From Bacillota bacterium (GTDB lineage Bacteria > Gemmatimonadota > Gemmatimonadetes > Gemmatimonadales > GWC2-71-9): a stretch of DNA of 64,000 nucleotides. The stretch covers positions 2,712 through 66,711 of the forward strand of contig JBLMWC010000012.1 of NCBI GenBank assembly GCA_050257015.1, given 5' to 3'. Shown piece after piece: positions 1-64,000 of this stretch; positions within the stretch are counted from its first letter, which is position 1, and every line of letters starts with the position of its first letter. The translations under genes were made by a program, and so were the position numbers. Below the pieces are notes generated by a model, which had not been told where the DNA came from, ran no database searches, and saw only the letters and a list, made by a program, of their open reading frames with translations.

Positions 1-1673
1 ATCGAGTCGCCGCCGGCGCGGAAGAAGTCCTCCTCGACACCCGCCGGCTCACGCCCGAGCACCTCGGTCCAGATCGACGCGACGATCTCCTCGACCGGCG
101 TGGCCGGCGGAGTCATCGTCTGAGCCGCCGGCGCCGCCTCGCTCGCCGTCACGCCCAGCGTCGCGGCGAGTCCGATCCGCTGCGGCTTGCCGGTCGGTCC
201 CTTCGGGAGCGCATCCAGGAAGACGACCTGACGCGGCACCTTGAAGTAGGCGACGCGCGTAGCGACCGACTCCCGCAGCTCGCCCGCAGTCGTGTGCGCG
301 CCGGGCCGGAGCACGACCGCCGCCGCGACCTCCTCACCGAGCGTCGGGTGCGGGACCGCAAACGTCACCGCCTGCGCGACCGCCGGGTGGCTCGTGAGCA
401 ACTCGTCGATCTCGAGCGGCGCGATCTTCTCGCCCCCGCGGTTGATGATCTCCTTGAGGCGGGCGGTCAGGAACAGATAGCCGTCGGCGTCGAGGTGACC
501 CTGATCGCCGGTCCGGAACCAGCCATTGGTGAACGACGCTGCGTTCGCCGCCGGGTTGCCGAGATAGCCGGCCGTGACATTGGCGCCGCGGATGACGACT
601 TCACCGGTCTCCCCGGTGGGAAGCAGCGTCCCGGCGCCATCCATGATCGCCACCTCGGGTCCCGCCGCCCGGCCGACCGATCCCGGCTTCCGCGCGGAGG
701 GCGGCAGCGGATTGCTCGCCATCTGGTGCGCCGCCTCCGTCATCCCATAGGCCTCGATCACCGGCACGCCGAACGTCCGCTCGAGCTCCGTGAGCGTCTG
801 GCGCGGGAGTGCCGATGACGACGAGCGGATGAAGCGCAGCTTCGACTCCGCGATGACGTCCGGAAACTCGGGGGCCCGCGCCAGAATCGCCTGGTGCATC
901 GTCGGCACGGCGGTGTACCAGGTCGGCGCGGAGGACCGCATCCAGTCGAAGAAGCGCGGCGCCAGAAAGCCGGGGGTGCACACCACCGAGCCGCCGGCCG
1001 TGAGCGAGGCGAGGGTCGCGGCGACGAGGCCGTGAATGTGAAACAGCGGCATCACGTTGAGACAGCGGTCGCCGGGTCCGAGCTGGAGGGTCCGTCCGAC
1101 GTTGCGGGCCGACGCGGCAAGGTTGGCGTGCCGCAGCGGGACGAGCTTGGGACGCGACGTCGTGCCCGACGTGTGCAGCACGAGCGCGATGTCATCGGGC
1201 GCGGGAGCACCGACCGCGGCCGGCGTGGGGAGCATGCCGTCGACGGTGAACCGTCCCGCGCTCTCCTCTCCGGCGGCCGCGACCTCGATCAGCGTGATCC
1301 CGCGGCGCCGGGCGATCTCCCGCGCCGGCGAATCGATCTCGCTCGAGATGACGAGCGACGTCGCCGCGAGATCGCCCAGATAGAACTCGAGCTCCTCGGC
1401 GCCGTAGGCCGGGTTCAGCGGGGCGCAGACGGCGGCGCTCGCGACCGACAGGAACACCGTCGCCGCCTCGGGCCCGTTGGGGACGATGGTCGCGACGGTG
1501 TCGGTCTGCCCGACGCCCCGCTGCCGAAGCTCGGCGCCCACGCCTCCGATCTGGCCGAGCAGCTGTGCGAAGGCGAGCGCCGGGCGCTCCCCGGGAGTTT
1601 CGATGGCCACGGCACCCGGGGTCTGCTCGGCAGCGATGGAGAGCAGACCGGGCACGGTCGTTCGAGACGGCAC
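1..1673 (-). CDS. AMP-dependent adenylating enzyme (acyl-CoA synthetase / NRPS A-domain-like) fused to a C-terminal carrier-protein (PCP/ACP) domain; 3' end runs off the window
   Basis: Absent from the ORF track because there is no stop inside the window. My minus-strand translation gives LVLHTSGTTSRPKLV (1140-1184, A3 core), YGMTEA, FRTGDQG..GYLFLTARLKEIINRGGEKI (A7/A8) and PKGPTGKPQR (A10). A linker then leads to EEIVASIWTEVLGREPAGVEEDFFRAGGDS (3-92, GGDS phosphopantetheine site). An in-frame TAA at 1674-1676 puts the start at GTG 1673 or a nearby downstream GTG. Confidence 0.85.
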   Translation of the reverse strand, partial: MPSRTTVPGLLSIAAEQTPGAVAIETPGERPALAFAQLLGQIGGVGAELRQRGVGQTDTVATIVPNGPEAATVFLSVASAAVCAPLNPAYGAEELEFYLGDLAATSLVISSEIDSPAREIARRRGITLIEVAAAGEESAGRFTVDGMLPTPAAVGAPAPDDIALVLHTSGTTSRPKLVPLRHANLAASARNVGRTLQLGPGDRCLNVMPLFHIHGLVAATLASLTAGGSVVCTPGFLAPRFFDWMRSSAPTWYTAVPTMHQAILARAPEFPDVIAESKLRFIRSSSSALPRQTLTELERTFGVPVIEAYGMTEAAHQMASNPLPPSARKPGSVGRAAGPEVAIMDGAGTLLPTGETGEVVIRGANVTAGYLGNPAANAASFTNGWFRTGDQGHLDADGYLFLTARLKEIINRGGEKIAPLEIDELLTSHPAVAQAVTFAVPHPTLGEEVAAAVVLRPGAHTTAGELRESVATRVAYFKVPRQVVFLDALPKGPTGKPQRIGLAATLGVTASEAAPAAQTMTPPATPVEEIVASIWTEVLGREPAGVEEDFFRAGGDS

Positions 1674-1864
1674 TTACCACTCCATTGAACGGGGATTCGG
1701 CCCGCCCCGTGCAAGAGTCATGCACTCGGCCGGCACCCGAAAACAGATCGGCAACGGTTGCAGGGAAACAACTTACGTCGCCGGCGAGCGCCGCCGCCAG
1801 CAGCACGCCACACCGGGCCGTGGCGCTGGGCCATCTGCATTCCGGCGGGGCCGGAAACGCAAGA

Positions 1865-1891
1865 GCCCCGCGCGTTGAGGCGTCGCGGGGC
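1865..1891 (-). terminator. Candidate intrinsic terminator downstream of glnN
   Basis: On the minus strand, GCCCCGCG-9 nt loop-CGCGGGGC (8-bp GC stem) is followed by CTCTTGCGTTTCC, a partial U tract. It lies about 35 nt after the glnN stop. Confidence 0.4.
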
Positions 1892-1925
1892 CCCTGGGGC
1901 GGTTCCGGCCGGCGTGTGGCCGGCG

Positions 1926-4085
<2,160 letters not shown>

Positions 4086-4147
4086 GCGGTCGGATCCTCA
4101 GGCGGAGGGTGGGGGTGTGGGCCTGGAAGGGCGAGAATGTAGCTGCG

Positions 4148-4246
4148 TGCACCCATTTGTGCAACTATTGCAGAATTACGGCCGCGGTTTCTCAGTTCAT
4201 CGATCAATTCGCGAATTGCGCACGCTGTGTTGTGCAGAAATTGCAG
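4148..4246. promoter_or_regulatory. Cluster of candidate operator elements in the glnN upstream region
   Basis: Dyad TGCAC-N6-GTGCA at 4148-4163. 17-mer TTGTGCAnnnATTGCAG at 4157-4173 and again at 4230-4246 (14/17 identical, 73 bp apart). Perfect 14-bp palindrome CAATTCGCGAATTG at 4205-4218. The region is visibly less GC-rich than its surroundings. Confidence 0.3.
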
Positions 4247-4306
4247 CACACGCTGGGCGACCGCGCAGGGGCGCGGGGCAAACACAACCCGATTTGCCGC
4301 AGCAGG

Positions 4307-5872
4307 TTACGCCTCGCCGCCCGCCGCTGCCGCCACGTTCCCGCCCTGCTCCATCGCCACTTCCGCCCGCAGGTTCTGCTTTTGGCGACGGGTCGCGGCT
4401 TCCGACCCCATCGCCAGCACCGACGCCACCGCCGCGATCCGGCCACCGTCATGATAGAAGAGCTGGGCATCCTTCCGCGCGATCGCTCCCGTGACCTCGA
4501 TCCGGTCCCAGCGCTCGGCGTGACCGAGATAGTCGACGTCGAGACCGAAGTGAAGACTCCAGAAGAACGGCACCGCGTCGAACCGCTCGCGCCGGCCGAG
4601 CATGTTGCGGGCGGCGGTCTGTCCCTGCCGCTCGGCGACGACCCAGTGCTCGACCCGGATCGGCTTCCCGCTCCGCGGATCGGGCCAGCGGGCGATGTCG
4701 CCCGCGGCGTAGATTCCCGGCACGCTCGTTTCCAGGAATTCGTTGACGGAGACACCCCGGTCCTGCGCGAGCCCCGCGCTCTCCGCGAGCTCGAGCCGCG
4801 GCTTCACGCCGATGCCGGCCACGACGAAATCCGCCTCCACCCGTCCGCCGCTTTCCAGCACCACCGCCGCGCGCTCGATCGCCCGGGGCCGCTCGTTCAG
4901 ATGGAACACCACGCCGTTGGCCTCGTGCTCGGCCCTGATTGCGTCGCCCAGCTCGGGGCCGAGGATCCGCTCCAGCGGGCGGTCCTCCATCGCGATCACA
5001 TGCACCTCGAGACCGCGGGTCCGGAGCGACGCCGCGACCTCGAGCCCGATGAAGCTCGCGCCGATGACCGCGACGCGCCGACGCCCCTCTGCCGCGCGCA
5101 CGATCGCGCGGCTGTCGGCGAGCGTGCGGAGGTAGTAGACCTCGCCGTCTACCGGAATCGTGAGCCGGTTGGGCTCGGCACCGGTTGCGATCAAGAGTGC
5201 ATCGAACGGGAGCCGGCGCGCATCCTCCAGCTCGAGCGTGTGGCCCGACTTGTCGATGCGCCGCGCCTTCGCCCGCACGATGTCGATCCCGTGCTCCTCA
5301 TAGAACGACGGGGGGTTGAGGGGAATCCATTCCTCCGGCGCATTCCCGGCGAGGTAGTCCTTCGAGAGGTTGGGCCGGTCGCAGGGCGCGTCTGGGTCCG
5401 CGTCCACCATCGTGATGCTCCCCTGATAGCCTTCGCGGCGGAGAGTGACCGCGGCAGCGTTGCCGGCGGCGCCGGCGCCGATGATCACGACGTTGACCGG
5501 CGCGGCACGCGCCGGCGCATGGGCCGGGGGCGTCACCTGTTCGGTGACGAAGATCCGGTCGCCGCGGCGCTCGGTGGCCCAGCAGGTGAGGTCGTGCAGC
5601 GCCGGCATCCGCAGGACGCGCCCGGTGCGCAGGTCGAAACAGGCGTGGTGCCAGGGGCAGCGCACGGTGTCTCCCACCATCAGCCCTTCCGCCAGCGGGC
5701 CGCCGTAGTGGGAGCAGGTCGCCGCGATGGCGAACCACTCGTCCCCGCGATGCGCGAGCAGCACGGCGTCTTTCCCGACGCGTCCGGCGATCATGGCGCC
5801 GTCCGGCACGTCGCCCGCGGCGATGCCCTGCGAGAAGTCAGGACCGGCTGGTGGTCCGCTCTGTTCAGCCAC
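4307..5872 (-). CDS. Rieske [2Fe-2S] domain fused to an FAD/NAD(P)-dependent pyridine nucleotide-disulfide oxidoreductase (AIF/ferredoxin-reductase-like)
   Basis: Rieske motifs CSHYGGPL..CPWHHACF, then a dinucleotide fold VVIIGAGAAGNAAA and a second VAVIGASFIGLEVA. The track start is GTG 5926. I prefer GTG 5872, which is preceded by GGGAGG 5 nt upstream and overlaps the upstream MFS stop by only 8 nt. Confidence 0.85.
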   Translation of the reverse strand: MAEQSGPPAGPDFSQGIAAGDVPDGAMIAGRVGKDAVLLAHRGDEWFAIAATCSHYGGPLAEGLMVGDTVRCPWHHACFDLRTGRVLRMPALHDLTCWATERRGDRIFVTEQVTPPAHAPARAAPVNVVIIGAGAAGNAAAVTLRREGYQGSITMVDADPDAPCDRPNLSKDYLAGNAPEEWIPLNPPSFYEEHGIDIVRAKARRIDKSGHTLELEDARRLPFDALLIATGAEPNRLTIPVDGEVYYLRTLADSRAIVRAAEGRRRVAVIGASFIGLEVAASLRTRGLEVHVIAMEDRPLERILGPELGDAIRAEHEANGVVFHLNERPRAIERAAVVLESGGRVEADFVVAGIGVKPRLELAESAGLAQDRGVSVNEFLETSVPGIYAAGDIARWPDPRSGKPIRVEHWVVAERQGQTAARNMLGRRERFDAVPFFWSLHFGLDVDYLGHAERWDRIEVTGAIARKDAQLFYHDGGRIAAVASVLAMGSEAATRRQKQNLRAEVAMEQGGNVAAAAGGEA

Positions 5873-7481
5873 GATGGCCTCCCATTGGCACGTGAATCGT
5901 ATGCGAGACGATGGGCGGGTTGACACCCCGGTGGAAGTGGCGGGCCCGCGCCTCGGTACGGCGATCGCTCATCGTCGCACGCGCGTGCTGCCGCATGTGT
6001 TCATCCCACGTCTCGGAAACGAAGGTCTCGAGATACCGGTCAGGCTCCGCGGTGTCGCGATAAAGTCCCCACGTTATGCCCCCGTCCCGCCGGCGGAGCC
6101 GGCCCACATCCTCCATCGCCGCGACGAACGCCGCGGCGTCCTCCGGTGCCACCCGGTACTCGATCGTCACCAGCACCGGCCCCGCGTCGGGATCGACGGC
6201 GCCGGTGAGGACCGGCTCCCGCCAGTGGCCTGACGGCGAGAGGTCGAGCCCTTCCCAGACGGCGATCCGGAACCGCCGCGTGAGCATGAGGCCGCCGAGG
6301 AGGACGGCGGTCGCGGCGGTGAGCGCGATCGGGAGCCCGAATGCAGTCGCCACCACGCCCCAGAAGGCGGCGCCGAGCGCCATCCCGCCCATGAACGCCA
6401 GGACGTAGACCGAGAGCATGCGGGCCCGGGCCCAGTCGGGAGAGGCGCGCTGGGTGGAGACGTTGAAGAGCGACATCGCCGCCATCCAGGCGAATCCGCA
6501 GATGACGAGTGCCAGGCAAAGGACCGGTACGATGCGCACCCACGCGAGGGTGATCGTCGCGGCGGCGTACGCCACGGTGGAGACGCCGACGATGCGGTCG
6601 GTGCTGAACCGGTGGCGCAGCCGGCCGAGCACCGCGCCCCCCACGATGGCGCCGACGCCGAGGCTCCCGAGGAGGAGCCCATAGCCGATGGCGCCGAGCC
6701 CGAGCTCCCGGCGGGCGAGCACGGGCAGGAGGGCCCAGAGCGCGCTGGCGCCGACGATGAAGGTGGCGCAACGGATGAGGACGGCGCGCACCGCCGGGGC
6801 GTTCCGGAGATAGCGCACGCCCGCGCGCATGGCGCCCGCGACCCGCTCGGCGGGCATGACCGACTCGCGCGGCTCTTTCCGCCAGCGCCAGAGCACCGTC
6901 ACCACGGCGACGAACGACACCGCGTTGATGAGGAAGACCCCGCCCGACCCGACCGCGGCGACGAGCAGCCCGCCGATCGCGGGGCCGATGGCGCGCGCGA
7001 TGTTGGTCGCGATCCCGTTGAGGGCGACGGCCTCCGTCAGCTCGCGGGGCGGGACGAGGTCCGGCGTCGTCGCCTGCCAGGCCGGAGTGTTGAGCGCGAC
7101 GCCGAGCCCCATCGTGAAGGTGAGGAAGAGGAGGAGCCAGGGCGTCATCGCCCCCGCGACCGTGAGGAGGCCGAGGACCACGGCGGCGCCGAGCATCCAG
7201 GTCTGCGTGATGAGGAGGAGGCGGCGGCGGTCGACGATGTCGGCCAGGGCGCCGGCGGGGAGCGCCAGGAAGAGGACGGGGAGACTGGTGGCGGTCTGCA
7301 TCAGCGCCACCATCAGCGTGGAGGTGCTGAGCGACGTCATGAGCCACGTCGCCGCCGTGTCGTGCATCCAGGTGCCGACGTTCGACGCGACCGTGGCGAT
7401 CCAGAGTGCGCGGAAGACCGGCCGCCGGAGCGGCGCCCATGCCGACTCCCGTGCGGCGCTGGCTGGCAGTACGTCGGACAT
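5865..7481 (-). CDS. MFS transporter (EntS/MFS_3-like) with a soluble C-terminal ABM/Dabb-like tail
   Basis: About 12 hydrophobic helices, then a tail of roughly 100 aa: VTIEYRVAPEDAAAFVAAMEDVGRLRRRDGGITWGLYRDTAEPDRYLETFVSETWDEHMRQH. The track start is TTG 7502. ATG 7481 has a GGAG 6 nt upstream. Confidence 0.8.
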   Translation of the reverse strand: MSDVLPASAARESAWAPLRRPVFRALWIATVASNVGTWMHDTAATWLMTSLSTSTLMVALMQTATSLPVLFLALPAGALADIVDRRRLLLITQTWMLGAAVVLGLLTVAGAMTPWLLLFLTFTMGLGVALNTPAWQATTPDLVPPRELTEAVALNGIATNIARAIGPAIGGLLVAAVGSGGVFLINAVSFVAVVTVLWRWRKEPRESVMPAERVAGAMRAGVRYLRNAPAVRAVLIRCATFIVGASALWALLPVLARRELGLGAIGYGLLLGSLGVGAIVGGAVLGRLRHRFSTDRIVGVSTVAYAAATITLAWVRIVPVLCLALVICGFAWMAAMSLFNVSTQRASPDWARARMLSVYVLAFMGGMALGAAFWGVVATAFGLPIALTAATAVLLGGLMLTRRFRIAVWEGLDLSPSGHWREPVLTGAVDPDAGPVLVTIEYRVAPEDAAAFVAAMEDVGRLRRRDGGITWGLYRDTAEPDRYLETFVSETWDEHMRQHARATMSDRRTEARARHFHRGVNPPIVSHTIHVPMGGHRG

Positions 7482-7617
7482 CAGGTCTCCTGGGACATCC
7501 AATCGAGCGCGTATCGCGCCCCAATGTCAACGGATGCGGCCCGGCCGCGCAACCATTCCGGCGTGAAATACGTCAGAGGAGAAAGCCACAGCTCACCGCG
7601 AACCACATGGAACCTGC

Positions 7618-10272
7618 ATGCGCCGATCTGCCGCCCTGAGCCTTTTCCTTCTGACAACCGTTTCCGCCGCCGTGCGCGCCCAGTCGGGCGCACAGCACGA
7701 CGCGACCCCCATCGTGGCGGCCGCGCCGCTGGCCGGCGAGTTGAGGATCGACGGCCGCCTCGACGAGGCGGCCTGGAATGCCGCCACGCCAACCACCCTT
7801 GCGACTCAGCTCGATCCGGACGAGGGTAAGCCGCCCACCGAGCGAACCGAGATCCGGGTTCTCATCGCGCACGACGCCGTCTACATCGGGGCGCGCATGT
7901 TCGACCACGAGCCGGCGCGCATCGTGCGCCGCCTGGCCCGCCGCGACGATCAGCCCGCCAGTGACCGGCTGACCATCCGGCTCGATGCGCGGCACGATCA
8001 CCTGACGGCATTTCTCTTCGATGTATATCCCGCCGGCAACAAGGGTGACGCCGCCGTCGGTTCGGACGGCAACCAGGATTACTCCTGGGATCCGGTCTGG
8101 GATCTGGCGACGTCGGTGGACTCGCTCGGCTGGACCGCGGAAATGCGGATCCCGCTCTCGCAGCTCCGCTACAGCACCGGCAGCGGCCGCTGGGGCATCC
8201 AGGCCGAGCGCTTCATCCAGCGCCGGCAGGAGAACGACGTCCTCTCGTATGTGCCGAAGAGCGAGCAGGAGGGCGTCAACCGCTACGGCCACCTCACCGG
8301 CATGGCCAGTCTGCCGAGCGCACGGCGACTCGAGGTGTCCCCGTACGCGTCGGCCACCGCCACCTACGCCACCGCAGAGCTGGGCGATCCGTTCCGGAGC
8401 GGCCACGACTATCTCGGCTCGGCGGGCGCGGACGTGAAGTACGGCCTCACCAGCGACCTCACCCTGGACGCCACGATCAATCCCGACTTCGGCCAGGTCG
8501 AGGTGGACCCCGCGGTGGTGAACCTCTCCGCGTTCGAGACGGTCTTCGACGAGAAGCGTCCCTTCTTCGTGGAGGGCGCCGACCTCTTCTCGTTCGGGCA
8601 GATCCGGACGTTCAACTCGTCCGGCACGCCGGTCACCTTCTTCTCCCGCCGGATCGGCCGCCCGCCGCAGGGGCCGCTCGGTGGTTCAGGCGCCTCGTTC
8701 ACCGACGAGCCCGACCAGACGACGATCGCGGCGGCCGCCAAGGTGACCGGCAAGACGCGGGGCGGCTGGTCGATCGCCCTCCTCGATGCCGTGACGCCGG
8801 ACGAGCACGGCCATTTCGTGGATGGCGACGGCGTCATTCAGTCGAGCACCGTCGAGCCGCTGACGAACTACTTCGTGGGCCGCGTCCGGCGCGAGCTCCG
8901 GGCCGGCAACACCGTGGTGGGCGGGCTCGTGACCGCAGTCGACCGCTCGCTCGGCGACACCGGGCTCGCCGACTTCCTCCGGTCGCACGCGTATCTCGGG
9001 GGACTCGACTTCAACCACTCGTGGGGCAACCGGACGTGGGCCCTGGATGGCTCGTTCGCCGCCAGCATGATCCGGGGCAGCGACTCGGCGATTCTCCGTG
9101 CGCAGCGCGCCAGCGCGCGCTACTACCAGCGGCCTGATGCGACCGCGCTTGAGCTCGACCCGACCCGCACGTCGCTTGGCGGGCACGCGGCGCAGCTCGC
9201 GCTGACGAAGCTGTCGGGCAAGCACTGGGGCGGGAACCTGGCGTACCAGGAGAAGAGCCCGGGCTACGAGACCAACGACGTCGGCCTGACCCAGACGGTG
9301 AACCGCCGCTCGGTCTCCACCGATCTCCACTATCAGGAGACGCGCCCCGGCCCGATCTTCCGGGACTGGATCGTGGGAATCCTGAGCGGCAACGACTGGA
9401 ACTGGGACGGCGACCACGTCGGGAGCTACATCGGCAACGTGATCAACGTGCGGTTCCACAACTTCTGGCGGCTGAACACCTTCTCGATGCACCAGTTCCG
9501 CTCCTACGACGACCAGCTCACCCGCGGCGGCCCGCTGGTGCGGCTCCCGCCGCGCAACAACATCAACGGAAGCCTGATCTCGCCGAACCTCGGCATCATC
9601 TCGCTGCGGTTCTCGGGCGAGTACAACTGGAACACAGCCGGCGGGTGGTACCGCTCGATCAGCACCCGCGCCACGGTGCATCCGGGCCCCAACTTCGAGT
9701 TGTCGGTCGAACCTTCGTACTCGCGCGGCAGGAACGTGTCGCAGTTCATCCAGCAGGTGAGCGATCCGACCGCCACCGCGACGTACGGCGTCCGGAGCGT
9801 CTTCGCGACAATCAGGGAGACCGACCTCGCGCTCGACACCCGGCTCAACTGGACGTTCTCCCCGAAGCTGAGTCTCCAGCTCTACGTCCAGCCGCTCATC
9901 GTGTCGGGCGACTACACCGACTACAAGGAGCTCAGGGCGCCGCGCAGCTTCGATTTCAATGTCTACGGACGGGACGCAGGCACCATCGCGTCCGACGGCA
10001 GCGGCGGCTTCGTGGTCGACCCTGACGCCGGCGGCCCGGCCCCGGCGTTCAACGTCGGAGACCAGAATTTCAACTTCCGTTCGCTCCGGGCCAACCTGGT
10101 CTTCCGGTGGGAGTACCGGCCGGGCTCGACGCTCTTTCTCGTCTGGCAGCAGCGGCGATCGGGAGTGGCTTCGATGGGTAACTTCGACTTCGGACGCGAT
10201 TTCGGCGCCATCTTCGACAACCCCGCCACCAACGTGCTGGCGGTCAAGGCGACCTACTGGCTGGGACTCTGA
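7618..10272 (+). CDS. Secreted DUF5916 / carbohydrate-binding family 9-like domain protein (probable outer-membrane protein)
   Basis: Signal peptide ending AVRAQS. N-terminus LRIDGRLDEAAWNAA..TERTEIRVLIAHDAVYIGARMFD..SDRLTIRLDARHD..GWTAEMRIPLSQLRY is typical of CBM9-like/DUF5916 proteins as I recall them. The remainder is long and beta-rich. Confidence 0.75.
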   Translation: MRRSAALSLFLLTTVSAAVRAQSGAQHDATPIVAAAPLAGELRIDGRLDEAAWNAATPTTLATQLDPDEGKPPTERTEIRVLIAHDAVYIGARMFDHEPARIVRRLARRDDQPASDRLTIRLDARHDHLTAFLFDVYPAGNKGDAAVGSDGNQDYSWDPVWDLATSVDSLGWTAEMRIPLSQLRYSTGSGRWGIQAERFIQRRQENDVLSYVPKSEQEGVNRYGHLTGMASLPSARRLEVSPYASATATYATAELGDPFRSGHDYLGSAGADVKYGLTSDLTLDATINPDFGQVEVDPAVVNLSAFETVFDEKRPFFVEGADLFSFGQIRTFNSSGTPVTFFSRRIGRPPQGPLGGSGASFTDEPDQTTIAAAAKVTGKTRGGWSIALLDAVTPDEHGHFVDGDGVIQSSTVEPLTNYFVGRVRRELRAGNTVVGGLVTAVDRSLGDTGLADFLRSHAYLGGLDFNHSWGNRTWALDGSFAASMIRGSDSAILRAQRASARYYQRPDATALELDPTRTSLGGHAAQLALTKLSGKHWGGNLAYQEKSPGYETNDVGLTQTVNRRSVSTDLHYQETRPGPIFRDWIVGILSGNDWNWDGDHVGSYIGNVINVRFHNFWRLNTFSMHQFRSYDDQLTRGGPLVRLPPRNNINGSLISPNLGIISLRFSGEYNWNTAGGWYRSISTRATVHPGPNFELSVEPSYSRGRNVSQFIQQVSDPTATATYGVRSVFATIRETDLALDTRLNWTFSPKLSLQLYVQPLIVSGDYTDYKELRAPRSFDFNVYGRDAGTIASDGSGGFVVDPDAGGPAPAFNVGDQNFNFRSLRANLVFRWEYRPGSTLFLVWQQRRSGVASMGNFDFGRDFGAIFDNPATNVLAVKATYWLGL

Positions 10273-10274
10273 CC

Positions 10275-11570
10275 ATGCACTGGATACGAGCCGCGGGCCT
10301 CGCCGGCACGCTGGCGCTCGGAGCGGCGATCGCGCCGGCCCGCGCGCAGGCACCCGATACCGCGGCGGCAGTGAGCGCGGTCCATGACTTCGAGGCCGCG
10401 TGCCGCAGGGATCACGGCGCGCTCTGGGGCCGCACGCTCTGCGGTCCCATGCTCGTCGCCGACCGGGGGAGCGGGTTCGCCGTCGCGAGCGAGCGACCGC
10501 CCGAAGGAATCTTCGAGGAGCGGGACGGGGTGTACGTGGGCCGCATCCCCGACGGGATGGCGCTGGCGAACACCTCGTTCGACTGGTCGGGCCACCGGTG
10601 GTCGTCGGTGCGCATGCCGCTGCCCGCCGACCGGTTCGAGCGGCTGGCGCTGCTGGCCCACGAGGCCTTCCACCGCATTCAGCCGGAGCTCGGCCTCGAG
10701 GGCGCCGACGCGATGAACGCCCATCTCGACGAGCGCAACGGCCGGTACTGGCTCCGGCTCGAGCTGCACGCGCTCAGCACCGCGCTCCGCTCGAGCGGCC
10801 AGGCGGCGCGGACCGCGGCGCGGGATGCGATGCTCTTCCGCGCCAACCGACAGCGGCTCTATCCCGGCGCCGACACGCTCGAGCCCAAGCTCGAGCGCGC
10901 GGAAGGGCTCGCCGAGTATACCGGGGACAAGATCGCGCTCGGTCTGACGGGCGCGTCCACCGCGCGTGTGGCCGATGTGCGGACGTTCGAGTCGCAGCCG
11001 ACGTTCGTGCGGTCGCTCGGCTACGGAACCGGGCCGCTGCTCGGGCTCCTGCTCGATCGATATGCCGCAGGCTGGCGGACGCGTGCGGCGCGTGAGGGGA
11101 TGGCTCAGCAGCTCGTGCGCGTGCTTCGCTTCGTGCCGCCACGCGATCTCGCTGCCCGGGCCGAGCGGCGGGCGTCCGTCTACGGCGGCGGCGAGATCGC
11201 AGCTCAGGAGGATGCGCGAGAGGCGGATCGGCAGCGGCGCCTCGCCGACCTGCGGGCCCGGCTCGTGGCGGGACCGGTACTGGTGCTCGAGCAGAGCGGC
11301 CTCCGGCGGGCGTTCAACCCGAACACGCTCGTCTCGATGCCGCCGGAGGGGACCGTCTATCCGACCGGCTCGTTCTCCGCCGACTGGGGCTCGCTCGACG
11401 TGACCGAGGGCGGAGCGCTGGTATCGACCGACTACCACTCGCTCCGGGTGCCGGCGCCCTCCGACACGACGGGCCGGACGATCCACGGCGCCGGATGGAC
11501 GCTCGAGCTGGCGCCGGGATGGAGCATCCGGCCCGGCACACGGCCAGGCGACCTCACCGTGGGCCACTGA
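10275..11570 (+). CDS. Secreted hypothetical protein with an HExxH motif (possible metallopeptidase)
   Basis: Signal peptide ..APARAQA. HEAFH motif in LALLAHEAFHRIQPELG. It starts 2 nt after the stop of the previous gene. Confidence 0.55.
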   Translation: MHWIRAAGLAGTLALGAAIAPARAQAPDTAAAVSAVHDFEAACRRDHGALWGRTLCGPMLVADRGSGFAVASERPPEGIFEERDGVYVGRIPDGMALANTSFDWSGHRWSSVRMPLPADRFERLALLAHEAFHRIQPELGLEGADAMNAHLDERNGRYWLRLELHALSTALRSSGQAARTAARDAMLFRANRQRLYPGADTLEPKLERAEGLAEYTGDKIALGLTGASTARVADVRTFESQPTFVRSLGYGTGPLLGLLLDRYAAGWRTRAAREGMAQQLVRVLRFVPPRDLAARAERRASVYGGGEIAAQEDAREADRQRRLADLRARLVAGPVLVLEQSGLRRAFNPNTLVSMPPEGTVYPTGSFSADWGSLDVTEGGALVSTDYHSLRVPAPSDTTGRTIHGAGWTLELAPGWSIRPGTRPGDLTVGH

Positions 11571-11594
11571 CGGGGGCAACGACCGCAACAAAAA

Positions 11595-11622
11595 GCGGCC
11601 GGCGATCGAGATCGCCGGCCGC
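11595..11622. terminator. Bidirectional intrinsic terminator between the HExxH gene and tRNA-Phe
   Basis: Perfect 12-bp stem GCGGCCGGCGAT/ATCGCCGGCCGC with loop CGAG. It is flanked by CAACAAAAA on the left (TTTTTGTTG on the minus strand, downstream of the tRNA) and TTCATT on the right. Confidence 0.7.
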
Positions 11623-11646
11623 TTCATTGTCGCCATCATCTGGCAG

Positions 11647-11719
11647 TGGCCAGGGACAGAATCGAACTGTCGACACCTGCATTTTCAGTGCAGTGCTCTA
11701 CCAACTGAGCTACCTGGCC
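11647..11719 (-). tRNA. tRNA-Phe: tRNA-Phe (anticodon GAA)
   Basis: The minus strand reads GGCCAGG TA GCTC AGTTGGTA GAGC A CTGCA CTGAAAA TGCAG GTGTC GACAG TTCGATT CTGTC CCTGGCC A. This is a 73-nt cloverleaf with a 7-bp acceptor stem and a T-loop TTCGATT. CCA is not encoded. Confidence 0.95.
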
Positions 11720-11838
11720 GCGGGCGCATAATCTAGCAAGGCGCCCCCGGGCGGGGGAAGGCGCCGGAATCCTCGCCCGGGCGGGCTGCCTCCACCATAT
11801 TAGGACTGCCCGTTCGACCCGCACCCCTCGGAGGTTCC

Positions 11839-13002
11839 ATGTCCCGTTGCACATTGGGGCTTTTCGCGCCCGCCATGCTGCTGCCGCTCGCGCTCGCCGG
11901 CCAGGCGCCGGAGCGCGGCGGATTCATCGTCCGGCTCGGTAACGATACCGTCGCGGTCGAGCGCTTTTCGCGCACTCGCACCCAGCTCGAAGGTGACGTC
12001 GTCAGCCGCAGTCCGCGGACCACGATCGTCCACTATGTGGCCACGCTGGGCCCGACCGGTCGGATCACGCGATTCGAATCGGCGATGCACGCCGGCGCCA
12101 CCGGCCTCGCCGGCGCGCCGCTGCAGAGCAGCGTCGTGACCATGGTCGGCGACACTGCCGTCGTCGAGCTGCATGGCGGCGCCCGCGGCGAGCGCACGAT
12201 GAAGGTTCCGGTCCGACCCGGAGCGGTCCCGATGCCGCCGCTCACCTTCGCCTTCTACGAGCAGATGGTCCGGCAGGCCCGTGCCGAGAAGAAGGACAGC
12301 ATGCTGGTCGACATGGTCTTCCCCGGCGCCGAGAAGGCGACCCAGACCAGGCTCATCATGCGGCGCGACTCCGCGATCGTGGATCTCTTCGGCCTCCCCG
12401 CCTATGCGCGCCTCGACAACATCGGTCGGGTGCTGAACCTCGACGGCCGCCAGACGACCGACAAGGTGCTGGTGGACCGGGTGGACAACGTGAACGCCGA
12501 CTCGCTGGCCAGGGCGTTCGGCGCGCGCGAGTCCGCGACCGGCCCCCTGGGCCCGCTCTCGCCGCGCGACACCGCCCACGCCATGATCGGCAACGCCATG
12601 GTGATGGTCGACTACGGCCGGCCGCATCAGCGCGGCCGCCGGATCTTCGGCGTCGTGGTCCCCTACGGCGAGGTCTGGCGCACCGGCGCGAACGCGGCGA
12701 CGCAGCTCATCACCGATCACGCCCTCGTGATCGGCGGGACGACGGTCCCCGCCGGCACCTATACCCTCTGGACGCTGCCGAGCACGACGGGCGCGCAGCT
12801 GATCATCAACAAGCAGCACGGCCAGTGGGGCACCGACTACGATCCGCAGCAGGATCTCGTCCGGCTTCCGATGAAGCAGACCGCGCTGTCGACGCCGGTG
12901 GAGCAGTTCACCATCGCCGTCGACCCCTCGGGTACGACGGGCGGCACCCTGCGCCTGCAGTGGGACGTGACGGAGTACTCGATCCCGTTCACCGTACAGT
13001 AG
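11839..13002 (+). CDS. Secreted protein with a C-terminal DUF2911 domain
   Basis: Signal peptide. C-terminal VDYGRPHQRGRRIFGVVVPYGEVWRTGANAATQL..GGTTVPAGTYTLWTLP..QLIINKQ matches the DUF2911 pattern I remember. GGAGG precedes the ATG. Confidence 0.7.
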   Translation: MSRCTLGLFAPAMLLPLALAGQAPERGGFIVRLGNDTVAVERFSRTRTQLEGDVVSRSPRTTIVHYVATLGPTGRITRFESAMHAGATGLAGAPLQSSVVTMVGDTAVVELHGGARGERTMKVPVRPGAVPMPPLTFAFYEQMVRQARAEKKDSMLVDMVFPGAEKATQTRLIMRRDSAIVDLFGLPAYARLDNIGRVLNLDGRQTTDKVLVDRVDNVNADSLARAFGARESATGPLGPLSPRDTAHAMIGNAMVMVDYGRPHQRGRRIFGVVVPYGEVWRTGANAATQLITDHALVIGGTTVPAGTYTLWTLPSTTGAQLIINKQHGQWGTDYDPQQDLVRLPMKQTALSTPVEQFTIAVDPSGTTGGTLRLQWDVTEYSIPFTVQ

Positions 13003-13013
13003 GAGGCCGGCGC

Positions 13014-13037
13014 GGGGCGGGCCGCTCGGTCCGCCCC
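13014..13037 (+). terminator. Candidate terminator hairpin after the DUF2911 gene
   Basis: GGGGCGGGCC-GCTC-GGTCCGCCCC forms a 10-bp stem including one G:U pair. Only TT follows, so the U tract is weak. Confidence 0.35.
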
Positions 13038-13083
13038 TTGCCGCCCCTACAGTGATTCGGTGAGCCCCGCCATATTCCCGGCC

Positions 13084-13728
13084 ATGGCGCCCCGGACCTT
13101 TCCCAACCTCACCGTACTCTCCCATCCGCTCATTCAGCACAAGCTGACCATTCTGCGCGATCGCCGTACGACCACGCGGGACTTCAAGCAACTGGTCAAC
13201 GAGATCGCCACGCTGATGGCCTACGAGGTGACGAAGGACCTCCCGACCGAGCCGGTGACGATCGACACGCCGCTCGAGACGATGGAGGGTCGGCAGGTGT
13301 CGGGAAAGAAGCTCACTCTGGTGCCGATCCTCCGCGCCGGCCTCGGCATGGTCGAGGGGATCGCACAGCTCATCCCGTCGGCGCGGGTCGGCCATATCGG
13401 GCTCTACCGCGAGCACGACACGCTCAAGCCGGTGGACTACTACTTCAAGATCCCGGCGGACGAGATCGAGCGCGACTTCTTCATACTCGACCCGATGCTC
13501 GCCACGGGCGGGAGCGGCGTGGCGGCAGTGAGCGCGCTCAAGCATGCCGGCGCCCGTCGCATCCGCTTTCTCTGTCTCGTCGCGGCGCCGGAGGGAGTGC
13601 AGCGGATGCTCGACGCGCACCCCGACGTCCCGATCTTCGCCGCGGCGCTCGACCGCCAGCTCAGTCCGGTAGGCTACATCCTGCCCGGCCTGGGCGACGC
13701 CGGCGACCGCCTCTTCGGCACTCGCTGA
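13084..13728 (+). CDS. upp: Uracil phosphoribosyltransferase
   Basis: [77 protein letters not shown]. The track start is GTG 13060. ATG 13084 gives the usual length of about 214 aa. Confidence 0.93.
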
Positions 13729-13757
13729 GCGCCCCTCTCACAGCCATCGCGGACCCG

Positions 13758-15155
13758 ATGACGTCTCCGATCCGTCTGACATTCTGGGGGGCGGCCGGGC
13801 AGGTGACCGGCTCGATGCATCTGCTGGAGGCCGCCGGCGCCAAGGTCCTCCTCGACGCCGGCCTCTTCCAGGGTCACCGCGCCGATACGCGGAAGCTCAA
13901 CGCCGACCTGCCCTTCGACGCGCGGCGGATCGACTCGATCATCGTGAGCCACGCCCACATCGATCACACCGGGCGGCTGCCGCTTCTGGCCAACGCCGGA
14001 TTCCACGGCCCCATCATCGCGACGCCGGCCACGCGCGATCTCTGCGCGCCGATGCTGGCCGACGCGGCCCACATCCAGGAGAAGGACTTCGAGTTCCTGG
14101 AGCGGCACGGCCGGGCTGGCCCCGATGCGCGGCCCCTCTATACGATGGCCGATGCGGTGCGGGTGCAGAAACTCATGATCGGAGTGCCGTACCACCGGAT
14201 CCATCATGTGCGCAAGAACCTGTCACTCGAGTATCTCGACGCGGGGCACATCCTCGGATCGGCGTCGGTGGATCTCCGGATCACGGAGGGGACCTCCCAC
14301 CGGCTCGTCTTCTCGGGCGACATCGGCCGCGGCGGCCTGCCCATCATCCGCGATCCCGAGCCGCCGGCGGGGCCGATCGACACGCTGATCATCGAATCCA
14401 CCTACTCCGAGCGCGACCACGATTCGGTCGCCGGATCGGAGGAGCGGCTCGGGGAGGCGATTCGCCGCACCGCCGCGAGGGGCGGAAAGGTGCTGGTGCC
14501 GGCGTTCGCGGTGGGACGGGTGCAGGAGCTGGTGTACAGCATCAACCAGCTCTTCCGCGCCGGGAAGATCCCGAAGATCCCGGTCTTCGTGGACAGTCCG
14601 CTCGCCGTGGACGTGACGAGCGTCTTCCGGCTCCATCCGGAGACGTTCGATCGGACCGAGGTGCTGGTGGAGTCGGGCGCGCCGATCTTCGACATGCCGC
14701 TCCTGCAGTACATCCGCGATGTCCAGGATTCGAAGGCCCTCAACCGGCTCGCGGGACCGGCGGTGATCATCGCGGCATCCGGCATGGCGGAGAACGGGCG
14801 CATCCTGCACCACCTGGCCAACAACATCGGCGACCACCGCTCACTCGTACTCTTCGTGGGCTTCCAGGCCGATGGAACGCTGGGGCGGAGGATTCAGGAC
14901 GGGGCGAAGAGCGTGAAGATCTTCGGCGAGATGCACGATATGCGGGCGGAGACGGAAACGCTCGCCGGCTACTCGGCTCACGCCGACCGCAACGAGCTCC
15001 GCGCGTGGGTGAAGGGGATCGGGGCACCGGTTCGCCGCGCCTTCTGCGTGCATGGCGAGCCCTCCGCGCTCCAGACGATGGCCGGCATTCTCCGCGAGGA
15101 GGGAGTCCGCCAGGTGCACGTTCCCGCCCACGGCGAGTCGTTCGAATTGTCGTGA
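13758..15155 (+). CDS. MBL-fold metallo-hydrolase with beta-CASP/RNA-specificity domains (RNase J/CPSF-like)
   Basis: LTFWGAAGQVTGSMHLLE..LLDAGLFQG..VSHAHIDHTGRLP (HxHxDH motif). The 465-aa size and the C-terminal ..YSAHADRNEL.. are typical of beta-CASP nucleases. Confidence 0.85.
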   Translation: MTSPIRLTFWGAAGQVTGSMHLLEAAGAKVLLDAGLFQGHRADTRKLNADLPFDARRIDSIIVSHAHIDHTGRLPLLANAGFHGPIIATPATRDLCAPMLADAAHIQEKDFEFLERHGRAGPDARPLYTMADAVRVQKLMIGVPYHRIHHVRKNLSLEYLDAGHILGSASVDLRITEGTSHRLVFSGDIGRGGLPIIRDPEPPAGPIDTLIIESTYSERDHDSVAGSEERLGEAIRRTAARGGKVLVPAFAVGRVQELVYSINQLFRAGKIPKIPVFVDSPLAVDVTSVFRLHPETFDRTEVLVESGAPIFDMPLLQYIRDVQDSKALNRLAGPAVIIAASGMAENGRILHHLANNIGDHRSLVLFVGFQADGTLGRRIQDGAKSVKIFGEMHDMRAETETLAGYSAHADRNELRAWVKGIGAPVRRAFCVHGEPSALQTMAGILREEGVRQVHVPAHGESFELS

Positions 15156-15168
15156 GTCGATTCGAACG
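15139..15168 (+). terminator. Hairpin spanning the MBL-gene stop codon (possible attenuator/terminator)
   Basis: CGTTCGAAT-12 nt-ATTCGAACG forms a 9-bp stem, followed by GTAGCTTTCG. The function is uncertain. Confidence 0.25.
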
Positions 15169-15181
15169 GTAGCTTTCGAGG

Positions 15182-15793
15182 GTGCCACGCATCGTTCGCG
15201 GCCTCCTCAAGTCCCTCGGATTCCTCCTGCTCGCCGCCGGGATCGCCTTCACGGTCGCTCTCGTCTTCGTGCTCGTCGTGAGCCAGCAGGATCAGCGGCG
15301 CGCGGCGGACGCGATCGTCGTGCTGGGCGCTGCGCAGTACAACGGCCGACCGTCCCCCGTCCTCAAGGCGCGCCTCGACCACGCCGCCGAGCTGTATCGC
15401 GACAAGCTCGCGCCCCGAATCATCGTCACCGGCGGAGTCGGCCGGGGCGACACGATGAGCGAGGCGGCGGTCAGCCGCCGCTATCTCCTCTGGCGCGGGG
15501 TGCGGGATACCGCCATCGTCGTCCAGCCGCAGGGCCGCTCCACCTACACGTCGATGACGGTCGTCGCCCAGTGGCTGCAACTTCGCCGCCTCTCGAGCGT
15601 AATACTCGTGAGCGATCCGTTCCACATGTGCCGGCTCCGCCTGGAGGCGCGCCGCACCGAGCTGACCGCCTACACCTCCCCGACGCCGACGAGCCCGATC
15701 TCGGACAACCCGAACCTCGAGCTCCTCTATCTGGCGCGGGAGGCGCTCAAGGTCCCGGTGGCGTGGGTTCGAAGCTGGAAATGGCTGCGTTAG
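15182..15793 (+). CDS. YdcF/DUF218 family membrane-anchored protein
   Basis: N-terminal TM helix, then IVVLGAAQYNGRPSPVLKARLDHAAELY..IIVTGGVGRGDTMSEA..LVSDPFHMCR, typical of DUF218 (SanA/YdcF/ElyC). Confidence 0.8.
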   Translation: MPRIVRGLLKSLGFLLLAAGIAFTVALVFVLVVSQQDQRRAADAIVVLGAAQYNGRPSPVLKARLDHAAELYRDKLAPRIIVTGGVGRGDTMSEAAVSRRYLLWRGVRDTAIVVQPQGRSTYTSMTVVAQWLQLRRLSSVILVSDPFHMCRLRLEARRTELTAYTSPTPTSPISDNPNLELLYLAREALKVPVAWVRSWKWLR

Positions 15794-15824
15794 CACCTTC
15801 ACGATTCCCTACCATGCAGAGGTC

Positions 15825-17204
15825 ATGATGCGTCATCGCCGGGCCCTGAGGGCGCTGGCCGCCGCGGCCGCCATCGCGGCGGCTCCATCCGCGGCGGCCG
15901 CGCAGACGGCGCCACTTCACGTGGCGTACGTCCTCGACACCCTCCCCAATGGGCTCACCCTCATCGTGCACGAGGACCACTCCGCGCCCATCGTCACCGT
16001 CAACACCTGGCGCCACGTCGGCTCCGGCGACGAAACCCCGGGCCGCACAGGGTTCGCCCACCTCTTCGAGCACCTGATGTTCATGGGATCGCAGCACGCG
16101 GTCTATCCACAGTTCGACCGTCTGCTTGAGGCGGCGGGCGGCGACAACAACGGCTCGACCAACAACGACCGCACCAACTACTACGAGGAAGGGCCCGCCA
16201 ACGCCCTCCCGCTCATGCTCTGGCTCGAGGCCGACCGCACCGGCTGGCTCCTGCCCACGATGGACTCCGCCAAGGTGGACCTCCAGCGCGACGTTGTGAA
16301 GAACGAGCGGCGGCAGGGAGTGGACAACCAGCCCTACGGCCTCGCCGACGAGACGATCGCCGCGATGCTCTACCCACGAAGCCACCCGTACTCCTGGCCG
16401 GTCATCGGCTCGATGACCGACCTGTCGGCGGCGTCGCTCGAGGACGTCAAGAACTTCTTCCGCCAGTACTACGCGCCCAACAACACCACCATCACCGTCG
16501 CCGGTGACGTCCGTGCGGCCGACGTGAAGGCCTTGGTGCAGAAGTACTTCGGCGAGATTCCGCGGGGACCCGGCATCACCCGCAACTCCCCCGCCCCGTT
16601 CAGCCTCGCGGCCGACACCATGGCGGTGCTGGAGGACCGGGTTCAGCTCCCGCGGCTCTACTACACCTGGCACACCGTGAAGGCGTGGGCGCCGGACGAC
16701 GCGGCGCTCGACCTCGTCGCGTACCTGCTCACCGGCGCCAAGAACTCCCGGCTCACACAGACGCTGGTGTACGACAAGCAGACCGCGAGCCAGGTGCAGG
16801 CCTACCACGACAGCCGCCGGCTCGACGGCGAGTTCGACGTCATCGCGACCGCCCGACCGGGCCACAAGCTGCCCGAGCTGCAGACGGTGGTCGACGCCGA
16901 GCTGCAGCGGCTCGCCGGCTCGGGCCCGACGGCGCGCGAGCTGGAGCAGGCGAAAAATGCGCGGGAGGCGAGCTTCCTCCGCGGCATCGAGCGCGTCGGC
17001 CGGAAGGCGGATGAGCTCAACGCCTACTACTACCAGATCGGCGACCCCGACGGGTTCCAGCGCGATCTCGACCGCTACCGCGCCGTCACCGCCGCCGACA
17101 TCCAGCGCGTCGTGCGCACCTATCTCACCGGCCCGCGGGCCATCCTGAGCATCGTGCCGCAGGGGAAGCGCGACCTGGCGGCGACGGGGAGGACCACGCC
17201 ATGA
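15825..17204 (+). CDS. Secreted M16 (pitrilysin/insulinase) zinc peptidase, catalytic-type subunit
   Basis: Signal peptide. Inverted zinc motif HxxEH in FAHLFEHLMFMGS, with the downstream NERRQ glutamate region. Confidence 0.9.
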   Translation: MMRHRRALRALAAAAAIAAAPSAAAAQTAPLHVAYVLDTLPNGLTLIVHEDHSAPIVTVNTWRHVGSGDETPGRTGFAHLFEHLMFMGSQHAVYPQFDRLLEAAGGDNNGSTNNDRTNYYEEGPANALPLMLWLEADRTGWLLPTMDSAKVDLQRDVVKNERRQGVDNQPYGLADETIAAMLYPRSHPYSWPVIGSMTDLSAASLEDVKNFFRQYYAPNNTTITVAGDVRAADVKALVQKYFGEIPRGPGITRNSPAPFSLAADTMAVLEDRVQLPRLYYTWHTVKAWAPDDAALDLVAYLLTGAKNSRLTQTLVYDKQTASQVQAYHDSRRLDGEFDVIATARPGHKLPELQTVVDAELQRLAGSGPTARELEQAKNAREASFLRGIERVGRKADELNAYYYQIGDPDGFQRDLDRYRAVTAADIQRVVRTYLTGPRAILSIVPQGKRDLAATGRTTP

Positions 17205-18640
17205 ACCGCACCCTACTCGCGCTCGCACTCGCACTGACCCTCGGCAGCCGGCTCGCGGCGCAGACGCCCGCGGTCGCGACGCAGCCCTCGCTCGCTCCGG
17301 CACCGCGGCTGGTGGTGCCGGTGGTGCAGAAGACCCGGCTCGCCAACGGGCTCTCGATCGAGGTCGTACCGATGCACGAGGTCCCGCTGGTGCAGGCCAC
17401 GCTGCTGGTGAGTGGCGGCGCGCGGCTCGACGGCAGCCGGCCCGGCCTCGCCACCTTCACCGCCAACATGCTCGACGAAGGCGCCGGCACGCGCGACGCC
17501 TTCGCGCTGGCGGCCGAGGTGGCCTACCTCGGTGCGTCGCTCAACACCGGCGCCGGCTGGGATGCCGTCACCGTGGATGTCGGCGCGCCGAAGCGCACCT
17601 TCAGCCGTGCCATGGGGCTCATGGCCGACGTCGTCCTGCGGCCCACCTTCTCGGTCGCCGACGTGAAGCGGCAGCGCGATCTCCGCCTCGCGAGCATCCT
17701 CCAGCAGCGGGACCAGCCGGGTGCCGTCGCTGGGCTCGTCTTCAACGCCATGGTCTTCCCCGGCGGCCATCCGTACCACGCGCCGATCAACGGCGACTCC
17801 GCCGCCACCGCGGGACTCGACTCCGCAAGCGTCCGCGAGTTCTGGCGCCGCGCGGCCGATCCGCGCCGGGCCACCCTCGTCGTCACCGGCGACGTCACGG
17901 TGGCCGAGGTGCGGGCGCTGGCGCAGAAGCTCTTCGGCGGGTGGAGAGCGCCGGCCAGGCCCTTCGCGCCGCCGCCGGCCGGCACCGCACCGGGCCGCCC
18001 GGCAACGCACATCGTACTGGTGGACAAGCCGGGCGCGGCGCAGAGCGTCATCGCGATCGGCGCACCCGGCGTGACGCGGCGGTCTCCCGATTATCCCGCC
18101 ATCACGCTGATGAACACGATCCTGGGCGGGTCCTTCTCGTCCCGTCTCAATGACGTGCTGCGGGAGCAGAAGGGCTACACCTACGGCGCGGGCTCGGGGT
18201 ACTCGTGGCGTCCGCTCCCCGGGCCGTTCACCGCGAGCGCGCAGGTCCGGAGCAACGTCACCGACAGCTCGCTCGCGATCTTCTTCCGCGAGTTCCGGCG
18301 GATCCGCGACAGCGGCGTCACCGGCAAGGAGCTCGAGCGGGCGCGCGCCTATCTGGTGCTCGGCTCGCTGGGCGACTTCGAGACCACGGGTCAGGTCGCC
18401 GGGCAGCTCGCCGCGCTGACCGTCCTCGGCCTCCCCCTCACGACGATCCCGGCTGACCTGGCGGCGATCCAGCATCTCACCGCGGCCGACGTGCAGCGTG
18501 CCGCGCGCACCTATCTGGACCCAGACCACCTGACGATCGTCGTCGTCGGAGACATCGCCACCATCAGGCCGGGGATCGAGGCGCTTGGCCTCGGTCCCGT
18601 CGAGGTGAGGGATTACAACGGAAACGAGGTGGGGAAATGA
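17201..18640 (+). CDS. Secreted M16 family protein lacking HxxEH (non-catalytic partner subunit)
   Basis: Signal peptide. M16 fold signatures are present (..GGARLDG..GLATFTANMLDEGAG..) but there is no HxxEH. ATGA overlap with the upstream gene. Confidence 0.85.
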   Translation: MNRTLLALALALTLGSRLAAQTPAVATQPSLAPAPRLVVPVVQKTRLANGLSIEVVPMHEVPLVQATLLVSGGARLDGSRPGLATFTANMLDEGAGTRDAFALAAEVAYLGASLNTGAGWDAVTVDVGAPKRTFSRAMGLMADVVLRPTFSVADVKRQRDLRLASILQQRDQPGAVAGLVFNAMVFPGGHPYHAPINGDSAATAGLDSASVREFWRRAADPRRATLVVTGDVTVAEVRALAQKLFGGWRAPARPFAPPPAGTAPGRPATHIVLVDKPGAAQSVIAIGAPGVTRRSPDYPAITLMNTILGGSFSSRLNDVLREQKGYTYGAGSGYSWRPLPGPFTASAQVRSNVTDSSLAIFFREFRRIRDSGVTGKELERARAYLVLGSLGDFETTGQVAGQLAALTVLGLPLTTIPADLAAIQHLTAADVQRAARTYLDPDHLTIVVVGDIATIRPGIEALGLGPVEVRDYNGNEVGK

Positions 18641-20019
18641 TTCGGAGCCGAATGCGGGTCGCCGGGGCCGCGCTGCTGCTGAGCGCGCTTCCGGCCTTCC
18701 GCCCCGCTGCCTCCGCCCAGGCGCTCCGGGTGCCCACCGACACCTTCACGCTCCTCAACGGGCTCAAGGTCGCCGTCCACGAGGATCATTCAGCGCCGCT
18801 CGTCGCGGTGAACGTGTGGTATCACGTGGGGTCGGGACGCGAGGTCGCGGGCCGGAGCGGCTTCGCCCACCTCTTCGAGCACATGATGTTCCAGGGCTCG
18901 AAGGACGTGGAGAAGGGTGCCCATTTCAGCACGGTGCAGGAGGCGGGCGGCACGCTCAACGGGTCGACCAACAGCGACCGCACCAACTACTACGAGATGG
19001 TCCCGTCGAACTATCTCGAGCAGGTGCTCTGGCTCGAGGCCGACCGGATGGGGTCCCTGCTCGACGCCTTCTCTCAGGAGAAGCTCGACAACCAGCGCGA
19101 CGTGGTGAAGAACGAGCGCCGCCAGAACTACGAGAACGCGCCCTACGGCCTCGCGAGTATCCGTCTCGGCGAGCTGCTCTATCCCGTCGGACATCCCTAT
19201 CACGCTCCCACCATCGGTTATCAGGCCGACCTGACCGCGGCGTCGGCCGAGGACGTCGCCGGCTTCTTCCGGCAGTGGTACGTGCCGAACAATGCCTCGA
19301 TCGTCATCGCGGGCGACGTGAAGCCTGCCGAGGTCCGCCGGCTGGTCGCCCGCTACTTCGGCGACATCCCGAAGGGATCGGCCCCTCCGGCCGTGAAGCC
19401 GATGCCGGTGACGCTCACCGCCGATCAGCGGGACGTGATGGAAGATCGGGTGACGCTGGCGCGCGTGAGCCTGGTCTGGCCCACCGTCGAGCGTTGGAAC
19501 GCCGACGATCCTGCGCTCGACGTCTTCGGCTCGATCCTCGGCCAGGGCAAGTCGTCCCGCCTCTACGAGCGACTGGTCTACCGGGAACAGGCCGCGCAGT
19601 CGGCGACGGCGGGCCAGAGCTCACGGCCGCTCGCCGGCCAGTTCCAGGTGACGGTGATGGCCCGTGAGGGGACGAGCCTCACCCGGATGGAGCGGGAGGT
19701 CTACGAGGAGATCGCGCGCCTGGCCAGGGACGGCCCGACGCCGGCGGAGATGGCTCGCGCGCGGAATGGCAACGAGGCGCGGTCGGTCTACCAGCTGCAG
19801 ACCCTCCTCGGCAAGGCCGACCGGATCAATCAGTACCTGACCGAGCGCGGCACCCCCGACTACTTCAATGAGGAGCTCGCGCGCTACGCCGCCGTCACGC
19901 CGGCCGATGTGCAGCGAGTGGCACAGACCTACATCCACAACCGCCCGCACATCATTCTCTCGGTGGTGCCGAACGGCCACCGCGAGCTCGCCGCGCAGAC
20001 TCCCGAGGTGCATCCATGA
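18637..20019 (+). CDS. Secreted M16 zinc peptidase, catalytic-type subunit (paralog of 15825-17204)
   Basis: FAHLFEHMMFQGS (HxxEH). It aligns by eye over long ungapped stretches with the first M16 gene. ATGA overlap. Confidence 0.9.
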   Translation: MIRSRMRVAGAALLLSALPAFRPAASAQALRVPTDTFTLLNGLKVAVHEDHSAPLVAVNVWYHVGSGREVAGRSGFAHLFEHMMFQGSKDVEKGAHFSTVQEAGGTLNGSTNSDRTNYYEMVPSNYLEQVLWLEADRMGSLLDAFSQEKLDNQRDVVKNERRQNYENAPYGLASIRLGELLYPVGHPYHAPTIGYQADLTAASAEDVAGFFRQWYVPNNASIVIAGDVKPAEVRRLVARYFGDIPKGSAPPAVKPMPVTLTADQRDVMEDRVTLARVSLVWPTVERWNADDPALDVFGSILGQGKSSRLYERLVYREQAAQSATAGQSSRPLAGQFQVTVMAREGTSLTRMEREVYEEIARLARDGPTPAEMARARNGNEARSVYQLQTLLGKADRINQYLTERGTPDYFNEELARYAAVTPADVQRVAQTYIHNRPHIILSVVPNGHRELAAQTPEVHP

Positions 20020-21473
20020 CACGCGCACTCCTCTTTGCGCTCGGGGCCGCGTCGGCGGTGACGGCGGCACGCCCGCTCGATGCCCAGCAGCTCGACCGCT
20101 CGAAGCGACCGGCCGCCGCCGCGGCGCCGGCGGTGGTCGCGCCCGTCGTCGTGAAGCGCACGCTGCCGAACGGACTGCAGGTCTGGACCGTGACACGCCG
20201 CGAGCTCCCGATCGTGAACGCGCTCCTCCTGATCCGGGCGGGGTCGGCGGTGGACGGCGCCGCTCCCGGCATCGCCGATGTGACCGCCTCGCTGCTCGAT
20301 GACGGCGCCGGCGGCCTCTCGTCGCTCGAATTCGCCAACGCGCTCGACTTCCTCGGCGCGAATCTCGGCGCCAGCGCGGCGGCGGAGCAGACGCAGGTCT
20401 CCCTGCTCACGCTTCGGAAGCACGCCGACTCGGCGTTCGCGCTGATGGGCGACATGGTCGTGCGACCCGCGCTTGCGCAGGAGGAGATCGAGCGCGAGCG
20501 CAGTGCCCGGCTCCAGTCGCTCCGCCAGCAGAAGGACCGGCCGACGATCATCGCCTCCCAGACCTTCGATCGCCTGGTCTACGGCGCCGCACACCCCTAC
20601 GGTCACCCGTCGAACGGCACCATCGAGAGCGTCGGCAAGCTCACCCGCGGCGACATCGCCGCGTTCTACGACGCGTACTACCGACCGAACAACGCCGTGC
20701 TGATCGTGGTGGGCGATGTCACGCCGGCCGACGCGCAGCGACTGGCGGCCCGGGCCTTTGGCGAGTGGCAGCGGAAGCCGGTGCCGGCGCTCGCCGAGGC
20801 GGTGCCGGGCCGGCCCGGCGCAAAGGCGACGGCGGTGTATCTGGTAGACAAGCCGGGCGCGGCCCAGAGCGAGATCCGGATCGGTCACCCGCTGACCTCC
20901 CGTTCGATGTCGCCCGACTACTACGCGCTCCGGGTGCTCAACGCGGCGCTGGGCGGCGCGTTTACCTCGCGGGTCAACCTGAACATCAGGGAATCGAAGG
21001 GCTACACCTACGGCGCACGGACGGGGATGACGTTCAACCGGGGTGACGGGCCCTTCGTGGCGAGCGCCGGCGTCTTCACCGCCAAGACCGACAGCTCGCT
21101 GATCGAGTTCATGAAGGAGATCCGCGACATCCGGGGGGCGCGGCCGCTGACGCCGGCGGAGACCGAGTTCGCCAAGGCGTCGCTCATCCGGGCCTACCCG
21201 CGCGCGCTCGAGACGAACGCGGGGGTCGCCGCGACGCTGGCCGACCTGGCGTTCTTCCGCCTCCCCGACGCCGAGCTCACCGGCTATCTCACGAAGCTGG
21301 GCCAGGTGAAGGCGGCGGACGTGACCCGGGTGGCGCAGAAGTACCTCTCGCCGGACAGCAGCGTGATCGTCGTGGTGGGAGATCTGGCGAAGATTCAGCC
21401 AGGCATCGAGGCCCTGCATCTGGGCCCGGTGACGGTGCTGGACGCGGAGGGAATGGCGGCCGCATCGCGCTGA
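20016..21473 (+). CDS. Secreted M16 family protein lacking HxxEH (paralog of 17201-18640)
   Basis: Signal peptide, ..GSAVDGAAPGIADVTASLLDDGAGG.., no HxxEH. ATGA overlap. Confidence 0.85.
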   Translation: MTRALLFALGAASAVTAARPLDAQQLDRSKRPAAAAAPAVVAPVVVKRTLPNGLQVWTVTRRELPIVNALLLIRAGSAVDGAAPGIADVTASLLDDGAGGLSSLEFANALDFLGANLGASAAAEQTQVSLLTLRKHADSAFALMGDMVVRPALAQEEIERERSARLQSLRQQKDRPTIIASQTFDRLVYGAAHPYGHPSNGTIESVGKLTRGDIAAFYDAYYRPNNAVLIVVGDVTPADAQRLAARAFGEWQRKPVPALAEAVPGRPGAKATAVYLVDKPGAAQSEIRIGHPLTSRSMSPDYYALRVLNAALGGAFTSRVNLNIRESKGYTYGARTGMTFNRGDGPFVASAGVFTAKTDSSLIEFMKEIRDIRGARPLTPAETEFAKASLIRAYPRALETNAGVAATLADLAFFRLPDAELTGYLTKLGQVKAADVTRVAQKYLSPDSSVIVVVGDLAKIQPGIEALHLGPVTVLDAEGMAAASR

Positions 21474-21562
21474 CGAGAGGCCACCGGCCGGTCTGAGAAC
21501 TTCCAGGGCGCGGGGACCGCTGTGTGCCGGGTCCCCGCGCCCTGGTTTATCTTGGACTTCCC

Positions 21563-22129
21563 ATGCTGATATCCTCCACACGCATTCACGCCGGCCGGGT
21601 CGTCAATCTCGACCTGGACACAGTCGAGTTCCCCGACGGGTCCACCGGCACGCTCGAGATGATCCGTCATCCCGGGGCGGCAGCGGTGCTCCCGTTCCTC
21701 GATGACGCCGCGGCGGACGACCCGCTCGTCCTGTTCATCCGCCAGTTCCGCCACGCGGCCGACCGCTACATCTGGGAGATCCCCGCCGGCTGCCTCGATC
21801 CCGGCGAGCTGCCGGAAGACTGCGCCCGGCGCGAGCTCCGCGAGGAGACCGGCTACTCCGCCAGCGAGTTCCGGCCGCTTACGACGATCTTCACGACGCC
21901 GGGCTTCACCGACGAGCGGATCCATCTCTATTCCGCGCACGGACTCGCCGCGGGCGAGGCCGCCCGCGAAGCCGACGAGTTCGTCGAGCTCCACGAACTC
22001 CGCTGGTCCGACGTGCTGGCGATGGCTGAGCGCGGCGAGATCCGCGACGGCAAGACGCTCTCCGCCGTGTGGTACTTCCAGTGTTTCCGCCGCCCGGCCG
22101 CCATTTCACCCGGCGGTCCGCGGCGGTAA
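21563..22129 (+). CDS. NUDIX hydrolase (ADP-ribose pyrophosphatase-like)
   Basis: Nudix box ..GCLDPGELPEDCARRELREETGY... The N-terminus IHAGRVVNLDLDTVEFPDGSTG is typical of ADPRase. The track start is GTG 21524; I prefer ATG 21563. Confidence 0.85.
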   Translation: MLISSTRIHAGRVVNLDLDTVEFPDGSTGTLEMIRHPGAAAVLPFLDDAAADDPLVLFIRQFRHAADRYIWEIPAGCLDPGELPEDCARRELREETGYSASEFRPLTTIFTTPGFTDERIHLYSAHGLAAGEAAREADEFVELHELRWSDVLAMAERGEIRDGKTLSAVWYFQCFRRPAAISPGGPRR

Positions 22130-22137
22130 CATTCCGC

Positions 22138-23193
22138 ATGCCTGTGCAATCGCGTAAGGATGTGGGCGCCGCACTGAAGAAGGGCGTCCTGGCTCCCGCC
22201 TACTACCTGTACGGCCCCGAGGACGTGCTGAAGGACGAGATCGTCCGCGCGGTGCTCGATCGCGCGGTGGATCCGTCGCTCCGGGACTTCAACTACGATC
22301 AGCGCTCCGCCGCCTCGCTCGACCCCGAGGCGATCGAGGCCCTCTGCAACACCCTCCCGATGATGGCCGAACGGCGCGTCGTCCTGATCCGCGACGTCGA
22401 GGCATGGAAGCGGAAGCCGAAGGCCCGGGCGGCGCTGATCCGCTACCTCGAGCAGCCGGCCGCCGAGACGGTGGTCCTGCTGGTGCAGGGCCCGGGCGAG
22501 GAGGACGCCGACAAGGATTTCGCGCGACTCGCCGTCACCGTCGAGTGCGACGCCCTCCCCCCGGCGGAGCTCATGAAGTGGCTCACGACCCGAGCGGGCG
22601 AGCGGGGGGTCGCCTTCGCGCCGGGCGCGGCGGAGCATCTGCTCAAGTGCGTCGGATCGAGTCCCACCCTGCTCCGCATCGAGTTGGACAAGCTCGCGTC
22701 ACTGCCCGCTGGAGAAGCGGTGACGGTCGAGCAGGTTGCCGCGCTCGTCGGCATTCAGCACGGCGAGACCGTCCTCGACTGGCGCGACGCGGTCATGGAG
22801 GGGAACGCCGCCCGTGCCGTCACTCTCCTTGGCCGGGTGCTCGAGCAGTCGGGGGTGTCGGGGGTGAGCCTCGTGAGCCTCCTCGGCACGTCGCTGATCG
22901 GCGTGGGAGTCGTGCGCGGCGCGTACGAGCGGCGGATGCGCGGCGCGGCCCTCGAGCGGGCCGCGATGGACGCGCTTCGCACCGGGCGCCCGGGCCGTCT
23001 CGGACCGTGGAAGGAAGAGGCCGCGCTCTGGGCCCGCTGGGCCGAGAGCTGGCCGCTGTCGCGCATCTCAGCCGCACTCCGCGCGGCACTCGCCACCGAC
23101 CGCGCGCTCAAGAACACGGCGCTTTCCGACGAGCGCGGGCTCGTCGCCGACCTGGTGATGCGGCTGGCGCTGGGCCCGGCGGTGGCGGCATGA
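22138..23193 (+). CDS. holA: DNA polymerase III subunit delta
   Basis: APAYYLYGPEDVLKDEIV..DFNYDQRSAASLDPEAIEALCNTLPMMAERRVVLIRDVEAW matches the HolA N-terminal pattern. ATG 22138 is chosen within the longer track ORF that starts at 22069. Confidence 0.8.
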   Translation: MPVQSRKDVGAALKKGVLAPAYYLYGPEDVLKDEIVRAVLDRAVDPSLRDFNYDQRSAASLDPEAIEALCNTLPMMAERRVVLIRDVEAWKRKPKARAALIRYLEQPAAETVVLLVQGPGEEDADKDFARLAVTVECDALPPAELMKWLTTRAGERGVAFAPGAAEHLLKCVGSSPTLLRIELDKLASLPAGEAVTVEQVAALVGIQHGETVLDWRDAVMEGNAARAVTLLGRVLEQSGVSGVSLVSLLGTSLIGVGVVRGAYERRMRGAALERAAMDALRTGRPGRLGPWKEEAALWARWAESWPLSRISAALRAALATDRALKNTALSDERGLVADLVMRLALGPAVAA

Positions 23194-24245
23194 TGCGCGG
23201 CGTCGTGCTCGCCGCCGTGGCCGCGCTCGCCCTCGCCGCGGCGCGGACCGCCGATGCACAGTCCGACCCGCGGCTCCTCGCCGCGGTGCGCTCCGCCCAG
23301 GAGGGCCAGGGCGATTCCGCGCGCGCCGTGCTCGGCCGCCTCCTGGCGGCGACGCCGACGGCGGACACCCTCTACCCGCAGATCCTCTACAGTCTCGGAC
23401 TCGTGGCCGCCGACGTGAGTGAGCGCGAGCACCACCTCCAGCGCGTCGCCGTCGAGTATCCCCTCTCCCCCTGGGCCGACGACGCGCTCCTCCTGCTCGC
23501 GGAGAGCGACTACGCCGGCGGCAACCTTCCCGGCACCGCCCGCGACCTCGAGCGGATTCGCAAGGATTTCCCCGCGTCACCGATCCTGCCGAAGGCCGCG
23601 GTCTGGGCCGCGCGCACCTATTTCGACATGGGGAACCAGCGCGCCGCATGCAGCTGGCTCGCGGCCGGCCTCCACGCGCGCAGCGACGCGGAAACGCGCA
23701 CCCAGCTCCGCTTCCAGGCACAGCGGTGCGGTGCGCTGATCGCCGCCGCCGACACGATCCCGCCACCGGATACCGTGGTGGTCGCGGCGGTCACGCCGGT
23801 GGTAACGCCGGTCACTCCGGCCGTGACTCCGGCGGCGCCCCCACCGGCCGCGGCGCCGCCGCCCACCCGCGACACGGTCCAGGTACCCGCCGACACGACG
23901 CCGAAGCCGAAGCCGGTGCCCCCGGTCGCGGCGCCGTCGCGGCCGGTGCGTGACACCACGCCCATCCAGCGGATCGACACGGTGCGGGTGAACCTGCCGC
24001 CGGCGATCGCGCGGCCTGCGCCGGCCGGCCGCTTCCGGGTGCAGCTCGCCGCCGCCGGAAGCCGCGCCGAGGCCGACGGCATCGTCCGCAGTCTGCGCGC
24101 GCGCGGGATCGAGAGCGACGTGACCGAAGTACAGGGCTACTTCAAGGTGCGCACCGGCCATTTCCCGACCAGCCGCGCCGCCCAGGCCGAAGCCACCCGG
24201 CTCCGCACGAAGCTCGGCAACGGCGCCTTCGTGGTGAGCGAGTGA
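23190..24245 (+). CDS. Secreted TPR-like / SPOR-domain protein (peptidoglycan-binding C-terminus)
   Basis: This is the real part of track ORF 22404-24245. It starts at the ATGATG that overlaps the holA stop. It has a signal peptide, a Pro/Thr/Val-rich linker, and a C-terminal RFRVQLAAAGSRAEADGIVRSLRARGIESDVTEVQGYFKVRTGHF, which resembles a SPOR fold. Confidence 0.7.
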   Translation: MMRGVVLAAVAALALAAARTADAQSDPRLLAAVRSAQEGQGDSARAVLGRLLAATPTADTLYPQILYSLGLVAADVSEREHHLQRVAVEYPLSPWADDALLLLAESDYAGGNLPGTARDLERIRKDFPASPILPKAAVWAARTYFDMGNQRAACSWLAAGLHARSDAETRTQLRFQAQRCGALIAAADTIPPPDTVVVAAVTPVVTPVTPAVTPAAPPPAAAPPPTRDTVQVPADTTPKPKPVPPVAAPSRPVRDTTPIQRIDTVRVNLPPAIARPAPAGRFRVQLAAAGSRAEADGIVRSLRARGIESDVTEVQGYFKVRTGHFPTSRAAQAEATRLRTKLGNGAFVVSE

Positions 24246-26842
24246 CCGCGCGAGCCGACCGGGCCGAGAGCGGCGAGGGCCGCGGCACGCCGCTCATGCA
24301 GCAGTACCGCGAGATCAAGGCGCGCCACCAGAACGCCATCCTCTTCTTCCGGATGGGCGACTTCTACGAAATGTTCTTCGACGACGCGGAGCTGGGCGCG
24401 CGGGTGCTCAACATCACGCTCACCGCGCGCGGCGACGGCGTGCCGCTCGCCGGCGTGCCGGTGAAGGCGGCGGCGGATTACCTGCGCCAGCTCGTCGCCG
24501 CGGGGCACCGCGTCGCCATCTGCGAGCAGGTGGAGGATCCGCGCTTCGCCCGCGGCATCGTGAAGCGGGCGGTGGTGGAGACGGTGACGCCGGGCGCAAT
24601 GCTGGAGGAGAGCTGGCTCGCCGGCGGGCGCAACAACTGGATCCTCGCCGTCTCGGCCGACGGCAGCCGGCACGGCATCGCCGCCATCGACCTGAGCACC
24701 GGCGAGTTCCTGCTGGAGACGCTCGAGGCCGGCATGCTCGACGAGGCGCTGGCCCGGCTCGCCCCCGCGGAAGTCGTGATCCCCGGCGACGCGACCCTCG
24801 CCGCGGGCGACGGCGTCCTCCAGAGCACGCGCGAGCGCTGGGAGTTCGATCCCGAGCTCGCGCGCGACGATCTCCGCCGCCGCTTCGCGCTCGCCTCGCT
24901 CGACGGCCTGGGAATCGGCGCCGACGACGGCGCGGCCGTCGGCGCGGCCGGCGCGCTTCTCCGCTATCTCACCGACCTCCAGCCGAGCGGGCTGCCGCAT
25001 CTCGCGCGGCCGGTGGTCCGCCGGAGCGAGTCGTGCCTCTGGCTCGACGAGATGACGCGGCGCAACCTCGAGCTGGTCGAGCCGCTCCGCTCCGGCGCCC
25101 GGAACTGCACCCTCCTCGAAGCGATCGACGGCACCGTCACCCCGATGGGTGCCCGGCTCCTCCGCCACTGGCTGCTCTCGCCGCTCCGGGACCCCGCCGC
25201 GATCAACGCGCGGCTCGACGCGGTCGATGTCATCGTCTCCGATTCCCGCGGCCGTGCGCGCCTCCGCGATGCGCTCGACGGCGTGCGCGATCTCGAGCGC
25301 CTCGCCGGCCGCGCCGCCGCCGGCCGTGCCACTCCGCGCGAGCTCGGCGCGCTGCGCGATTCGTTCCGCCGTCTCCCCGACGTCCTCGAGGCACTCACCG
25401 GTCTCGCCGGCCGCGACCGGAGCGCGGCGCTCGGCGCGGTCGAGCACGAATTCGACCTCCTCGCCGATCTCGCCGCCGAGCTCGGCCTGGGCCTCGAGGA
25501 GCGGCTGCCGGCGACGCTCGCCGACGGCGCCGTGATCCGCGAGGGCTACGATGCCGAGCTCGACGAGCTCCGCATGCTCCGGGACGGCGGGAAGCGCTAC
25601 ATCGCCGGTCTCCAGCAGCGCGAGCGCGAGCGCACCGGGATCCCGTCGCTCAAGGTCGGGTTCAACAAGGTCTTCGGCTACTACCTCGAGATCACCAACG
25701 CCCACGCGAGCCGGGTCCCCGCGGAGTACGAGCGGCGACAGACCCTGGCCGGCGCCGAGCGCTACGTGACGCCCGAGCTCAAGGACTACGAAGCGAAGGT
25801 CCTTGGCGCCGAGGAGCGGATGGGGGTGCGGGAGGCGGAGCTGTTCGGCGCGCTGCGCGCCGCCGTCGGTCAGGCGGTCGAGCGGGTGCAGCGCACCGCG
25901 CGGGCGATCGCGCGGCTCGATGTGTGGACCAGTCTCGCCGAGCGCGCGGTGATTGGGCGCTACGTCCGCCCGGTCGTGAGCGACGACTTCACGCTGCGGC
26001 TCCGCGAGTGCCGCCACCCGGTGATCGAACGCCTGATGCCGCGGGAGTCGTTCATTCCGAACGACGTCCACTTCGACGAGGCGGAGCGCGTCCTGCTCGT
26101 GACCGGCCCGAACATGGCGGGCAAGAGCACGATCCTCCGGCAGATCGGCCTCTCGGTCGTGCTGGCGCAGATCGGCTCGTTCGTGCCGGCGGCCGAAGCC
26201 CGGATCGGCGTCGCCGACCGTCTCTTCACCCGGGTCGGCGCGAGCGACGACCTCGCGCGCGGCCAGTCCACCTTCATGGTGGAGATGAGCGAGACCAGCG
26301 CCATCCTCCACAACGCGACGGCGCGGAGCCTGGTGCTTCTCGACGAGATCGGGCGTGGCACCTCGACCTATGACGGCGTCGCAATCGCGTGGGCGGTGAC
26401 GGAGCATCTGCACGACCGCATCGGCTGCAAGACGATGTTCGCCACGCACTATCACGAGCTGATGCAGCTGCCCGAGCGACTGCAGCACGCGCGGAACTAC
26501 AACGTGGCGGTCCGCGAGTCGGGCGACACCGTCGTCTTCCTGCACCGGCTCGAGCCCGGCGGTACCGACCGGTCGTACGGCGTCCACGTCGCTCAGCTGG
26601 CGGGGCTTCCCGACGGGGTGGTGCGGCGCGCGAAGGAGGTGCTGCGGAAGCTGGAGGGAGAGCATCGCGTCGTGCAGGGACCGCCGCCCGCGCCGGGCGA
26701 TCCCGGCCAGCTGGCTCTCTTCGCGCCCGCGGAGCCGCATCCCGTACTGGGCCGGCTCCGCGGTCTCGACGTCAATTCGCTCACCCCGCTGGATGCGCTC
26801 AACCGCCTGGCCGAGCTCCAGCGCGAGGCGGGCGAAGGGTGA
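24242..26842 (+). CDS. mutS: DNA mismatch repair protein MutS
   Basis: TPLMQQYREIKARHQNAILFFRMGDFYEMFFDDA, Walker A GPNMAGKST, STFMVEMSET, DEIGRGTSTYDG. GTGA overlap with the upstream gene. Confidence 0.97.
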   Translation: MTARADRAESGEGRGTPLMQQYREIKARHQNAILFFRMGDFYEMFFDDAELGARVLNITLTARGDGVPLAGVPVKAAADYLRQLVAAGHRVAICEQVEDPRFARGIVKRAVVETVTPGAMLEESWLAGGRNNWILAVSADGSRHGIAAIDLSTGEFLLETLEAGMLDEALARLAPAEVVIPGDATLAAGDGVLQSTRERWEFDPELARDDLRRRFALASLDGLGIGADDGAAVGAAGALLRYLTDLQPSGLPHLARPVVRRSESCLWLDEMTRRNLELVEPLRSGARNCTLLEAIDGTVTPMGARLLRHWLLSPLRDPAAINARLDAVDVIVSDSRGRARLRDALDGVRDLERLAGRAAAGRATPRELGALRDSFRRLPDVLEALTGLAGRDRSAALGAVEHEFDLLADLAAELGLGLEERLPATLADGAVIREGYDAELDELRMLRDGGKRYIAGLQQRERERTGIPSLKVGFNKVFGYYLEITNAHASRVPAEYERRQTLAGAERYVTPELKDYEAKVLGAEERMGVREAELFGALRAAVGQAVERVQRTARAIARLDVWTSLAERAVIGRYVRPVVSDDFTLRLRECRHPVIERLMPRESFIPNDVHFDEAERVLLVTGPNMAGKSTILRQIGLSVVLAQIGSFVPAAEARIGVADRLFTRVGASDDLARGQSTFMVEMSETSAILHNATARSLVLLDEIGRGTSTYDGVAIAWAVTEHLHDRIGCKTMFATHYHELMQLPERLQHARNYNVAVRESGDTVVFLHRLEPGGTDRSYGVHVAQLAGLPDGVVRRAKEVLRKLEGEHRVVQGPPPAPGDPGQLALFAPAEPHPVLGRLRGLDVNSLTPLDALNRLAELQREAGEG

Positions 26843-26858
26843 AGCGCTAGCGCTTCAC
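26839..26858. repeat. Perfect 20-bp palindrome containing the stop codons of both convergent genes
   Basis: GTGAAGCGCTAGCGCTTCAC is its own reverse complement. The mutS TGA is at 26840-26842. The minus-strand gene's TAG is at 26847-26849. Confidence 0.9.
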
Positions 26859-27539
26859 GCCGGCCCGCGCCGCCTGCTGCGCGCGGTAGACCGCGATTTG
26901 CTGGCCGACCGAGTCACGGTAATGGAGCGCCCATTCGGCCTGCTTCGACGCCTCGTCCTTCCGCGCGTCGAGCATCTTCCCTTCCGCCTCCTGGATCGCG
27001 GTGTCGAGCCGGCCGAGGGCGGTGGAGTCGGCGGTGGCGCGGTCGGTGCGTTCCTGCCGGCGCCGGGTCAGCTCGAGCTCGGCATCGAACGCCTTGCCCC
27101 GTGCCTGCGCCCATTCGCGCTTCGCGCTCATCTCGGCGACCTGATCGTCGTACAGTGACTTGATCTCCTCCAGCACCTTCCGGTCCAGCTCCGCCTGCTT
27201 CCGCTTCAGTTCGAGGTCGGCGCGGTCGGCATCCCGGCCGTCCTTCCTGGCCAGGGAGGCACGGCTCTGGATCGCGTCGATGTCGGCCTTCTGCACCCTG
27301 AGCCGCGCGTCCACCCGGTCGCGCGCGTCCTTCAGGCGGTCGAGGCTGCGGGCGGCATCCTGCTCGTCCGCTCGCGCGTTCTCGATCCCCGAGCGGATGA
27401 CATTCTCGGGGCGCGGAGCAGTGAGGGCGACGATCGAATAGCTGCTGTCGGCCACCTGGGCCGGCAGTGCCGCGGGCAATGCGAGCAGGGCGGCGGTCAC
27501 CAGCGAGCAGCAAATGCCACCGCGTGAGCGGGTGGTCAT
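26847..27539 (-). CDS. Secreted coiled-coil hypothetical protein
   Basis: Signal peptide ..ALPAQV, followed by a highly charged R/E/D/K/A-rich helical sequence. I recognise no family. Confidence 0.55.
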   Translation of the reverse strand: MTTRSRGGICCSLVTAALLALPAALPAQVADSSYSIVALTAPRPENVIRSGIENARADEQDAARSLDRLKDARDRVDARLRVQKADIDAIQSRASLARKDGRDADRADLELKRKQAELDRKVLEEIKSLYDDQVAEMSAKREWAQARGKAFDAELELTRRRQERTDRATADSTALGRLDTAIQEAEGKMLDARKDEASKQAEWALHYRDSVGQQIAVYRAQQAARAGVKR

Positions 27540-27548
27540 GGAATCCTC

Positions 27549-28109
27549 TTGGGCTTCGGGTCCAACGACGAAATGTTCGGTGCCTCAATCTGCCCTTCCT
27601 CCACCGGGCCCGCCAGCGGCGATCGAATTCACCGCAGATTGGACGCGAGGGACGGCGACGGGGTAATTTTAGGTGTGGGCGCCTCGTGGAAACGCCGGAT
27701 CCGGCGGTCGTGCATCATCGCAGTCGCTGCGGGCGGGCTCGCCTGCCGCCGGGAACCGGTGCGTCCACCCGCCGAGCGGCCGGCCGTCGCCCCCGCCTCC
27801 GCACCTGAAGACGATCCGCCGGTCCCCCTGAACGCGAATACCCCGGCGCGCTACCCCTCGGCGCTGCTGCGCGCCGGGATCGAGGGTACCGTCGTCGTCC
27901 GCATGTACGTGGATGAACATGGCGCGCTGGTCCGCGACTCGATCCGCATCGCCGAGTCCAGCGGCTACCCCGCGCTCGACTCGGCGGCGCTCGCGGCCGC
28001 GCCGAAGCTCCGCTTCGCCCCGGCACTGCATGACGGCAAGCCGGCCCCCGCACCGTTCCTTCAACCGTTTCAGTTCCGGAATCCCGCCCGGACGGAAATC
28101 ACCCCATGA
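27549..28109 (+). CDS. TonB C-terminal domain protein (energy transducer TonB-like)
   Basis: TM helix SCIIAVAAGGLA, a Pro-rich linker, then YPSALLRAGIEGTVVVRMYVDEHGALV..SSGYPALDSAALAAAPKLRFAPA, which is the TonB_C pattern. The start is uncertain (TTG 27549 in the track, ATG 27573 or GTG 27675). Confidence 0.75.
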   Translation: MGFGSNDEMFGASICPSSTGPASGDRIHRRLDARDGDGVILGVGASWKRRIRRSCIIAVAAGGLACRREPVRPPAERPAVAPASAPEDDPPVPLNANTPARYPSALLRAGIEGTVVVRMYVDEHGALVRDSIRIAESSGYPALDSAALAAAPKLRFAPALHDGKPAPAPFLQPFQFRNPARTEITP

Positions 28110-29494
28110 GCCACCCGCACCTCAAGCCGTACGACTCCGTGCTGGACACCATCGGCTGGACTCCGCTCATCCGGCTCGCCCGGGTCGGCTCGGGCGTCCG
28201 GACACCGGTCTACGGCAAGGCGGAAAACGTGAACCCCGGCGGCTCGGTCAAGGATCGCATCGGCCTCGCGATCATCGAGGACGCCGAGCGACGGGGCGAG
28301 CTCAAGCCGGGCGGAACCGTGGTCGAGGGAACGAGCGGGAACACCGGGGTCGGGCTCGCCATCGCGGCGGCGCTCCGGGGCTATCGCTGCATCTTCACCC
28401 TGCCGGACAAGATGTCCCAGGAGAAGGTCCGCCTGCTCAAGGCGTACGGCGCCGAGGTCGTGATCACCCCGACCGCAGTCCCGCCCGATCATCCCGACAA
28501 CTACGTGATGAAGGCCAAGCAGATCGTGAAGGAGACGCCCGGCGCGATCCTGGCCAACCAGTTCTACAACCAGGTCAACCCGGAGGCGCACTACCGGACG
28601 ACCGGCCCTGAGATCTGGGAGCAGACCGGCGGCCGCGTCACCCATTTCGTGGCGGGGGCAGGAACCGGCGGCACGGTGAGCGGTGCGGGCAAGTACCTCA
28701 AGGAGAAGAACCCGAAGATCCGGGTGATCGCCGGCGACCCGGTCGGCTCGCTCTACACCGGGTACGCCCGGACCCACTCGATGGGCGAGGGGCATCCCTA
28801 CAAGGTCGAGGGCATCGGCGGCGACAAGATCCCGAGCACCATCTGGTTCGACTTCATCGACGAATGGCGCCAGGTAGGCGACCGGGCGGCGATGGCGATG
28901 GCGCGCCGCGTCTCCCGCGAGGAGGGGATTCTCGTCGGCGGCTCGGCCGGGCTCAACGTGCAGCTGGCGCTCGACATCGCCCGCGAGCTCGACGATCCGA
29001 ACGCGCTTGTCGTCACGATCCTCTGCGACACCGGCGAGCGCTACCTCTCGAAGCTCTTCAACGACGAGTGGATGCAGGAAAACCAGCTGCTCGAGAAGCC
29101 CGAGCGCACCGTCGAGGATCTCCTCCGGTACCGCCAGAGCGGCGCGCCGCCGCTCGTGAGCGTGGCACCCGCCGCCGCCGTGCGGCAGGCGCTCAACCTC
29201 ATGAGCACGTGGGGCGTGAGTCAGATCCCGGTGGTCGAGAACGACGACTGCGTCGGCGGACTCATCGAAGGCACCCTCATGACGCGGGCGCTGGCCCAGC
29301 CGGCGCTGCTCGACCGGCCGGTGCGCGAGGTCATGGAGGCGCCGTTCCCGATCGTGGACGCACAGTTCCCCACCGATCGCCTGGCGCCGATGCTCACCCG
29401 CGAGAGCCCGGCGGCGCTGGTTCAGAAGGACGGCAGCTTCATCGGGATCGTGAGCCGCTACGACGTCCTCCAGCAGCTGATCGGAACCCGCTGA
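28106..29494 (+). CDS. Cystathionine beta-synthase-like PLP enzyme (CysK-fold plus tandem CBS domains)
   Basis: GKAENVNPGGSVKDRIG (PLP lysine), GTSGNTGVGLA, and a C-terminal CBS pair (..VSQIPVVENDDCVGGL.., ..ALVQKDGSFIGIVSRYDVL). ATGA overlap with the upstream gene. Confidence 0.85.
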   Translation: MSHPHLKPYDSVLDTIGWTPLIRLARVGSGVRTPVYGKAENVNPGGSVKDRIGLAIIEDAERRGELKPGGTVVEGTSGNTGVGLAIAAALRGYRCIFTLPDKMSQEKVRLLKAYGAEVVITPTAVPPDHPDNYVMKAKQIVKETPGAILANQFYNQVNPEAHYRTTGPEIWEQTGGRVTHFVAGAGTGGTVSGAGKYLKEKNPKIRVIAGDPVGSLYTGYARTHSMGEGHPYKVEGIGGDKIPSTIWFDFIDEWRQVGDRAAMAMARRVSREEGILVGGSAGLNVQLALDIARELDDPNALVVTILCDTGERYLSKLFNDEWMQENQLLEKPERTVEDLLRYRQSGAPPLVSVAPAAAVRQALNLMSTWGVSQIPVVENDDCVGGLIEGTLMTRALAQPALLDRPVREVMEAPFPIVDAQFPTDRLAPMLTRESPAALVQKDGSFIGIVSRYDVLQQLIGTR

Positions 29495-30513
29495 TGCGCG
29501 TCACCGTGCTGACCGGCGGCACCTCCTCGGAGCGCGATGTCGCCATCGCGTCGGCGGTGCAGGTCATCGCGGCGCTCCGCTCCCGCGGGCACGAGGTGTC
29601 GGTCGTCGATACCGCCGGCGGCTACATCCCGCGGGAAGCCGAAGCGGTGAGTCTGTCCGCCACGGTGAGGAAGGAGCCGCCCTCGATCGCGCACCTCGAG
29701 GCGCTCGAGCAGGGAATCCTGCTGTCGGGCCTGAACGCGCTCCCGGTGGTCCGGGACGCCGACGTCCTCTTCCTCGCCCTCCACGGCGGGCGAGGTGAGG
29801 ATGGGACGCTACAGACCCTCCTGGAAATGGTGGGGGTGCCCTACACCGGCAGCGGCCGGCTGGGGAGCGGGATGGCGATGGACAAGGACATCTCGAAGCG
29901 GCTCTTCCGGATGGCCGGGGTCCCCACCGCCGACTGGGCGATGACCCCGATCGACGCCGACGAGGCCGGCCGGCGGTTCGGCTGGCCGATCGTGGTGAAG
30001 CCCTCCAAACAGGGATCCACAGTGGGTTTGAGCGTCGTCACGCAGGCCGAGGACTTCGATGAGGCGGTGGCGACGGCCGCTGAATATGATGATGAAGTGA
30101 TGGTGGAACGTTTCATTCCGGGTCGTGAGCTGACGGTCGGAATCCTCGACGGAAACCCCCTCGCCGTGGGCGAGATCATCCCGAGGCACGAAATTTTCGA
30201 CTACGAGTGCAAGTACACGCCGGGGATGTCTCAGGAAATCTTCCCGGCCGACCTCACGCCGACGCTCGCGACCGAGTGCCGGCGCCTCGGCGTCCTGGCG
30301 CACGAGGCGCTGAAGCTCGGCGGCTACTCGCGGGTGGATTTTCGCTTGACACCGGAGGGTGAATTCTTCTGTTTAGAAGTGAACACGCTTCCGGGCATGA
30401 CCGCGACCAGTCTGCTGCCGCAGTCGGCCGCGGCGGTCGGGATCGATTTCCCTGAGCTGTGCGAGCGGATCTGCCGGACGGCGCTCGCCAGCAGGCAAGG
30501 TGTAACCGGGTGA
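29494..30513 (+). CDS. ddl: D-alanine--D-alanine ligase
   Basis: MRVTVLTGGTSSERDVAIASA.., LHGGRGEDGTLQ, GWPIVVKPSKQGSTVG, EVNTLPGMT. The start is the ATG in the TGATG overlap with the upstream stop. It lies within track ORF 28864-30513. Confidence 0.93.
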   Translation: MRVTVLTGGTSSERDVAIASAVQVIAALRSRGHEVSVVDTAGGYIPREAEAVSLSATVRKEPPSIAHLEALEQGILLSGLNALPVVRDADVLFLALHGGRGEDGTLQTLLEMVGVPYTGSGRLGSGMAMDKDISKRLFRMAGVPTADWAMTPIDADEAGRRFGWPIVVKPSKQGSTVGLSVVTQAEDFDEAVATAAEYDDEVMVERFIPGRELTVGILDGNPLAVGEIIPRHEIFDYECKYTPGMSQEIFPADLTPTLATECRRLGVLAHEALKLGGYSRVDFRLTPEGEFFCLEVNTLPGMTATSLLPQSAAAVGIDFPELCERICRTALASRQGVTG

Positions 30514-31352
30514 GCTTGCTGCCGTACCCCCGCCTGACCCCCTGGGTCCTGCGCCTCCTCGTGATCAACGCGGTGGTGCTGCTGCTCATGGAGACGCTCT
30601 TCACGTCTCCCGAGCTGAGGCAGGCGCTCGCCTTCACGCCCGACACGGCGCTGACCCACCCGTGGACCTTCGCGACGTACATGTTCGTCCACGGGGGCTT
30701 CGGCCACCTGCTCTTCAACTCGATCGCGCTCTTCGTGTTCGGGGCGGCCGTCGAGAGCCGGATGGGCAGCCGGCAGTTCATCCTCTACTACCTGTATTGC
30801 GGTGTCGGCGCGGCGATCTTCGCCATGCTGCTCCGCAACTTCGTCCACGTCGCCCCGTTCTACGGCGCCTCGGGGGCGATTCTCGGCGTCATGGTGGCCT
30901 TCGCGATGTTCTGGCCCGACGTCGAGATGATCGTCTTCCCGATCCCGGTGCCGATCCGGGCACGGACGCTGGTCATCGCGCTCATCGCGATCGACCTCGT
31001 TCTGGCCCTCTGGCCGCGCAACGACGGCCTGGCGCACCCGGCACACCTCGGCGGTGCGATCGCAGGGTGGCTCTTCCTGCGGCTCCAGCTCCTCTCGCGT
31101 CGCGGCCCGGTCGAGCCGGCGCGCTCGATCGAGCGGGTGGTGATGGTGCAGTCGGGAGCTGGCGACGAGCCCGAGCGCCGCGTCACACCGACACCGCTCC
31201 CGCGCCGCCCGCGCCCCGATGCCGAGACGAGCGGCGCCGAGCTCGACCGGGTACTGGACAAGATCAGCGCCACTGGAATCGCGAGTCTCACCGCCGCCGA
31301 GCGCCGCTTCCTCGACGAAGTCTCCCGCCGCAAGCAGCGCGGAGTTCACTGA
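30510..31352 (+). CDS. Rhomboid family intramembrane serine protease
   Basis: HLLFNSIALFVFG, catalytic GASGAILGV, and HPAHLGGAIAGW. GTGA overlap with the ddl stop is preferred over the track start at 30459. Confidence 0.88.
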   Translation: MSLLPYPRLTPWVLRLLVINAVVLLLMETLFTSPELRQALAFTPDTALTHPWTFATYMFVHGGFGHLLFNSIALFVFGAAVESRMGSRQFILYYLYCGVGAAIFAMLLRNFVHVAPFYGASGAILGVMVAFAMFWPDVEMIVFPIPVPIRARTLVIALIAIDLVLALWPRNDGLAHPAHLGGAIAGWLFLRLQLLSRRGPVEPARSIERVVMVQSGAGDEPERRVTPTPLPRRPRPDAETSGAELDRVLDKISATGIASLTAAERRFLDEVSRRKQRGVH

Positions 31353-31403
31353 ACCTGCCCCGCGCATCTTGCGCCGCGCGCGTCGCCTCTCTTACTATGG
31401 CGC

Positions 31404-32348
31404 GTGCTGATCAATCTCCTCCCTGATTTTCTCGCCGTACTCGACGCCGCCGACCCCCGGGCGGACTATCAGCGATACCGCGACGCCCACCGCCCCATCC
31501 TCGACGCGTACTGGCACAATTACGTCCTGGATCCCGACAGCCCGCAGGCCGACGAAGTGGTCGAGACGGCGCTCGCCGCCGACCGGAGCGACCTGACGGC
31601 ACTCCTCGATTCCACCGACCTGGTGCAGCTGGTTGAGGAATCGGCGGCGAAGGCTCACGAGATCCTCCGGATCGACCAGCCCACCGACTGCTATCTCATG
31701 GTCGGCATGGGTGGCGCGAATGCCGGCGAGCTGGTGGTCGGAGGCCGCGGGATCGCGTTCATCTGTGCCGAGCACTTCACCGGGCGGGTGAACCCGCAGA
31801 CGTACGGGATGGGCCTCTCGCCCGACCTGATCCCCCTCTGGGTGGCGCACGAGCTGGCCCACACCGTGCGCTACACCTCCCCCGGAAGCGCCAGCGACTT
31901 CCGGCGGCTGATCGCCGAGGCGGGCGGAAGCTACGACTACTGGCAGACCGGGAGCCGGGCTACGCTGCGGGAGCTGCTCCTGAACGAGGGGCTCGCCGTG
32001 CACGCGGCACAGGCCGTGGCCCCCGGATTCGACCCGGCCGACTACTTCGGCTATCCCCGTCGCCAGTACCACCGGCTGCGGGAGATCGAGTCATTCCTGC
32101 GCCGTGTGAGCGAGCCCGACCTCGACTCGAGCGGACTGGGCCTCCGGCTCCGCTACCTCTCGGGCGGCATGAGCCCGTCGTCCCGTCTCATCGGAGGCCG
32201 GGTCATCCCGGAGCGCTCGGGCTACTACCTGGGATACCGGATGGCGGAGGCGCTGGTGGCCGAGCGCGGGATCGCGGCGGCGCTGAGAGCGTCGGTGGAG
32301 GAATTCCAGCTCGCGGAAGAGGCGGCGCGCGGGATTCAGAGCGCGTGA
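31404..32348 (+). CDS. DUF2268-like predicted Zn-dependent protease
   Basis: HELAH motif in LWVAHELAHTVRY. The overall pattern (..YLMVGMGGANAGE.., ..LLNEGLAVHAAQ..) resembles DUF2268. Confidence 0.6.
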   Translation: MLINLLPDFLAVLDAADPRADYQRYRDAHRPILDAYWHNYVLDPDSPQADEVVETALAADRSDLTALLDSTDLVQLVEESAAKAHEILRIDQPTDCYLMVGMGGANAGELVVGGRGIAFICAEHFTGRVNPQTYGMGLSPDLIPLWVAHELAHTVRYTSPGSASDFRRLIAEAGGSYDYWQTGSRATLRELLLNEGLAVHAAQAVAPGFDPADYFGYPRRQYHRLREIESFLRRVSEPDLDSSGLGLRLRYLSGGMSPSSRLIGGRVIPERSGYYLGYRMAEALVAERGIAAALRASVEEFQLAEEAARGIQSA

Positions 32349-32560
32349 GCGATCCGGTCACGCCACCCGCCACTCCGGCGATCACCACCGTCACCTGGAA
32401 GCCCTCCGGCCCCTGCATCATCGAAGGGCCGGTCGTGATCCGGAACAACGACGGCGACATCCTGATCCCGCCCCCCACCAAGCACCCCGGCCAGGTGAAG
32501 CTCTGCGGCTGCGGCCGCTCGGCCAACAAGCCGTTCTGCGACGGGAGCCACAAGCGCTAG
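32345..32560 (+). CDS. CDGSH-type iron-sulfur domain protein
   Basis: C-terminal CGCGRSANKPFCDGSH motif. 71 aa. GTGA overlap with the upstream gene. Confidence 0.85.
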   Translation: MSDPVTPPATPAITTVTWKPSGPCIIEGPVVIRNNDGDILIPPPTKHPGQVKLCGCGRSANKPFCDGSHKR

Positions 32561-32561
32561 C

Positions 32562-33428
32562 TCAAGCCGTCTTCTCCTTCACCTCCGTCTGCTCCTGGCC
32601 TTTCTCCTTCCGCTCCGTCACCACCTGCCCGTAGTTCAGGATCGCCACCAGCATCACTCCGCCGATCGCATTGCCGATCACCGCCGCGACGATGAACGAG
32701 ATCATCGGCGCCCACCCCGCTGACCCGACCCACACCCGGTAGAACGCCTCCGACGACCCGACGATCGAGTGCTTGAAGTCGAACGCGGAGATCGGGGCAG
32801 TGAGGAGCCAGATGAGAACGAGCTGCGCGCCGGTATGGCGCGTGGAGGCGAGCACCCAGGTGAGGAGGGCGATGAGCCAGCCGGCGAAGATCGCGTGATA
32901 GAGCGTGAGCGAGAAGGGGAGCGCCGTCGCCCGCTCCGCCAGCTGCAGCATCCCTGCCTTGAGCGGCTCGGCGACCGCCGGGGTCCGGGCCATCACCCAC
33001 GAGAACAGGAGGGTACCGGTGAGGTTGCCGGCCAGGAGCAGCCCCCAGACGCGGAGCATCCTCAGCAGCGTGACCCGGTCGCGTCGGTGGAGGAGGGGGA
33101 GCACCGGCGTGAGCGTGTTCTCGGTGAAGAGCTCGCTCCGCGCCATGATGACGAAGATGAATCCGAGCGGGTAGGCCGCTGATGCCGCCGCCGCCGCGTA
33201 GGCCGGCGGCACGAGCGAGGCGGCGTAGGCGCCGCCCAGAAAGCTGAACCCTATCGCAAGTCCCGAGGCGAAGGAGGAAATCAGAAGCGAGGCCGTCGCC
33301 CGCTTCAGCTCCTCGTCGGCCTCGCTCATCACGTTGTCGTGGATCTCGCTCGCCGACAGGCGAGTGCCGGTCTCGGGCTCGTCGACCGAGCTGCTCCCCG
33401 GCCGGCCGGGCGCTTCGGGGGATTTCAT
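32562..33428 (-). CDS. Formate/nitrite transporter (FNT) family channel
   Basis: Six-TM pattern with ..ARSELFTENT.. and ..GNLTGTLLF... 288 aa including a charged N-terminal extension. The stop is 1 nt from the convergent CDGSH gene stop. Confidence 0.8.
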   Translation of the reverse strand: MKSPEAPGRPGSSSVDEPETGTRLSASEIHDNVMSEADEELKRATASLLISSFASGLAIGFSFLGGAYAASLVPPAYAAAAASAAYPLGFIFVIMARSELFTENTLTPVLPLLHRRDRVTLLRMLRVWGLLLAGNLTGTLLFSWVMARTPAVAEPLKAGMLQLAERATALPFSLTLYHAIFAGWLIALLTWVLASTRHTGAQLVLIWLLTAPISAFDFKHSIVGSSEAFYRVWVGSAGWAPMISFIVAAVIGNAIGGVMLVAILNYGQVVTERKEKGQEQTEVKEKTA

Positions 33429-33614
33429 CGGCCGACGCTACCGATGCGCCGGCGAGCCGGATGTGCCGGACGTCACAGGCGTGCGTCGGGGGCGTCAGGC
33501 GGGCAGCGCGGTGTACGCTGCATCACAGCAGACTGCTTTGGCGGCCCATACTCTCAGCGCTAGTCAGCAGTTCGCCGGTGCGATCGTGGCGCACCAGACC
33601 GACGGAGGAGCTCT

Positions 33615-35495
33615 GTGTCTGCGGACGTGCGTGTCGCATTGCCGGTTCGTTTCATCGTCGCCATCGCCGCCGGTGTCCTCACTGCCGCCTGCTCGCGGGA
33701 CGGAAACGCTGCGCGCCCCGCGGCAGGCCGCCCGACCGCGGTGGCCGCCGCCACCCCGTCGGCGTCCACCGGCCGGGCCTCCATCGCGGCGGATGCGACG
33801 GCGCCGGAGGACGGTCAGTGGATCCGCCCCGCCAAGGATTACGCCTCCTCCCGCTACAGCGGGCTCGGCGACATCAACACCTCCAACGTCGCGCAGCTCC
33901 GGCCGGTGGTGACCTTCTCGACTGGGGTGCTGCGCGGCCAGGAGGCGGCGCCGATTGTCGTCAACAACACGATGTACGTCATCACGCCGTTCCCCAACTA
34001 CGTCTACGCGCTCGATCTCACGAAGCCGGGCGCCCCCGTGAAGTGGACGTACAAGCCGAAGCCGCTGGCGGCGGCCCAGGGCGTCGCGTGCTGTGACGTG
34101 GTGAATCGGGGGGTCGTCTACGCCGACGGCAAGATCATCCTCAACACCCTCGACGACCACACCATAGCCGTGGACGCCGGCACCGGTGAGGAACTCTGGC
34201 GGACGCGCGTGGGAGACATCAACCTCGGCGAGTCGCTCACGATGGCGCCGCTGGTGGTGAAGGACAAGGTGCTTCTGGGGAACAGCGGGGGCGAGTTCGG
34301 GATACGCGGGTGGCTCACCGCCCTCGACCTGAAGACCGGCAAGCTCGCCTGGCGGGCGTACGGCACCGGGCCCGACAAGGATGTGCTCATCGGCCCCCGC
34401 TTCCATCCGTTCTACGCGGCCGATCGCGCGCCCAATCTCGGCGTCGCCAGCTGGCCGGGGGACATGTGGAAGATCGGCGGCGCCGGCGCATGGGGATGGA
34501 TTTCGTATGATCCGGGGCTCGATCTCATCTACTACGGCACCAGCAACCCGGGCCCGTGGAATCCCGACCAGCGTCCCGGCGACAACAAGTGGTCGAGCAC
34601 CCTCTTCGCGCGCGACCCGGACACCGGCGAGGCCGTCTGGGCCTACCAGCTGACGCCGCACGACCTGCACGACTACGACGGCATCAACGAGAGCGTGCTG
34701 CTCGACGTTCCGTGGAAGGGACAGGTGCGGAAGGTCCTCATCCGTCCCGAGCGGAACGGCTACGTGTACATGATCGACCGGACCACCGGTGAAGTGCTCT
34801 ACGCGAATCCGTTCGGCTACATCAACTCCAGCACGGGTGTCGATCTCCGCACCGGCCGCCTCCAGGACGCACCTGACAAGACGCCGGTCCTCGGCAAGGT
34901 CGTCCGCGACATCTGCCCCGCCGCGCCCGGCGTGAAGGACTGGCAGCCGTCGTCGTTCTCGCCGCGCACCGGGTACCTCTACATCCCGCACCAGAACCTC
35001 TGCATGGATGTCGAGAGCATCGAGGCGAGCTACGTCGCGGGGACGCCGTTCGTCGGCATGAACGTGAAGATGAAGGCCGGCCCCGGTGGGCACCGCGGCG
35101 AGCTCACCGCCTGGGACCCCGTCGCCGGCAAGGCGGTCTGGGTCATCAAGGAAGACCTGCCGGTCTGGAGCGGCACCGTCGCGACGGCGGGGGATGTGGT
35201 CTTCTACGGCACGATGGACGGCTGGTTCAAGGCGCTCGACGCGCGGACCGGCACCGAGCTCTGGAAGTTCAAGACCGGCTCGGGCATCATCGGCCAGCCG
35301 ATCGTGTATCGCGGGCCCGACGGGAAGGAATACGTCGCCGTGCTGTCGGGAGTCGGCGGATGGTCGGGAGCGATCGTAGCGGGCGGGCTCGATCCGCGGG
35401 ACTCGTCGGCGGCACTCGGCTTCGTCAACGCGATGCGGGATCTGCCGCAGAAGAGCACCAAGGGCGGGATGCTCTATGTCTTCGCGCTTCCGTAG
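33615..35495 (+). CDS. xoxF: PQQ-dependent alcohol (methanol/ethanol) dehydrogenase, XoxF type, with the lanthanide-coordination signature
   Basis: SRYSGLGDINTSNVAQL..FSTGVLRGQEAAPIVVNNTMYVITPFPNYVYALDL. Vicinal disulfide VACCDVVNRG. HDLHDYDGINE with D-Y-D at 34671-34679. GGAGGAG is upstream of GTG 33615. The signal peptide is lipobox-like (VLTAAC). Confidence 0.9.
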   Translation: MSADVRVALPVRFIVAIAAGVLTAACSRDGNAARPAAGRPTAVAAATPSASTGRASIAADATAPEDGQWIRPAKDYASSRYSGLGDINTSNVAQLRPVVTFSTGVLRGQEAAPIVVNNTMYVITPFPNYVYALDLTKPGAPVKWTYKPKPLAAAQGVACCDVVNRGVVYADGKIILNTLDDHTIAVDAGTGEELWRTRVGDINLGESLTMAPLVVKDKVLLGNSGGEFGIRGWLTALDLKTGKLAWRAYGTGPDKDVLIGPRFHPFYAADRAPNLGVASWPGDMWKIGGAGAWGWISYDPGLDLIYYGTSNPGPWNPDQRPGDNKWSSTLFARDPDTGEAVWAYQLTPHDLHDYDGINESVLLDVPWKGQVRKVLIRPERNGYVYMIDRTTGEVLYANPFGYINSSTGVDLRTGRLQDAPDKTPVLGKVVRDICPAAPGVKDWQPSSFSPRTGYLYIPHQNLCMDVESIEASYVAGTPFVGMNVKMKAGPGGHRGELTAWDPVAGKAVWVIKEDLPVWSGTVATAGDVVFYGTMDGWFKALDARTGTELWKFKTGSGIIGQPIVYRGPDGKEYVAVLSGVGGWSGAIVAGGLDPRDSSAALGFVNAMRDLPQKSTKGGMLYVFALP

Positions 35496-36318
35496 CGCCG
35501 TCCTCCTCGCCGCGCTCGCCGCGGGGACAGCGGCGGCGGCGTATCAGGCGCCGCACCGCGCCCCGCGGGAGCTCCGCGTGTGCGCCGACCCGAACAACCT
35601 GCCGTTCACCAACCGTCAGGGCGAGGGATTCGAGAATCGGATCGCGGAGCTGGTCGCGCGCGATCTGCATGCGCGGCTGACCTACACCTGGTGGGCCCAG
35701 CGGCGCGGCTTCTTCCGCAACACCCTCAACGCATCGCTCTGCGACGTCGTGATGGGCGTCCCCAGCGACCTCGACATGGTCCGGCCGACGGCGCCGTACT
35801 ACCGGTCGAGCTACGTCTTCGTCACCCGCCGCGACCGGAATCTGCGGATCACGTCGCTCGACGACCCTGTCCTCCGGCGGCTCCGGATCGGCGTGCAGCT
35901 CATCGGCAACGACTACATGAACACGCCGCCGGCCCACGCCCTCTCGCGGCGCGGCATCGTGCGGAACGTCGTCGGCTACACCGTCTACGGCGACTACTCG
36001 AAGCCGAATCCGCCGGCGCGCATCCTCGACGCGCTGGCGCGCGGCGAGGTGGACGTCGCGATCGTGTGGGGCCCGCTGGGCGGCTACTTCGCCACGCGGG
36101 AGCGGACGCCCCTCGTCATCACGCCGGTCACCCCGGAAATGGAGCCGCCCGGGATCCCGCTGGCCTACAACATCTCCATGGGGGTGCGGAAGGCGGACGA
36201 CTCGCTCCGGCGCGAGCTCGATCGGGTGATCGTCCGTCGGCGCGTCGAGATCGACCGGATCCTCGAGGCGTTCGGCGTGCCGCGCCGGCCGCTGCCGCCT
36301 ACCACGCCTGCATCGTAG
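35476..36318 (+). CDS. xoxJ: Quinoprotein-dehydrogenase-associated periplasmic binding protein (MxaJ/XoxJ family)
   Basis: LRVCADPNNLPFTNRQGEGFENRIAELVA..YTWWAQRRGFFRNTL..CDVVMGVP..YYRSSYVFV is the MoxJ-type SBP pattern. It overlaps the xoxF end by 20 nt. Confidence 0.85.
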   Translation: MSSRFRSAVLLAALAAGTAAAAYQAPHRAPRELRVCADPNNLPFTNRQGEGFENRIAELVARDLHARLTYTWWAQRRGFFRNTLNASLCDVVMGVPSDLDMVRPTAPYYRSSYVFVTRRDRNLRITSLDDPVLRRLRIGVQLIGNDYMNTPPAHALSRRGIVRNVVGYTVYGDYSKPNPPARILDALARGEVDVAIVWGPLGGYFATRERTPLVITPVTPEMEPPGIPLAYNISMGVRKADDSLRRELDRVIVRRRVEIDRILEAFGVPRRPLPPTTPAS

Positions 36319-36330
36319 CGCGAGGACGTC

Positions 36331-36888
36331 ATGCCGCATCCCTCTCTCCGCCTCGCACTCATCCTCGCGGGACTGCTGCTGGCCTCGGCCTGCCAGCGGG
36401 AGACCCGCCGCTTCCGCGAGTCGCCGCCCGCTGCGACTTCCGAGACCGCCGTCGCGATGAGCGAGCTGCAGCCGGGCCCGAAGGCGCGCGCGCTGCCGGT
36501 GGTGAACCCGTATGAGAAGAACGCCTACGCCGTCTCCGAGGGCGAGCGCCTCTTCGGCGCCTACAACTGCACCGGCTGCCATTCCCACGGCGGCGGCGGG
36601 ATCGGTCCGGCGCTGATGGACGACGAGTGGATCTACGGCAGCGACCCCGAGAACATCTTCTCCACGATCGTCGAAGGTCGCCCGAACGGCATGCCGACCT
36701 TCCGCGGGAAGATCCCCAACTACCAGGTCTGGCAGATCGTGGGCTATGTCCGCTCGATGAGCGGGCTGCTCGCCAAGGACGTGGCGCCCGCGCGGGACGA
36801 CCATATGGTCATGGTGCCCGAGCCGCAGCGCACGCAGGTGAAGGAGCCGATCCACGCCTTCACGCCGCCGGCGGCGGAGCATCCCTGA
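36331..36888 (+). CDS. Lipoprotein-anchored mono-heme c-type cytochrome
   Basis: Lipobox LLLASAC, heme site NCTGCH and distal GMPTF. It belongs to the family commonly encoded just upstream of aa3/caa3 oxidase genes. Confidence 0.85.
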   Translation: MPHPSLRLALILAGLLLASACQRETRRFRESPPAATSETAVAMSELQPGPKARALPVVNPYEKNAYAVSEGERLFGAYNCTGCHSHGGGGIGPALMDDEWIYGSDPENIFSTIVEGRPNGMPTFRGKIPNYQVWQIVGYVRSMSGLLAKDVAPARDDHMVMVPEPQRTQVKEPIHAFTPPAAEHP

Positions 36889-37841
36889 TGCCGGACTGGC
36901 TCCAGTCGGTGCTGCAGCCCGCGGGGCCTCAGGCGGAGCGGATCCACGCGCTGTGGCGCTTCATGCTCGCCGTCTCGGTGGTGGTCTACGTCGTCGTCGT
37001 CGGAGCTCTCCTCCTCGCCGCCTTCCGGCGCCGCCACACCGAGGCCGAGCTGGCCGAGGGCGCGCCGGGTGAGCGGGGAGTGACGCGGATCGTCTCGTTC
37101 GCGACGGCCGTCACGGCGCTCACCCTCTTCGCGTTTCTCGTCTTCGATTTCTCGACCGGCCGCGCGCTGACATCCACCGTGAAGCCGTCGGTGGCGATCG
37201 AGGTGACCGGCCACCAGTGGTGGTGGGAGGTGACCTACTACCATGACATTCCCAACAAGCGGGTCACGACCGCGAACGAGATCCACATCCCGGTAGGCAG
37301 TCCGGTGCTCATCCGCCTCAATTCGCAGGACGTGATCCACAGCTTCTGGGCCCCGGACCTCAACGGCAAGCGCGACCTCATTCCCGGCAAGGAAAGCAGC
37401 CTCTGGCTGCAGGCCGACACCCCTGGCGTCTACCGCGGCCAGTGCGCCGAGTTCTGCGGGTACCAGCACGCGAAGATGGCGTTCGTCATCGTGGCCGACC
37501 GCCCGGCCGACTTCCAGCGCTGGTACGCGGCGCAGGCCGACACGGCGAAGACCCCCACCGACTCGCTCACGTCGCGGGGGCAGGAGGTCTTCCTCACGTC
37601 GCCGTGCGTGATGTGCCATGCCATCCACGGCACCCCCGCCGGAGCCACGCTCGGGCCCGACCTCACGCACATCGCCAGCCGGCGCTACATCGGCGCGGGC
37701 TCACTGCCCAACACCCGCGGCAACCTCGCCGGGTGGATCCTCGACGCGCAGGGAATCAAGCCCGGCGCGCGCATGCCGCCGAACAGTCTGGCCCCGGCCG
37801 ACCTCCAGGCTCTCCTCGCCTACCTCGGGACTCTGAAATGA
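36888..37841 (+). CDS. ctaC: Cytochrome c oxidase subunit II with a fused C-terminal cytochrome c domain (caa3-type)
   Basis: CuA site CAEFCGYQHAKM and the C-terminal heme motif CVMCH. The start is the ATG in the TGATG overlap. It lies within track ORF 36627-37841. Confidence 0.92.
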   Translation: MPDWLQSVLQPAGPQAERIHALWRFMLAVSVVVYVVVVGALLLAAFRRRHTEAELAEGAPGERGVTRIVSFATAVTALTLFAFLVFDFSTGRALTSTVKPSVAIEVTGHQWWWEVTYYHDIPNKRVTTANEIHIPVGSPVLIRLNSQDVIHSFWAPDLNGKRDLIPGKESSLWLQADTPGVYRGQCAEFCGYQHAKMAFVIVADRPADFQRWYAAQADTAKTPTDSLTSRGQEVFLTSPCVMCHAIHGTPAGATLGPDLTHIASRRYIGAGSLPNTRGNLAGWILDAQGIKPGARMPPNSLAPADLQALLAYLGTLK

Positions 37842-39781
37842 GTGCGCCGATCACCGCCGATCCCGCCGCCGTGGAGCCGGCGGAGCGCGCATCGGTTCGC
37901 GAGCTCCACGAGGAGCTGCACCGGACCTGGGCCGACGGGCCGGGACTCCTCGGCTGGCTGATGAGCGTGGATCACAAGTCGCTGGGCAAGCGATACGTGA
38001 TCACCGCCTTCGTCTTCTTCCTCCTCGGCGGCATCGAGGCGGCGATGATGCGGGTACAGCTGGCGCGACCCGAGAGCCGGCTGATCGGGCCCGATCTCTA
38101 CAACCAGCTGTTCACCACCCACGGCACCACGATGATGTTCCTCTTCGCGGTGCCGGTGATGGTGGCCATGGGACTCTATCTCGTCCCGCTGATGATCGGC
38201 TCGCGCGATGTCGCCTTCCCCCGGCTCAACGCCTACGGATACTACACCTACCTCATCGGCGGGCTGTTCCTCTATGCGGCGTTCTTCCTCAACACCGGAC
38301 CCGACGCGGGATGGTTCGCGTACACGCCGCTCTCGGGGCCCGAGTTCGCCCCCGGCAAGCGCGTGGACGTCTGGGCGCAGACGATCACCTTTACCGAGAT
38401 CTCGGCGATCATCGGCGCCATTGAGCTGATCGTCACGATCTTCAAGCAGCGCGCGCCGGGGATGTCGCTCAACCGGATGCCGCTCTTCGTGTGGTCGGTG
38501 CTGGTGATGGCGTTCATGATCCTGTTCGCCATGCCGTGGGTGGCCGTGGACAGTCAGTTCCTCGCGATGGACCGTCTGATCGGCACCCACTTCTTCAACC
38601 AGGCCGAGGGCGGCGACGCGCTCCTCTGGCAGCACCTGTTCTGGTTCTTCGGGCATCCCGAGGTCTACATCATCTTCATCCCGGCGCTCGGGTACGTCTC
38701 GACGATCATCGCCACCTTCACCCGGCGCGAGATCTTCGGCTACCCCGCGATGGTCCTCTCGCTCGTCGCCACCGGCTTCCTCGGCTTCGGGCTCTGGGTG
38801 CACCACATGTTCGCGACCAACATCCCGCAGCTCGGCGAGAGCTTCTTCACCGCCGCGAGCGCCATGATCGCGATCCCCACCGGGGTGCAGTTCTTCTGCT
38901 GGATCGCCACCATCTGGGGCGGACGCCCGCGCTTCACCACGCCGTTCCTGTTCATCCTCGGCTTCATGGTGACATTCCTGATCGGCGGCCTCTCCGGCGT
39001 GATGGTCGCCTCGGTGCCGTTCGATCTTCAGGTTCACGACACCTTCTTCGTCGTCGCGCACCTCCACTACGTGCTGATCGGCGGCGCCGTCTTCCCGCTG
39101 TGGGGCGCGTTCTACTACTGGTTCCCGAAGTTCACCGGCCGGATGCTGAGCGAGCGGCTGGGCCGCTGGAACTTCGCGCTCTTCTTCATCGGGATGCATC
39201 TCACGTTCTTCCCGATGCACCAGCTCGGCCTCGACGGGATGCCGCGCCGGGTCTACACGTACCTGGCGGAGACCGGCTGGGGAACGCTGAACCTCGTCGC
39301 CACGATCGGCGGCGTCACCATCGCCGTTAGCGTCCTGGTCTTCCTGTTCAACGTCGCGCGGTCGCTCGCCAACGGCGAGATCGCGTCCAGCGATCCGTGG
39401 GAGACGAGCTCCACTCTCGAGTGGGCCACGACCTCGCCGCCGCCGCCGTACAACTTCGCGCACCTTCCAGTGGTCCAGGGCCGCTACCCGCTCTGGAGCC
39501 GGACGCTCGACGAGCCCGTCGTCACCGGTCTCCGGACCGACCAGCGTCAGCTGCTGATCACAACGCTGCTCGATGCTGCGCCCGACCATCGGCATCGCAC
39601 GCCCGATCCGACGCTGTGGCCGCTCGTCGCCTCCATCGCCACCGGCATCACGTTCATCGCGCTGATCTTCACGCCGTGGGCACTGGTCGTCGGTGCCGCG
39701 CTCATCGCGGGGCCGCTGATCGCGTGGGGCTGGCCCAGGCCCAAGCCGGGAGATCCGATCGTGACCGGAGGCGTCCGATGA
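37838..39781 (+). CDS. ctaD: Cytochrome c oxidase subunit I (with an extra C-terminal two-helix extension)
   Basis: VDHKSLGKRY, TTHGTTMMFLF, WFFGHPEVYI and HHMF motifs. 647 aa. ATGA overlap. It lies within track ORF 37442-39781. Confidence 0.95.
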   Translation: MSAPITADPAAVEPAERASVRELHEELHRTWADGPGLLGWLMSVDHKSLGKRYVITAFVFFLLGGIEAAMMRVQLARPESRLIGPDLYNQLFTTHGTTMMFLFAVPVMVAMGLYLVPLMIGSRDVAFPRLNAYGYYTYLIGGLFLYAAFFLNTGPDAGWFAYTPLSGPEFAPGKRVDVWAQTITFTEISAIIGAIELIVTIFKQRAPGMSLNRMPLFVWSVLVMAFMILFAMPWVAVDSQFLAMDRLIGTHFFNQAEGGDALLWQHLFWFFGHPEVYIIFIPALGYVSTIIATFTRREIFGYPAMVLSLVATGFLGFGLWVHHMFATNIPQLGESFFTAASAMIAIPTGVQFFCWIATIWGGRPRFTTPFLFILGFMVTFLIGGLSGVMVASVPFDLQVHDTFFVVAHLHYVLIGGAVFPLWGAFYYWFPKFTGRMLSERLGRWNFALFFIGMHLTFFPMHQLGLDGMPRRVYTYLAETGWGTLNLVATIGGVTIAVSVLVFLFNVARSLANGEIASSDPWETSSTLEWATTSPPPPYNFAHLPVVQGRYPLWSRTLDEPVVTGLRTDQRQLLITTLLDAAPDHRHRTPDPTLWPLVASIATGITFIALIFTPWALVVGAALIAGPLIAWGWPRPKPGDPIVTGGVR

Positions 39782-40413
39782 GCGCGGTCGAGTCGGCCCG
39801 GATGCAGGGAGAGCGCGGATCGATCGACGTCTCCGCCCTGCCCGAGACCACCTTCGGGCACCGCGCGGTCACGTGGTGGGGAACCCTCGGCTTCATGGCC
39901 GCGGAGGGGACGACCCTCCTCATCTGCGCCGTCGCCTACCTCTATGTGCAGCGGAACTTCCGGCAATGGCCACCGTCGGAAACTCCGCTGCCGTCGCTCA
40001 CCATCCCGACGGTGCAGGTCGCCCTCATGCTGCTCAGCATCCCGGTGATGGTGTGGACCGCGCACGCCGCGCGCCGTCTGGAGCTGGGCAAGATCCGGCT
40101 CGGCATGGTGCTCTCCACCGCCTTCGCCCTCGCCTTCTGCGTGCTGCGCTGGTTCGAGTTCCGGGCCCTGCACACCCGCTGGGACAGCAACGCCTACGGC
40201 TCCGTAGCATGGGCGATCGTCTTCGCCCACGCCACGCTCCTGGCCGCGCAGTTCGGCGAGAGCGCCTCGATGGCGGCGCTCCTCTTCACCGGCCCGGTCG
40301 AGCCGAAGCACTTCGCGGACGTCGACGACAGCTGTCTCTACTGGTACTTCATGACCGGCTCCTGGGTGCTGCTCTACCTGCTGGTCTTCATCTCGCCGAG
40401 ACTCATGCAATGA
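39778..40413 (+). CDS. ctaE: Cytochrome c oxidase subunit III
   Basis: 211 aa and multi-TM, with ..TFGHRAVTWWGTLGFMAAEGT.. and ..YWYFMTGSWVLLY.., typical of subunit III-like proteins. ATGA overlap. Confidence 0.8.
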   Translation: MSAVESARMQGERGSIDVSALPETTFGHRAVTWWGTLGFMAAEGTTLLICAVAYLYVQRNFRQWPPSETPLPSLTIPTVQVALMLLSIPVMVWTAHAARRLELGKIRLGMVLSTAFALAFCVLRWFEFRALHTRWDSNAYGSVAWAIVFAHATLLAAQFGESASMAALLFTGPVEPKHFADVDDSCLYWYFMTGSWVLLYLLVFISPRLMQ

Positions 40414-40796
40414 ATCGCGAGCTCGAGATCGACACCAGCACCGGCATCCCCGACGCCCGGCACGTCGTGGCCCAGGTGGCCGGCGTCCTCGTCCCGCCGC
40501 TGGCGACGCTGGCGGGGATGGAAGTCTCCTACGGCCTCGTCGGGCCGGCCTGTACGTCGGGCAACACCCTCGCGCTCCACCTGACCCGGCTGGTGACGCT
40601 CCTCGTCGTCCTCGGTGCCGGGCTCATCGCGTGGCGGGAATGGCGCGCCGTCGGTGTCGAGCACCCCGGCGACGGCGGAAGCCCGGGCACGCGGGCCCGG
40701 TTCCTCTCGTGGGTCGGCGTCTTCGCCGCGGGCCTCTTCTCGCTGGTGGTGATTGCCCAGTGGCTCGCCGGCCTCTTCCTCTCGCCCTGCCAGTGA
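40410..40796 (+). CDS. Small integral membrane protein of the oxidase cluster (unknown function)
   Basis: 128 aa with three to four hydrophobic helices. It is tied to both neighbours by ATGA/GTGA overlaps. Confidence 0.6.
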   Translation: MNRELEIDTSTGIPDARHVVAQVAGVLVPPLATLAGMEVSYGLVGPACTSGNTLALHLTRLVTLLVVLGAGLIAWREWRAVGVEHPGDGGSPGTRARFLSWVGVFAAGLFSLVVIAQWLAGLFLSPCQ

Positions 40797-41662
40797 ACGC
40801 ACCGCTCGCGCCACACGATCTCTGGAGGGCCTGGAGCTCCGATCCCGGCATCGTGCTGCCGCTCGGCCTTGCCGCGGTCCTGTACGCACGCGGCCTCCGG
40901 GCGCTCTGGCATCACGCCGGGGCGGGACGCGGCATCCGTCGCTGGCAGGCGGGCGCGTTCGCTGCCGGCTGGCTGGTGCTGGCGATCGCGCTCGTGTCCC
41001 CGCTGCACGAGCTCGGGGAAACGCTCTTCTCCGCGCACATGGCACAGCACGAGCTCCTCATGGCGGTCGCCGCGCCGCTCCTCGTGCTGGGCCGCCCGGT
41101 CATTCCCTTCCTCTGGGGGCTTCCAATCGGGTGGCGGCGCGTCGCCGGTCAATGGGCCTCCACGCCGCCGGTACGGGCGACGTGGCACGCCCTCACCCTG
41201 CCCTCGGTCGCGTGGACGCTGCACGCCACCGCGATCTGGGCCTGGCACGCGCCACGGCTCTACGATGCCGCCGTCACGAGCGACCTGGTCCATGCGCTCC
41301 AGCACGCGAGCTTCCTCGGCTCGGCGCTGCTCTTCTGGTGGGCGCTGATTTACGGGCGAAACGGCCGCCTCCGCTACGGCGCCTCGGTGCTCTACATCTT
41401 CACCACCGCGCTCCACACCACGGCGCTTGGCGCGGTGCTCTCGCTCGCGTCGCGGCCGCTCTACCCGGCGTACACCGCCACTGCGGCGTGGGGACTGACA
41501 CCGCTCGAGGACCAGCAGCTCGCCGGACTGATCATGTGGGTGCCGGCGGGCATCGCCTACCTGGTCGCGGCGCTGGCGCTGATGGCGGGATGGCTGCAGG
41601 AGGCGGAGCGGCGCACCGTGCGGTCGGAGGCGGCGGCGCTGGCGCTCCGAGGCCAGCCATGA
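40793..41662 (+). CDS. ctaG: Cytochrome c oxidase assembly protein, caa3-CtaG (Bacillus type) family
   Basis: Multi-TM protein with ..LVSPLHELGETLFSAHMAQHELLMAVAAPLLVLG.. and ..HALQHASFL... GTG 40793 overlaps the upstream stop. Confidence 0.8.
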   Translation: MNAPLAPHDLWRAWSSDPGIVLPLGLAAVLYARGLRALWHHAGAGRGIRRWQAGAFAAGWLVLAIALVSPLHELGETLFSAHMAQHELLMAVAAPLLVLGRPVIPFLWGLPIGWRRVAGQWASTPPVRATWHALTLPSVAWTLHATAIWAWHAPRLYDAAVTSDLVHALQHASFLGSALLFWWALIYGRNGRLRYGASVLYIFTTALHTTALGAVLSLASRPLYPAYTATAAWGLTPLEDQQLAGLIMWVPAGIAYLVAALALMAGWLQEAERRTVRSEAAALALRGQP

Positions 41663-42033
41663 CGCGCCTCACGCTCGCCGTCCTCGCGCTCATGCTTGCC
41701 GGTGCCGCCTGCGACCGCGAGCCGGCCGACCGCTCGATGCGGCAGCTCACCGGCGGGGACTCCCACCGCGGCCGGCAGATCGTACGGGCGTACGGCTGCA
41801 CCGCGTGCCACCTGATCCCCGGCGTGCCCGGCCCCGATGCGCGGGTCGGTCCCCCGCTCGCCGGAATCGCCAGCCGCGCGTTCATCGCCGGCGTGCTGCC
41901 GAACCAGCCCGGCAACATGATCCGCTGGATCCGCGATCCGCAGGGCGTCGGCCAGCGGACCGCCATGCCCGACATGGGTGTCAGCGAGCGCGACGCGCGC
42001 GACATCGCCGGCTATCTGTACACCCTGAGATAG
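41659..42033 (+). CDS. Lipoprotein-anchored mono-heme c-type cytochrome (second copy)
   Basis: Lipobox MLAGAAC, heme motif GCTACH and distal TAMPDMG. ATGA overlap. Confidence 0.8.
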   Translation: MTRLTLAVLALMLAGAACDREPADRSMRQLTGGDSHRGRQIVRAYGCTACHLIPGVPGPDARVGPPLAGIASRAFIAGVLPNQPGNMIRWIRDPQGVGQRTAMPDMGVSERDARDIAGYLYTLR

Positions 42034-42043
42034 CGAGGCCTCC

Positions 42044-42454
42044 GTGCCCGGCCGCCTCGCCGTCGCGCTCGTGCTTCTCACCGCCTGCTCGAGCGGACCC
42101 TCACCGAAGAAGGCGGAAAAGGAGCGCGAGCGCGCTGCGTCCGCCGCCACCTCGGCCGGCATGATCGCCGCCGCGTGGGACTCCGGCGCGGCGCCCGGGA
42201 TCTACGCCTCGCACGCGCTCCGGCGGATCAGCGCGGACTTTCGCCAGGGAGGGGAGGCGCCGGTGTGGTCCGCGCTTCCCCCCGCCTCACGCATCGCGCT
42301 CACCGCCGAGCTCGGAGCACTGCATGGAGTGACCGCGGGGATCGACAGCGCGATCGGCCGCCGGGACCACGCCGCAGTGCGCACACTCCACCGCGCACTC
42401 GCGGAGCACGGCCACGCGCTTGCCGCCGTCCCGATCGACACCGCGTCCCGATGA
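42044..42454 (+). CDS. Helical His-rich lipoprotein of unknown function
   Basis: Classic lipobox LLTACSS. 136 aa, Ala/His-rich (..RDHAAVRTLHRALAEHGHALA..). Its stop overlaps the Nramp-like start (ATGA). Confidence 0.6.
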   Translation: MPGRLAVALVLLTACSSGPSPKKAEKERERAASAATSAGMIAAAWDSGAAPGIYASHALRRISADFRQGGEAPVWSALPPASRIALTAELGALHGVTAGIDSAIGRRDHAAVRTLHRALAEHGHALAAVPIDTASR

Positions 42455-43665
42455 AGCGTCTCATCGAGATCGCCCTCGGCATCGTCACCGGGATCGGCGG
42501 CTTCCTCGAGGCCGGCTCGCTCGCCACCAGCGCGCAGGCCGGCGCCGACTTCCGCTTCGACCTCATCTGGGCAGTGGTCCTCGGCGCGACCTGCCTCGCC
42601 TTCCTGGTCGAGATGTCGGGCCGGCTTTCCGCCATCAGCAAGCACACTCTCCCCGACGCCATCCGCGAGCGGTTCGGCTTCCGCTTTTTCGTGCTGCCGC
42701 TCGTGATCATGCAGCTGGTCATGCTCCTCGTAATGGTGACCGAGCTCGGCGGCGTCTCGATCGCACTCCAGTTCATCAGCGGCGTGAGCTACCGCTGGTG
42801 GGCCATCCCCGTCGGGGGGCTCACGTGGGCGCTCCTCTGGAAGGGAACGTTCGGCCTGATCGAGAAGGGAGTGTCACTGCTCGGGCTCGTCACCCTCGCG
42901 TTCGTCGTGGGAGCGCTGCACCTCCACCCGCCGATGGCCGAGGTGGCGCGCGGTGCCCTTCCTCGCCTCCCGTCCCATGACAGCGCCCACTACTGGTTCC
43001 TCGCCGTAAGCATCCTGGGCGCGTCGATCAGCCCGTATCTCTTCTTCTTCTATTCCGCGGGCGCGGTCGAGGACCGGTGGGACGTGAGCCACCTGACGAT
43101 CAACCGGATCACCGCCGGCGCCGGCATGGGCTTCGGCGGCATCGTGGCGATCGGCGCACTCGTGCTCGCGGGAATGATCTTCCACCCCGCGGGCATCCAG
43201 GTGGACAGCTTCGACCAGCTCCCGCTCCTGCTCACGAGCGCGTTCGGACACTGGGGGTTCGTGCTGTTCGTCGCCTCGCTCGCGATCGCCTGCTTCGGCG
43301 CCGCGCAGGAGATCGCCCTCACCTCGGCCTACCTGATGGCGCAGGGATTCGGCTGGCGCTGGAGCGAGAACCTGCCTCCGGCCGCCGATGCGCGGTTCAG
43401 TCTCACCTACACCGCGATCACCGCGCTGGCGGTCATCCCGATCGCCGCCGGCGTGGACGTGCTCAAGCTGACGAACATCTCGATGGTCTTCAGCGCCGCG
43501 TCGCTGCCGTTCGTCGCGCTGCCGCTCCTCGTCATCATGAACGACCGGCGCTTCCTCCGCGATCACTGCAACGGCTGGGTGGGCAACATCGTCGTCGCGC
43601 TCATCGCCGTCCTCGCCTTCGTGCTCGCGGTCGTGTCGTTCCCCCTGCTCATTACCGGAGGGTGA
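42451..43665 (+). CDS. Nramp-family transporter with a non-canonical metal-binding site
   Basis: The TM1 region GIGGFLEAGSLATSAQAGADFRFDLIW aligns without gaps to canonical ..DPGN.ATN.QAGA.YGY.LLW. The TM6 region ILGASISPYLFFFYS aligns to ..GA.VMPH..YLHS. 404 aa. It lies within track ORF 42175-43665. Confidence 0.85.
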   Translation: MKRLIEIALGIVTGIGGFLEAGSLATSAQAGADFRFDLIWAVVLGATCLAFLVEMSGRLSAISKHTLPDAIRERFGFRFFVLPLVIMQLVMLLVMVTELGGVSIALQFISGVSYRWWAIPVGGLTWALLWKGTFGLIEKGVSLLGLVTLAFVVGALHLHPPMAEVARGALPRLPSHDSAHYWFLAVSILGASISPYLFFFYSAGAVEDRWDVSHLTINRITAGAGMGFGGIVAIGALVLAGMIFHPAGIQVDSFDQLPLLLTSAFGHWGFVLFVASLAIACFGAAQEIALTSAYLMAQGFGWRWSENLPPAADARFSLTYTAITALAVIPIAAGVDVLKLTNISMVFSAASLPFVALPLLVIMNDRRFLRDHCNGWVGNIVVALIAVLAFVLAVVSFPLLITGG

Positions 43666-43666
43666 G

Positions 43667-44032
43667 ATGCTGCTCGTGCGTGACGTGCTCGACAAGCAGA
43701 TGCTGGACCGCGACGGCGACAAGATGGGGAAGGTGGACGGCGTGGTGCTCCAGGTGAGCGAGGAGGGTCCGCCGCGCGTCGTCTATCTGGAGGCCGGCGC
43801 CCCGACGCTCGCCCGCCGCCTGGGGCTGCGGATCGGACGCTGGGTATCGCGCCTGGCCCGGCGCTGGGGCGGCGCCCACCCGGAGTCATACCGCATTCCA
43901 TGGACGAAGGTCCGCGAGGTGACGCTGGACGTGCGCATCGACGTGAAGGCGGACGAGACGCGGGTAAACGTGGTGGAGGACTGGCTCCGCACGCATGTGG
44001 TGGAGCACCTGCCGGGAGGGAAGAAACAGTGA
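43667..44032 (+). CDS. PRC-barrel domain protein
   Basis: VRDVLDKQMLDRDGDKMGKVDGVVLQV is a PRC-barrel-like N-terminus. GGAGGG lies inside the end of the Nramp gene, with a 1-nt gap to it. Confidence 0.65.
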   Translation: MLLVRDVLDKQMLDRDGDKMGKVDGVVLQVSEEGPPRVVYLEAGAPTLARRLGLRIGRWVSRLARRWGGAHPESYRIPWTKVREVTLDVRIDVKADETRVNVVEDWLRTHVVEHLPGGKKQ

Positions 44033-44319
44033 CGCCGCGGGAGGTGCATCTCGAGCTGCTGCTCGGTCGGCGAGTGCGGGACAGCCGCGGCCGCCCCGCC
44101 GGCCGCATCGAGGAGGTGCTCGCGGATCGCGAGGACCTCGACTGCGTCGTGCGCGAGTTCCATCTCGGCCCTCACGCGCTGGTGGAGCGTCTCTCGCTTC
44201 CGCTCGTTCGATTCTTTCGCGGCCGGTCGCACGGCCTGCGCCCGGTGCCGTGGGACCGGCTCGACCTGACCGATCCCGCTCAGCCGCGGCTCACCTGCAC
44301 CCTCGAGGAGCTGAAGTAG
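44029..44319 (+). CDS. Small PRC-barrel-like protein
   Basis: LLLGRRVRDSRGRPAGRIEEVLAD.. resembles a PRC-barrel. GTGA overlap with the upstream gene. It lies within track ORF 43900-44319. Confidence 0.5.
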   Translation: MTPREVHLELLLGRRVRDSRGRPAGRIEEVLADREDLDCVVREFHLGPHALVERLSLPLVRFFRGRSHGLRPVPWDRLDLTDPAQPRLTCTLEELK

Positions 44320-44323
44320 CCCT

Positions 44324-45643
44324 TCACTTCCCGACGCAGAACGACGCGAAGACGCGCCCCAGCACCTCCTCGATGTCGATCGTGCCCAGCAGCTCATCCA
44401 GCGCGCCCGCCGCCTCGCGCACGTGGTGCGCCGCGAGCACCGGATCGCCGCCGCGAGCGAGGTGCGGGCCCGCCCCCGCGAGCGCGTCCCGTGCGCGCTC
44501 GAGCGCAACCCGGTGCCGCTCCCGCGTGAGCCCCGGCTCGAGGTCGGCGAGCGACGCCTTCGCGTCGAAGAGCCGCGCCGCGATCCGCGTCCGGAGCGCG
44601 TCGAGGCCGGCGCCGGTGACGACCGACACCCCGCCCTCCGCTCGCGGGTGGAGATCCGACTTGGTCCGGACCAGGAGGGCGGGATGCTCGACGAGCAGAC
44701 GCTCCTCGTCGTCGCCGGCCGTCCGCTCCCCTTCGACGCAGAGCAGCATGAGATCAGCGGCGCCGAGGTAGCGGCGGCTGACCTCGATGCCGAGTCGGTC
44801 GATCGGATCGGCCGAGTCCCAGAGTCCCGCCGTGTCCACCAGACGCACCGGCCAGCCCAGCAGGTCGGTGTGCGCTTCGATCGCGTCGCGCGTAGTGCCT
44901 GGCGTATCGGTGACGAGCGCACGCGCGGTCCCGAGCAGCGCGTTGAAGAGCGATGACTTGCCGGCGTTGGGCCGGCCGGCCAGCACCACCAGCGCTCCCT
45001 CGCGAAGCCGCTCTCCTGCCGGTGCCGTCGCGATCAGCTGCTCGATCCGTCCCCGTACCTCCTCGGCGCGCCCGGCGATGCGCTCGAGCGGGACCGGGCC
45101 GTCGTCTTCGTCCGGGAAGTCGATCTCGTAACCCAGCAGTGCCTGGACGTCGAGGAGCGCGCTCCGAAGCTCGCCGAGCCGCCGGGAGAGCCCGCCCTCG
45201 AGCTGCGCCAGGGCGGCGCGCGCCTGCGCGGGCGCGCTCGCGTCGATGAGATCGCCGACCGCCTCGGCCTGGACCAGATCCATCTTGCCGTTGAGCACCG
45301 CGCGCCGGGTGAATTCTCCCGGCGCGGCGGGACGCGCGCCGGCGGCCTGGATCGCGGCGATCAGCTGGGCCGGCACGCTCAGGCCGCCGTGGCAGGAGAG
45401 CTCCACGAGGTCGTCGCCGGTGTAGCTGGCCGGCCCGGGAAAAACGGTGTAGAGCCCGCGGTCGATCGGCGTGCCGTCGGCGGCGTGGAAGGTGGTGAGG
45501 GTGGCGGTACGGGGAGGATCGGTCCTGAATCCGGTGATGACGCGGCTCGCGATGGCGAACGCGCCGTCGCCGCTCAGCCGGACGACCGCGAGCGCGGAGC
45601 GGCCGGCCGGTGTGGCGAGGGCGACGATCGGATCCGACAGCAC
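44324..45643 (-). CDS. mnmE: tRNA modification GTPase MnmE
   Basis: [23 protein letters not shown]-domain [26 protein letters not shown], and the C-terminal CVGK. Confidence 0.95.
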
Positions 45644-45647
45644 CGAC

Positions 45648-47360
45648 TCATCCCTGGGCGGGTCGGGCCGGCTTCGGCTTCGGCTGCTTCGGCTGGACCG
45701 CGGGAATCCGGCGGAGCCGCTCCTTGGCCAGCAGCCACTGCTGCGGGATGCTCGCGATGTTGCTCACCGCGTAGTACAGGTTGAGGCCCGAGGCGAAGTT
45801 GATGAAGATGACGGTCATGAAGACCGGCATGATGTAGGTCGTCATCTTCATCTGGGGATTCGTCTCCATCCCCATCTGTCCCACCTTGCTCAACACGTAC
45901 ATGGACAGACCCATGACGATCGGCAGGATGTAGAACGGATCCTTGCTCGCGAGGTCGGGCAGCCACAGGAACGACGCGCCGCGCAGCTCGATGCTGTACT
46001 GGAAGACGAAGAAGAGCGCCAGCAGGACCGGCATCGGCAGGAGCATCGGCCAGCAGCCGCCCATCGGATTGACGTGATGCTCCTTGTACAGCCGGAACAT
46101 CTCCTCCTGCTGCTTCTTGGGGTCGTCCTTGTAGCGCTCCTGGGCCGCCTTCACCAGCGGCTGCACCGCCTGGAGCTGCATGTTGGCGCGCATCGCCTTC
46201 TGGTTGAGCGGCCACAGCAGGACCCGCACCATGATGCCGAACAGGATGAGCCCGACCCCGTAGGCCAGGCCGAGCTTCTCGTGCATCGCCACGAGCAGCC
46301 AGCGCACCGGCACCGCGAAGAAGCGGATCGCCGTCCGGAAGCCCGGCCAGCCGTACGGATTGACGTCGTCGAATTCGTGTCCGATCGCCGCGAGCCGCGG
46401 ATGCTCCATGGGCCCGGCGTAGAGCGAGTACTGGATGTTCCCGACTGACGTGACCGGCAGACTGGCCCGCACCTCCGCCTGCGCGGTCCGCTTGGGGGCA
46501 TTGGCGGGGGCGAGCGCGGTCACGCCGCTGATGCGGCCGGTCGTCGAGGTCGAGTCGTACGCGAAGAGGCCGACCACGAAGTACTTCGACTTGACCGCCA
46601 CCCACTCGAAGGGCCCGCTCGCCACCGACGGCACCCCCGCCTTGAGCCCGGAGAAGTCGTGACGGTGCGCCTCGGTGTCCTTCACCACGAACGCGTAGGC
46701 GTGCACGTTCCCCGCCGAATCGGCCTCGGCGTTGTTGAGGCCGTCGCCGAGATCGACGAGCAGGAGGCCGCCGTTGGGGCCGAGGCCGGCGATGTGGCCG
46801 GACACATCGACGCGGTAGCTGTCGGTGAAGGTGTAGGTGAGGGAGACGGTATAGCCGCCCTGCGACCCCGTGAGGGTGAGCGGCGTCGGTCCCGAGACCC
46901 TGAGCGACGTGGCCGAGGGGGTGAAGTTCCAGTCGCGGAGCCGGACGGTGTCGCCGCCGGTGACGAGCGCCAGGCCGAGCACTTCGGCGCCGCTTCGGAT
47001 GAGCTCGACCGGCTGATGCCGGGAGGCGGCCGCGAGCGACTGATAGCGGTTGAGCCGTGCGGATACGATACGGCCACCGCGGCTGCTCACGGTATACGTG
47101 TAGAGATCCGACGTCACGGTGATGTTCGTCGGTGGGGCCATGGTGTCGGCCGGCTGTGCCGCAGCGGTATCCGCTGCGCCGCGGGTGACGGTCGAGTCGG
47201 CCGGCACGGAGCGCGCTGTCCGGGCAGCAGTATCCGGAGTGGCGACCGGGCTTCCGGCGGCGGGCGTGACCGGCGGGCGGGCGTTCCGCTTGATGAAGAA
47301 GGCCGGCGCGATGGCGATTGCCATCATCAGGAGGATCGCCCAGAGGGTACGACGTTCCAT
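45648..47360 (-). CDS. yidC: Membrane protein insertase YidC
   Basis: 570 aa with an N-terminal TM helix, a large periplasmic domain, and a C-terminal conserved core ..[41 protein letters not shown].. Confidence 0.93.
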
Positions 47361-47380
47361 GGTCTCTCTAGATCAGGACA

Positions 47381-47611
47381 TCAGGGGACGGGATCGACGC
47401 CGCCCGGATTGAACGGATGGCATCGCATGAGTCGGCGCGCGGCGAGCCACGACCCGCGGAGCGCGCCGTGGCGGGTGATCGCTTCGAGCGCGTAGGCGGA
47501 GCAGGACGGCGTGAACCGGCACGAGGGCGGGAGTGCCGGCGAGATGAATCGCTGGTAGCCGCGAATGGGGAGCGCGAGAATCTGTCGGGGAAGCCGTCCG
47601 AATGGCACCAT
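47381..47611 (-). CDS. yidD: Membrane protein insertion efficiency factor YidD
   Basis: [48 protein letters not shown] prefer ATG 47611 over the track start 47641, which would overlap rnpA. Confidence 0.9.
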
Positions 47612-47615
47612 GCGG

Positions 47616-47969
47616 TCACTCAGCGGCCAGTGTCGCGTCACGCCAGCCGACGATCTGCCGGCGCAGAGAATTGAACGGCGCCGCGTAGGCCTCGCGGCGT
47701 GCGCGAATCACGAGATCCCACGCCGGCTGATGGGGCTGCACATCCCGGCGCCAGATCTCCTTCAGCCGCCTCCGCAAACGATTGCGGGCCACCGCGCTGG
47801 ACTGGAACTTGGGTACGATCAGTCCCATGCGCGGGTGGCCCGTTGTGTTGTCGACCCAGATCATGTCGAGATGCTCGGTCCTGCGGCGCCGACCGTTGTT
47901 CAGGCACCGGCGGATGTCGGACGCCCGCGCGAGCCGGCTGGCTCGCGTGTGGCGCTCCGATGGCGTCAG
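47616..47969 (-). CDS. rnpA: Ribonuclease P protein component
   Basis: ..[30 protein letters not shown].. is the RnpA RNR motif. There is no ATG, GTG or TTG between the rpmH stop and the conserved N-terminal region. The only in-frame start-like codon is CTG 47969, which overlaps the rpmH TGA. The start is uncertain. Confidence 0.8.
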
Positions 47970-48127
47970 GAACCCCCGTGCTTCGACGGGATCGAGACGA
48001 CGAGCTGCTTGCGGCCCTTCTTGCGGCGGCGCGACAGCACCGCGCGGCCCCAGCGCGTGGCCATGCGGGCGCGGAATCCATGCTTGGCGATCCGGCGCTT
48101 GTTGCGCGGACGATACGACGGCTTCAT
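47966..48127 (-). CDS. rpmH: 50S ribosomal protein L34
   Basis: Not in the track because it is under 60 aa. My translation is [53 protein letters not shown], a canonical L34 core. It sits immediately upstream of rnpA. Confidence 0.93.
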
Positions 48128-48334
48128 TGGTCACGGCTCCTGAAGTAAGCCCGGAAACGTAGCGGGGGTGCGGTACCCGGTCAAGCCGCGCCCTGCCTCA
48201 TTGCGAGGCGGCAGCGCCGCCGCGGCAATCGCGTCGCCTTCGCCGAATCCCCGCGCTCGCAGCGCTCGCATGCCTGTCCCCTGCACGCCTCTCAACGTTC
48301 TGTCAACCCAGCCGCGTGTCCATTTTCCGCCCAT

Positions 48335-48363
48335 TTGACTTTTCCACACCGCGCTCGTAACAT
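48335..48363 (+). promoter_or_regulatory. Candidate sigma70-type dnaA promoter with a DnaA box in the spacer
   Basis: TTGACT (48335-48340), 17-nt spacer, TAACAT (48358-48363), about 40 nt upstream of the dnaA ATG. TTTTCCACA (48340-48348) matches 8/9 of the TTATCCACA consensus. Confidence 0.45.
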
Positions 48364-48404
48364 CGTCTGCCCTTGGATCACCCCTACCGATTTTCAGAGT
48401 GTAG

Positions 48405-49781
48405 ATGCAGCTGTCCGCAAAAGAAGTATGGAAGCGCATCCTGGATGAGGCGCATCGCGAACTTCCAGCTCATACGATCCGGACCTGGCTCGAGCCCACC
48501 GAGGCAATCGCGCTCGATGAGGGCCGCCTGATCGTCGGCGCGCCCGACCAGTTCGCCGTTGAGTGGAATGAATCAAAGCACGCCGCCCTCCTGTCGCGCC
48601 TCGCCCGGCCCGTGCTCGGCGAGGAGACGACCGTGGTCTTCCGCGTCCAGGAAGACCGCCAGAAGCGGCCGCAGATGGACTTCTTCGTCGCGCCGACCGC
48701 CCCGGCGCAGCCGGCGCCCGTCAATCCCAGCACCCAGCCGCTCAACGAGCGCTACACCTTCGACACCTTCGTCATCGGCAAGTCGAACGAGCTCGCCGCC
48801 GCCGCCGCGCACGCCGCCGCCGAGACGCCGGGCAAGACCTACAACCCGCTCTTCATCTACGGCGCCACCGGGCTGGGCAAGACCCACCTGATGCAGGCGA
48901 TCGCCCACGCCGTCTGCCAGAACAATCCCGGCACCCGCGTGCTCTACGTCGGCGCCGAGCAGTTCATCAACGAGGTCATCGAGAGCATCCACGGCCGGAC
49001 GATGCCGGAATTCCGGCGCCGCTACCGCACCGACGTGGACCTCTTCCTGGTGGACGACGTCCATTTCCTTGAAGGCAAGGAAATGACCCAGGAGGAGTTC
49101 TTCCACACCTTCAACGCGTTGTACGAGGCCAACAAGCAGATCGTCCTGACCTCGGACCGCCCGCCCAAGGAGATCCCGGGCCTCGAGTCCCGCCTGGTGA
49201 GCCGCTTCGAGTGGGGCATGGTGGCCGACATCGGCCAGCCGGATCTCGAGCACCGGATCGCCATCCTGCGCAAGAAGCAGGAGCAGGACCACCTGGAGAC
49301 CACGATCCCCGACGATGTGCTCCGCTTCATCGCCGAGCACGTGCGTTCGAGCGTGCGCGAGCTGGAGGGGTGCATCATCAAGCTCCTGCTCTTCGCCTCG
49401 CTCAAGCACCGCGAGATCTCGATCGAGCTGGCGCGCGAGGCGCTCTCCGACAAGATCAGGCCCGGCGAGGACTTGAACGAGCCCAAGCCGCTGCCCACGA
49501 TCCACAAGGTGCAGGAGGTCGTCGCCCGCCGCTGGGGCGTCACGCCGGAGGGGCTCCGCAGCAAGGCGCGCATCAAGACACTGACCGTGCCGCGCCAGAT
49601 CGCCATGTACCTCGCGCGCGAGCTCCTGCAGATGCAGCTCGTCGAGATCGGGCAGGCGTTCGGCGGCCGTGACCACTCGACCGTGATTCACAGCGTCGAC
49701 AAGGTCCAGCAGCAGATCGCGCGCGACCGCGCCTTCCGCGACCGCATCGATCACGCGCGCCAGGAGCTCTGCGCGCAGTAA
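48405..49781 (+). CDS. dnaA: Chromosomal replication initiator protein DnaA
   Basis: NPLFIYGATGLGKTHLMQAI (Walker A), LLVDDVHFLEGKE, the SSVRELEG sensor, and the C-terminal DNA-binding QIAMYLARELL..IGQAFGGRDHSTVIH. Confidence 0.97.
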   Translation: MQLSAKEVWKRILDEAHRELPAHTIRTWLEPTEAIALDEGRLIVGAPDQFAVEWNESKHAALLSRLARPVLGEETTVVFRVQEDRQKRPQMDFFVAPTAPAQPAPVNPSTQPLNERYTFDTFVIGKSNELAAAAAHAAAETPGKTYNPLFIYGATGLGKTHLMQAIAHAVCQNNPGTRVLYVGAEQFINEVIESIHGRTMPEFRRRYRTDVDLFLVDDVHFLEGKEMTQEEFFHTFNALYEANKQIVLTSDRPPKEIPGLESRLVSRFEWGMVADIGQPDLEHRIAILRKKQEQDHLETTIPDDVLRFIAEHVRSSVRELEGCIIKLLLFASLKHREISIELAREALSDKIRPGEDLNEPKPLPTIHKVQEVVARRWGVTPEGLRSKARIKTLTVPRQIAMYLARELLQMQLVEIGQAFGGRDHSTVIHSVDKVQQQIARDRAFRDRIDHARQELCAQ

Positions 49782-50024
49782 TCCAGATGATCATCCACGC
49801 GGTGGAATGATCCATTGTGGGTTTTATGGAAACGAGTGGAGAGGCGGGAAGAAACCGGGTACTCTTCCGCATCCCACACAACGTTTAGACAGGGCGGGAA
49901 TCGGGTAACGCGTTCGGGTAAGAGTCGATTGCGGCGCCGGTCCACATTTCCAGACCCTCTACTGCTACTGCTAGTTATTTAAATTGAATGAGTAGTATCT
50001 GTTTCTAGCGTCCCGAGGAGACCG
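49782..50024. other. Candidate oriC core (dnaA-dnaN spacer): degenerate DnaA boxes, DnaA-trio-like repeats, AT-rich unwinding element
   Basis: TCATCCACG (49791-49799, 7/9). TCCAC(A)-core elements at 49802-49806 (reverse), 49871-49878 and 49940-49946. CTACTGCTACTGCTAGTTATT (49959-49979) has a 3-nt periodicity. 49971-50008 is about a quarter G+C in a genome that is otherwise very GC-rich. Confidence 0.55.
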
Positions 50025-51140
50025 ATGAAGTTCACGATCACGCGGGAACAGTTGCAGGAAGGACTCGTTGCCGTCGCGGCCAGCGTGCCGACGAAAACGA
50101 CCCTTCCCGTGCTGTCCAACATCCTGCTCGAGGCCACGCGGGACGGCATCCGGCTCTCCGGCACCGATCTCGACATCGCCGTGAGCACGACGGTGAACGC
50201 GTCGGTGGACCAGGAGGGTGCCATCACCCTCCCGGCCCGAAAGCTGGTGGAGATCATCCGTGAGCTCCCCAGCGCCGCCATCCGGGTGACCGCCTCGGGC
50301 GAGCAGCGCGTGACGATCGAGTGCGGTCGGTCGAAGTTCAAGCTCCTGGGATTGCCGCGCGAGGAGTTCCCCGCCTTTCCCGCCGTCAAGTTCGACAGCT
50401 CCTGGCGCACCTCCTCGGGTGATCTCCAGAAGCTCATCGGCCACGTCGCCTTCGCGGCGAGCACCGAGGAGAGTCGCCCGATCCTCAACGGGGTCCTCTG
50501 GGAGCTCCGCCCGGAGCGGATGCGGATGGTCGCCACCAACGGGCATCGGCTCGCCCGGATGGACGTCCCCTCCGCCGCGACCGGCGGTTCCAGCCAGGCC
50601 GACCTCATCGTGCCGCCCAAGGCGCTCGAGCAGATTCGCCGGCTCTTCGGCCCGGAGGAGCAGGTCGAGATCGCCCGCAGCGAGAATCACCTCGGCTTCC
50701 GGTCGGAGAAGACCCAGATCTTCACCCGCCTGATCGAGGGGCCCTACCCGAACTACGAGCAGGTGATCCCGCGCGACAACGACAAGACCGCCACCGCCGA
50801 CAAGGCGGCGCTCACGAGCGCGCTCCGCCGCATGAGCATCGTCGCGAGCGACCAGACCCACCGGATCCGGATGGCCTTCGCCAACGGCTCCTGCAAGCTC
50901 TCGGTTCAGACCCCCGATCTGGGTGAAGCGCAGGAGGAGGTCACCGTCAGCTATGACGGCGAGCCGCTGGAGATCGGGTTCAATGCGTCGTACATGCTCG
51001 AGATCCTCAAGTACATGCCGACCGATGAGGTCAAGATGACCTTCAAGGCCCCCGAGCGCGCTGCGACCTGCGAGCCGGTGGGCTGGAACGACCCGGCGAG
51101 CTTCCTCACGCTGGTGATGCCGCTCCGGCTGGTGGACTGA
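50025..51140 (+). CDS. dnaN: DNA polymerase III subunit beta (sliding clamp)
   Basis: MKFTITREQLQEGL..LPVLSNILLEA..LSGTDLDIA..; 371 aa. GAGGAG precedes the ATG. Confidence 0.95.
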   Translation: MKFTITREQLQEGLVAVAASVPTKTTLPVLSNILLEATRDGIRLSGTDLDIAVSTTVNASVDQEGAITLPARKLVEIIRELPSAAIRVTASGEQRVTIECGRSKFKLLGLPREEFPAFPAVKFDSSWRTSSGDLQKLIGHVAFAASTEESRPILNGVLWELRPERMRMVATNGHRLARMDVPSAATGGSSQADLIVPPKALEQIRRLFGPEEQVEIARSENHLGFRSEKTQIFTRLIEGPYPNYEQVIPRDNDKTATADKAALTSALRRMSIVASDQTHRIRMAFANGSCKLSVQTPDLGEAQEEVTVSYDGEPLEIGFNASYMLEILKYMPTDEVKMTFKAPERAATCEPVGWNDPASFLTLVMPLRLVD

Positions 51141-51235
51141 GCCCGAAAACGTCGTCTGCGTCACAGCGGCGGTGCCTCCCGCGTCGCATTTTGGGTAGCT
51201 ATCGCGACCGGATTTCAGCAACTGGAGGCAGCCAT

Positions 51236-51811
51236 ATGGTGAAACGTCAAACGGATATGGACTCGTTACCCCTCGCCGAGTCGTCCGGCGCCGGCGCAGG
51301 CAGCGTCGTGGTCACCGCGGTCGTCGCCGCGGCGGTGGGGGCCGGTGTGGCACTCCTCTTCGCGCCTGAAAAGGGCAGCAAGACCCGGAAGCGCCTCGGC
51401 AAGCGCATGCGGAAGCTGGAGTTGTCGAAGCAGCTCGAGGAGCTGGAGCTGGGCAAGCGTGCGGCGATGCTGGGTACCGGCGCCGCCGGTGGCTGGAAGC
51501 GGTTCCGGAAGGAGAGCGCTCGCCGGCTCGATCCCGAGCCCCGGAGCGGGATGGACAAGCCGCTCTACGCGCTGCTCGGCACTCTGGCCGGCGCCGCGGT
51601 GGCGGTGCTCCTCGCGCCGGACAGCGGCACCGAGACCCGGCAACGCCTTGGCAGCAAGCTCAAGGAGATGAAGGACGACGCCTCGATCCGCTGGCAGGAG
51701 CACCGGGCCGGTCGCCGCGCCGCCGCCGAAACCGGCAACGGTTCCGCCGATCGTGACCGCAACGTTCGCTCCGTCCAGGAGCTCGGCCGCGAGGGCAGCG
51801 AGGTCTTCTAG
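51236..51811 (+). CDS. YtxH-domain protein with two YtxH-like motifs
   Basis: GVALLFAPEKGSKTRKRL and AVAVLLAPDSGTETRQRL each follow a hydrophobic helix. ATG 51236 has GGAGG 7 nt upstream. The track start is TTG 51191. Confidence 0.7.
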   Translation: MVKRQTDMDSLPLAESSGAGAGSVVVTAVVAAAVGAGVALLFAPEKGSKTRKRLGKRMRKLELSKQLEELELGKRAAMLGTGAAGGWKRFRKESARRLDPEPRSGMDKPLYALLGTLAGAAVAVLLAPDSGTETRQRLGSKLKEMKDDASIRWQEHRAGRRAAAETGNGSADRDRNVRSVQELGREGSEVF

Positions 51812-51815
51812 TCGC

Positions 51816-52691
51816 TCAGGGATCCTGCCGCACGGTATCGGGCGGCAGGGTCTCGATCGGCGCTCGCAGTGAATCCAGCAGGGAGTCCACCGACGGAGTG
51901 TGCGAGATGCTCTCCGCCACCTCCGGCTTTTCCTCCTCCACCACCTTCGGAATCTCGATCCGCTCACCCTGCATCCGTCGCAGGATGAGACTCTGCCGCC
52001 AGCGCATCCGGCCCGGCCGGAGCGCGGGGTTCGACGCGAGCGGGAAAGGCAGCGTCCCCGCCAGCGCCGCAGCCTGCGCCCGCGTGAGCGTCGCGGCGGG
52101 CCGGCTGTAATAGCGCTCGCTCGCCGCGTCCGCTCCCCAGACGCCGTCCCCCATCTCGACGACGTTCAGGTACAGCTCGAGAATCCGCCGCTTGTCCAGC
52201 GCGCCCTCCAGGCGGAATGCCGTCACCGCCTCCTTCAGCTTTCGCAGCGGATTCCGCGAGGGCGAGAGGTAGAGATTCTTGGCCAGCTGCTGGGTGATCG
52301 TGCTGGCGCCGCGGAGCGCATCCCGTCGGCGCCAGGCGCGTCCGAGGGAGCGGGTCGCCTCGAAGAGATCCCGTGGTGACGCCCAGGAGAATTCCGGACG
52401 GCGATATCCCACCGCACGCCGCATCTCGACGAAATCGATTCCGGGATGAGTCCAGAACCGGTTGTCCTCGCCGATGAGGACGGCCTGCACCAGGAATGGC
52501 GAGATCGAATCGAGGGGGACCGGCCGGTACGAGACGGTGTGCGACCCGCCCTCCCGGTGGGCCCGCATCGCCATGAACGCCGTCTCGGCCGGCCAGTGCG
52601 AGCGGTACCAGAGCGGCGGGGGCCACACGGCGAACAGCCACAGCACGAGGAGCGCTGTGGCTGTGCCGATCGCGAGCAGGAATCGCTTCAC
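51816..52691 (-). CDS. mtgA: Monofunctional biosynthetic peptidoglycan transglycosylase (GT51)
   Basis: IGEDNRFWTHPGIDF, GASTITQQLAKNLYLS and RKLKEAVTAFRLE motifs, with an N-terminal TM anchor. Confidence 0.88.
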   Translation of the reverse strand: MKRFLLAIGTATALLVLWLFAVWPPPLWYRSHWPAETAFMAMRAHREGGSHTVSYRPVPLDSISPFLVQAVLIGEDNRFWTHPGIDFVEMRRAVGYRRPEFSWASPRDLFEATRSLGRAWRRRDALRGASTITQQLAKNLYLSPSRNPLRKLKEAVTAFRLEGALDKRRILELYLNVVEMGDGVWGADAASERYYSRPAATLTRAQAAALAGTLPFPLASNPALRPGRMRWRQSLILRRMQGERIEIPKVVEEEKPEVAESISHTPSVDSLLDSLRAPIETLPPDTVRQDP

Positions 52692-52701
52692 GGCGATTCG
52701 A

Positions 52702-53583
52702 TCAGTGCCGGGCCGCCGCGAGCATCAGGCTGAATGTGGCGGTCTGCTTGACCGGCAGCGACTGCCCCACCGCCGGAATCGTGAGGGTCATGTCGCTCGA
52801 CTCCACCCCGCTGGTCTCCGCGACCACCCCATCGGGCCGGAGCCGGCTGGTGAGATGACGCTTGCCGGTGGCCTGAACCTCGACCGCCTGGCCGAACTGG
52901 CTTCCCCCGCCGGTGCGGCTGAATGTGACGTCGCTCTCGATGCGGAGGCCGTTCCGACCGCTGCTCCGGACGGTATCCGCCACGGCACGCGAGGAGATCC
53001 GCGCGTCCTCCTTCACGTCGAACGCCATCGCGCGGATCGAGCTCTTCGCCGTGTCGGTCCAGGTTGCGCCCTCACGCGCGCCGCCGGCCGGGAGCGCCGG
53101 GAACAGCGCCGGCAGCATCCCGCGAAGCTGCTCGCCTACCGGGGTGGTGCGATCGCTCGTGAGTTCGGAGAAATGGCCGTCGGCGGACAGGGTACCGGTC
53201 CACCGCGTGCCTCGCGCGCTGTCCACCGCCAACATCGCGGCGCCCGGACCCTCGGCCACGAGCGAATCGAGCGTGATGGAGAGCGTCATCGGCGTGCCCG
53301 CCGCCGTGGCGACGGTGAGATAGGCGGTGCGGGAGAGCGTCTGCGTCTGCGGCAAGCCGTTCGGCAGCTGCACGTTGACCGTATCGTAGCGCTCGAGCAC
53401 GTAGGCGGTCGCCGCCATCGGCTGGTACACGACGGCCCCCCGGCGGACCGCCGGTGCCGCGGCGGCAGAGCCGGCTGTCCGGGACGCCGCCGGTGCCGGT
53501 CCCGCGGGAGCGTTGCTGGTGGACGAGGCGCAGCCCATGGCCGCGGCGCAGAGGGCCGCGGAAGCGAGTCGGGAGCGCATCAT
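52702..53583 (-). CDS. Lipoprotein of unknown function (paralog pair, member 1)
   Basis: Lipobox AAMGCASS. The sequence is beta-rich and Thr/Ser/Ala-rich. It shares ..G.TWTDT.. and the overall layout with the adjacent gene. Confidence 0.6.
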   Translation of the reverse strand: MMRSRLASAALCAAAMGCASSTSNAPAGPAPAASRTAGSAAAAPAVRRGAVVYQPMAATAYVLERYDTVNVQLPNGLPQTQTLSRTAYLTVATAAGTPMTLSITLDSLVAEGPGAAMLAVDSARGTRWTGTLSADGHFSELTSDRTTPVGEQLRGMLPALFPALPAGGAREGATWTDTAKSSIRAMAFDVKEDARISSRAVADTVRSSGRNGLRIESDVTFSRTGGGSQFGQAVEVQATGKRHLTSRLRPDGVVAETSGVESSDMTLTIPAVGQSLPVKQTATFSLMLAAARH

Positions 53584-53584
53584 C

Positions 53585-54355
53585 CTACTTGATCATCGTG
53601 ACGGAGAAGGTGCCCTTGATCGTCAGCGGAATCGGATCGGGCAGCTGCGGCGTCGTGAGTGCGAGGGTGGAGTTGGAGGTCGCGTTGGACGCGACGAGGC
53701 GGCCGTCGGGGGCCATGTAGTAGGTCGCGTTGGAGCTGCCGGTGCCCTCGATCGTGGCCCCCGCCTGCTGGCCGCTCAGCGCCGAGCTCGACGTGGCATC
53801 CACCTTGAGCGCCTTCACGCCGTCGCGCGTCTCGGTTCCGGTTGCCTTGTAGTTCGTGACCGTCCGGACGGTCATGCTGCCGTTCGGGATGTCGTTGGTC
53901 ACGTCGGTCGTGTCGGTCCACGTCGTGCCGACCTTGGTGCCCATCTTCACGCGCGGGGTCAGCGCCGAGATCAGCACGCTCATGCCGGCGGCCGCCTGGC
54001 CGTCCTTCATCGACTTGACGGTGGCCACCTTGCCGTGGTCGATGAAGGCGTGGAACGCCTGGCCGCGGAGGCTGTCGAGCGACGCCTTCACGTCCGGCGT
54101 AGTGGTCGAGTCGGCGATCGCCGAGTCCACCACGAAGTGGGCGATGCGGCCCGCCGCCGAGTCGGACAGCGTGATGGCCACGAACATCGAGGAGGAATTC
54201 CGCCGCTGCTGCTTGCCCTGCCCGGCCGCGGTGAGATCGACCTCCTGCTCGGTCATCTGCTGAATACGGTACTTCGTAGTAACCGGGCCGGAGACGGCGC
54301 CGGTGAAGAAGACGCCGGACGCCAGCGCCGCGAAGGTCAGTGCACGTGCCTGCAT
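53585..54355 (-). CDS. Secreted protein of unknown function (paralog pair, member 2)
   Basis: Signal peptide MQARALTFAALASGVFF. VGTTWTDTTDV parallels EGATWTDTAKS in the neighbour. ATG 54355 is preferred over TTG 54388. Its stop is 1 nt from the neighbour's start. Confidence 0.6.
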   Translation of the reverse strand: MQARALTFAALASGVFFTGAVSGPVTTKYRIQQMTEQEVDLTAAGQGKQQRRNSSSMFVAITLSDSAAGRIAHFVVDSAIADSTTTPDVKASLDSLRGQAFHAFIDHGKVATVKSMKDGQAAAGMSVLISALTPRVKMGTKVGTTWTDTTDVTNDIPNGSMTVRTVTNYKATGTETRDGVKALKVDATSSSALSGQQAGATIEGTGSSNATYYMAPDGRLVASNATSNSTLALTTPQLPDPIPLTIKGTFSVTMIK

Positions 54356-54426
54356 GGGGTGCCTCGTAGGGGTCGGAGTACTCGACAAGCCGTGAAAACT
54401 AGAGGGAGGGACAGGCGCGGGGAAGC

Positions 54427-54466
54427 GGACGGGCGGGCATGGGCTGAATGCCCACCCCGCCCGTCC
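54427..54466 (-). terminator. Strong hairpin at the 3' end of rnpB
   Basis: On the minus strand, GGACGGGCGGGGTGGGC-ATTCA-GCCCATGCCCGCCCGTCC forms a stem of about 17 bp. It is followed by GCTTCCCC, so there is no real U tract. Confidence 0.5.
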
Positions 54467-54850
54467 CTGGCCGAGCCGTAAGCCGAGTTCTGTTTCCCTT
54501 GCGGGAGATGGTCATCTGTCTGGGACGGCCGTCGCCGACCGCCTCGAGCAGCCTACCCGCGGCTTCCTCGTCCGCTTGCGCGTCCGGGTTGTCGGTGTGG
54601 GTCACACCTCGCCGCCTATTTGGCCTTGCTCCGACTGGGGGTTGCCGTGCCGCTTCTGTTGCCAGAAGCGCGGTGGGCTCTTACCCCACCGTTTCACCCT
54701 TACCACCCGGTTGCCCGGGGGCGGTTTGTTTTCTGTGGCCCTGTCCGTCGCCTTGCGGCGCCCAGGCGTTACCTGGCAGTCTACCCGATGGAGCTCGGAC
54801 TTTCCTCGAGTGCCTTGCGGCACCCGCGACCACCGCGCTCAACCAGTCCC
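54463..54850 (-). ncRNA. rnpB: RNase P RNA, bacterial type A
   Basis: The minus strand contains GAGGAAAGTCCGAGCTCC (CR-I), GGTAAGGGTGAAACGGTGGGGTAAGAGCCCACC (CR-II/III) and ACAGAACTCGGCTTAC (CR-V). P1 can form between CTGGTTGAGC (5') and GCTCGGCCAG (3'). The ends are accurate to about 5 nt. Confidence 0.92.
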
Positions 54851-54859
54851 GGAAGATAC

Positions 54860-57800
54860 CTATCCCTCACCCAGGCTCGCCAGCCCGCGCTGTGCCTGGC
54901 GCACGAACCCCTCCAGAGCCGGATCCGCCGATTTCCACTGGTTCAGCACCTGCCGGAACTCGGCCCGGGCCTCCGTGGTATGTCCCAGCTTGGCATGGAG
55001 TTCCGCCCGCATCAGCCGCACCCGCCCGATCAGCCCCCAGCGGGGGTCGAATCCCCGGCGGGGATAGACGTCGGGCTCGAAGCTGTTGAGCAGCGACAGC
55101 GCCGTCTGGTAATCACCCAGGCGGTAGTAGACCTCCGCCGCGAGCGGCCGCTGATACACCATGTAACCGGTCTTCATCATCGACGTGTCGGGCTCGGCCA
55201 GGGCGCGGCGGGCAGCGGCGGGATCCCGCCGCTCGAGTGCCAGCAGCGCCCGGACTTCCTTGGGCGGCTTGTCGCCGGTGAGTGATGCCAGCTCGGTCAC
55301 CGCGCTCGAGTCCCCCTCGGTGCCCGCAAAGAGCTCGATCGCCGCGGTGCCGCCCGTCTGCACCACCCGCTTCCGGTCGGCCGGCGGCGCCATGCGCCCC
55401 GCCTCCGCGGCACTCTGCCAGACCCGCCGGAGCGACGCCGCGGGGGCGCCGACCGCGGCGTAGAGCTGACCCAGCGCCGAGCGGTGCCACGCATCGCCGG
55501 CGAAGAAGCTCTGGGGCGACACCAGCCCGCCGTACACCTCGCGCCGGGTCCGGTCGGCCAGGTCGAGTGCCCTCGCGGCGTTGCCCACGTCACCGATGTA
55601 GGCGAAGACGTTCGCGGCCGATGCGAGGTCCTCGAAGACGGTGGGGTTCCCCTCGAGGTGCTGGAAATCGCTCGGCTCGGTCGTGTCGAGCGCGCCGCGC
55701 AGCGTCGCGGCGGCGCGGTCGACGTCGCCGGCCGCGAAGTGGATCCGGGCCTCCACGAACGGCGACTCCGGATCCGACGGCACCAGCGCGCGGTAGCGAC
55801 CCAGCTCCGCCAGTGCCCCGGCGTAGTCGGCGGCGGCGATATACGCGTCGATCATCGCGGCGTGCGCCCGGAGCGTCGTCGGCTGGCTCCCGACCCAGGC
55901 GCGGGCCAGTGCCACCACTTCGGTCCGTGCGCGCCGCATCGCGGCGGAGCGGCTCGCGCTGTCGATCGTGCTCCGGCCGGCGGCGTCACGGGTGAAGGCG
56001 ACAGAGTCTCCCGCCAGGAGCGCAATCCCTCCCGACGGCCGCGCGGCCTCGGACAGGATCGTGCCGACGTGATCGTAGGCGAGCGAGTAGTCGGGATCGA
56101 GCGCCAGCGCCCGACGGAAGGCGCGGAGCCCCTCCGTCAGCTCGGTCGGGCGCGAGTCGTGTCCGTCGCCGTGGAACCACGCTTCCCCCAGCCCGTACCA
56201 CGCGTCGGCGTCGCCCGGGTTGTGGGCGATCAGCTGCTGGTACAGCGCCCGCGCCGTCGGCAGGTCCATCGCCAGGAAGGCGCGATACGCGTTGATGACG
56301 GTGCGCTCGTGCTCCGGAAGCCGCGATGCATAGGTGATTGCATGCACCATCGCGGCGTCGGCCATTGAATCGCTGGTGCCGACGATCCAGCCGCGCGTGA
56401 GCGCCAGCTTGTAGTAGGCGAGGGCGAAGGTCGTGTCGATCGCGGTCGCCCTCCGGAGCTCGCGCTCCGCGTCGGCCAGGTCCCAGCGGTTGAGCGCCTC
56501 CTGCCCCGCGAGATAGGCGCGAAATGCCTGGAGCGAGCCGGTCGTCGCCTGCGCGAGGCTCGCGCGCACGCGGCTCGGCGCCCCCGAGAGGTCGAGCAGA
56601 CGGGCCGCGAGCTGGTCGAAGACCGGCCGGAGATCCTCGCCCGAGCGGTCGTCGGCCTGCGCCACGTCCACCCGCCGCCCGGTCGCCACGTCGTAGACCC
56701 GCGCGACGAGATGCAGCGAGTCGCCCGCCTGGCGGAAGTCGCCGAGGACCACGGTCCAGACACCGGCGTCGCGCGCGAGACGGCGGGCCATGTCGAGGCC
56801 GATCGTCTCGCCGACCGCGATCTTCCGCCGTGCCAGCAGGTCGTGCAGGCGCTCGTGATCCACCACCTGGAGGTCGTTCCACTGCGACAGGTTGAGCGCG
56901 AGCATGCTGACGCTGCCGTCCTCCAGCCACGTGATCTCCGGATCGGCCTGGAGGTTTTCGAACGGCAGCACGAGAATCGACTGCCGCGGGTTCACTCCCG
57001 GCGGGGGCCCCTCGTGCCGCGTGAGCGGCAGCGCGAAGCCCACGGCCGCGAGCGCGGCCAGTGCCCCGGCGGCGACCCACTTCCGCTTCGGCCGGCGCGG
57101 GAGCGGCAGCAGGTGCCGCTCGTGCACCAGCGCGGCGCGGAACTCGTCGCCGGTCTGGAAGCGGTCGCCCGGGGCTTTCTCGAGCGCCTTCGCCACCGCT
57201 TCGGACAGCGCCTGCGGACAGTCGGACCGGATCCGTGCGACCGGAGTCGGCCGCTCGGTCATGTGCTTGGACACGACGACGCGGTTCGGCCCGGAGAACG
57301 GGGGCATCCCGGTGAGCATTTCGTAGAGGACGATCCCCAGCGCGTACAGATCGCTCCGCCCGTCCACCTCCTCGCCGGCGGCCTGCTCGGGGCTCATGTA
57401 CGTCGGCGTGCCGATCGCCACGCCTTCGCCGGTCGACGATTCGCCGCTGAAATCGTGCGCCATCGCACGCGCGATGCCGAAGTCGGCCAGGAGCGCGCGG
57501 CCGGTGCCGGCCTCGAGGAGGACGTTCTCCGGCTTCACGTCCCGGTGCACCACCCCCGCCCTCCACGCGGCGCCGAGGGCCGATGCCATGTCGGCTGCGA
57601 TGCGGGCAGCCTCCGGTGCCGGGAGGCGTCCGTCGCGCTGCAGCCGCTGGCGGAGACTCTCTCCCGGAATCGCGTCCATCACGTACCAGAGGAGGTCGGT
57701 GCTGGAGCCGGCGGCGTGGACGCCGACGATGTTGGGGTGCTGGAGTCGGGCGACGGTGCGGGCCTCGGCGAGGAATCGCCGGGCGATCGCGTCGTTGGTG

Positions 57801-57964
57801 GCAAGCTCGGGATGGACCACCTTCACCGCGACCGGCCGGTCGAGCGTCGTGTCCACTGCCCGGAAGATGACGCCCATGCCGCCGCGCCCGAGCTCGCGCT
57901 CGAGGCGGTACTGGGGGCCCAGTGCCGCCTGCAGGCGGCTCATCAGATCGGGGATCTGCTCCAT
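54860..57964 (-). CDS. Membrane-spanning Ser/Thr protein kinase with a large extracytoplasmic sensor and TPR region
   Basis: [42 protein letters not shown]. One TM helix ([17 protein letters not shown]), then about 700 aa with TPR-like repeats. Confidence 0.92.
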
Positions 57965-58140
57965 CGCGGATACTCCGGCGGCGACTGCTCCGCTCAGGCC
58001 CTGCGGGTGGCGGCGGTCATCCGATCAGCAAATATACGTCTCGGGACCACCGGGAGGTTCAAGGTTGGATTCACCGGGACGCCAAATGGTTGCGTCCCCT
58101 CCCGCATCCGCGCCCGCCGAGCCGCGAAACGGTTGCGGGG

Positions 58141-59040
58141 ATGTTGAGCGCCGCCGCCTATCGTCGCCCTCCCTTTCACCCGGAGCGGCACGTGGTCTAC
58201 GAATCCGGCAATCTCACGGTGGCGGCCGTGCTTACGCCCGGCGAGCGGCAGCGGGTCGACGCTGCGGGTAACGGGATCTTCGCGGTCGTGCACCGCGATT
58301 CGGTGCCGGATGCGGTGCGCGTCGTCCGCGAGCGTCCGGTGGACGCCGTCCTCGTGTCGGTCCATCGCTGCGCGCCCGAGCAGATCGGCGCGGTCGGGCG
58401 GCTCGTCCGCGATTTTCCCGGCATCCCGACCGTGGCGCTGGTCTCCCAGCACAACGCCGGCGCCACCGAGATGCTCCTCCGGCTCGGCGCGTCGGGGGTG
58501 CGGCAGGTCGTGGATGTCACCGTCCCCGCGGGGTGGGCCCAGCTCCGCCAGGTCGTGGGCCAGCCCGCCACGCGCGCGGTCGCCCGGATTCAGGGCCCGA
58601 TTCTCGAGGCGCTGGGGGAAGCGCCGCCCGACGCGCGGCTCTTCGTCGAGGTGATGGTGCGGCTCGCTCCCGAGACGCCGACCGTCCGGAAGCTCTCGGG
58701 ACGGCTGCACGTGCGGCCAAGCACGCTGATGTCGCGGTTCTCCCGGGCGGGGCTGCCGAGCCCGAAGAACTACCTCGCGGCGGTCCGGCTGCTCCATGCG
58801 GCGCACCTCTTTGAGGCCGGCGGCCTCTCGGTCGCCGACGTCTCCTACCGGCTCGAGTACTCCTCGCCCCAGAGCTTCGGCCGCCACCTGCGGACGATGC
58901 TCGGCATCACCTCGTCCGAATTTCGGCAGCGTTTCCCCTTCCCGCTCGCCCTCGATCGCTTCATCGCGCTGATGCTGATGCCGTACCGGAAGACGTGGGA
59001 GGAGTTCCATCCGCTGGCGGCCGGGGGGTGGGACGCCTGA
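58141..59040 (+). CDS. AraC-family (HTH_18) transcriptional regulator with a receiver-like N-terminal region
   Basis: C-terminal ..LSGRLHVRPSTLMSRFSRAGLPSPKNYLAAVRLLHAAHLFE..SVADVSYRLEYSSPQSFGRHLRTMLG is the AraC double HTH. ATG 58141 lies inside track ORF 57922-59040. Confidence 0.75.
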   Translation: MLSAAAYRRPPFHPERHVVYESGNLTVAAVLTPGERQRVDAAGNGIFAVVHRDSVPDAVRVVRERPVDAVLVSVHRCAPEQIGAVGRLVRDFPGIPTVALVSQHNAGATEMLLRLGASGVRQVVDVTVPAGWAQLRQVVGQPATRAVARIQGPILEALGEAPPDARLFVEVMVRLAPETPTVRKLSGRLHVRPSTLMSRFSRAGLPSPKNYLAAVRLLHAAHLFEAGGLSVADVSYRLEYSSPQSFGRHLRTMLGITSSEFRQRFPFPLALDRFIALMLMPYRKTWEEFHPLAAGGWDA

Positions 59041-59064
59041 TCGGGCGCCGGGCGCACACCCCGG

Positions 59065-60135
59065 TCACGCCGGCGGGGTCACGAAGAAGAAGGCCAGCGC
59101 CAGCAGTCCGTAGACCGTCAGGAGCAGCACCCCTTCGAACCAGGTCGTTTCGCCGTCCTGCGCCACCGTGCGCACCGCCACCGACGTCCCCGCGATGGCG
59201 ATGAGCTCGAGTGGATTGTTGAAGACGAGATTCATCGGGTGACCGATGAAGTACGAGACGATCACCAGTACCGGCGCCGTCAGGAGTGCCACCTGGATGC
59301 TGGAGCCGACGGTGATGCTCATGACGAGTCCCATGCGGTCCTGCCGCGCGAAGAAGACCGCCGCGAAGTACTCCGCCGCATTGCCGATGATCGCGAGCAC
59401 GGTGACACCGAGGAAGAACTCCGACATCCCGAGCGACCGGGCCGACGCCTCGAGCGCGCCCGACACCAGCTCCGATTCGAGTGCCACGAGCGCCGTGCCG
59501 CCCACCAGCACCGCGAGCGACCGCCAGAGCGGCCACGCCGCCGTCTCGCCCTTCGGATGATCGTCGTCGCCGAAGACGTCGCTGTGGGTGACCAGGGTGT
59601 AGATGAGGTTGGCGCCGTACGCGCCGATGAGGAGGATCGAGACGCCGAGGCTCAGGTGCTCGTCCAGCGTCGAGGCGTGCGCCCGCGGGCTTACGTCGCG
59701 CACGGTATAGTCGAAGATCGCCGGAATCAGGAGCGCGATGACCGAGAGGATCAGCAGGCTCGACAGCAGTCCCGACCGCTGCCGCGAGAACGTCTGGCGC
59801 GTGCGCCCCCAGCTCCCCACGATGATCGCCAGGCCGAGGCCGAGGAGACCGTTCCCGATGAAGGAGCCGGTGATCTGCCCTTTCACCACGTCGGGCCGCC
59901 CCGCGCTCAGGACGAAGAGCGCGAGGATCAGCTCGGCGACATTGCCGAAGGTGACGTTGAGGAGTCCACCGATCGCCGACCCCGCCACGCGAGCGATCTG
60001 ATCGGTGGCGCGCCGGATCCATTCGGCGAGCGGAACGATGGCGAGGGCCGACGCGGCAAAGACGACGAGGGGTGAGGCGTGCGCCGCGTACCGCAGCACC
60101 AGCGAGAGCGGAATGAGCAGCAGCAGCCAGGTCAT
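59065..60135 (-). CDS. Ca2+/H+ antiporter (CAX/ChaA family)
   Basis: [19 protein letters not shown] and a second repeat [16 protein letters not shown], which are the alpha-repeat GNxxE motifs. About 11 TM helices. Confidence 0.85.
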
Positions 60136-60153
60136 GCGCGCCTCACCGGCCGG

Positions 60154-61455
60154 TCACAGCGCCGGCAGTACCTCGCCCCGACACTCGCCGAAGCCGATGC
60201 GCCGCGCGCCCGGCCGCTCGCAGGCGCCGCGCATGATCACCTCGTCCCCGTCCTCGAGGAACCTGCGGGTCTCCCCGCCGGGCAGCTCGATCGGCTCGGT
60301 CCCCCGCCACGTAAGCTCCAGCATGCAGCCGCGCGAATCCTTCGTCGCGCCGGAGATGGTGCCGCTGGCGATGAGATCGCCCGGCTGCAGGTTGCAGCCG
60401 TTGCTGGTGTGATGGGCCACCATCTGCCCGAGCGTCCAGTACATGTCGGCGAACCGTGCGCGCGAGAGGCGCGTCGGCGGCGTCCCCGCCGCCCGCATCG
60501 CCCGGGAGCTGAGCCAGACTTCGAGCTCCAGGTCGAATCCGCCGCGCGCCCGGTCCGCCTCGCTGTCGAGGTAGGCGAGCGGGGCCGGGTCGCCCGCGGG
60601 ACGGACGTAGGCCGGCGCCCGGAAAGGCGCCAGGGCCTCCAGCGTCACCACCCACGGCGAAACCGTGGTGGCGAAGTTCTTCGCCAGGAACGGACCCAGC
60701 GGCTGGTACTCCCAGGTCTGGATATCGCGGGCCGACCAGTCGTTCACCAGGCAGAGACCGAAGATGTGCTCCTCCGCTTCCGCCAGCGGGATCGGCTGGC
60801 CCAGCGTGTTGCCCGGCCCGATGAAGGCGCCGACCTCGGTCTCGTAGTCGAGGTGCCGTGCCGGGCCGAAGACCGGTCCGGCGGCCTGCGCGTCCTTGAT
60901 CTGCCCGTTCGGCCGCCGGACCGCGGTCCCGCTCGGCACGATGGACGAGGCCCGCCCGTGATACCCGATCGGGACGTACTTGTAGTTGGGGAGCAGCGGG
61001 TTGTCGGGTCGGAACATGCTGCCGACGTTGGTGGCGTGATGCACCGACGCGTAGAAGTCGCTGTAGTCGCCGACGCGGGCGGGCCGGAGGAGCTGCGCCC
61101 GGTCCATGGGAACGAGGAGATCCTCGCGCCGTGGGCTCCCGGTGCGGAGGAGCCGGCTGAGCTCGAGCCGGAGCGCCCGCCAGTGCTCGCGGCCGAGCGC
61201 CAGCAGCTCGTTCAGCGCCGGCGCATCGCACGCCTCGGCCGCGCGCGCCGCGAGCCCGCCCAGGAGCTCGGCGTGCCGTGCCGCGGTGACGTCGAGAATG
61301 CAGTCGCCGATCGCGACGCCGACCCGCGGCATCTCGTCCCGGTCGGGATGGCGGAAGACGCCGAACGGCAGGTTCTGGATCGGGAAGTCGGTCCCGGCCC
61401 GCTCGGCCGATTCGACCCAGCTGGTCAGCGCGGGATCATGCGTTTCGTCGGTCAT
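60154..61455 (-). CDS. fahA: Fumarylacetoacetase (FAH) family hydrolase
   Basis: SWVESA..DFPIQNLPFGVF (FAH N-terminal domain), ..IGYHGRASS.., ..LDYETEVG.. and ..GDLIASGTISG... 433 aa. Confidence 0.88.
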   Translation of the reverse strand: MTDETHDPALTSWVESAERAGTDFPIQNLPFGVFRHPDRDEMPRVGVAIGDCILDVTAARHAELLGGLAARAAEACDAPALNELLALGREHWRALRLELSRLLRTGSPRREDLLVPMDRAQLLRPARVGDYSDFYASVHHATNVGSMFRPDNPLLPNYKYVPIGYHGRASSIVPSGTAVRRPNGQIKDAQAAGPVFGPARHLDYETEVGAFIGPGNTLGQPIPLAEAEEHIFGLCLVNDWSARDIQTWEYQPLGPFLAKNFATTVSPWVVTLEALAPFRAPAYVRPAGDPAPLAYLDSEADRARGGFDLELEVWLSSRAMRAAGTPPTRLSRARFADMYWTLGQMVAHHTSNGCNLQPGDLIASGTISGATKDSRGCMLELTWRGTEPIELPGGETRRFLEDGDEVIMRGACERPGARRIGFGECRGEVLPAL

Positions 61456-61461
61456 CGGCAG

Positions 61462-62373
61462 TCAGATGATATGGAGGGCGCGGAGCTCGGCCACCGGCTC
61501 GGTAAACGAGCAGGAACCGAACGCCACGGCGGCACGGGCGCGGAGGTGGCGGAGATCATCGAGGTCCAGGCGGCGCCCGCGCCAGGAGATTCCCTGCGGG
61601 TCGAATCGGAGCGCGGCGGGATCCGTCTCGGTGAGGATCTTTTCGAGCTCGGCGAGATCGAGCCCCTGGGGCGCCAGCGCCGCGGCCAGGAAGATGTTGA
61701 GGAAGCCGTACATGGTGCCCGACGGGCTGCCGGCATCGTAGGTGAGCCGGTAGTCGCCGCGGAGCGGATGATGGAGGCCGGCCGTGGCCTTGAAGGGGAC
61801 GCCGGCGTCGGCACACGCCCGAATGAAGCGGGCCACTATCGACGGCGCGGGAAACGCGTCCGCCGTGACCCCACCCGTCCGTATCTTGGCCCGTGCCCCC
61901 ACGCCGCGGAGCACGCCGATGAGGTCGGAGGGGTCGTCGACGATCGGGATCTCGACGTACGCCATGACCGATGCCGGGACCGACCGCGCCACCCGCTCGG
62001 CCGCCGACGCGTCGTTCGCGCGGAGCTCCATCGTATCGATCACCGCCCGCCCGATCGCGCGGTGCGCGTGGCGCTCGTTGAACGCCCAGACCCGTTCCGC
62101 GTCGTCCGCGGGATCGGTGCCGCCGAGTACGCTGATCGCCCACGGGGCGGTCTCGGCGTCGCGGGGCAGCAGTACCGCTGCGGCGTCCTCGAATTCCTGC
62201 AGGCGCGCCGCGGGCACGATGAAGCGGCCCAGCATCCAGGAGGTGTCGGAGGCGAGGTGCTCGGCATACTGCCGGACCGCCGGCGCCATGTCGAGCCCGG
62301 CGGGCGGAAAGAGGCCGGCGTAGTCCACGAGGCCTTCGAGCAGGAGGCGTGCGCTGGCGATTGGCTCGGTCAT
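61462..62373 (-). CDS. Conserved hypothetical protein, possibly a TIM-barrel-like enzyme
   Basis: 304 aa. ..LVDYAGLFPPAGLDM.., ..AKIRTGGVTADAFP.., ..FKATAGLHHPLRG... ATG 62373 has GGAG 7 nt upstream. The stop is 6 nt from the fahA start. I recognise no named family. Confidence 0.5.
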   Translation of the reverse strand: MTEPIASARLLLEGLVDYAGLFPPAGLDMAPAVRQYAEHLASDTSWMLGRFIVPAARLQEFEDAAAVLLPRDAETAPWAISVLGGTDPADDAERVWAFNERHAHRAIGRAVIDTMELRANDASAAERVARSVPASVMAYVEIPIVDDPSDLIGVLRGVGARAKIRTGGVTADAFPAPSIVARFIRACADAGVPFKATAGLHHPLRGDYRLTYDAGSPSGTMYGFLNIFLAAALAPQGLDLAELEKILTETDPAALRFDPQGISWRGRRLDLDDLRHLRARAAVAFGSCSFTEPVAELRALHII

Positions 62374-62460
62374 GTTCGCTCCACTGCCCAATATATCCCG
62401 GCCCCGGGACGCGTCGCCGCCTGAAACCGCGTCTCGATCTGCACCGTACGGCGCACACCA

Positions 62461-63705
62461 ATGAAGCCCTCACTTCTCGCGGCGTCGTTCCGGGTCGGCG
62501 TTCAGACCCTCCGCTTCAATCCGCTGCGCACCGTCCTCTCGACGCTGGGCGTGGTGATCGGCGTGGCGTCGCTGGTCGCCGTGCTCGCGATCGGCGACGG
62601 CGCCGAAGCCTTTGCCCGCGATCAGATTGCGCGAACGACCGATCTCCAGACCCTGCTCGTCCGGCCGAAGACCGAGGAAACGATCGACGACGTGCGGATT
62701 CCGCGCACGACCTGGCCCGTCTTCACGCTGGCGGACGCGGACGGCCTCGCCGCCGCCCTCGGCCCCCGCGGCACCGTCTCTGCCAGCGTTACCGGCGCCG
62801 CGCGCGTGACGCCCGCCGGTGGCGGAGCTGGCCGGGCCGCCGTCGTGATGGGGGTGACCGCGGATGCCGAGCGCCGGCTGAACCCGCAGCTCGCCGCGGG
62901 TCGGTTCATCTCGGAGGCAGACGTGCGGAGCGCCGCCATGGTGGCGGTCGTCTCGTCGGCGCTGGCCTCCGCTGCCGGCGTCGGACTGGGCGACAGGCTC
63001 GAGCTCGAGGGTCGCGGGTTCCGCGTCGTGGGGATCCTCGCGGCGCCGGCCACGCAGCGGGCGGCTTCGGCGATGAGCGCGGTCGTTCCCTTTCCCGTCG
63101 CCGATTCGGCGATGGCGCGGGCCGCGTCTCCCCGCGCGCGGGATCTGGTGGTCCAGGTGGCGAACGTCGAAGGGGTGAGCGCGGCGAAGGCGGTCGTCGA
63201 ACGATGGGCCGCCGGGCGGCTCGGCTCAGGCTGGAGCGGGCAGATGTCGATCGCCACCAGCTCGGCGATGCGGCTGGACCAGGCCCGGAAGGCGATCCTC
63301 GTCTTCAAGATGGTGATGGGAGCGTTTGCGGGGATTTCGCTCGTCGTCGGCGGGCTCGGCATCATGAACGTCCTGCTGGCGGCGGTCACCGAGCGCACCC
63401 GCGAGATCGGCATTCGCAAGGCAACCGGCGCGCGTCAGCGGGACATCCTGATCCAGTTCCTCTCGGAGTCGGTCGCCATTACCGGCGCCGGCAGCGTCCT
63501 CGGTGTGCTGGTCGGGCTGACCGGCGCCTTCGGCATCACCGCGCTGATCCGGACGTGGTCGGATGCGCCGATGTACGCGGCGCTGACGTGGGAGACCGTC
63601 GCCGTCGCCGCGGCGGTCTCCATCGTCGTGGGTCTCGCCTTCGGAACCTTCCCCGCGCTGCGTGCCGCGCGCCTTTCCCCCATCGACGCCATCCGCCACG
63701 AGTGA
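62461..63705 (+). CDS. ABC transporter permease, MacB/FtsX type, with no adjacent ATPase
   Basis: N-terminal TM helix (MacB_PCD layout), a large periplasmic loop, and a C-terminal FtsX core ..ERTREIGIRKATGARQRDILIQFLSES... Confidence 0.85.
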   Translation: MKPSLLAASFRVGVQTLRFNPLRTVLSTLGVVIGVASLVAVLAIGDGAEAFARDQIARTTDLQTLLVRPKTEETIDDVRIPRTTWPVFTLADADGLAAALGPRGTVSASVTGAARVTPAGGGAGRAAVVMGVTADAERRLNPQLAAGRFISEADVRSAAMVAVVSSALASAAGVGLGDRLELEGRGFRVVGILAAPATQRAASAMSAVVPFPVADSAMARAASPRARDLVVQVANVEGVSAAKAVVERWAAGRLGSGWSGQMSIATSSAMRLDQARKAILVFKMVMGAFAGISLVVGGLGIMNVLLAAVTERTREIGIRKATGARQRDILIQFLSESVAITGAGSVLGVLVGLTGAFGITALIRTWSDAPMYAALTWETVAVAAAVSIVVGLAFGTFPALRAARLSPIDAIRHE

Positions 63706-63708
63706 TCG

Positions 63709-64000
63709 TCAGCCGCTCGGCGGCTCGACGATCACGATGTAGTCCTGGGCGTTCGCGATGTCGGCGATCCGCGCCCGGAGCTGCAGCGTCATCGCGCTGC
63801 CGTCGGCCCGCCGGAGCCTGACATGCTCGGTGCCGCTGGCGGCCGCCGAGGCCAGGAGTGTCAGCACCCGGTCCCGCTCGGCCGGGTCGGCGAAGAGCCC
63901 GCTGATCCGCATGAGCTCGATCGCCTCTGACCGCGATGCGTAGCCCAGCATCGCCGCGAGGGCGCTGTTCACCGCGAGAACCTCCCCGCCCCTCCCCACC
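63709..64000 (-). CDS. C-terminal PAS-domain fragment of a sensor protein; 5' end is outside the window
   Basis: ..GGEVLAVNSALAAMLGYASRSEAIELMRISGLFADPAERD..GTEHVRLRRADGSAMTLQLRA.. is PAS-like. The track's M at 63999 is a GTG at the window edge, so the true start is probably further upstream. Confidence 0.6.
   Translation of the reverse strand, partial: VGRGGEVLAVNSALAAMLGYASRSEAIELMRISGLFADPAERDRVLTLLASAAASGTEHVRLRRADGSAMTLQLRARIADIANAQDYIVIVEPPSG

Follow-up and report, generated by a model that had tools for sequence, protein, structure and literature searches.

This locus corresponds to the 'XoxF3 system' of Acidobacteria and Gemmatimonadetes, in which Voutsinos et al. 2024 (PMC10875860) find XoxF3 and XoxJ together with XoxG, CoxI, CoxII and CoxIII, CtaG and CytC, and place an NRAMP protein between small hypothetical proteins of the same cluster. 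As cited in that paper, Keltjens 2014 had placed cox and ctaG genes inside xoxF3 operons. The cluster considered here occupies positions 33615-44319 of a 64,000-nucleotide stretch of DNA (the window) and is situated on a Gemmatimonadales chromosome beside the replication origin. An earlier note on this DNA took the arrangement to be undescribed, which is not the case, as this very cluster of XoxF3, Cox, CtaG, NRAMP and small hypothetical proteins was already published in 2024 (PMC10875860).

All thirteen open reading frames are tightly packed on the + strand, and every junction that the earlier note gave for its thirteen co-directional genes is reproduced exactly. The xoxF and xoxJ frames overlap by 20 nt at 35476, overlaps of 1 or 4 nt are seen at 36888, 37838, 39778, 40410, 40793, 41659, 42451 and 44029, and gaps of 12, 10 and 1 nt lie at 36331, 42044 and 43667 respectively, so that nine of the twelve junctions overlap and no intergenic gap exceeds 12 nt. 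We read all of the frames as coding because their GC3 ranges from 0.82 to 0.93, and several of the starts are preceded by GGAGG-like ribosome-binding sites. The gene annotations proposed previously stand for all thirteen, with both PRC-barrel calls supported at the level of the fold. Within the cluster a sigma-70 scan, which does not cover Gemmatimonadota promoters, finds no promoter-like sites, and terminator-like sites are in no excess over chance.

The only gap within or adjoining the cluster with room for a promoter is the 186-nt divergent intergenic region at 33429..33614, which we presume to be the promoter region and in which no sigma-70 consensus was found. Immediately 5' of the xoxF ribosome-binding site it carries a palindrome, GGTGCG-N7-CGCACC (33577-33595), which occurs once in the window and is shared, along with the GGAGG site and GTG start of xoxF, by the closest genome, L004. 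On the other side of this region, and outside the cluster, lies a divergent gene (32562..33428, - strand) for a channel of the FNT (formate/nitrite transporter) family (PF01226, 170 bits). L004 has an 81% identical homolog in the same divergent position, and at L040 and L069 FNT homologs are found downstream of the cluster. The channel is possibly an accessory that would import formate derived from methanol.

The first gene (33615..35495, +) encodes a XoxF-type, that is lanthanide-type, PQQ methanol/alcohol dehydrogenase (TIGR03075, 630 bits, cutoff 480) whose best match among solved structures is 4MAE, the SolV XoxF (E 2e-197). Its two vicinal Cys residues and its DYD motif are identical in the aligned 4MAE and invariant in the clade. 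We assign it to XoxF3 from the literature description and from synteny, not from a tree including reference sequences. In 11 of 17 homologs the N-terminus has a hydrophobic stretch followed by Cys, the remainder being mostly N-terminally truncated or over-extended frames, and the protein contains a low-complexity tether of about 45 aa; XoxF is apparently anchored in the membrane as a lipoprotein, a call that here, as for all the genes, comes from a regex heuristic and not from LipoP or SignalP. The second gene (35476..36318, +) encodes a XoxJ-like periplasmic binding protein of the MoxJ_2 subfamily (TIGR03871, 317.5 bits, cutoff 212), which scores just 147.6 bits under the MoxJ equivalog TIGR03870 (cutoff 258).

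Genes 3 to 9 form an oxidase cassette. It begins, at the position of XoxG, with a lipoprotein c-type cytochrome (36331..36888, +; CxxCH, with PF13442 and PF00034 matches) that scores 44 bits under the MoxG equivalog model, short of the 148 required, has a lipobox-like Cys in 18 of 19 homologs and is the presumed primary electron acceptor of XoxF. There follows a CoxII of caa3 type that carries a cytochrome c domain fused to its C-terminus (36888..37841, +; TIGR02866, 175 bits, cutoff 147.7; PF00116 and PF00034) and displays a CuA motif (H...CAEFC..H..M) as well as a heme motif (CVMCH). CoxI (37838..39781, +) is A1-type (TIGR02891, 717 bits, cutoff 671; PF00115, 513 bits), contains GHPEVY and HDTFFVVAHLHY motifs, and has a hydrophobic C-terminal extension of about 100 aa past the model matches. 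The next protein, short and CoxIII-like (39778..40413, +), falls below the PF00510 cutoff (22.1 against 23.8 bits) and matches CyoC weakly; its position is kept in 26 loci, and its orthologs are labelled subunit 3 in RefSeq. The position of CtaF (subunit IV) is taken by a 128-aa hydrophobic membrane protein (40410..40796, +), kept at 26 loci between CoxIII and CtaG, with two invariant cysteines, C48 and C127, and no profile match in Pfam, NCBIfam or PDB. The caa3-type cytochrome oxidase assembly factor CtaG (40793..41662, +) is clearly recognised by PF09678 (Caa3_CtaG, 205.8 bits, cutoff 27.7). A second small c-type cytochrome (41659..42033, +; PF00034, 27.5 bits, CxxCH) with a lipobox-like N-terminus closes the cassette, and is also found 3' of CtaG on Mesorhizobium and Rhizobium plasmids.

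The last four genes begin with that of a small lipoprotein (42044..42454, +), which has a lipobox and ends 4 nt inside the start codon of the Nramp-like gene. It has no family match. A homolog precedes the Nramp gene and its two PRC partners in 52 of 81 loci, mostly with the same 4-nt ending, and these homologs share the motif SW..TA....W..G..P..Y and, in 49 of the 52, the lipobox Cys. Gene 11 (42451..43665, +) encodes a divergent member of the Nramp/SLC11 transporter family (PF01566, 199.5 bits), and its metal site is non-canonical. Against the MntH model it reaches 101 bits, far short of the cutoff of 430, and the canonical DPGN and MPH motifs are absent. Among PDB entries it matches 7QIA best (E 5e-28), and of its solved relatives the Mg2+ transporter EleNRMT is the closest. 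In this family the metal-site residues are [D/E]xG[S/A/E/D] in TM1 and AxxS/T-P-[Y/F/T] in TM6, with Met or Leu in place of Gln in TM10; the Ser/Thr for Met in TM6 is likewise seen in the Al3+ transporter NRAT, which has AxxT (PMC8806188).

Genes 12 (43667..44032, +) and 13 (44029..44319, +) encode cytoplasmic PRC-barrel proteins. Those of the window itself score under the Pfam threshold for PF05239, and weak matches to this family are obtained for 16 of 24 members of the gene-12 family and 17 of 25 of the gene-13 family. The gene-13 family profile matches the PRC-barrel structures 1PM3, 8QZO and 8ONW, and orthologs on RefSeq plasmids are labelled 'PRC-barrel domain-containing protein'. For gene 12 we used an AlphaFold2 model (pLDDT 76), for which the Foldseek PDB matches listed are PRC-barrel proteins, at a modest best E-value of 2e-3. 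The two families align with an hhalign probability of 94.8% and are, by sequence, paralogs.

Comparison of gene neighbourhoods separates what travels together from what is merely adjacent here. CoxII or CoxI is present at 35 of the 36 metagenome loci that have a XoxF relative and at least 3 kb downstream of it, and the link between XoxF and the oxidase is near-obligate; the proposal of a genetic tie between the dehydrogenase and a caa3-type oxidase of its own is borne out. The arrangement recurs, far above chance, in Gemmatimonadota, Acidobacteriota, Rokubacteria and Mesorhizobium, and on the Mesorhizobium plasmid pB1-1-8 the identical nine-gene block, from xoxF to the second cytochrome c, is found with its order unchanged. 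Absence of synteny in relatives had been named as grounds for abandoning the earlier reading, and that objection fails because conservation of the arrangement extends across phyla.

The Nramp and PRC genes behave differently. The Nramp-PRC-PRC triad is intact in 80 of 80 genome loci from six lineages, with the gene for PRC-barrel protein 1 always 3' of Nramp (within 6 nt in 72 of them), and it is also carried, at 34% identity, by a Streptomyces plasmid. Of the 16 XoxF loci with enough flank for it to be seen, just 5 have the module, and it also lies beside the same oxidase cassette at places that lack XoxF3, as on Rhizobium and Caballeronia plasmids, so the view that the Nramp and PRC genes are intrinsic to the XoxF unit has to be given up. 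At 32 of the 80 Nramp loci a gene of the cox cassette is found in the flank (about 10 kb), in at least four lineages and in four arrangements: fused and co-directional, divergent (L078, L137 and L138), convergent at about 7 kb, or co-directional with 1-12 kb of other genes between. Two loci appear as decay intermediates that keep the module: in L001 an 82%-identical xoxJ, a residual 3' piece of xoxF and the triad are still present, and in L008 CtaG and the triad. The lipoprotein, the Nramp-like transporter and the two PRC paralogs are an independent four-gene module that many phyla have, and its recurring partner is the cox cassette rather than XoxF.

What this module does can be read in more than one way. 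Voutsinos et al. 2024 (PMC10875860) suggested that NRAMP is a lanthanide importer, and one could suppose that the module brings Ln3+ across the inner membrane for the XoxF3 system, in place of a LutAEF-type ABC transporter, with the ion supplied for sensing, regulation or storage. Its co-location with XoxF3 clusters in the four groups named above agrees with this, as do the YncE-like beta-propeller and TonB-dependent receptor genes that follow it in Acidobacteria and the NRAT-like Ser/Thr in TM6, which gives a hard-ligand site that a trivalent hard cation could occupy. We nevertheless regard this as improbable. XoxF3 is not found near the module in any of 25 cyanobacterial and 2 Chloroflexia loci or on the Streptomyces, Rhizobium and Caballeronia plasmids, most XoxF3-cox loci with enough flank do without it, relatives lacking xoxF still keep it, and EleNRMT transports Mg2+ and Mn2+ (PMC8806188). 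The modules that stand alone in cyanobacteria (25/25, with neither xoxF nor cox nearby), Chloroflexia (2/2) and Streptomyces would suit a unit for general stress or ion homeostasis, such as Mn2+/Mg2+ uptake in starvation or desiccation, that is not specifically tied to XoxF or the oxidase and is found beside them through shared islands, regulons or hitch-hiking. Large plasmids carry the module, and its neighbours there include DUF892, DUF3618, CsbD, Hsp20, 'general stress protein' and ferritin-like genes in rhizobia, and STAS, ANTAR and PP2C genes in Streptomyces. This explanation is possible but doubtful, as the frequency of cox genes near the module (32/80) compares with a random-gene background of roughly 1%, itself an inferred estimate and not a computed control, and translational coupling joins the module to the cassette in both Gemmatimonadota and Acidobacteriota.

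The thirteen genes might also be several transcription units, with promoters inside coding sequence driving the oxidase, the Nramp module or both, and with an oxidase that serves the general cytochrome c pool and not XoxF. Because the modules occur separately elsewhere each must be expressible alone, and the sigma-70 scan leaves Gemmatimonadota promoters uncovered; against this, the spacing of the genes leaves little room, terminator-like sites do not exceed chance, and xoxF is almost invariably adjacent to cox, and we consider such a division unlikely.

We think it probable that the locus is one operon that belongs to the published XoxF3 system and is composed of three separable modules with the roles set out here. 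The substrate module (xoxF and xoxJ) would provide a lanthanide-type PQQ alcohol dehydrogenase and its XoxJ-like partner, the second module would be the oxidase cassette of genes 3-9, and the third the Nramp module of genes 10-13. Electrons from periplasmic alcohol oxidation would pass from XoxF through cytochrome c to the c-domain and CuA of CoxII, and onward via heme a and heme a3/CuB to O2, a route that would use neither the quinone pool nor the bc1 complex and on which the A1-type oxidase would do the proton pumping. The chain is self-contained, as had been proposed, with respect to its electron carriers only, since neither pqq biosynthesis genes nor a TonB-dependent receptor were found among the window genes scanned.

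The Nramp module would take up a hard cation, Mg2+, Mn2+ or possibly Ln3+, and by analogy with the CdpB1/CdpB2 PRC pair its two PRC proteins may be a cytoplasmic heterodimeric partner or regulator. Nramp relatives import into the cytoplasm, and the oxidase has its Mg/Mn and CuA sites on the periplasmic side, which XoxF also faces; for direct metallation a further step is therefore required. The position beside the oxidase could mean a shared regulon or island and not direct coupling, given the general-stress genes beside the module in rhizobia and Streptomyces. In the operon that we favour, the module may aid metallation or regulation of the oxidase/dehydrogenase chain, and what looks new relative to the published system is that Nramp and its PRC partners are a separate four-gene module tied to the oxidase genes and not to the dehydrogenase.

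The thirteen co-directional genes at 33615–44319 are borne out by the list of open reading frames and their translations, and the junctions between them are exactly as the earlier note gave them, with one overlap of 20 nt, gaps of 12, 10 and 1 nt, and overlaps of 1 or 4 nt at the other eight. Third-position GC is 0.82–0.93 in all thirteen frames, in a sequence of about 70% GC, and we therefore regard them as coding. A foreign island was rejected by composition, as GC along the cluster (0.66–0.72) resembles that of the remainder of the window. By the labels of its nearest protein and genome relatives, the window belongs to Gemmatimonadales. The unit is preceded by a 186-nt divergent intergenic region, and its last stop codon lies 4 nt from the convergent stop of mnmE (44319/44324), leaving no space for a terminator between the two. 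Within 32000–46000 a sigma-70-type consensus scan, which is uninformative for Gemmatimonadota promoters, returned 0 promoter-like sites, and there are four terminator-like sites against 3.1 expected from shuffled sequences, none of them within a plus-strand intergenic gap. The cluster sits beside the replication origin, as it adjoins yidC (with mnmE on the minus strand within 44324–51140), dnaA (48405–49781, plus strand) and dnaN (50025–51140, plus strand).

Divergent from xoxF is a gene of the FNT (formate/nitrite transporter) family (32562–33428, minus strand), which is kept at the matching divergent position in the closest genome (L004) with 81% amino acid identity; FNT homologs are also found directly downstream of the cluster in the homologous loci L040 and L069. 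A palindrome, GGTGCG-N7-CGCACC (33577–33595), is situated approximately 20 nt 5' of the xoxF ribosome-binding site, occurs once in the window and is conserved in L004, in a comparison of two sequences only; it may act as an operator or as a hairpin in the 5' UTR. Further out, between a DUF2268 gene and the FNT gene, lies a gene for a CDGSH-type iron-sulfur protein (32345–32560, plus strand; PF09360, 55.6 bits), and corresponding DNA is present in the Gemmatimonadales relative L001.

The first gene of the unit (33615–35495, plus strand) reaches 630 bits with TIGR03075 (cutoff 480), and its best match of solved structure is the XoxF of Methylacidiphilum fumariolicum SolV (4MAE; E 2e-197). XoxF enzymes have an extra lanthanide-coordinating aspartate, with DYD rather than DYA, and in alignment both the DYD motif and the Cys-Cys pair are identical to those of 4MAE ('hdydg'/'wdydg' and 'vaccd'/'vaccd' respectively); C159, C160, D353 and D355 are invariant in nine members of the clade. 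On model score, DYD and Cys-Cys the gene classes as xoxF by sequence, and lanthanide-dependent alcohol oxidation is its predicted activity. The protein scores 660 bits to XoxF2 (4MAE), 573–582 to XoxF5 and about 530–540 to MxaF, which, together with 63–88% identity to its own clade, is consistent with a separate clade, and it is accompanied by cox, ctaG (and NRAMP), the published synteny of XoxF3 in Acidobacteria and Gemmatimonadetes. The second gene encodes a XoxJ-like binding protein (35476–36318, plus strand) that scores 317.5 against 212 for TIGR03871 (MoxJ_2, a quinoprotein-dehydrogenase-associated binding protein) and falls below the MoxJ equivalog (TIGR03870, 147.6 vs 258). The c-type cytochrome in the XoxG position (gene 3; 36331–36888, plus strand) is likewise below the MoxG equivalog (TIGR03872, 44.4 bits vs a cutoff of 147.8), and since it has a CxxCH motif and xoxJ is adjacent, it may function like XoxG outside that equivalog. 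With the canonical xoxF-xoxG-xoxJ clusters of Methylorubrum extorquens (XoxF5) and SolV (XoxF2) the window shares an active site of the lanthanide type (DYD, Cys-Cys), together with a c-type cytochrome of its own and a binding protein of the XoxJ type. However, the order in the window is F-J-cytochrome, the cytochrome is below the MoxG equivalog, XoxJ is of the MoxJ_2 subfamily, XoxF is apparently tethered as a lipoprotein, and a complete terminal oxidase follows in the same probable operon.

This oxidase is encoded by a cassette of seven genes (genes 3–9). CoxII (gene 4; 36888–37841, plus strand; TIGR02866, 175 vs 147.7) carries the CuA motif CAEFC..H..M and a fused cytochrome c domain (PF00034 over residues 230–317; heme motif CVMCH), and CoxI (gene 5; 37838–39781, plus strand; TIGR02891, 716.7 vs 670.75) has the A1-type GHPEVY, so that by cutoffs, CuA, GHPEV and fused cytochrome c the pair is predicted to form an A1-type caa3 oxidase. 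The next gene (gene 6; 39778–40413, plus strand) is below the cutoff for PF00510 (22.1 bits vs 23.8), and we assign it to CoxIII because of its position and the RefSeq naming of its orthologs. CtaG (gene 8; 40793–41662, plus strand; PF09678, 205.8 bits vs 27.7) is below the Bacillus-type equivalog (TIGR02737, 68 vs 279), and it is followed by a second cytochrome c (gene 9; 41659–42033, plus strand; PF00034, CxxCH).

The caa3 operon of Bacillus subtilis is ctaCDEF-ctaG, and the window cassette has the same order of a II-cytochrome c fusion, I, III, a small fourth membrane protein and Caa3_CtaG. In contrast to that operon, the cassette is flanked by two extra c-type cytochromes and coupled to a periplasmic dehydrogenase, and its fourth gene (gene 7; 40410–40796, plus strand) has no detectable similarity to CtaF/COX4_pro. 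A profile of gene 7 with twelve homologs (13 members) gave no COX4_pro, NCBIfam or PDB profile match; CtaF or subunit IV was therefore rejected for gene 7 at the sequence level, as Pfam, NCBIfam and PDB profiles lend no support, and is kept as a statement of position only. The published XoxF3 systems (PMC10875860) likewise have a small hypothetical after CoxIII and before CtaG. The published 'vesicle-mediated transport' similarity of this protein was not reproduced among the 13 members, one of which has a weak PRA1 match that we judge to be chance. Two cysteines are invariant in the alignment of homologs, one within a C-terminal 'PCQ' motif, and gene 7 might serve the oxidase as an accessory for redox chemistry or the handling of copper.

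Electrons would pass from XoxF to cytochrome c, to the c-domain and CuA of CoxII, to heme a and heme a3/CuB and then to O2, in a chain that would bypass the quinone pool and bc1. By a heuristic for an N-terminal hydrophobic segment ending in Cys, such segments are present in XoxF, where a long low-complexity linker follows, in the cytochromes of genes 3 and 9 and in gene 10, and also in homologs of XoxF (11/17), gene 3 (18/19) and gene 10 (49/52). On this pattern, lipid anchors would hold all the periplasmic components next to the oxidase, an arrangement that would suit a short, fixed chain. Formate from methanol oxidation could be imported by the divergent FNT channel. The earlier note saw here a self-contained alcohol-to-O2 chain, and this holds for the electron carriers; it is limited to them, because the window genes scanned include neither PQQ biosynthesis genes nor a TonB-dependent receptor. 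In Blastocatellia, a YncE-like beta-propeller and then a TonB-dependent receptor gene lie directly 3' of the PRC genes. Other PQQ- or lanthanide-related genes occur near the system in other lineages (loci L164, 9285–12371 and 21906–22868, and L002, 11897–15249), and none of these genes is in the window.

The belief that this arrangement was undescribed was wrong. The XoxF3 systems of Acidobacteria and Gemmatimonadetes were published by Voutsinos et al. (2024, BMC Biol 22:41; PMC10875860), whose gene set comprises XoxF, XoxJ, a XoxG-like protein, CoxII/I/III, a small hypothetical, CtaG, CytC and NRAMP with three flanking small hypotheticals, and who suggest the NRAMP as a possible lanthanide transporter. 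There, xoxF3 operons with cox and ctaG are credited to Keltjens et al. 2014. The XoxF3–oxidase–NRAMP arrangement is thus already known, bioinformatically, and the window, with the same gene set in the same phyla and essentially no difference, is a further example and not a discovery. To the XoxF3 picture we add that the hypotheticals downstream of NRAMP are a pair of PRC-barrel paralogs, that the one upstream is a lipoprotein, and that the Nramp unit forms a module of its own with a link to the oxidase cassette. In the literature searched we found no further paper linking xoxF with Nramp, no description of an association of Nramp with PRC, and none of a link between an Nramp-lipoprotein-PRC-PRC module and a portable dehydrogenase-coupled caa3 cassette; a New Phytologist paper containing both 'Nramp' and 'PRC-barrel' is unrelated, and a 2026 preprint on Ln-PQQ enzymes has nothing about Nramp or cox.

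Synteny seen from the XoxF end separates the two parts of the arrangement. A XoxF scan of metagenomes returned 80 relatives with 63–88% identity, and CoxII or CoxI is present in 35 of the 36 loci with at least 3 kb downstream, which makes the XoxF–oxidase link near-obligate in this clade and supports, genetically, the earlier proposal of a dedicated oxidase. The Nramp module, on the other hand, is found in only 5 of the 16 loci with at least 8.8 kb downstream, with two more upstream and divergent. It is therefore a facultative add-on to XoxF, an independent module and not the integral part of the XoxF unit that had been supposed.

The transporter itself (gene 11; 42451–43665, plus strand) is of the Nramp superfamily (PF01566, 199.5 bits vs 29.8, residues 24–375), and its closest relative of solved structure is the Mg2+ transporter EleNRMT (7QIA; E 5e-28). 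A canonical Nramp/MntH is ruled out, as the protein lacks the DxxN (TM1) and A/CxxM (TM6) site and fails the model cutoffs (NF001923, 101.5 vs 430; TIGR01197, 53.5 vs 272.5); its metal site reads EAGS / ASIS-P-Y. When the family, sampled from seven lineages, is aligned with EleNRMT and DraNramp, TM1 retains an acidic residue (D or E) and has S, A, E or D at the Asn position; in TM6, Ser or Thr occupies the Met position and Tyr, Phe or Thr the His position; and in TM10, Gln becomes Met or Leu. An invariant 'ExxS' site suggested by a narrow alignment was rejected, as the wider sampling gives [D/E]xG[S/A/E/D]. The published signatures are DxxN-A/CxxM for NRAMP, DxxG-TxxA/T for NRMT and DxxN-AxxT for NRAT (PMC8806188). 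An NRMT is ruled out by signature, with [D/E]xG[S/A/E/D] and AxxS/T against DxxG and TxxA/T, and at the level of sequence the family matches none of the three. With NRMT (EleNRMT, 7QIA) and the Al3+ transporter NRAT (8ONT) it has in common the SLC11 fold and the loss of the TM6 methionine and histidine, and it resembles the AxxT of NRAT in having hydroxyl ligands in place of soft ones, but differs from both in its [D/E]xG[S/A/E/D]-AxxS/T signature and in TM10. Because the soft Met ligand is lost, as in the Mg2+ and Al3+ branches, a hard cation is suggested as the substrate.

The two genes downstream of the transporter, gene 12 (43667–44032, plus strand) and gene 13 (44029–44319, plus strand), were called PRC-barrel proteins in the earlier note, and this identity is upheld at the family and fold level, not by the Pfam threshold: both are below the gathering score of 21.2 for PF05239 (12.5 and 11.8 bits respectively). 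Weak matches to PF05239 occur among their homologs (16/24 for gene 12 and 17/25 for gene 13; best E 1.4e-4), several orthologs carry the RefSeq label 'PRC-barrel domain-containing protein', and the two families are paralogs with an hhalign probability of 94.8%. For gene 13 the support is at the family level, its profile matching the solved PRC-barrel proteins 1PM3, 8QZO and 8ONW. For gene 12 the profile has no match among PDB sequences and the support is at the fold level. An AlphaFold2 model, made for this gene only (pLDDT 76), gave Foldseek matches in the PDB of which all those listed are PRC-barrel (1PM3, 8ONW, 3HTR, RimM and reaction-centre H subunits), with target-normalised TM up to 0.73–0.76 and a best E of only 2e-3. 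On these profiles and this model, both genes are predicted to carry the PRC-barrel fold. The archaeal CdpB1/CdpB2 heterodimer (8ONW, 8QZO), which is among the top structural matches, also consists of two small co-encoded PRC-barrel paralogs, although sequence identity is only 11–17% and CdpB belongs to FtsZ-based archaeal cell division. Gene 10 (42044–42454, plus strand), the remaining member of the module, is a lipoprotein by its lipobox and has no family match, its cyanobacterial and Mesorhizobium homologs included.

Scanning a single genome of each species for the Nramp-like protein yielded at least 417 confirmed relatives, and the counts that follow are for the best 80 of these. The loci belong to Gemmatimonadales, Blastocatellia/Pyrinomonadaceae, Mesorhizobium, Nostoc, Microcoleus and other cyanobacteria, Chloroflexia and Rokubacteria. 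Both PRC homologs are downstream of the Nramp gene in 80/80, and the first PRC start is at most 6 nt from the Nramp stop in 72/80; three other loci have, or probably have, a second Nramp paralog between the Nramp and PRC genes. At L040 (11865–13079) there is such a tandem paralog, 54% identical to the window protein and with an EVGA/GALIS site of the cyanobacterial type; a similar gap of about 1.9 kb separates the Nramp and PRC genes in L062 and L069. When the window is counted with the 80 loci, the gene-10 lipoprotein is present in 52 of 81, and in most of those 52 its end overlaps the Nramp start by 4 nt. The family thus differs from EleNRMT in always having two PRC-barrel genes, and usually the lipoprotein, beside it in these best 80 of at least 417 loci; operons are not mentioned in the EleNRMT paper (PMC8806188). 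The four-gene module also occurs on a Streptomyces plasmid at only 34% identity. A gene of the cox cassette is present in the flank of 12/16 of these best 80 Nramp loci in Gemmatimonadota, 12/17 in Acidobacteriota, 7/19 in Mesorhizobium and 1/1 in Rokubacteria, and of 0/25 in Cyanobacteria and 0/2 in Chloroflexia.

Plasmids and degraded loci provide further insight into what the module accompanies. On plasmid pB1-1-8 of Mesorhizobium sp. B1-1-8 (NZ_CP083957) the full nine-gene block (XoxF-XoxJ-cytochrome-CoxII-CoxI-CoxIII-small-CtaG-cytochrome) is convergent with the four-gene Nramp module about 7 kb away, with pqqBCDE nearby. The Rhizobium plasmids T1473, Pop5 and NXC24a have a matching oxidase cassette (cytochrome c, CoxII, CoxI, CoxIII, CtaG, cytochrome c; L166 4421–12503, L170 278–8210, L171 8583–16707), with CoxI about 60% identical, at whose head an FdhF/YdeP-family molybdopterin oxidoreductase replaces xoxF-xoxJ, and the Nramp module is 1–12 kb from it. 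A Caballeronia plasmid has cassette and Nramp module without XoxF3. As a terminal-oxidase unit, the cassette may be portable and combine with different dehydrogenases. Two Gemmatimonadales relatives look, from their gene content, like decay intermediates: L001, at the same chromosomal site as the window, has lost xoxF and the oxidase genes and retains xoxJ (82% identical) and the Nramp-PRC-PRC triad, and L008 (9035–11896), also without xoxF and the oxidase genes, has only the triad and a CtaG gene that may be truncated. Upstream of xoxJ, L001 still has a remnant of the 3' end of xoxF (9024–9183), which in this one comparison is suggestive of deletion rather than insertion. Together, the plasmids and these two loci show that the Nramp module is selected on its own, and that its recurrent partner, in four relative arrangements, is the oxidase cassette rather than XoxF.

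Both points weaken the lanthanide-transporter idea. A broader reading, which we hold to be unlikely, is that the module is an uncharacterised cation-transport system, with a PRC heterodimer as its cytoplasmic partner, dedicated to dehydrogenase-coupled caa3 cassettes; it spans at least seven lineages and has its own metal-site signature distinct from NRAMP, NRMT and NRAT. There is a precedent for a dedicated cytoplasmic metal importer in heme-copper oxidase assembly, as biogenesis of the cbb3 oxidase in Rhodobacter depends on copper import by CcoA, an MFS transporter with Met-rich motifs, whereas gene 11 is an Nramp and not an MFS protein. In its most striking form, the cation-transport system may be an inner-membrane lanthanide importer of XoxF3 organisms. 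A live rival is that the module belongs to a stress regulon, because its other neighbours in rhizobia and Streptomyces are general-stress genes: on their plasmids it is surrounded by genes for ferritin-like/DUF892, DUF3618, holin-like, CsbD, Hsp20, 'general stress protein' and STAS/ANTAR/PP2C proteins (L164 13215–15502 and 18075–20514; L168 3860–11058; L170 26801–36593).

The residual interest thus lies in the Nramp-lipoprotein-PRC-PRC module as an independent unit, and in its association with a portable caa3 cassette coupled to a dehydrogenase. The Nramp-like transporter, proposed as a lanthanide carrier, is part of a widespread module with two PRC-barrel partners that follows the oxidase cassette rather than XoxF, and as culturable strains of Mesorhizobium, Rhizobium and Caballeronia carry this module on plasmids, its function is genetically testable. 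To our knowledge, few lanthanide-type dehydrogenases of soil Acidobacteria and Gemmatimonadota are as abundant as XoxF3, and it has never been studied experimentally. If the reading of the XoxF–oxidase unit is true, a private proton-pumping oxidase for alcohol oxidation would give these organisms a short respiratory chain bypassing the bc1 complex, which would be relevant to the turnover of methanol and volatile organic compounds in soils.

Follow-up and report, generated by a model that had tools for sequence, protein, structure and literature searches.

An Nramp-superfamily transporter with replaced ion-site residues, encoded in a conserved four-gene cassette beside a XoxF and cytochrome oxidase gene row

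The gene row and the four-gene cassette

Within the window, the 64,000-nucleotide stretch of DNA analysed here, an Nramp-related transporter and a XoxF-type dehydrogenase are encoded in a single, tightly packed row of genes. The features of this row are as follows:

33615..35495, + strand: XoxF-type PQQ methanol/ethanol dehydrogenase, heading the row (TIGR03075, 630 bits)
35476..36318, + strand: XoxJ/MoxJ-like periplasmic binding protein (TIGR03871, 317.5 bits)
36331..36888, + strand: c-type cytochrome, XoxG-like (PF13442, PF00034)
36890..40413, + strand: subunits II, I and III of an aa3-type cytochrome c oxidase, start positions approximate (motifs, annotated orthologous operons)
40413..40796, + strand: small hydrophobic ORF between coxIII and ctaG, start uncertain (no Pfam match)
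40631..41662, + strand: caa3-type CtaG cytochrome oxidase assembly factor, start uncertain (PF09678, 205 bits)
41650..42033, + strand: second c-type cytochrome (PF00034, PF13442)
42044..42454, + strand: lipoprotein partner, 136 aa, lipobox LTAC (ATGA overlap, orthologue conservation)
42451..43665, + strand: Nramp-related transporter of the ExGS/ASxSPY/Met345 type, 404 aa, 11 TM helices (PF01566, 199.5 bits)
43667..44032, + strand: PRC-barrel-like partner 1 (PRC1), 121 aa, no signal peptide (fold, orthologues)
44029..44319, + strand: PRC-barrel-like partner 2 (PRC2), 96 aa, paralogue of PRC1 (hhalign, orthologues)

The dehydrogenase at the head of the row is of the lanthanide type, as the initial annotation had proposed; its best PDB match is the XoxF of SolV (4MAE, E 2e-197), and it carries the sequence HDLHDYDG, with the lanthanide-diagnostic Asp of the D-Y-D motif. 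Motifs typical of CuA (CAEFCGYQHAKM) and of CoxI (WFFGHPEVYI) occur in the translated cox reading frames, and a conserved 'hypothetical protein' occupies the position between coxIII and ctaG in annotated operons. No genes for a TonB-dependent receptor or ABC system of the Lut/Ped type were found in the ORFs scanned upstream of xoxF or within the row. The Lut/Ped route of lanthanide uptake combines a TonB receptor with an ABC importer, whereas the window transporter belongs to an unrelated family.

The cluster itself has been described before. In the accessible passages of Voutsinos et al. 2024 (BMC Biol, PMC10875860), an XoxF3-Cox-CtaG-CytC-NRAMP cluster from Acidobacteria and Gemmatimonadetes matches that of the window, with XoxF, XoxJ, XoxG, CoxI-III, CtaG, CytC and NRAMP set amid three small hypothetical proteins; the small ORF between coxIII and ctaG is also mentioned there. 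The same passages propose, as speculation, a role for the NRAMP protein in lanthanide transport. Thus the notion of lanthanide transport linked to XoxF, which the initial annotation had also put forward, stands as a speculation but is not new, while the site residues, the identities of the small proteins and the occurrence of the cassette outside XoxF contexts do not appear in those passages.

The lipoprotein and transporter had been singled out as a pair, at 42044-43665, and they are indeed translationally coupled as had been noted, the TGA of the lipoprotein gene overlapping the ATG of the transporter gene. This pairing is sound but omits two obligatory downstream genes. PRC1 begins 1 nt past the transporter stop codon, the start of PRC2 overlaps the end of PRC1 as GTGA, and orthologues of both are present in all 80 of 80 related loci, from at least five phyla, with the lipoprotein present in most. 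The true unit is a four-gene cassette comprising the lipoprotein, the transporter and two PRC-barrel paralogues.

The lipoprotein has a signal peptide and a lipobox Cys, seen by inspection as LLTAC in the window copy, and this Cys is conserved in 52 orthologues, which represent five phyla and share the pattern S..A..V...W..G..P..YA...L. The description of this protein as His-rich does not hold for the family: the six His among the 122 mature residues of the window copy (4.9%) are the highest content of the 52 orthologues, for which the median is 1.6%, and there is no conserved His column among them. There is therefore no sign of metal binding by the lipoprotein, and a His-rich metal-binding role was rejected. 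The suggestion that it serves as a periplasmic partner gains from its conservation and translational coupling, but not from any conserved His.

For PRC1, the AlphaFold2 model (pLDDT 77) has a PRC-barrel as every one of its best 50 Foldseek PDB matches, the best with E 1.8e-3, and hhalign relates PRC2 to PRC1 with 95% probability. Profile matches are faint. PF05239 is the sole Pfam match for seven of the nine PRC1/PRC2 proteins scanned (two have none), always at less than 21.2 bits (E 6e-4 to 0.25) and below the gathering threshold; window PRC1 gives only a weak VMAP-M0 match (E 0.006) and none to PF05239. Database names agree with the fold, PRC1 being called 'YlmC with PRC-barrel domain' by JGI and PRC2 orthologues 'PRC-barrel domain-containing protein' by PGAP. 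Among the top structural matches of PRC1 are CdpB1/CdpB2 of A. fulgidus (PDB 8ONW, 8QZO), likewise an adjacent pair of small paralogous PRC-barrel proteins. These are archaeal cell-division proteins, however, whose likeness to PRC1 is at the level of the fold only (E about 3e-3), and they differ from window PRC1-type proteins, which have a two-helix insert (residues 45-68). A literature search found no paper joining 'PRC barrel' and 'Nramp'; the Nostoc PRC paper deals with AvaK-type PRC proteins rather than those of the cassette.

The transporter and its ion-site residues

The placing of the 404-residue protein in the Nramp family is borne out by both profile and fold. The PF01566 (Pfam Nramp) match covers residues 24-375 and far exceeds the gathering score of 29.8; the best PDB sequence match is EleNRMT (E 5e-28), which is also the best Foldseek match of the AlphaFold2 model (pLDDT 87.5, pTM 0.88), with a TM-score of 0.91 and rmsd of 2.7 Å. 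Across Nramp structures the TM-scores range from 0.78 to 0.91, and the closest structures are metal transporters without exception. The model has the LeuT-type fold, with TM1 broken at residues 19-20 and TM6 at residues 194-195. The NCBIfam cut-offs for MntH/Nramp proteins are all missed (NF001923, 101.5 against 430; TIGR01197, 53.5 against 272.5; NF037982, 41.5 against 50). The ORF thus encodes a genuine PF01566 protein, whose branch of the Nramp superfamily is uncharacterised.

The initial annotation had aligned TM1 and TM6 with canonical Nramps without gaps and reported that the metal-site residues were replaced, and both observations were reproduced. HMMER alignments with DraNramp and EleNRMT are ungapped across the two site segments and equate E20 with Asp in both, S23 with Asn and Gly respectively, A191 with Ala and Thr, S194 with Met and Ala, and Y196 with His and Trp; MAFFT gives an identical mapping. 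Where canonical Nramps have D-P-G-N in TM1 and A/C-x-x-M-P-H in TM6, the transporter has E20-A-G-S23 and A191-S-I-S194-P-Y196, and the replacements extend across the clade, in more than 100 homologues. ExGS is found in 119 of the 120 best homologues (60-98% identity), the remaining one being gapped at this segment, and ASxSPY in 118, the other two having ACISPY and ASITPY. Because it is near-universal in this set, the motif is not due to chance. In the AlphaFold2 model the predicted breaks in TM1 and TM6 coincide with E20 and the S194 region, and, like those of ion-binding relatives, the site segments are predicted to be unwound, short and polar.

A further replacement is found in TM10, where the ligand Gln (Q378 in DraNramp, Gln379 in EleNRMT) aligns with Met345, a residue invariant across the 80 related loci. 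The site had been described as all-oxygen; it is not, because this alignment puts a thioether, that of Met345, where TM10 contributes its ligand. To argue from loss of the TM6 Met to hard cations is therefore incomplete, and a conserved Met at a ligand position would instead argue for retained transition-metal character. Gln298 lies in a 'MQGF' motif of TM8 and is not the equivalent of DraNramp Q378. A rule of one Met per site, in TM6 or TM10 but never both, is a trend only (0/7 versus 11/26, Fisher p = 0.067, with 15 sequences having neither Met). The acidic TM1 residue and the TM3 Glu98 (equivalent to E134) are both strictly kept. Of the canonical proton pathway, made up of a TM3 Asp/Glu network, a TM6b His and a pair of Arg in TM9, only Glu98 and one Arg (R315) align, and the two TM6 His positions are occupied by Tyr196 and Tyr201, as judged from the alignment.

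How does this protein compare with its characterised relatives? With the canonical Nramp/MntH transporters (DraNramp, ScaDMT, EcoDMT, DMT1) it has in common the Pfam family, the LeuT-type fold with unwound TM1 and TM6, the acidic TM1 residue, the TM6 Ala and the TM3 Glu, whereas DPGN has become EAGS, MPH has become SPY and the TM10 Gln has become Met. Like EleNRMT/NrmT (PDB 7QIA) it has 11 TM helices, lacks the TM6 Met and His and most proton-pathway residues, and keeps the TM3 Glu. The two are only 23% identical, however, and the NRMT signature DxxG...TxxA/T (PMC8806188) with Gln379, a residue needed for transport in NRMT, contrasts with ExxS...AxxS and Met345 here. A crude neighbour-joining tree, built without bootstrap, places the transporter in a sister group apart from EleNRMT, P0250, P0233 and P0261, which suggests a branch that is sister to, and separate from, the NRMT Mg2+/Mn2+ transporters. 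An identification as NRMT is ruled out by the site signature, the missing TM10 Gln and the tree position. NrmT genes also have a small accessory gene (an MgtE-like fragment), but the partners in the cassette are a lipoprotein and PRC-barrel proteins, and there is no M-box riboswitch at the cassette, unlike NRMT.

The plant Al3+ transporters of the NRAT group (SiNRAT, PDB 8ONT) share with the transporter a hydroxyl residue in place of Met, an extra Ser in the TM1 loop and an oxygen-rich site. NRATs are nevertheless plant-specific and close to canonical Nramps, with a DxxN...AxxT signature and, on helix 3, an additional acidic residue, in contrast to ExxS...AxxS in this bacterial protein, and the SiNRAT match is weak (E 3e-11, TM-score 0.81). 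B. subtilis MntG (YcsG) and other 'Nramp-related' groups of a 2026 Gaudet-lab preprint are likewise largely uncharacterised PF01566 proteins without DPGN or MPH; the YcsG model 9A52 matches the transporter with a TM-score of 0.80 at 15% identity. The features by which Cellier's 'orphan outgroup' is described, GYGNGG in h3 and V..Y in h6, are absent from the transporter, in which TM3 reads VTELGG.

A sister type with the motifs DVGA/ALISPY is found in cyanobacteria. The ExGS and DVGA types differ at only 6 of 404 positions, three of which (20, 23 and 192) fall within the TM1/TM6 ion-site segments, and in one locus (L053) a tandem pair of transporters with different sites is kept in a single operon.

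Genomic neighbourhoods and regulation

The association of the clade with xoxF, expected if the transporter serves lanthanide-dependent enzymes, was only partly found. In 32 of 53 loci with an ExGS-type cassette, the neighbouring genes include an alternative cytochrome-oxidase/CtaG cluster with XoxF or YdeP at its head, compared with 0 of 26 for the DVGA type, a comparison confounded by phylogeny; CtaG/cox genes adjoin ExGS-type cassettes in four lineages. CtaG was detected in 30 of the 80 loci, in some directly abutting the transporter start, and CtaG/cox genes are the most frequent neighbours of the cassette, an association that holds with XoxF, with YdeP and with no dehydrogenase at all. Among the sequence stretches retrieved for the 80 loci, 11 were seen to include xoxF, all from Gemmatimonadota or Acidobacteriota, and in Mesorhizobium pB1-1-8 some 14 kb separate xoxF from the cassette, which adjoins pqqBCDE. 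In Rhizobium and Caballeronia, ExGS/ExGE cassettes stand beside cox clusters that are headed by YdeP or have no dehydrogenase, and conversely plasmids of M. ciceri and Methylocella carry xoxF-cox operons in the gene order of the window but without the cassette. With counter-examples in both directions, the XoxF link is neither necessary nor sufficient, and strict XoxF dependence of the cassette was rejected.

The cassette also ranges far beyond these clusters, into cyanobacteria, Chloroflexia and Streptomyces, and its layout is the same in Streptomyces and in relatives at 34-44% identity. It stands alone in 24 cyanobacterial loci, and no cox genes are found near the 26 DVGA-type loci and several ExGS loci. 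Other neighbours are stress genes, encoding ferritin-like proteins, Mn catalase, CsbD, a general stress protein, a nutrient-deprivation-induced protein and LigD.

Judged from the promoter consensus, the general-stress sigma factor EcfG appears to control the cassettes of the Rhizobiales: a perfect GGAAC-N16-CGTT element lies upstream of the cassette in Rhizobium, and a one-mismatch version is found at the same place in 16 of 19 loci of the Mesorhizobium group, against a background of one per 21 kb. The four-gene cassette is absent from published general-stress regulons, which do include PRC-barrel genes that stand alone. Rfam models, searched against the whole window and 13 loci from cyanobacteria and alphaproteobacteria, matched nothing upstream of the cassette, and no Mn-responsive riboswitch or operator was found in the scanned loci and upstream alignments; aligned cyanobacterial upstream regions have no conserved block that could be an operator. 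Between 32.4 and 45 kb of the window, a scan for sigma-70 promoters gave no promoter-like sites, and a terminator scan gave sites at chance level, none inside the cassette. The sole Rfam matches were NsiR1 repeats in one Nostoc locus and, at other places in the window, a tRNA and RNase P RNA.

Substrate and significance

What, then, does the transporter carry? The reading we favour, with a probability of roughly 0.5, is that it is a divalent metal importer of stress and respiration islands, working in a complex with its cassette partners, and that Mn2+ is the single best guess for its substrate; Mg2+, Ca2+ or Fe2+ are possible substrates. The protein would act as a secondary metal-cation importer with a rebuilt site, formed by Glu20 and Ser23 from the unwound TM1, the Ala191 carbonyl, Ser192 and Ser194 from the unwound TM6, and Met345 from TM10. 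From the coupling of the genes we infer a complex with the three partners, in which the lipoprotein would be anchored in the membrane on the periplasmic side and the PRC-barrel paralogues would be cytoplasmic, probably forming a heterodimer that either gates the transporter or docks on it. The cassette may be both ancient and mobile, its ExGS version having been recruited, in Gemmatimonadota, Acidobacteriota and Proteobacteria, beside an aa3 oxidase/CtaG island fed by XoxF or YdeP. Mn2+ is a cargo of all the Nramp-related proteins that have been characterised or proposed (PMC8806188, PMC4072509, PMC12873925): EleNRMT takes Mn2+ as well as Mg2+ and is not coupled to H+, the outgroup protein of A. 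capsulatum acts like a Mn transporter, and Mn import has been proposed for MntG of B. subtilis. Against Mn2+, the extra hydroxyls and longer carboxylate of the ExGS site would also suit a hard cation of greater size or charge, such as Ca2+ or Ln3+. The original proposal of a hard-cation importer thus keeps some force, in that the nearest structural relative, EleNRMT, is capable of hard-cation transport, but is weakened by the Met345 thioether.

A dedicated Ln3+ importer serving XoxF, with the ExGS site binding light Ln3+ for cytoplasmic delivery in regulation or storage, is in our view unlikely. It would account for the gene row shared with XoxF, for the xoxF genes near other cassettes, including that of Mesorhizobium pB1-1-8, and for the lack of lut-type TonB/ABC genes near the window xoxF; compared with the DVGA type, near which xoxF never occurs, ExGS also gains Ser23, Ser192 and a Glu, and Ser/Thr hydroxyls serve trivalent ions in SiNRAT. 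Known lanthanide sites are, however, rich in carboxylates, and this one would have just one or two (E20, E98) together with the conserved Met345. The YdeP-headed and dehydrogenase-less clusters that have the cassette, and the same-order xoxF-cox operons that lack it, also tell against such a role, as does a cassette that predates and outranges XoxF contexts. A bolder version, that the ExGS/ASxSPY/Met345 cassette is the first secondary-active transporter of lanthanides or Ca2+-sized hard cations, multi-subunit through its lipoprotein and PRC-barrel heterodimer, with the DVGA sister carrying another ion, is a long shot; if true, a three-residue switch, E20D, S23A and S192L, would set ion specificity.

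The prominence of CtaG/cox genes among the neighbours, whatever the dehydrogenase, could instead mean that the cassette supplies a metal to the adjacent aa3 oxidase, whether for the Mg/Mn site of subunits I/II, as Ca2+, or as copper together with CtaG, and that the XoxF link is indirect; Met345 could suit a softer ion. We consider this improbable. Nramp-type importers deliver to the cytoplasm, but the metal sites of the oxidase face the periplasm or membrane, and cassettes without nearby cox genes (the DVGA-type and several ExGS loci) are matched by cox-ctaG clusters without the cassette. It is also improbable that no metal is transported at all, the protein being a carrier of organic cations or other solutes, or a sensor (transceptor) signalling through the PRC-barrel pair. 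Nearly all canonical ligands are replaced, obligatory accessory proteins are unusual among Nramps, and the Nramp-related groups are very diverse and almost wholly uncharacterised (PMC12873925). Set against this are the strict retention of the acidic TM1 residue and the TM3 Glu, the predicted site segments, still short, polar and unwound, and the uniform identity of the closest structures as metal transporters.

The Nramp family is a textbook case of metal selectivity that derives from a handful of residues. To our knowledge, the only off-type branches characterised are NRMT (Mg2+) and NRAT (Al3+), and we know of no Nramp with obligatory accessory proteins. The present clade would represent a third naturally re-engineered Nramp site, with Glu, two Ser and a Met shifted to TM10, and gains in value from a sister type that differs at about six positions, half of them in the TM1/TM6 segments. 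It is widespread in soil bacteria and cyanobacteria and includes culturable, genetically tractable rhizobia, so that the question of substrate, including the published lanthanide idea, is directly answerable by experiment. Should the substrate prove to be Mn2+, the cassette would still usefully correct the annotation and point to an uptake system linked to stress.

The transporter and its ion site

The 404-residue transporter (window 42451-43665, plus strand) is a clear member of PF01566 (199.5 bits), and it misses all NCBIfam Nramp/MntH cut-offs by a wide margin. Among solved structures its best sequence match is EleNRMT (7QIA, E 5e-28), followed by DraNramp (3e-21) and SiNRAT (3e-11). An AlphaFold2 model built from 18 homologues (pLDDT 87.5, pTM 0.88) has 11 TM helices, with TM1 broken at residues 19-20 and TM6 at 194-195, and Foldseek again ranks EleNRMT first (TM 0.91, rmsd 2.7 Å), ahead of DraNramp, BfraNramp, a YcsG model and NRAT.

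The initial annotation had the canonical metal ligands replaced, DPGN by EAGS and MPH by SPY. This residue mapping is correct, since HMMER and MAFFT alignments agree on it; the EleNRMT and DraNramp reference sequences were partial, rebuilt from printed HMMER alignments.

Transporter residues and their counterparts (HMMER and MAFFT alignments)
E20: the universally conserved Asp in canonical Nramp and EleNRMT
S23: Asn in canonical Nramp; Gly in NRMT
E98: the TM3 Glu in canonical Nramp and EleNRMT
A191: Ala in canonical Nramp; Thr in NRMT
S194: Met in canonical Nramp; Ala in NRMT
Y196: His in canonical Nramp; Trp in NRMT

The accompanying proposal of an all-oxygen site does not survive, as it overlooked TM10. 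The Gln conserved there in canonical Nramps and NRMTs aligns with Met345 of the transporter, a residue invariant in 80 of 80 related loci, and the site is thus probably not all-oxygen, because a thioether would occupy a ligand position. Met345 (window 43475-43485, codons 343-345) belongs to an [ST]-M pair that does not vary. Among 33 diverse relatives, Met can fill either of the two ligand positions, that on TM6 or that on TM10, but no sequence has it at both (0/7 vs 11/26, p = 0.067); this is a trend rather than a rule. The transporter fails the defining tests of canonical Nramp, NRMT and NRAT, and is clearly inside PF01566.

More than 3366 proteins match the transporter at E<=1e-10. The top 120 of these, at 60-98% identity and from Gemmatimonadales, Blastocatellia and Pyrinomonadaceae, have E-x-G-S in 119 cases, the remaining one being gapped at that segment, and A-S-x-S-P-Y in 118 (the exceptions being ACISPY and ASITPY), which bears on whether EAGS/SPY proteins form a clade. 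An exhaustive search gave 2523 relatives among 50%-identity representatives, the whole clade amounting to one or two of these. The next full-length relatives (26-44% identity) have other residues, with TM1 GGF[LV][DE]xG[ADEGQT...] and TM6 ...[STM]PY. In a crude neighbour-joining tree, without bootstrap, canonical Nramp stands apart from a clade of NRMT-like proteins (DAGG/TTIAPW, TM10 Gln present) and from a sister group holding the transporter. Diverse 'Nramp-related' or 'outgroup' proteins without DPGN/MPH are already recognised, and the available text of these reports places characterised or proposed members only in the NRMT-like group and in B. subtilis MntG (PMC9606685, PMC10606218, PMC12873925).

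In some relatives the Asn/Ser23 position holds a second carboxylate (E-M-G-E, E-V-G-E, D-x-G-D/E), as in the fetched loci L085 (12001-13221, Caballeronia) and L082 (4001-5239), a form of the site that might accommodate ions of higher charge. In some rhizobia a second, distant Nramp-family gene lies a few kb from the cassette (L088 9709-10977, Rhizobium sp. Pop5; L043 14379-15665).

The gene row and the four-gene cassette

Features of the window
11647-11719, minus strand: tRNA
33615-44319, plus strand: tightly packed gene row
48405-49781: dnaA
54463-54846, minus strand: RNase P RNA (278.8 bits)

The window (G+C ~70%) flanks the replication origin region, as indicated by dnaA, rnpA, yidC, mnmE and mutS; rnpA, yidD, yidC and mnmE are on its minus strand. 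The gene row opens with a PQQ dehydrogenase, followed by a MoxJ-like binding protein and a c-type cytochrome, and then by subunits II, I and III of cytochrome oxidase. A small hydrophobic ORF comes next, then CtaG of the caa3 type and a second cytochrome c; the lipoprotein (136 aa), the Nramp-like protein (404 aa) and two small ORFs close the row. Its dehydrogenase is XoxF-type, as initially annotated: it scores 630 bits against TIGR03075, its best solved relative is SolV XoxF (4MAE, E 2e-197), and it carries the D-Y-D motif, whose second Asp is lanthanide-diagnostic. Divergent from xoxF is a formate/nitrite transporter family gene (32562-33428, minus strand; PF01226, E 8e-50), which may connect C1 oxidation in the periplasm with the uptake of formate. 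The small hydrophobic ORF between coxIII and ctaG (40413-40796) recurs, labelled 'hypothetical protein', in every annotated version of the oxidase cluster, and in the available text of Voutsinos et al. (PMC10875860) this protein is likened to vesicle-transport proteins.

The last four genes form a cassette. In the window the lipoprotein TGA and transporter ATG overlap as ATGA, PRC1 (the first small ORF) starts one base past the transporter's stop codon, and PRC2 starts with a GTG overlapping the PRC1 stop as GTGA; a scan found no terminator-like site inside the cassette. Upstream of the cassette, an Rfam scan of the window and of 13 cyanobacterial and alphaproteobacterial loci found no riboswitch or other element. 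A genome scan, with one genome per species, gave 335 relatives, the best 80 loci of which were studied with flanks of up to 10 kb (Gemmatimonadota 20, Acidobacteriota 15, Mesorhizobium and another alphaproteobacterium 20, Cyanobacteria 24, Chloroflexia 1); identity is 56-80% along the full length. PRC1 and PRC2 homologues lie 3' of the transporter in 80/80 loci, share its strand and either abut or overlap it.

PRC-barrel is the sole Pfam match for most of these proteins, always below threshold, and is the JGI and PGAP name for both. PRC1 and PRC2 are paralogues (hhalign 95%), and since neither has a signal peptide both should be cytoplasmic. The AlphaFold2 model of PRC1 (pLDDT 77) is a beta-barrel with a two-helix insert, whose 50 best PDB matches are all PRC-barrel proteins with weak E-values, the archaeal CdpB1/CdpB2 heterodimer among them.

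The lipoprotein gene lies upstream in most loci, always ending in a 4-nt overlap with the transporter and with the lipobox Cys and an S..A..V...W..G..P..YA...L pattern conserved; a few loci of Acidobacteriota and Gemmatimonadota lack it, and there CtaG lies directly against the transporter. Of the earlier idea of an ATGA-coupled, His-rich partner, the coupling stands but the His-richness does not: no His is conserved among 52 orthologues, and the window copy, with 4.9% His, is extreme (median 1.6%).

Site types and genomic neighbourhoods

Two site types can be named after their TM1 motifs. ExGS with A[ST]xSPY, which includes the window's protein, accounts for 53 of the 80 loci (Gemmatimonadota, Acidobacteriota, Alphaproteobacteria), and DVGA with A[LIV]ISPY for the 24 cyanobacterial loci without exception, the locus from Chloroflexia and a single acidobacterium. 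Six of 404 positions split the types cleanly (E20D, S23A, K139N, A155T, S192L, G299A), three of them (20, 23, 192) in the TM1/TM6 site segments. At locus L053 (Gemmatimonadales, 10001-13445) two tandem cassettes lie directly 3' of xoxF-cox-ctaG, the first with the site EAGS/ASVSPY, the second with EVGA/ALISPY. Both have a PRC1 and a PRC2 of their own, and the second has no separate lipoprotein gene; the presence of both site types in one locus speaks against redundancy between them. The same four-gene layout is found around relatives that share only 34-44% identity and whose site residues differ, and also on a Streptomyces plasmid, in neither case with xoxF or cox nearby, implying that the cassette is older and broader than the ExGS site.

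The suggested association with lanthanide-dependent enzymes holds in part. Genes of the xoxF/xoxJ/ctaG set are present in 32/53 ExGS loci vs 0/26 DVGA loci, a difference confounded by taxonomy, for which the Fisher p values are not corrected (5e-8; 8e-7 when only loci whose upstream flank is 9 kb or longer are counted), but there are also cassettes without XoxF and xoxF-cox clusters without a cassette. Complete plasmids give a view not limited by flank length. On Mesorhizobium pB1-1-8 the cassette sits between pqqBCDE and a convergent xoxF-xoxJ-cytc-coxB-ctaD-cox3-hyp-ctaG-cytc operon, whereas on two Rhizobium plasmids the same cox-ctaG-cytc cluster is headed by an FdhF/YdeP oxidoreductase, not XoxF. 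In Caballeronia (site E-M-G-E) a cox-ctaG cluster lies 4 kb from the cassette, and the 25-kb stretch has no annotated methanol/ethanol-family (XoxF-type) dehydrogenase, its only PQQ dehydrogenase being of the membrane-bound glucose/quinate type, ~7 kb downstream. From these contexts the partner that recurs is the island of the alternative oxidase, and not XoxF as such. Even this association is not strict: M. ciceri pMc1284, with a xoxF-cox operon identical in gene order to the window's, and Methylocella p1 have xoxF-cox clusters and no cassette on the replicon. Arrangement within the island varies, since in two Gemmatimonadales loci the cassette follows xoxJ (L006, ~9100-10000) or xoxF-xoxJ-cytochrome c (L032, ~7900-9300) with no cox genes detected between.

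The EcfG consensus is GGAAC-N16-CGTT (PMC3892343), and Rhizobium sp. T1473 has a perfect copy ~60 nt upstream of the lipoprotein gene; GGAAC-N16-C[CT]TT, with a background frequency of ~1 per 21 kb, is at the same relative place in 16/19 Mesorhizobium-group loci and in the Mesorhizobium plasmid locus L083.

EcfG-type motifs (positions within each locus)
L084 11511-11537: EcfG-type motif
Mesorhizobium loci, around 9510 (e.g. L019 9509): EcfG-type motif ~60 nt upstream of the lipoprotein gene

Four Mesorhizobium loci have a second copy 3' of PRC2, near position 12087. Rhizobiales neighbours of the cassette (ferritin-like, DUF892, DUF3618, 'nutrient deprivation-induced', CsbD, general stress protein, LigD, Mn catalase) are typical general-stress or stationary-phase genes, and STAS/PP2C/anti-sigma genes surround it in Actinobacteria-type contexts. 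We regard these promoters and neighbours as regulatory and ecological leads, not proof. Five tandem copies of the nitrogen-stress sRNA NsiR1 in a Nostoc genome (L077 129-1222), ~9 kb upstream of the cassette, are probably unrelated to it.

Substrate and proposed role

What does the transporter carry? Neither the genomic association nor the lanthanide hypothesis is new. Voutsinos et al. 2024 (BMC Biol, PMC10875860), in the available text, describe Acidobacteria/Gemmatimonadetes XoxF3 systems co-localised with CoxI-III, CtaG, CytC, XoxG and XoxJ, and 'three small hypothetical proteins surrounding' an NRAMP gene, suggested as a possible lanthanide transporter. That text mentions neither the residues of the site, with the change of Gln to Met, nor what the partner proteins are, nor the division into ExGS and DVGA types, cassettes outside XoxF contexts or EcfG-like promoters. 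A lanthanide role for the ExGS type would fit its tracking of XoxF/cox islands, and its extra hydroxyls and longer carboxylate echo SiNRAT's accommodation of trivalent ions. We nevertheless consider it improbable. A divalent cation, Mn2+ first, is the likelier substrate, because every Nramp-related protein characterised or proposed in the available text of earlier reports moves Mn2+ (PMC8806188, PMC4072509, PMC12873925), because a Met persists at a ligand position, and because the cassette does well in organisms and settings that lack XoxF.

The best-supported joint reading, to which we give a probability of roughly 0.5, is that the transporter represents an uncharacterised Nramp-related branch and would import a metal cation, probably acting with the periplasmic lipoprotein and the cytoplasmic PRC-barrel pair. 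On this reading the cassette has also been recruited to stress and alternative-respiration islands, and its likely substrate is a divalent cation, Mn2+ before others.
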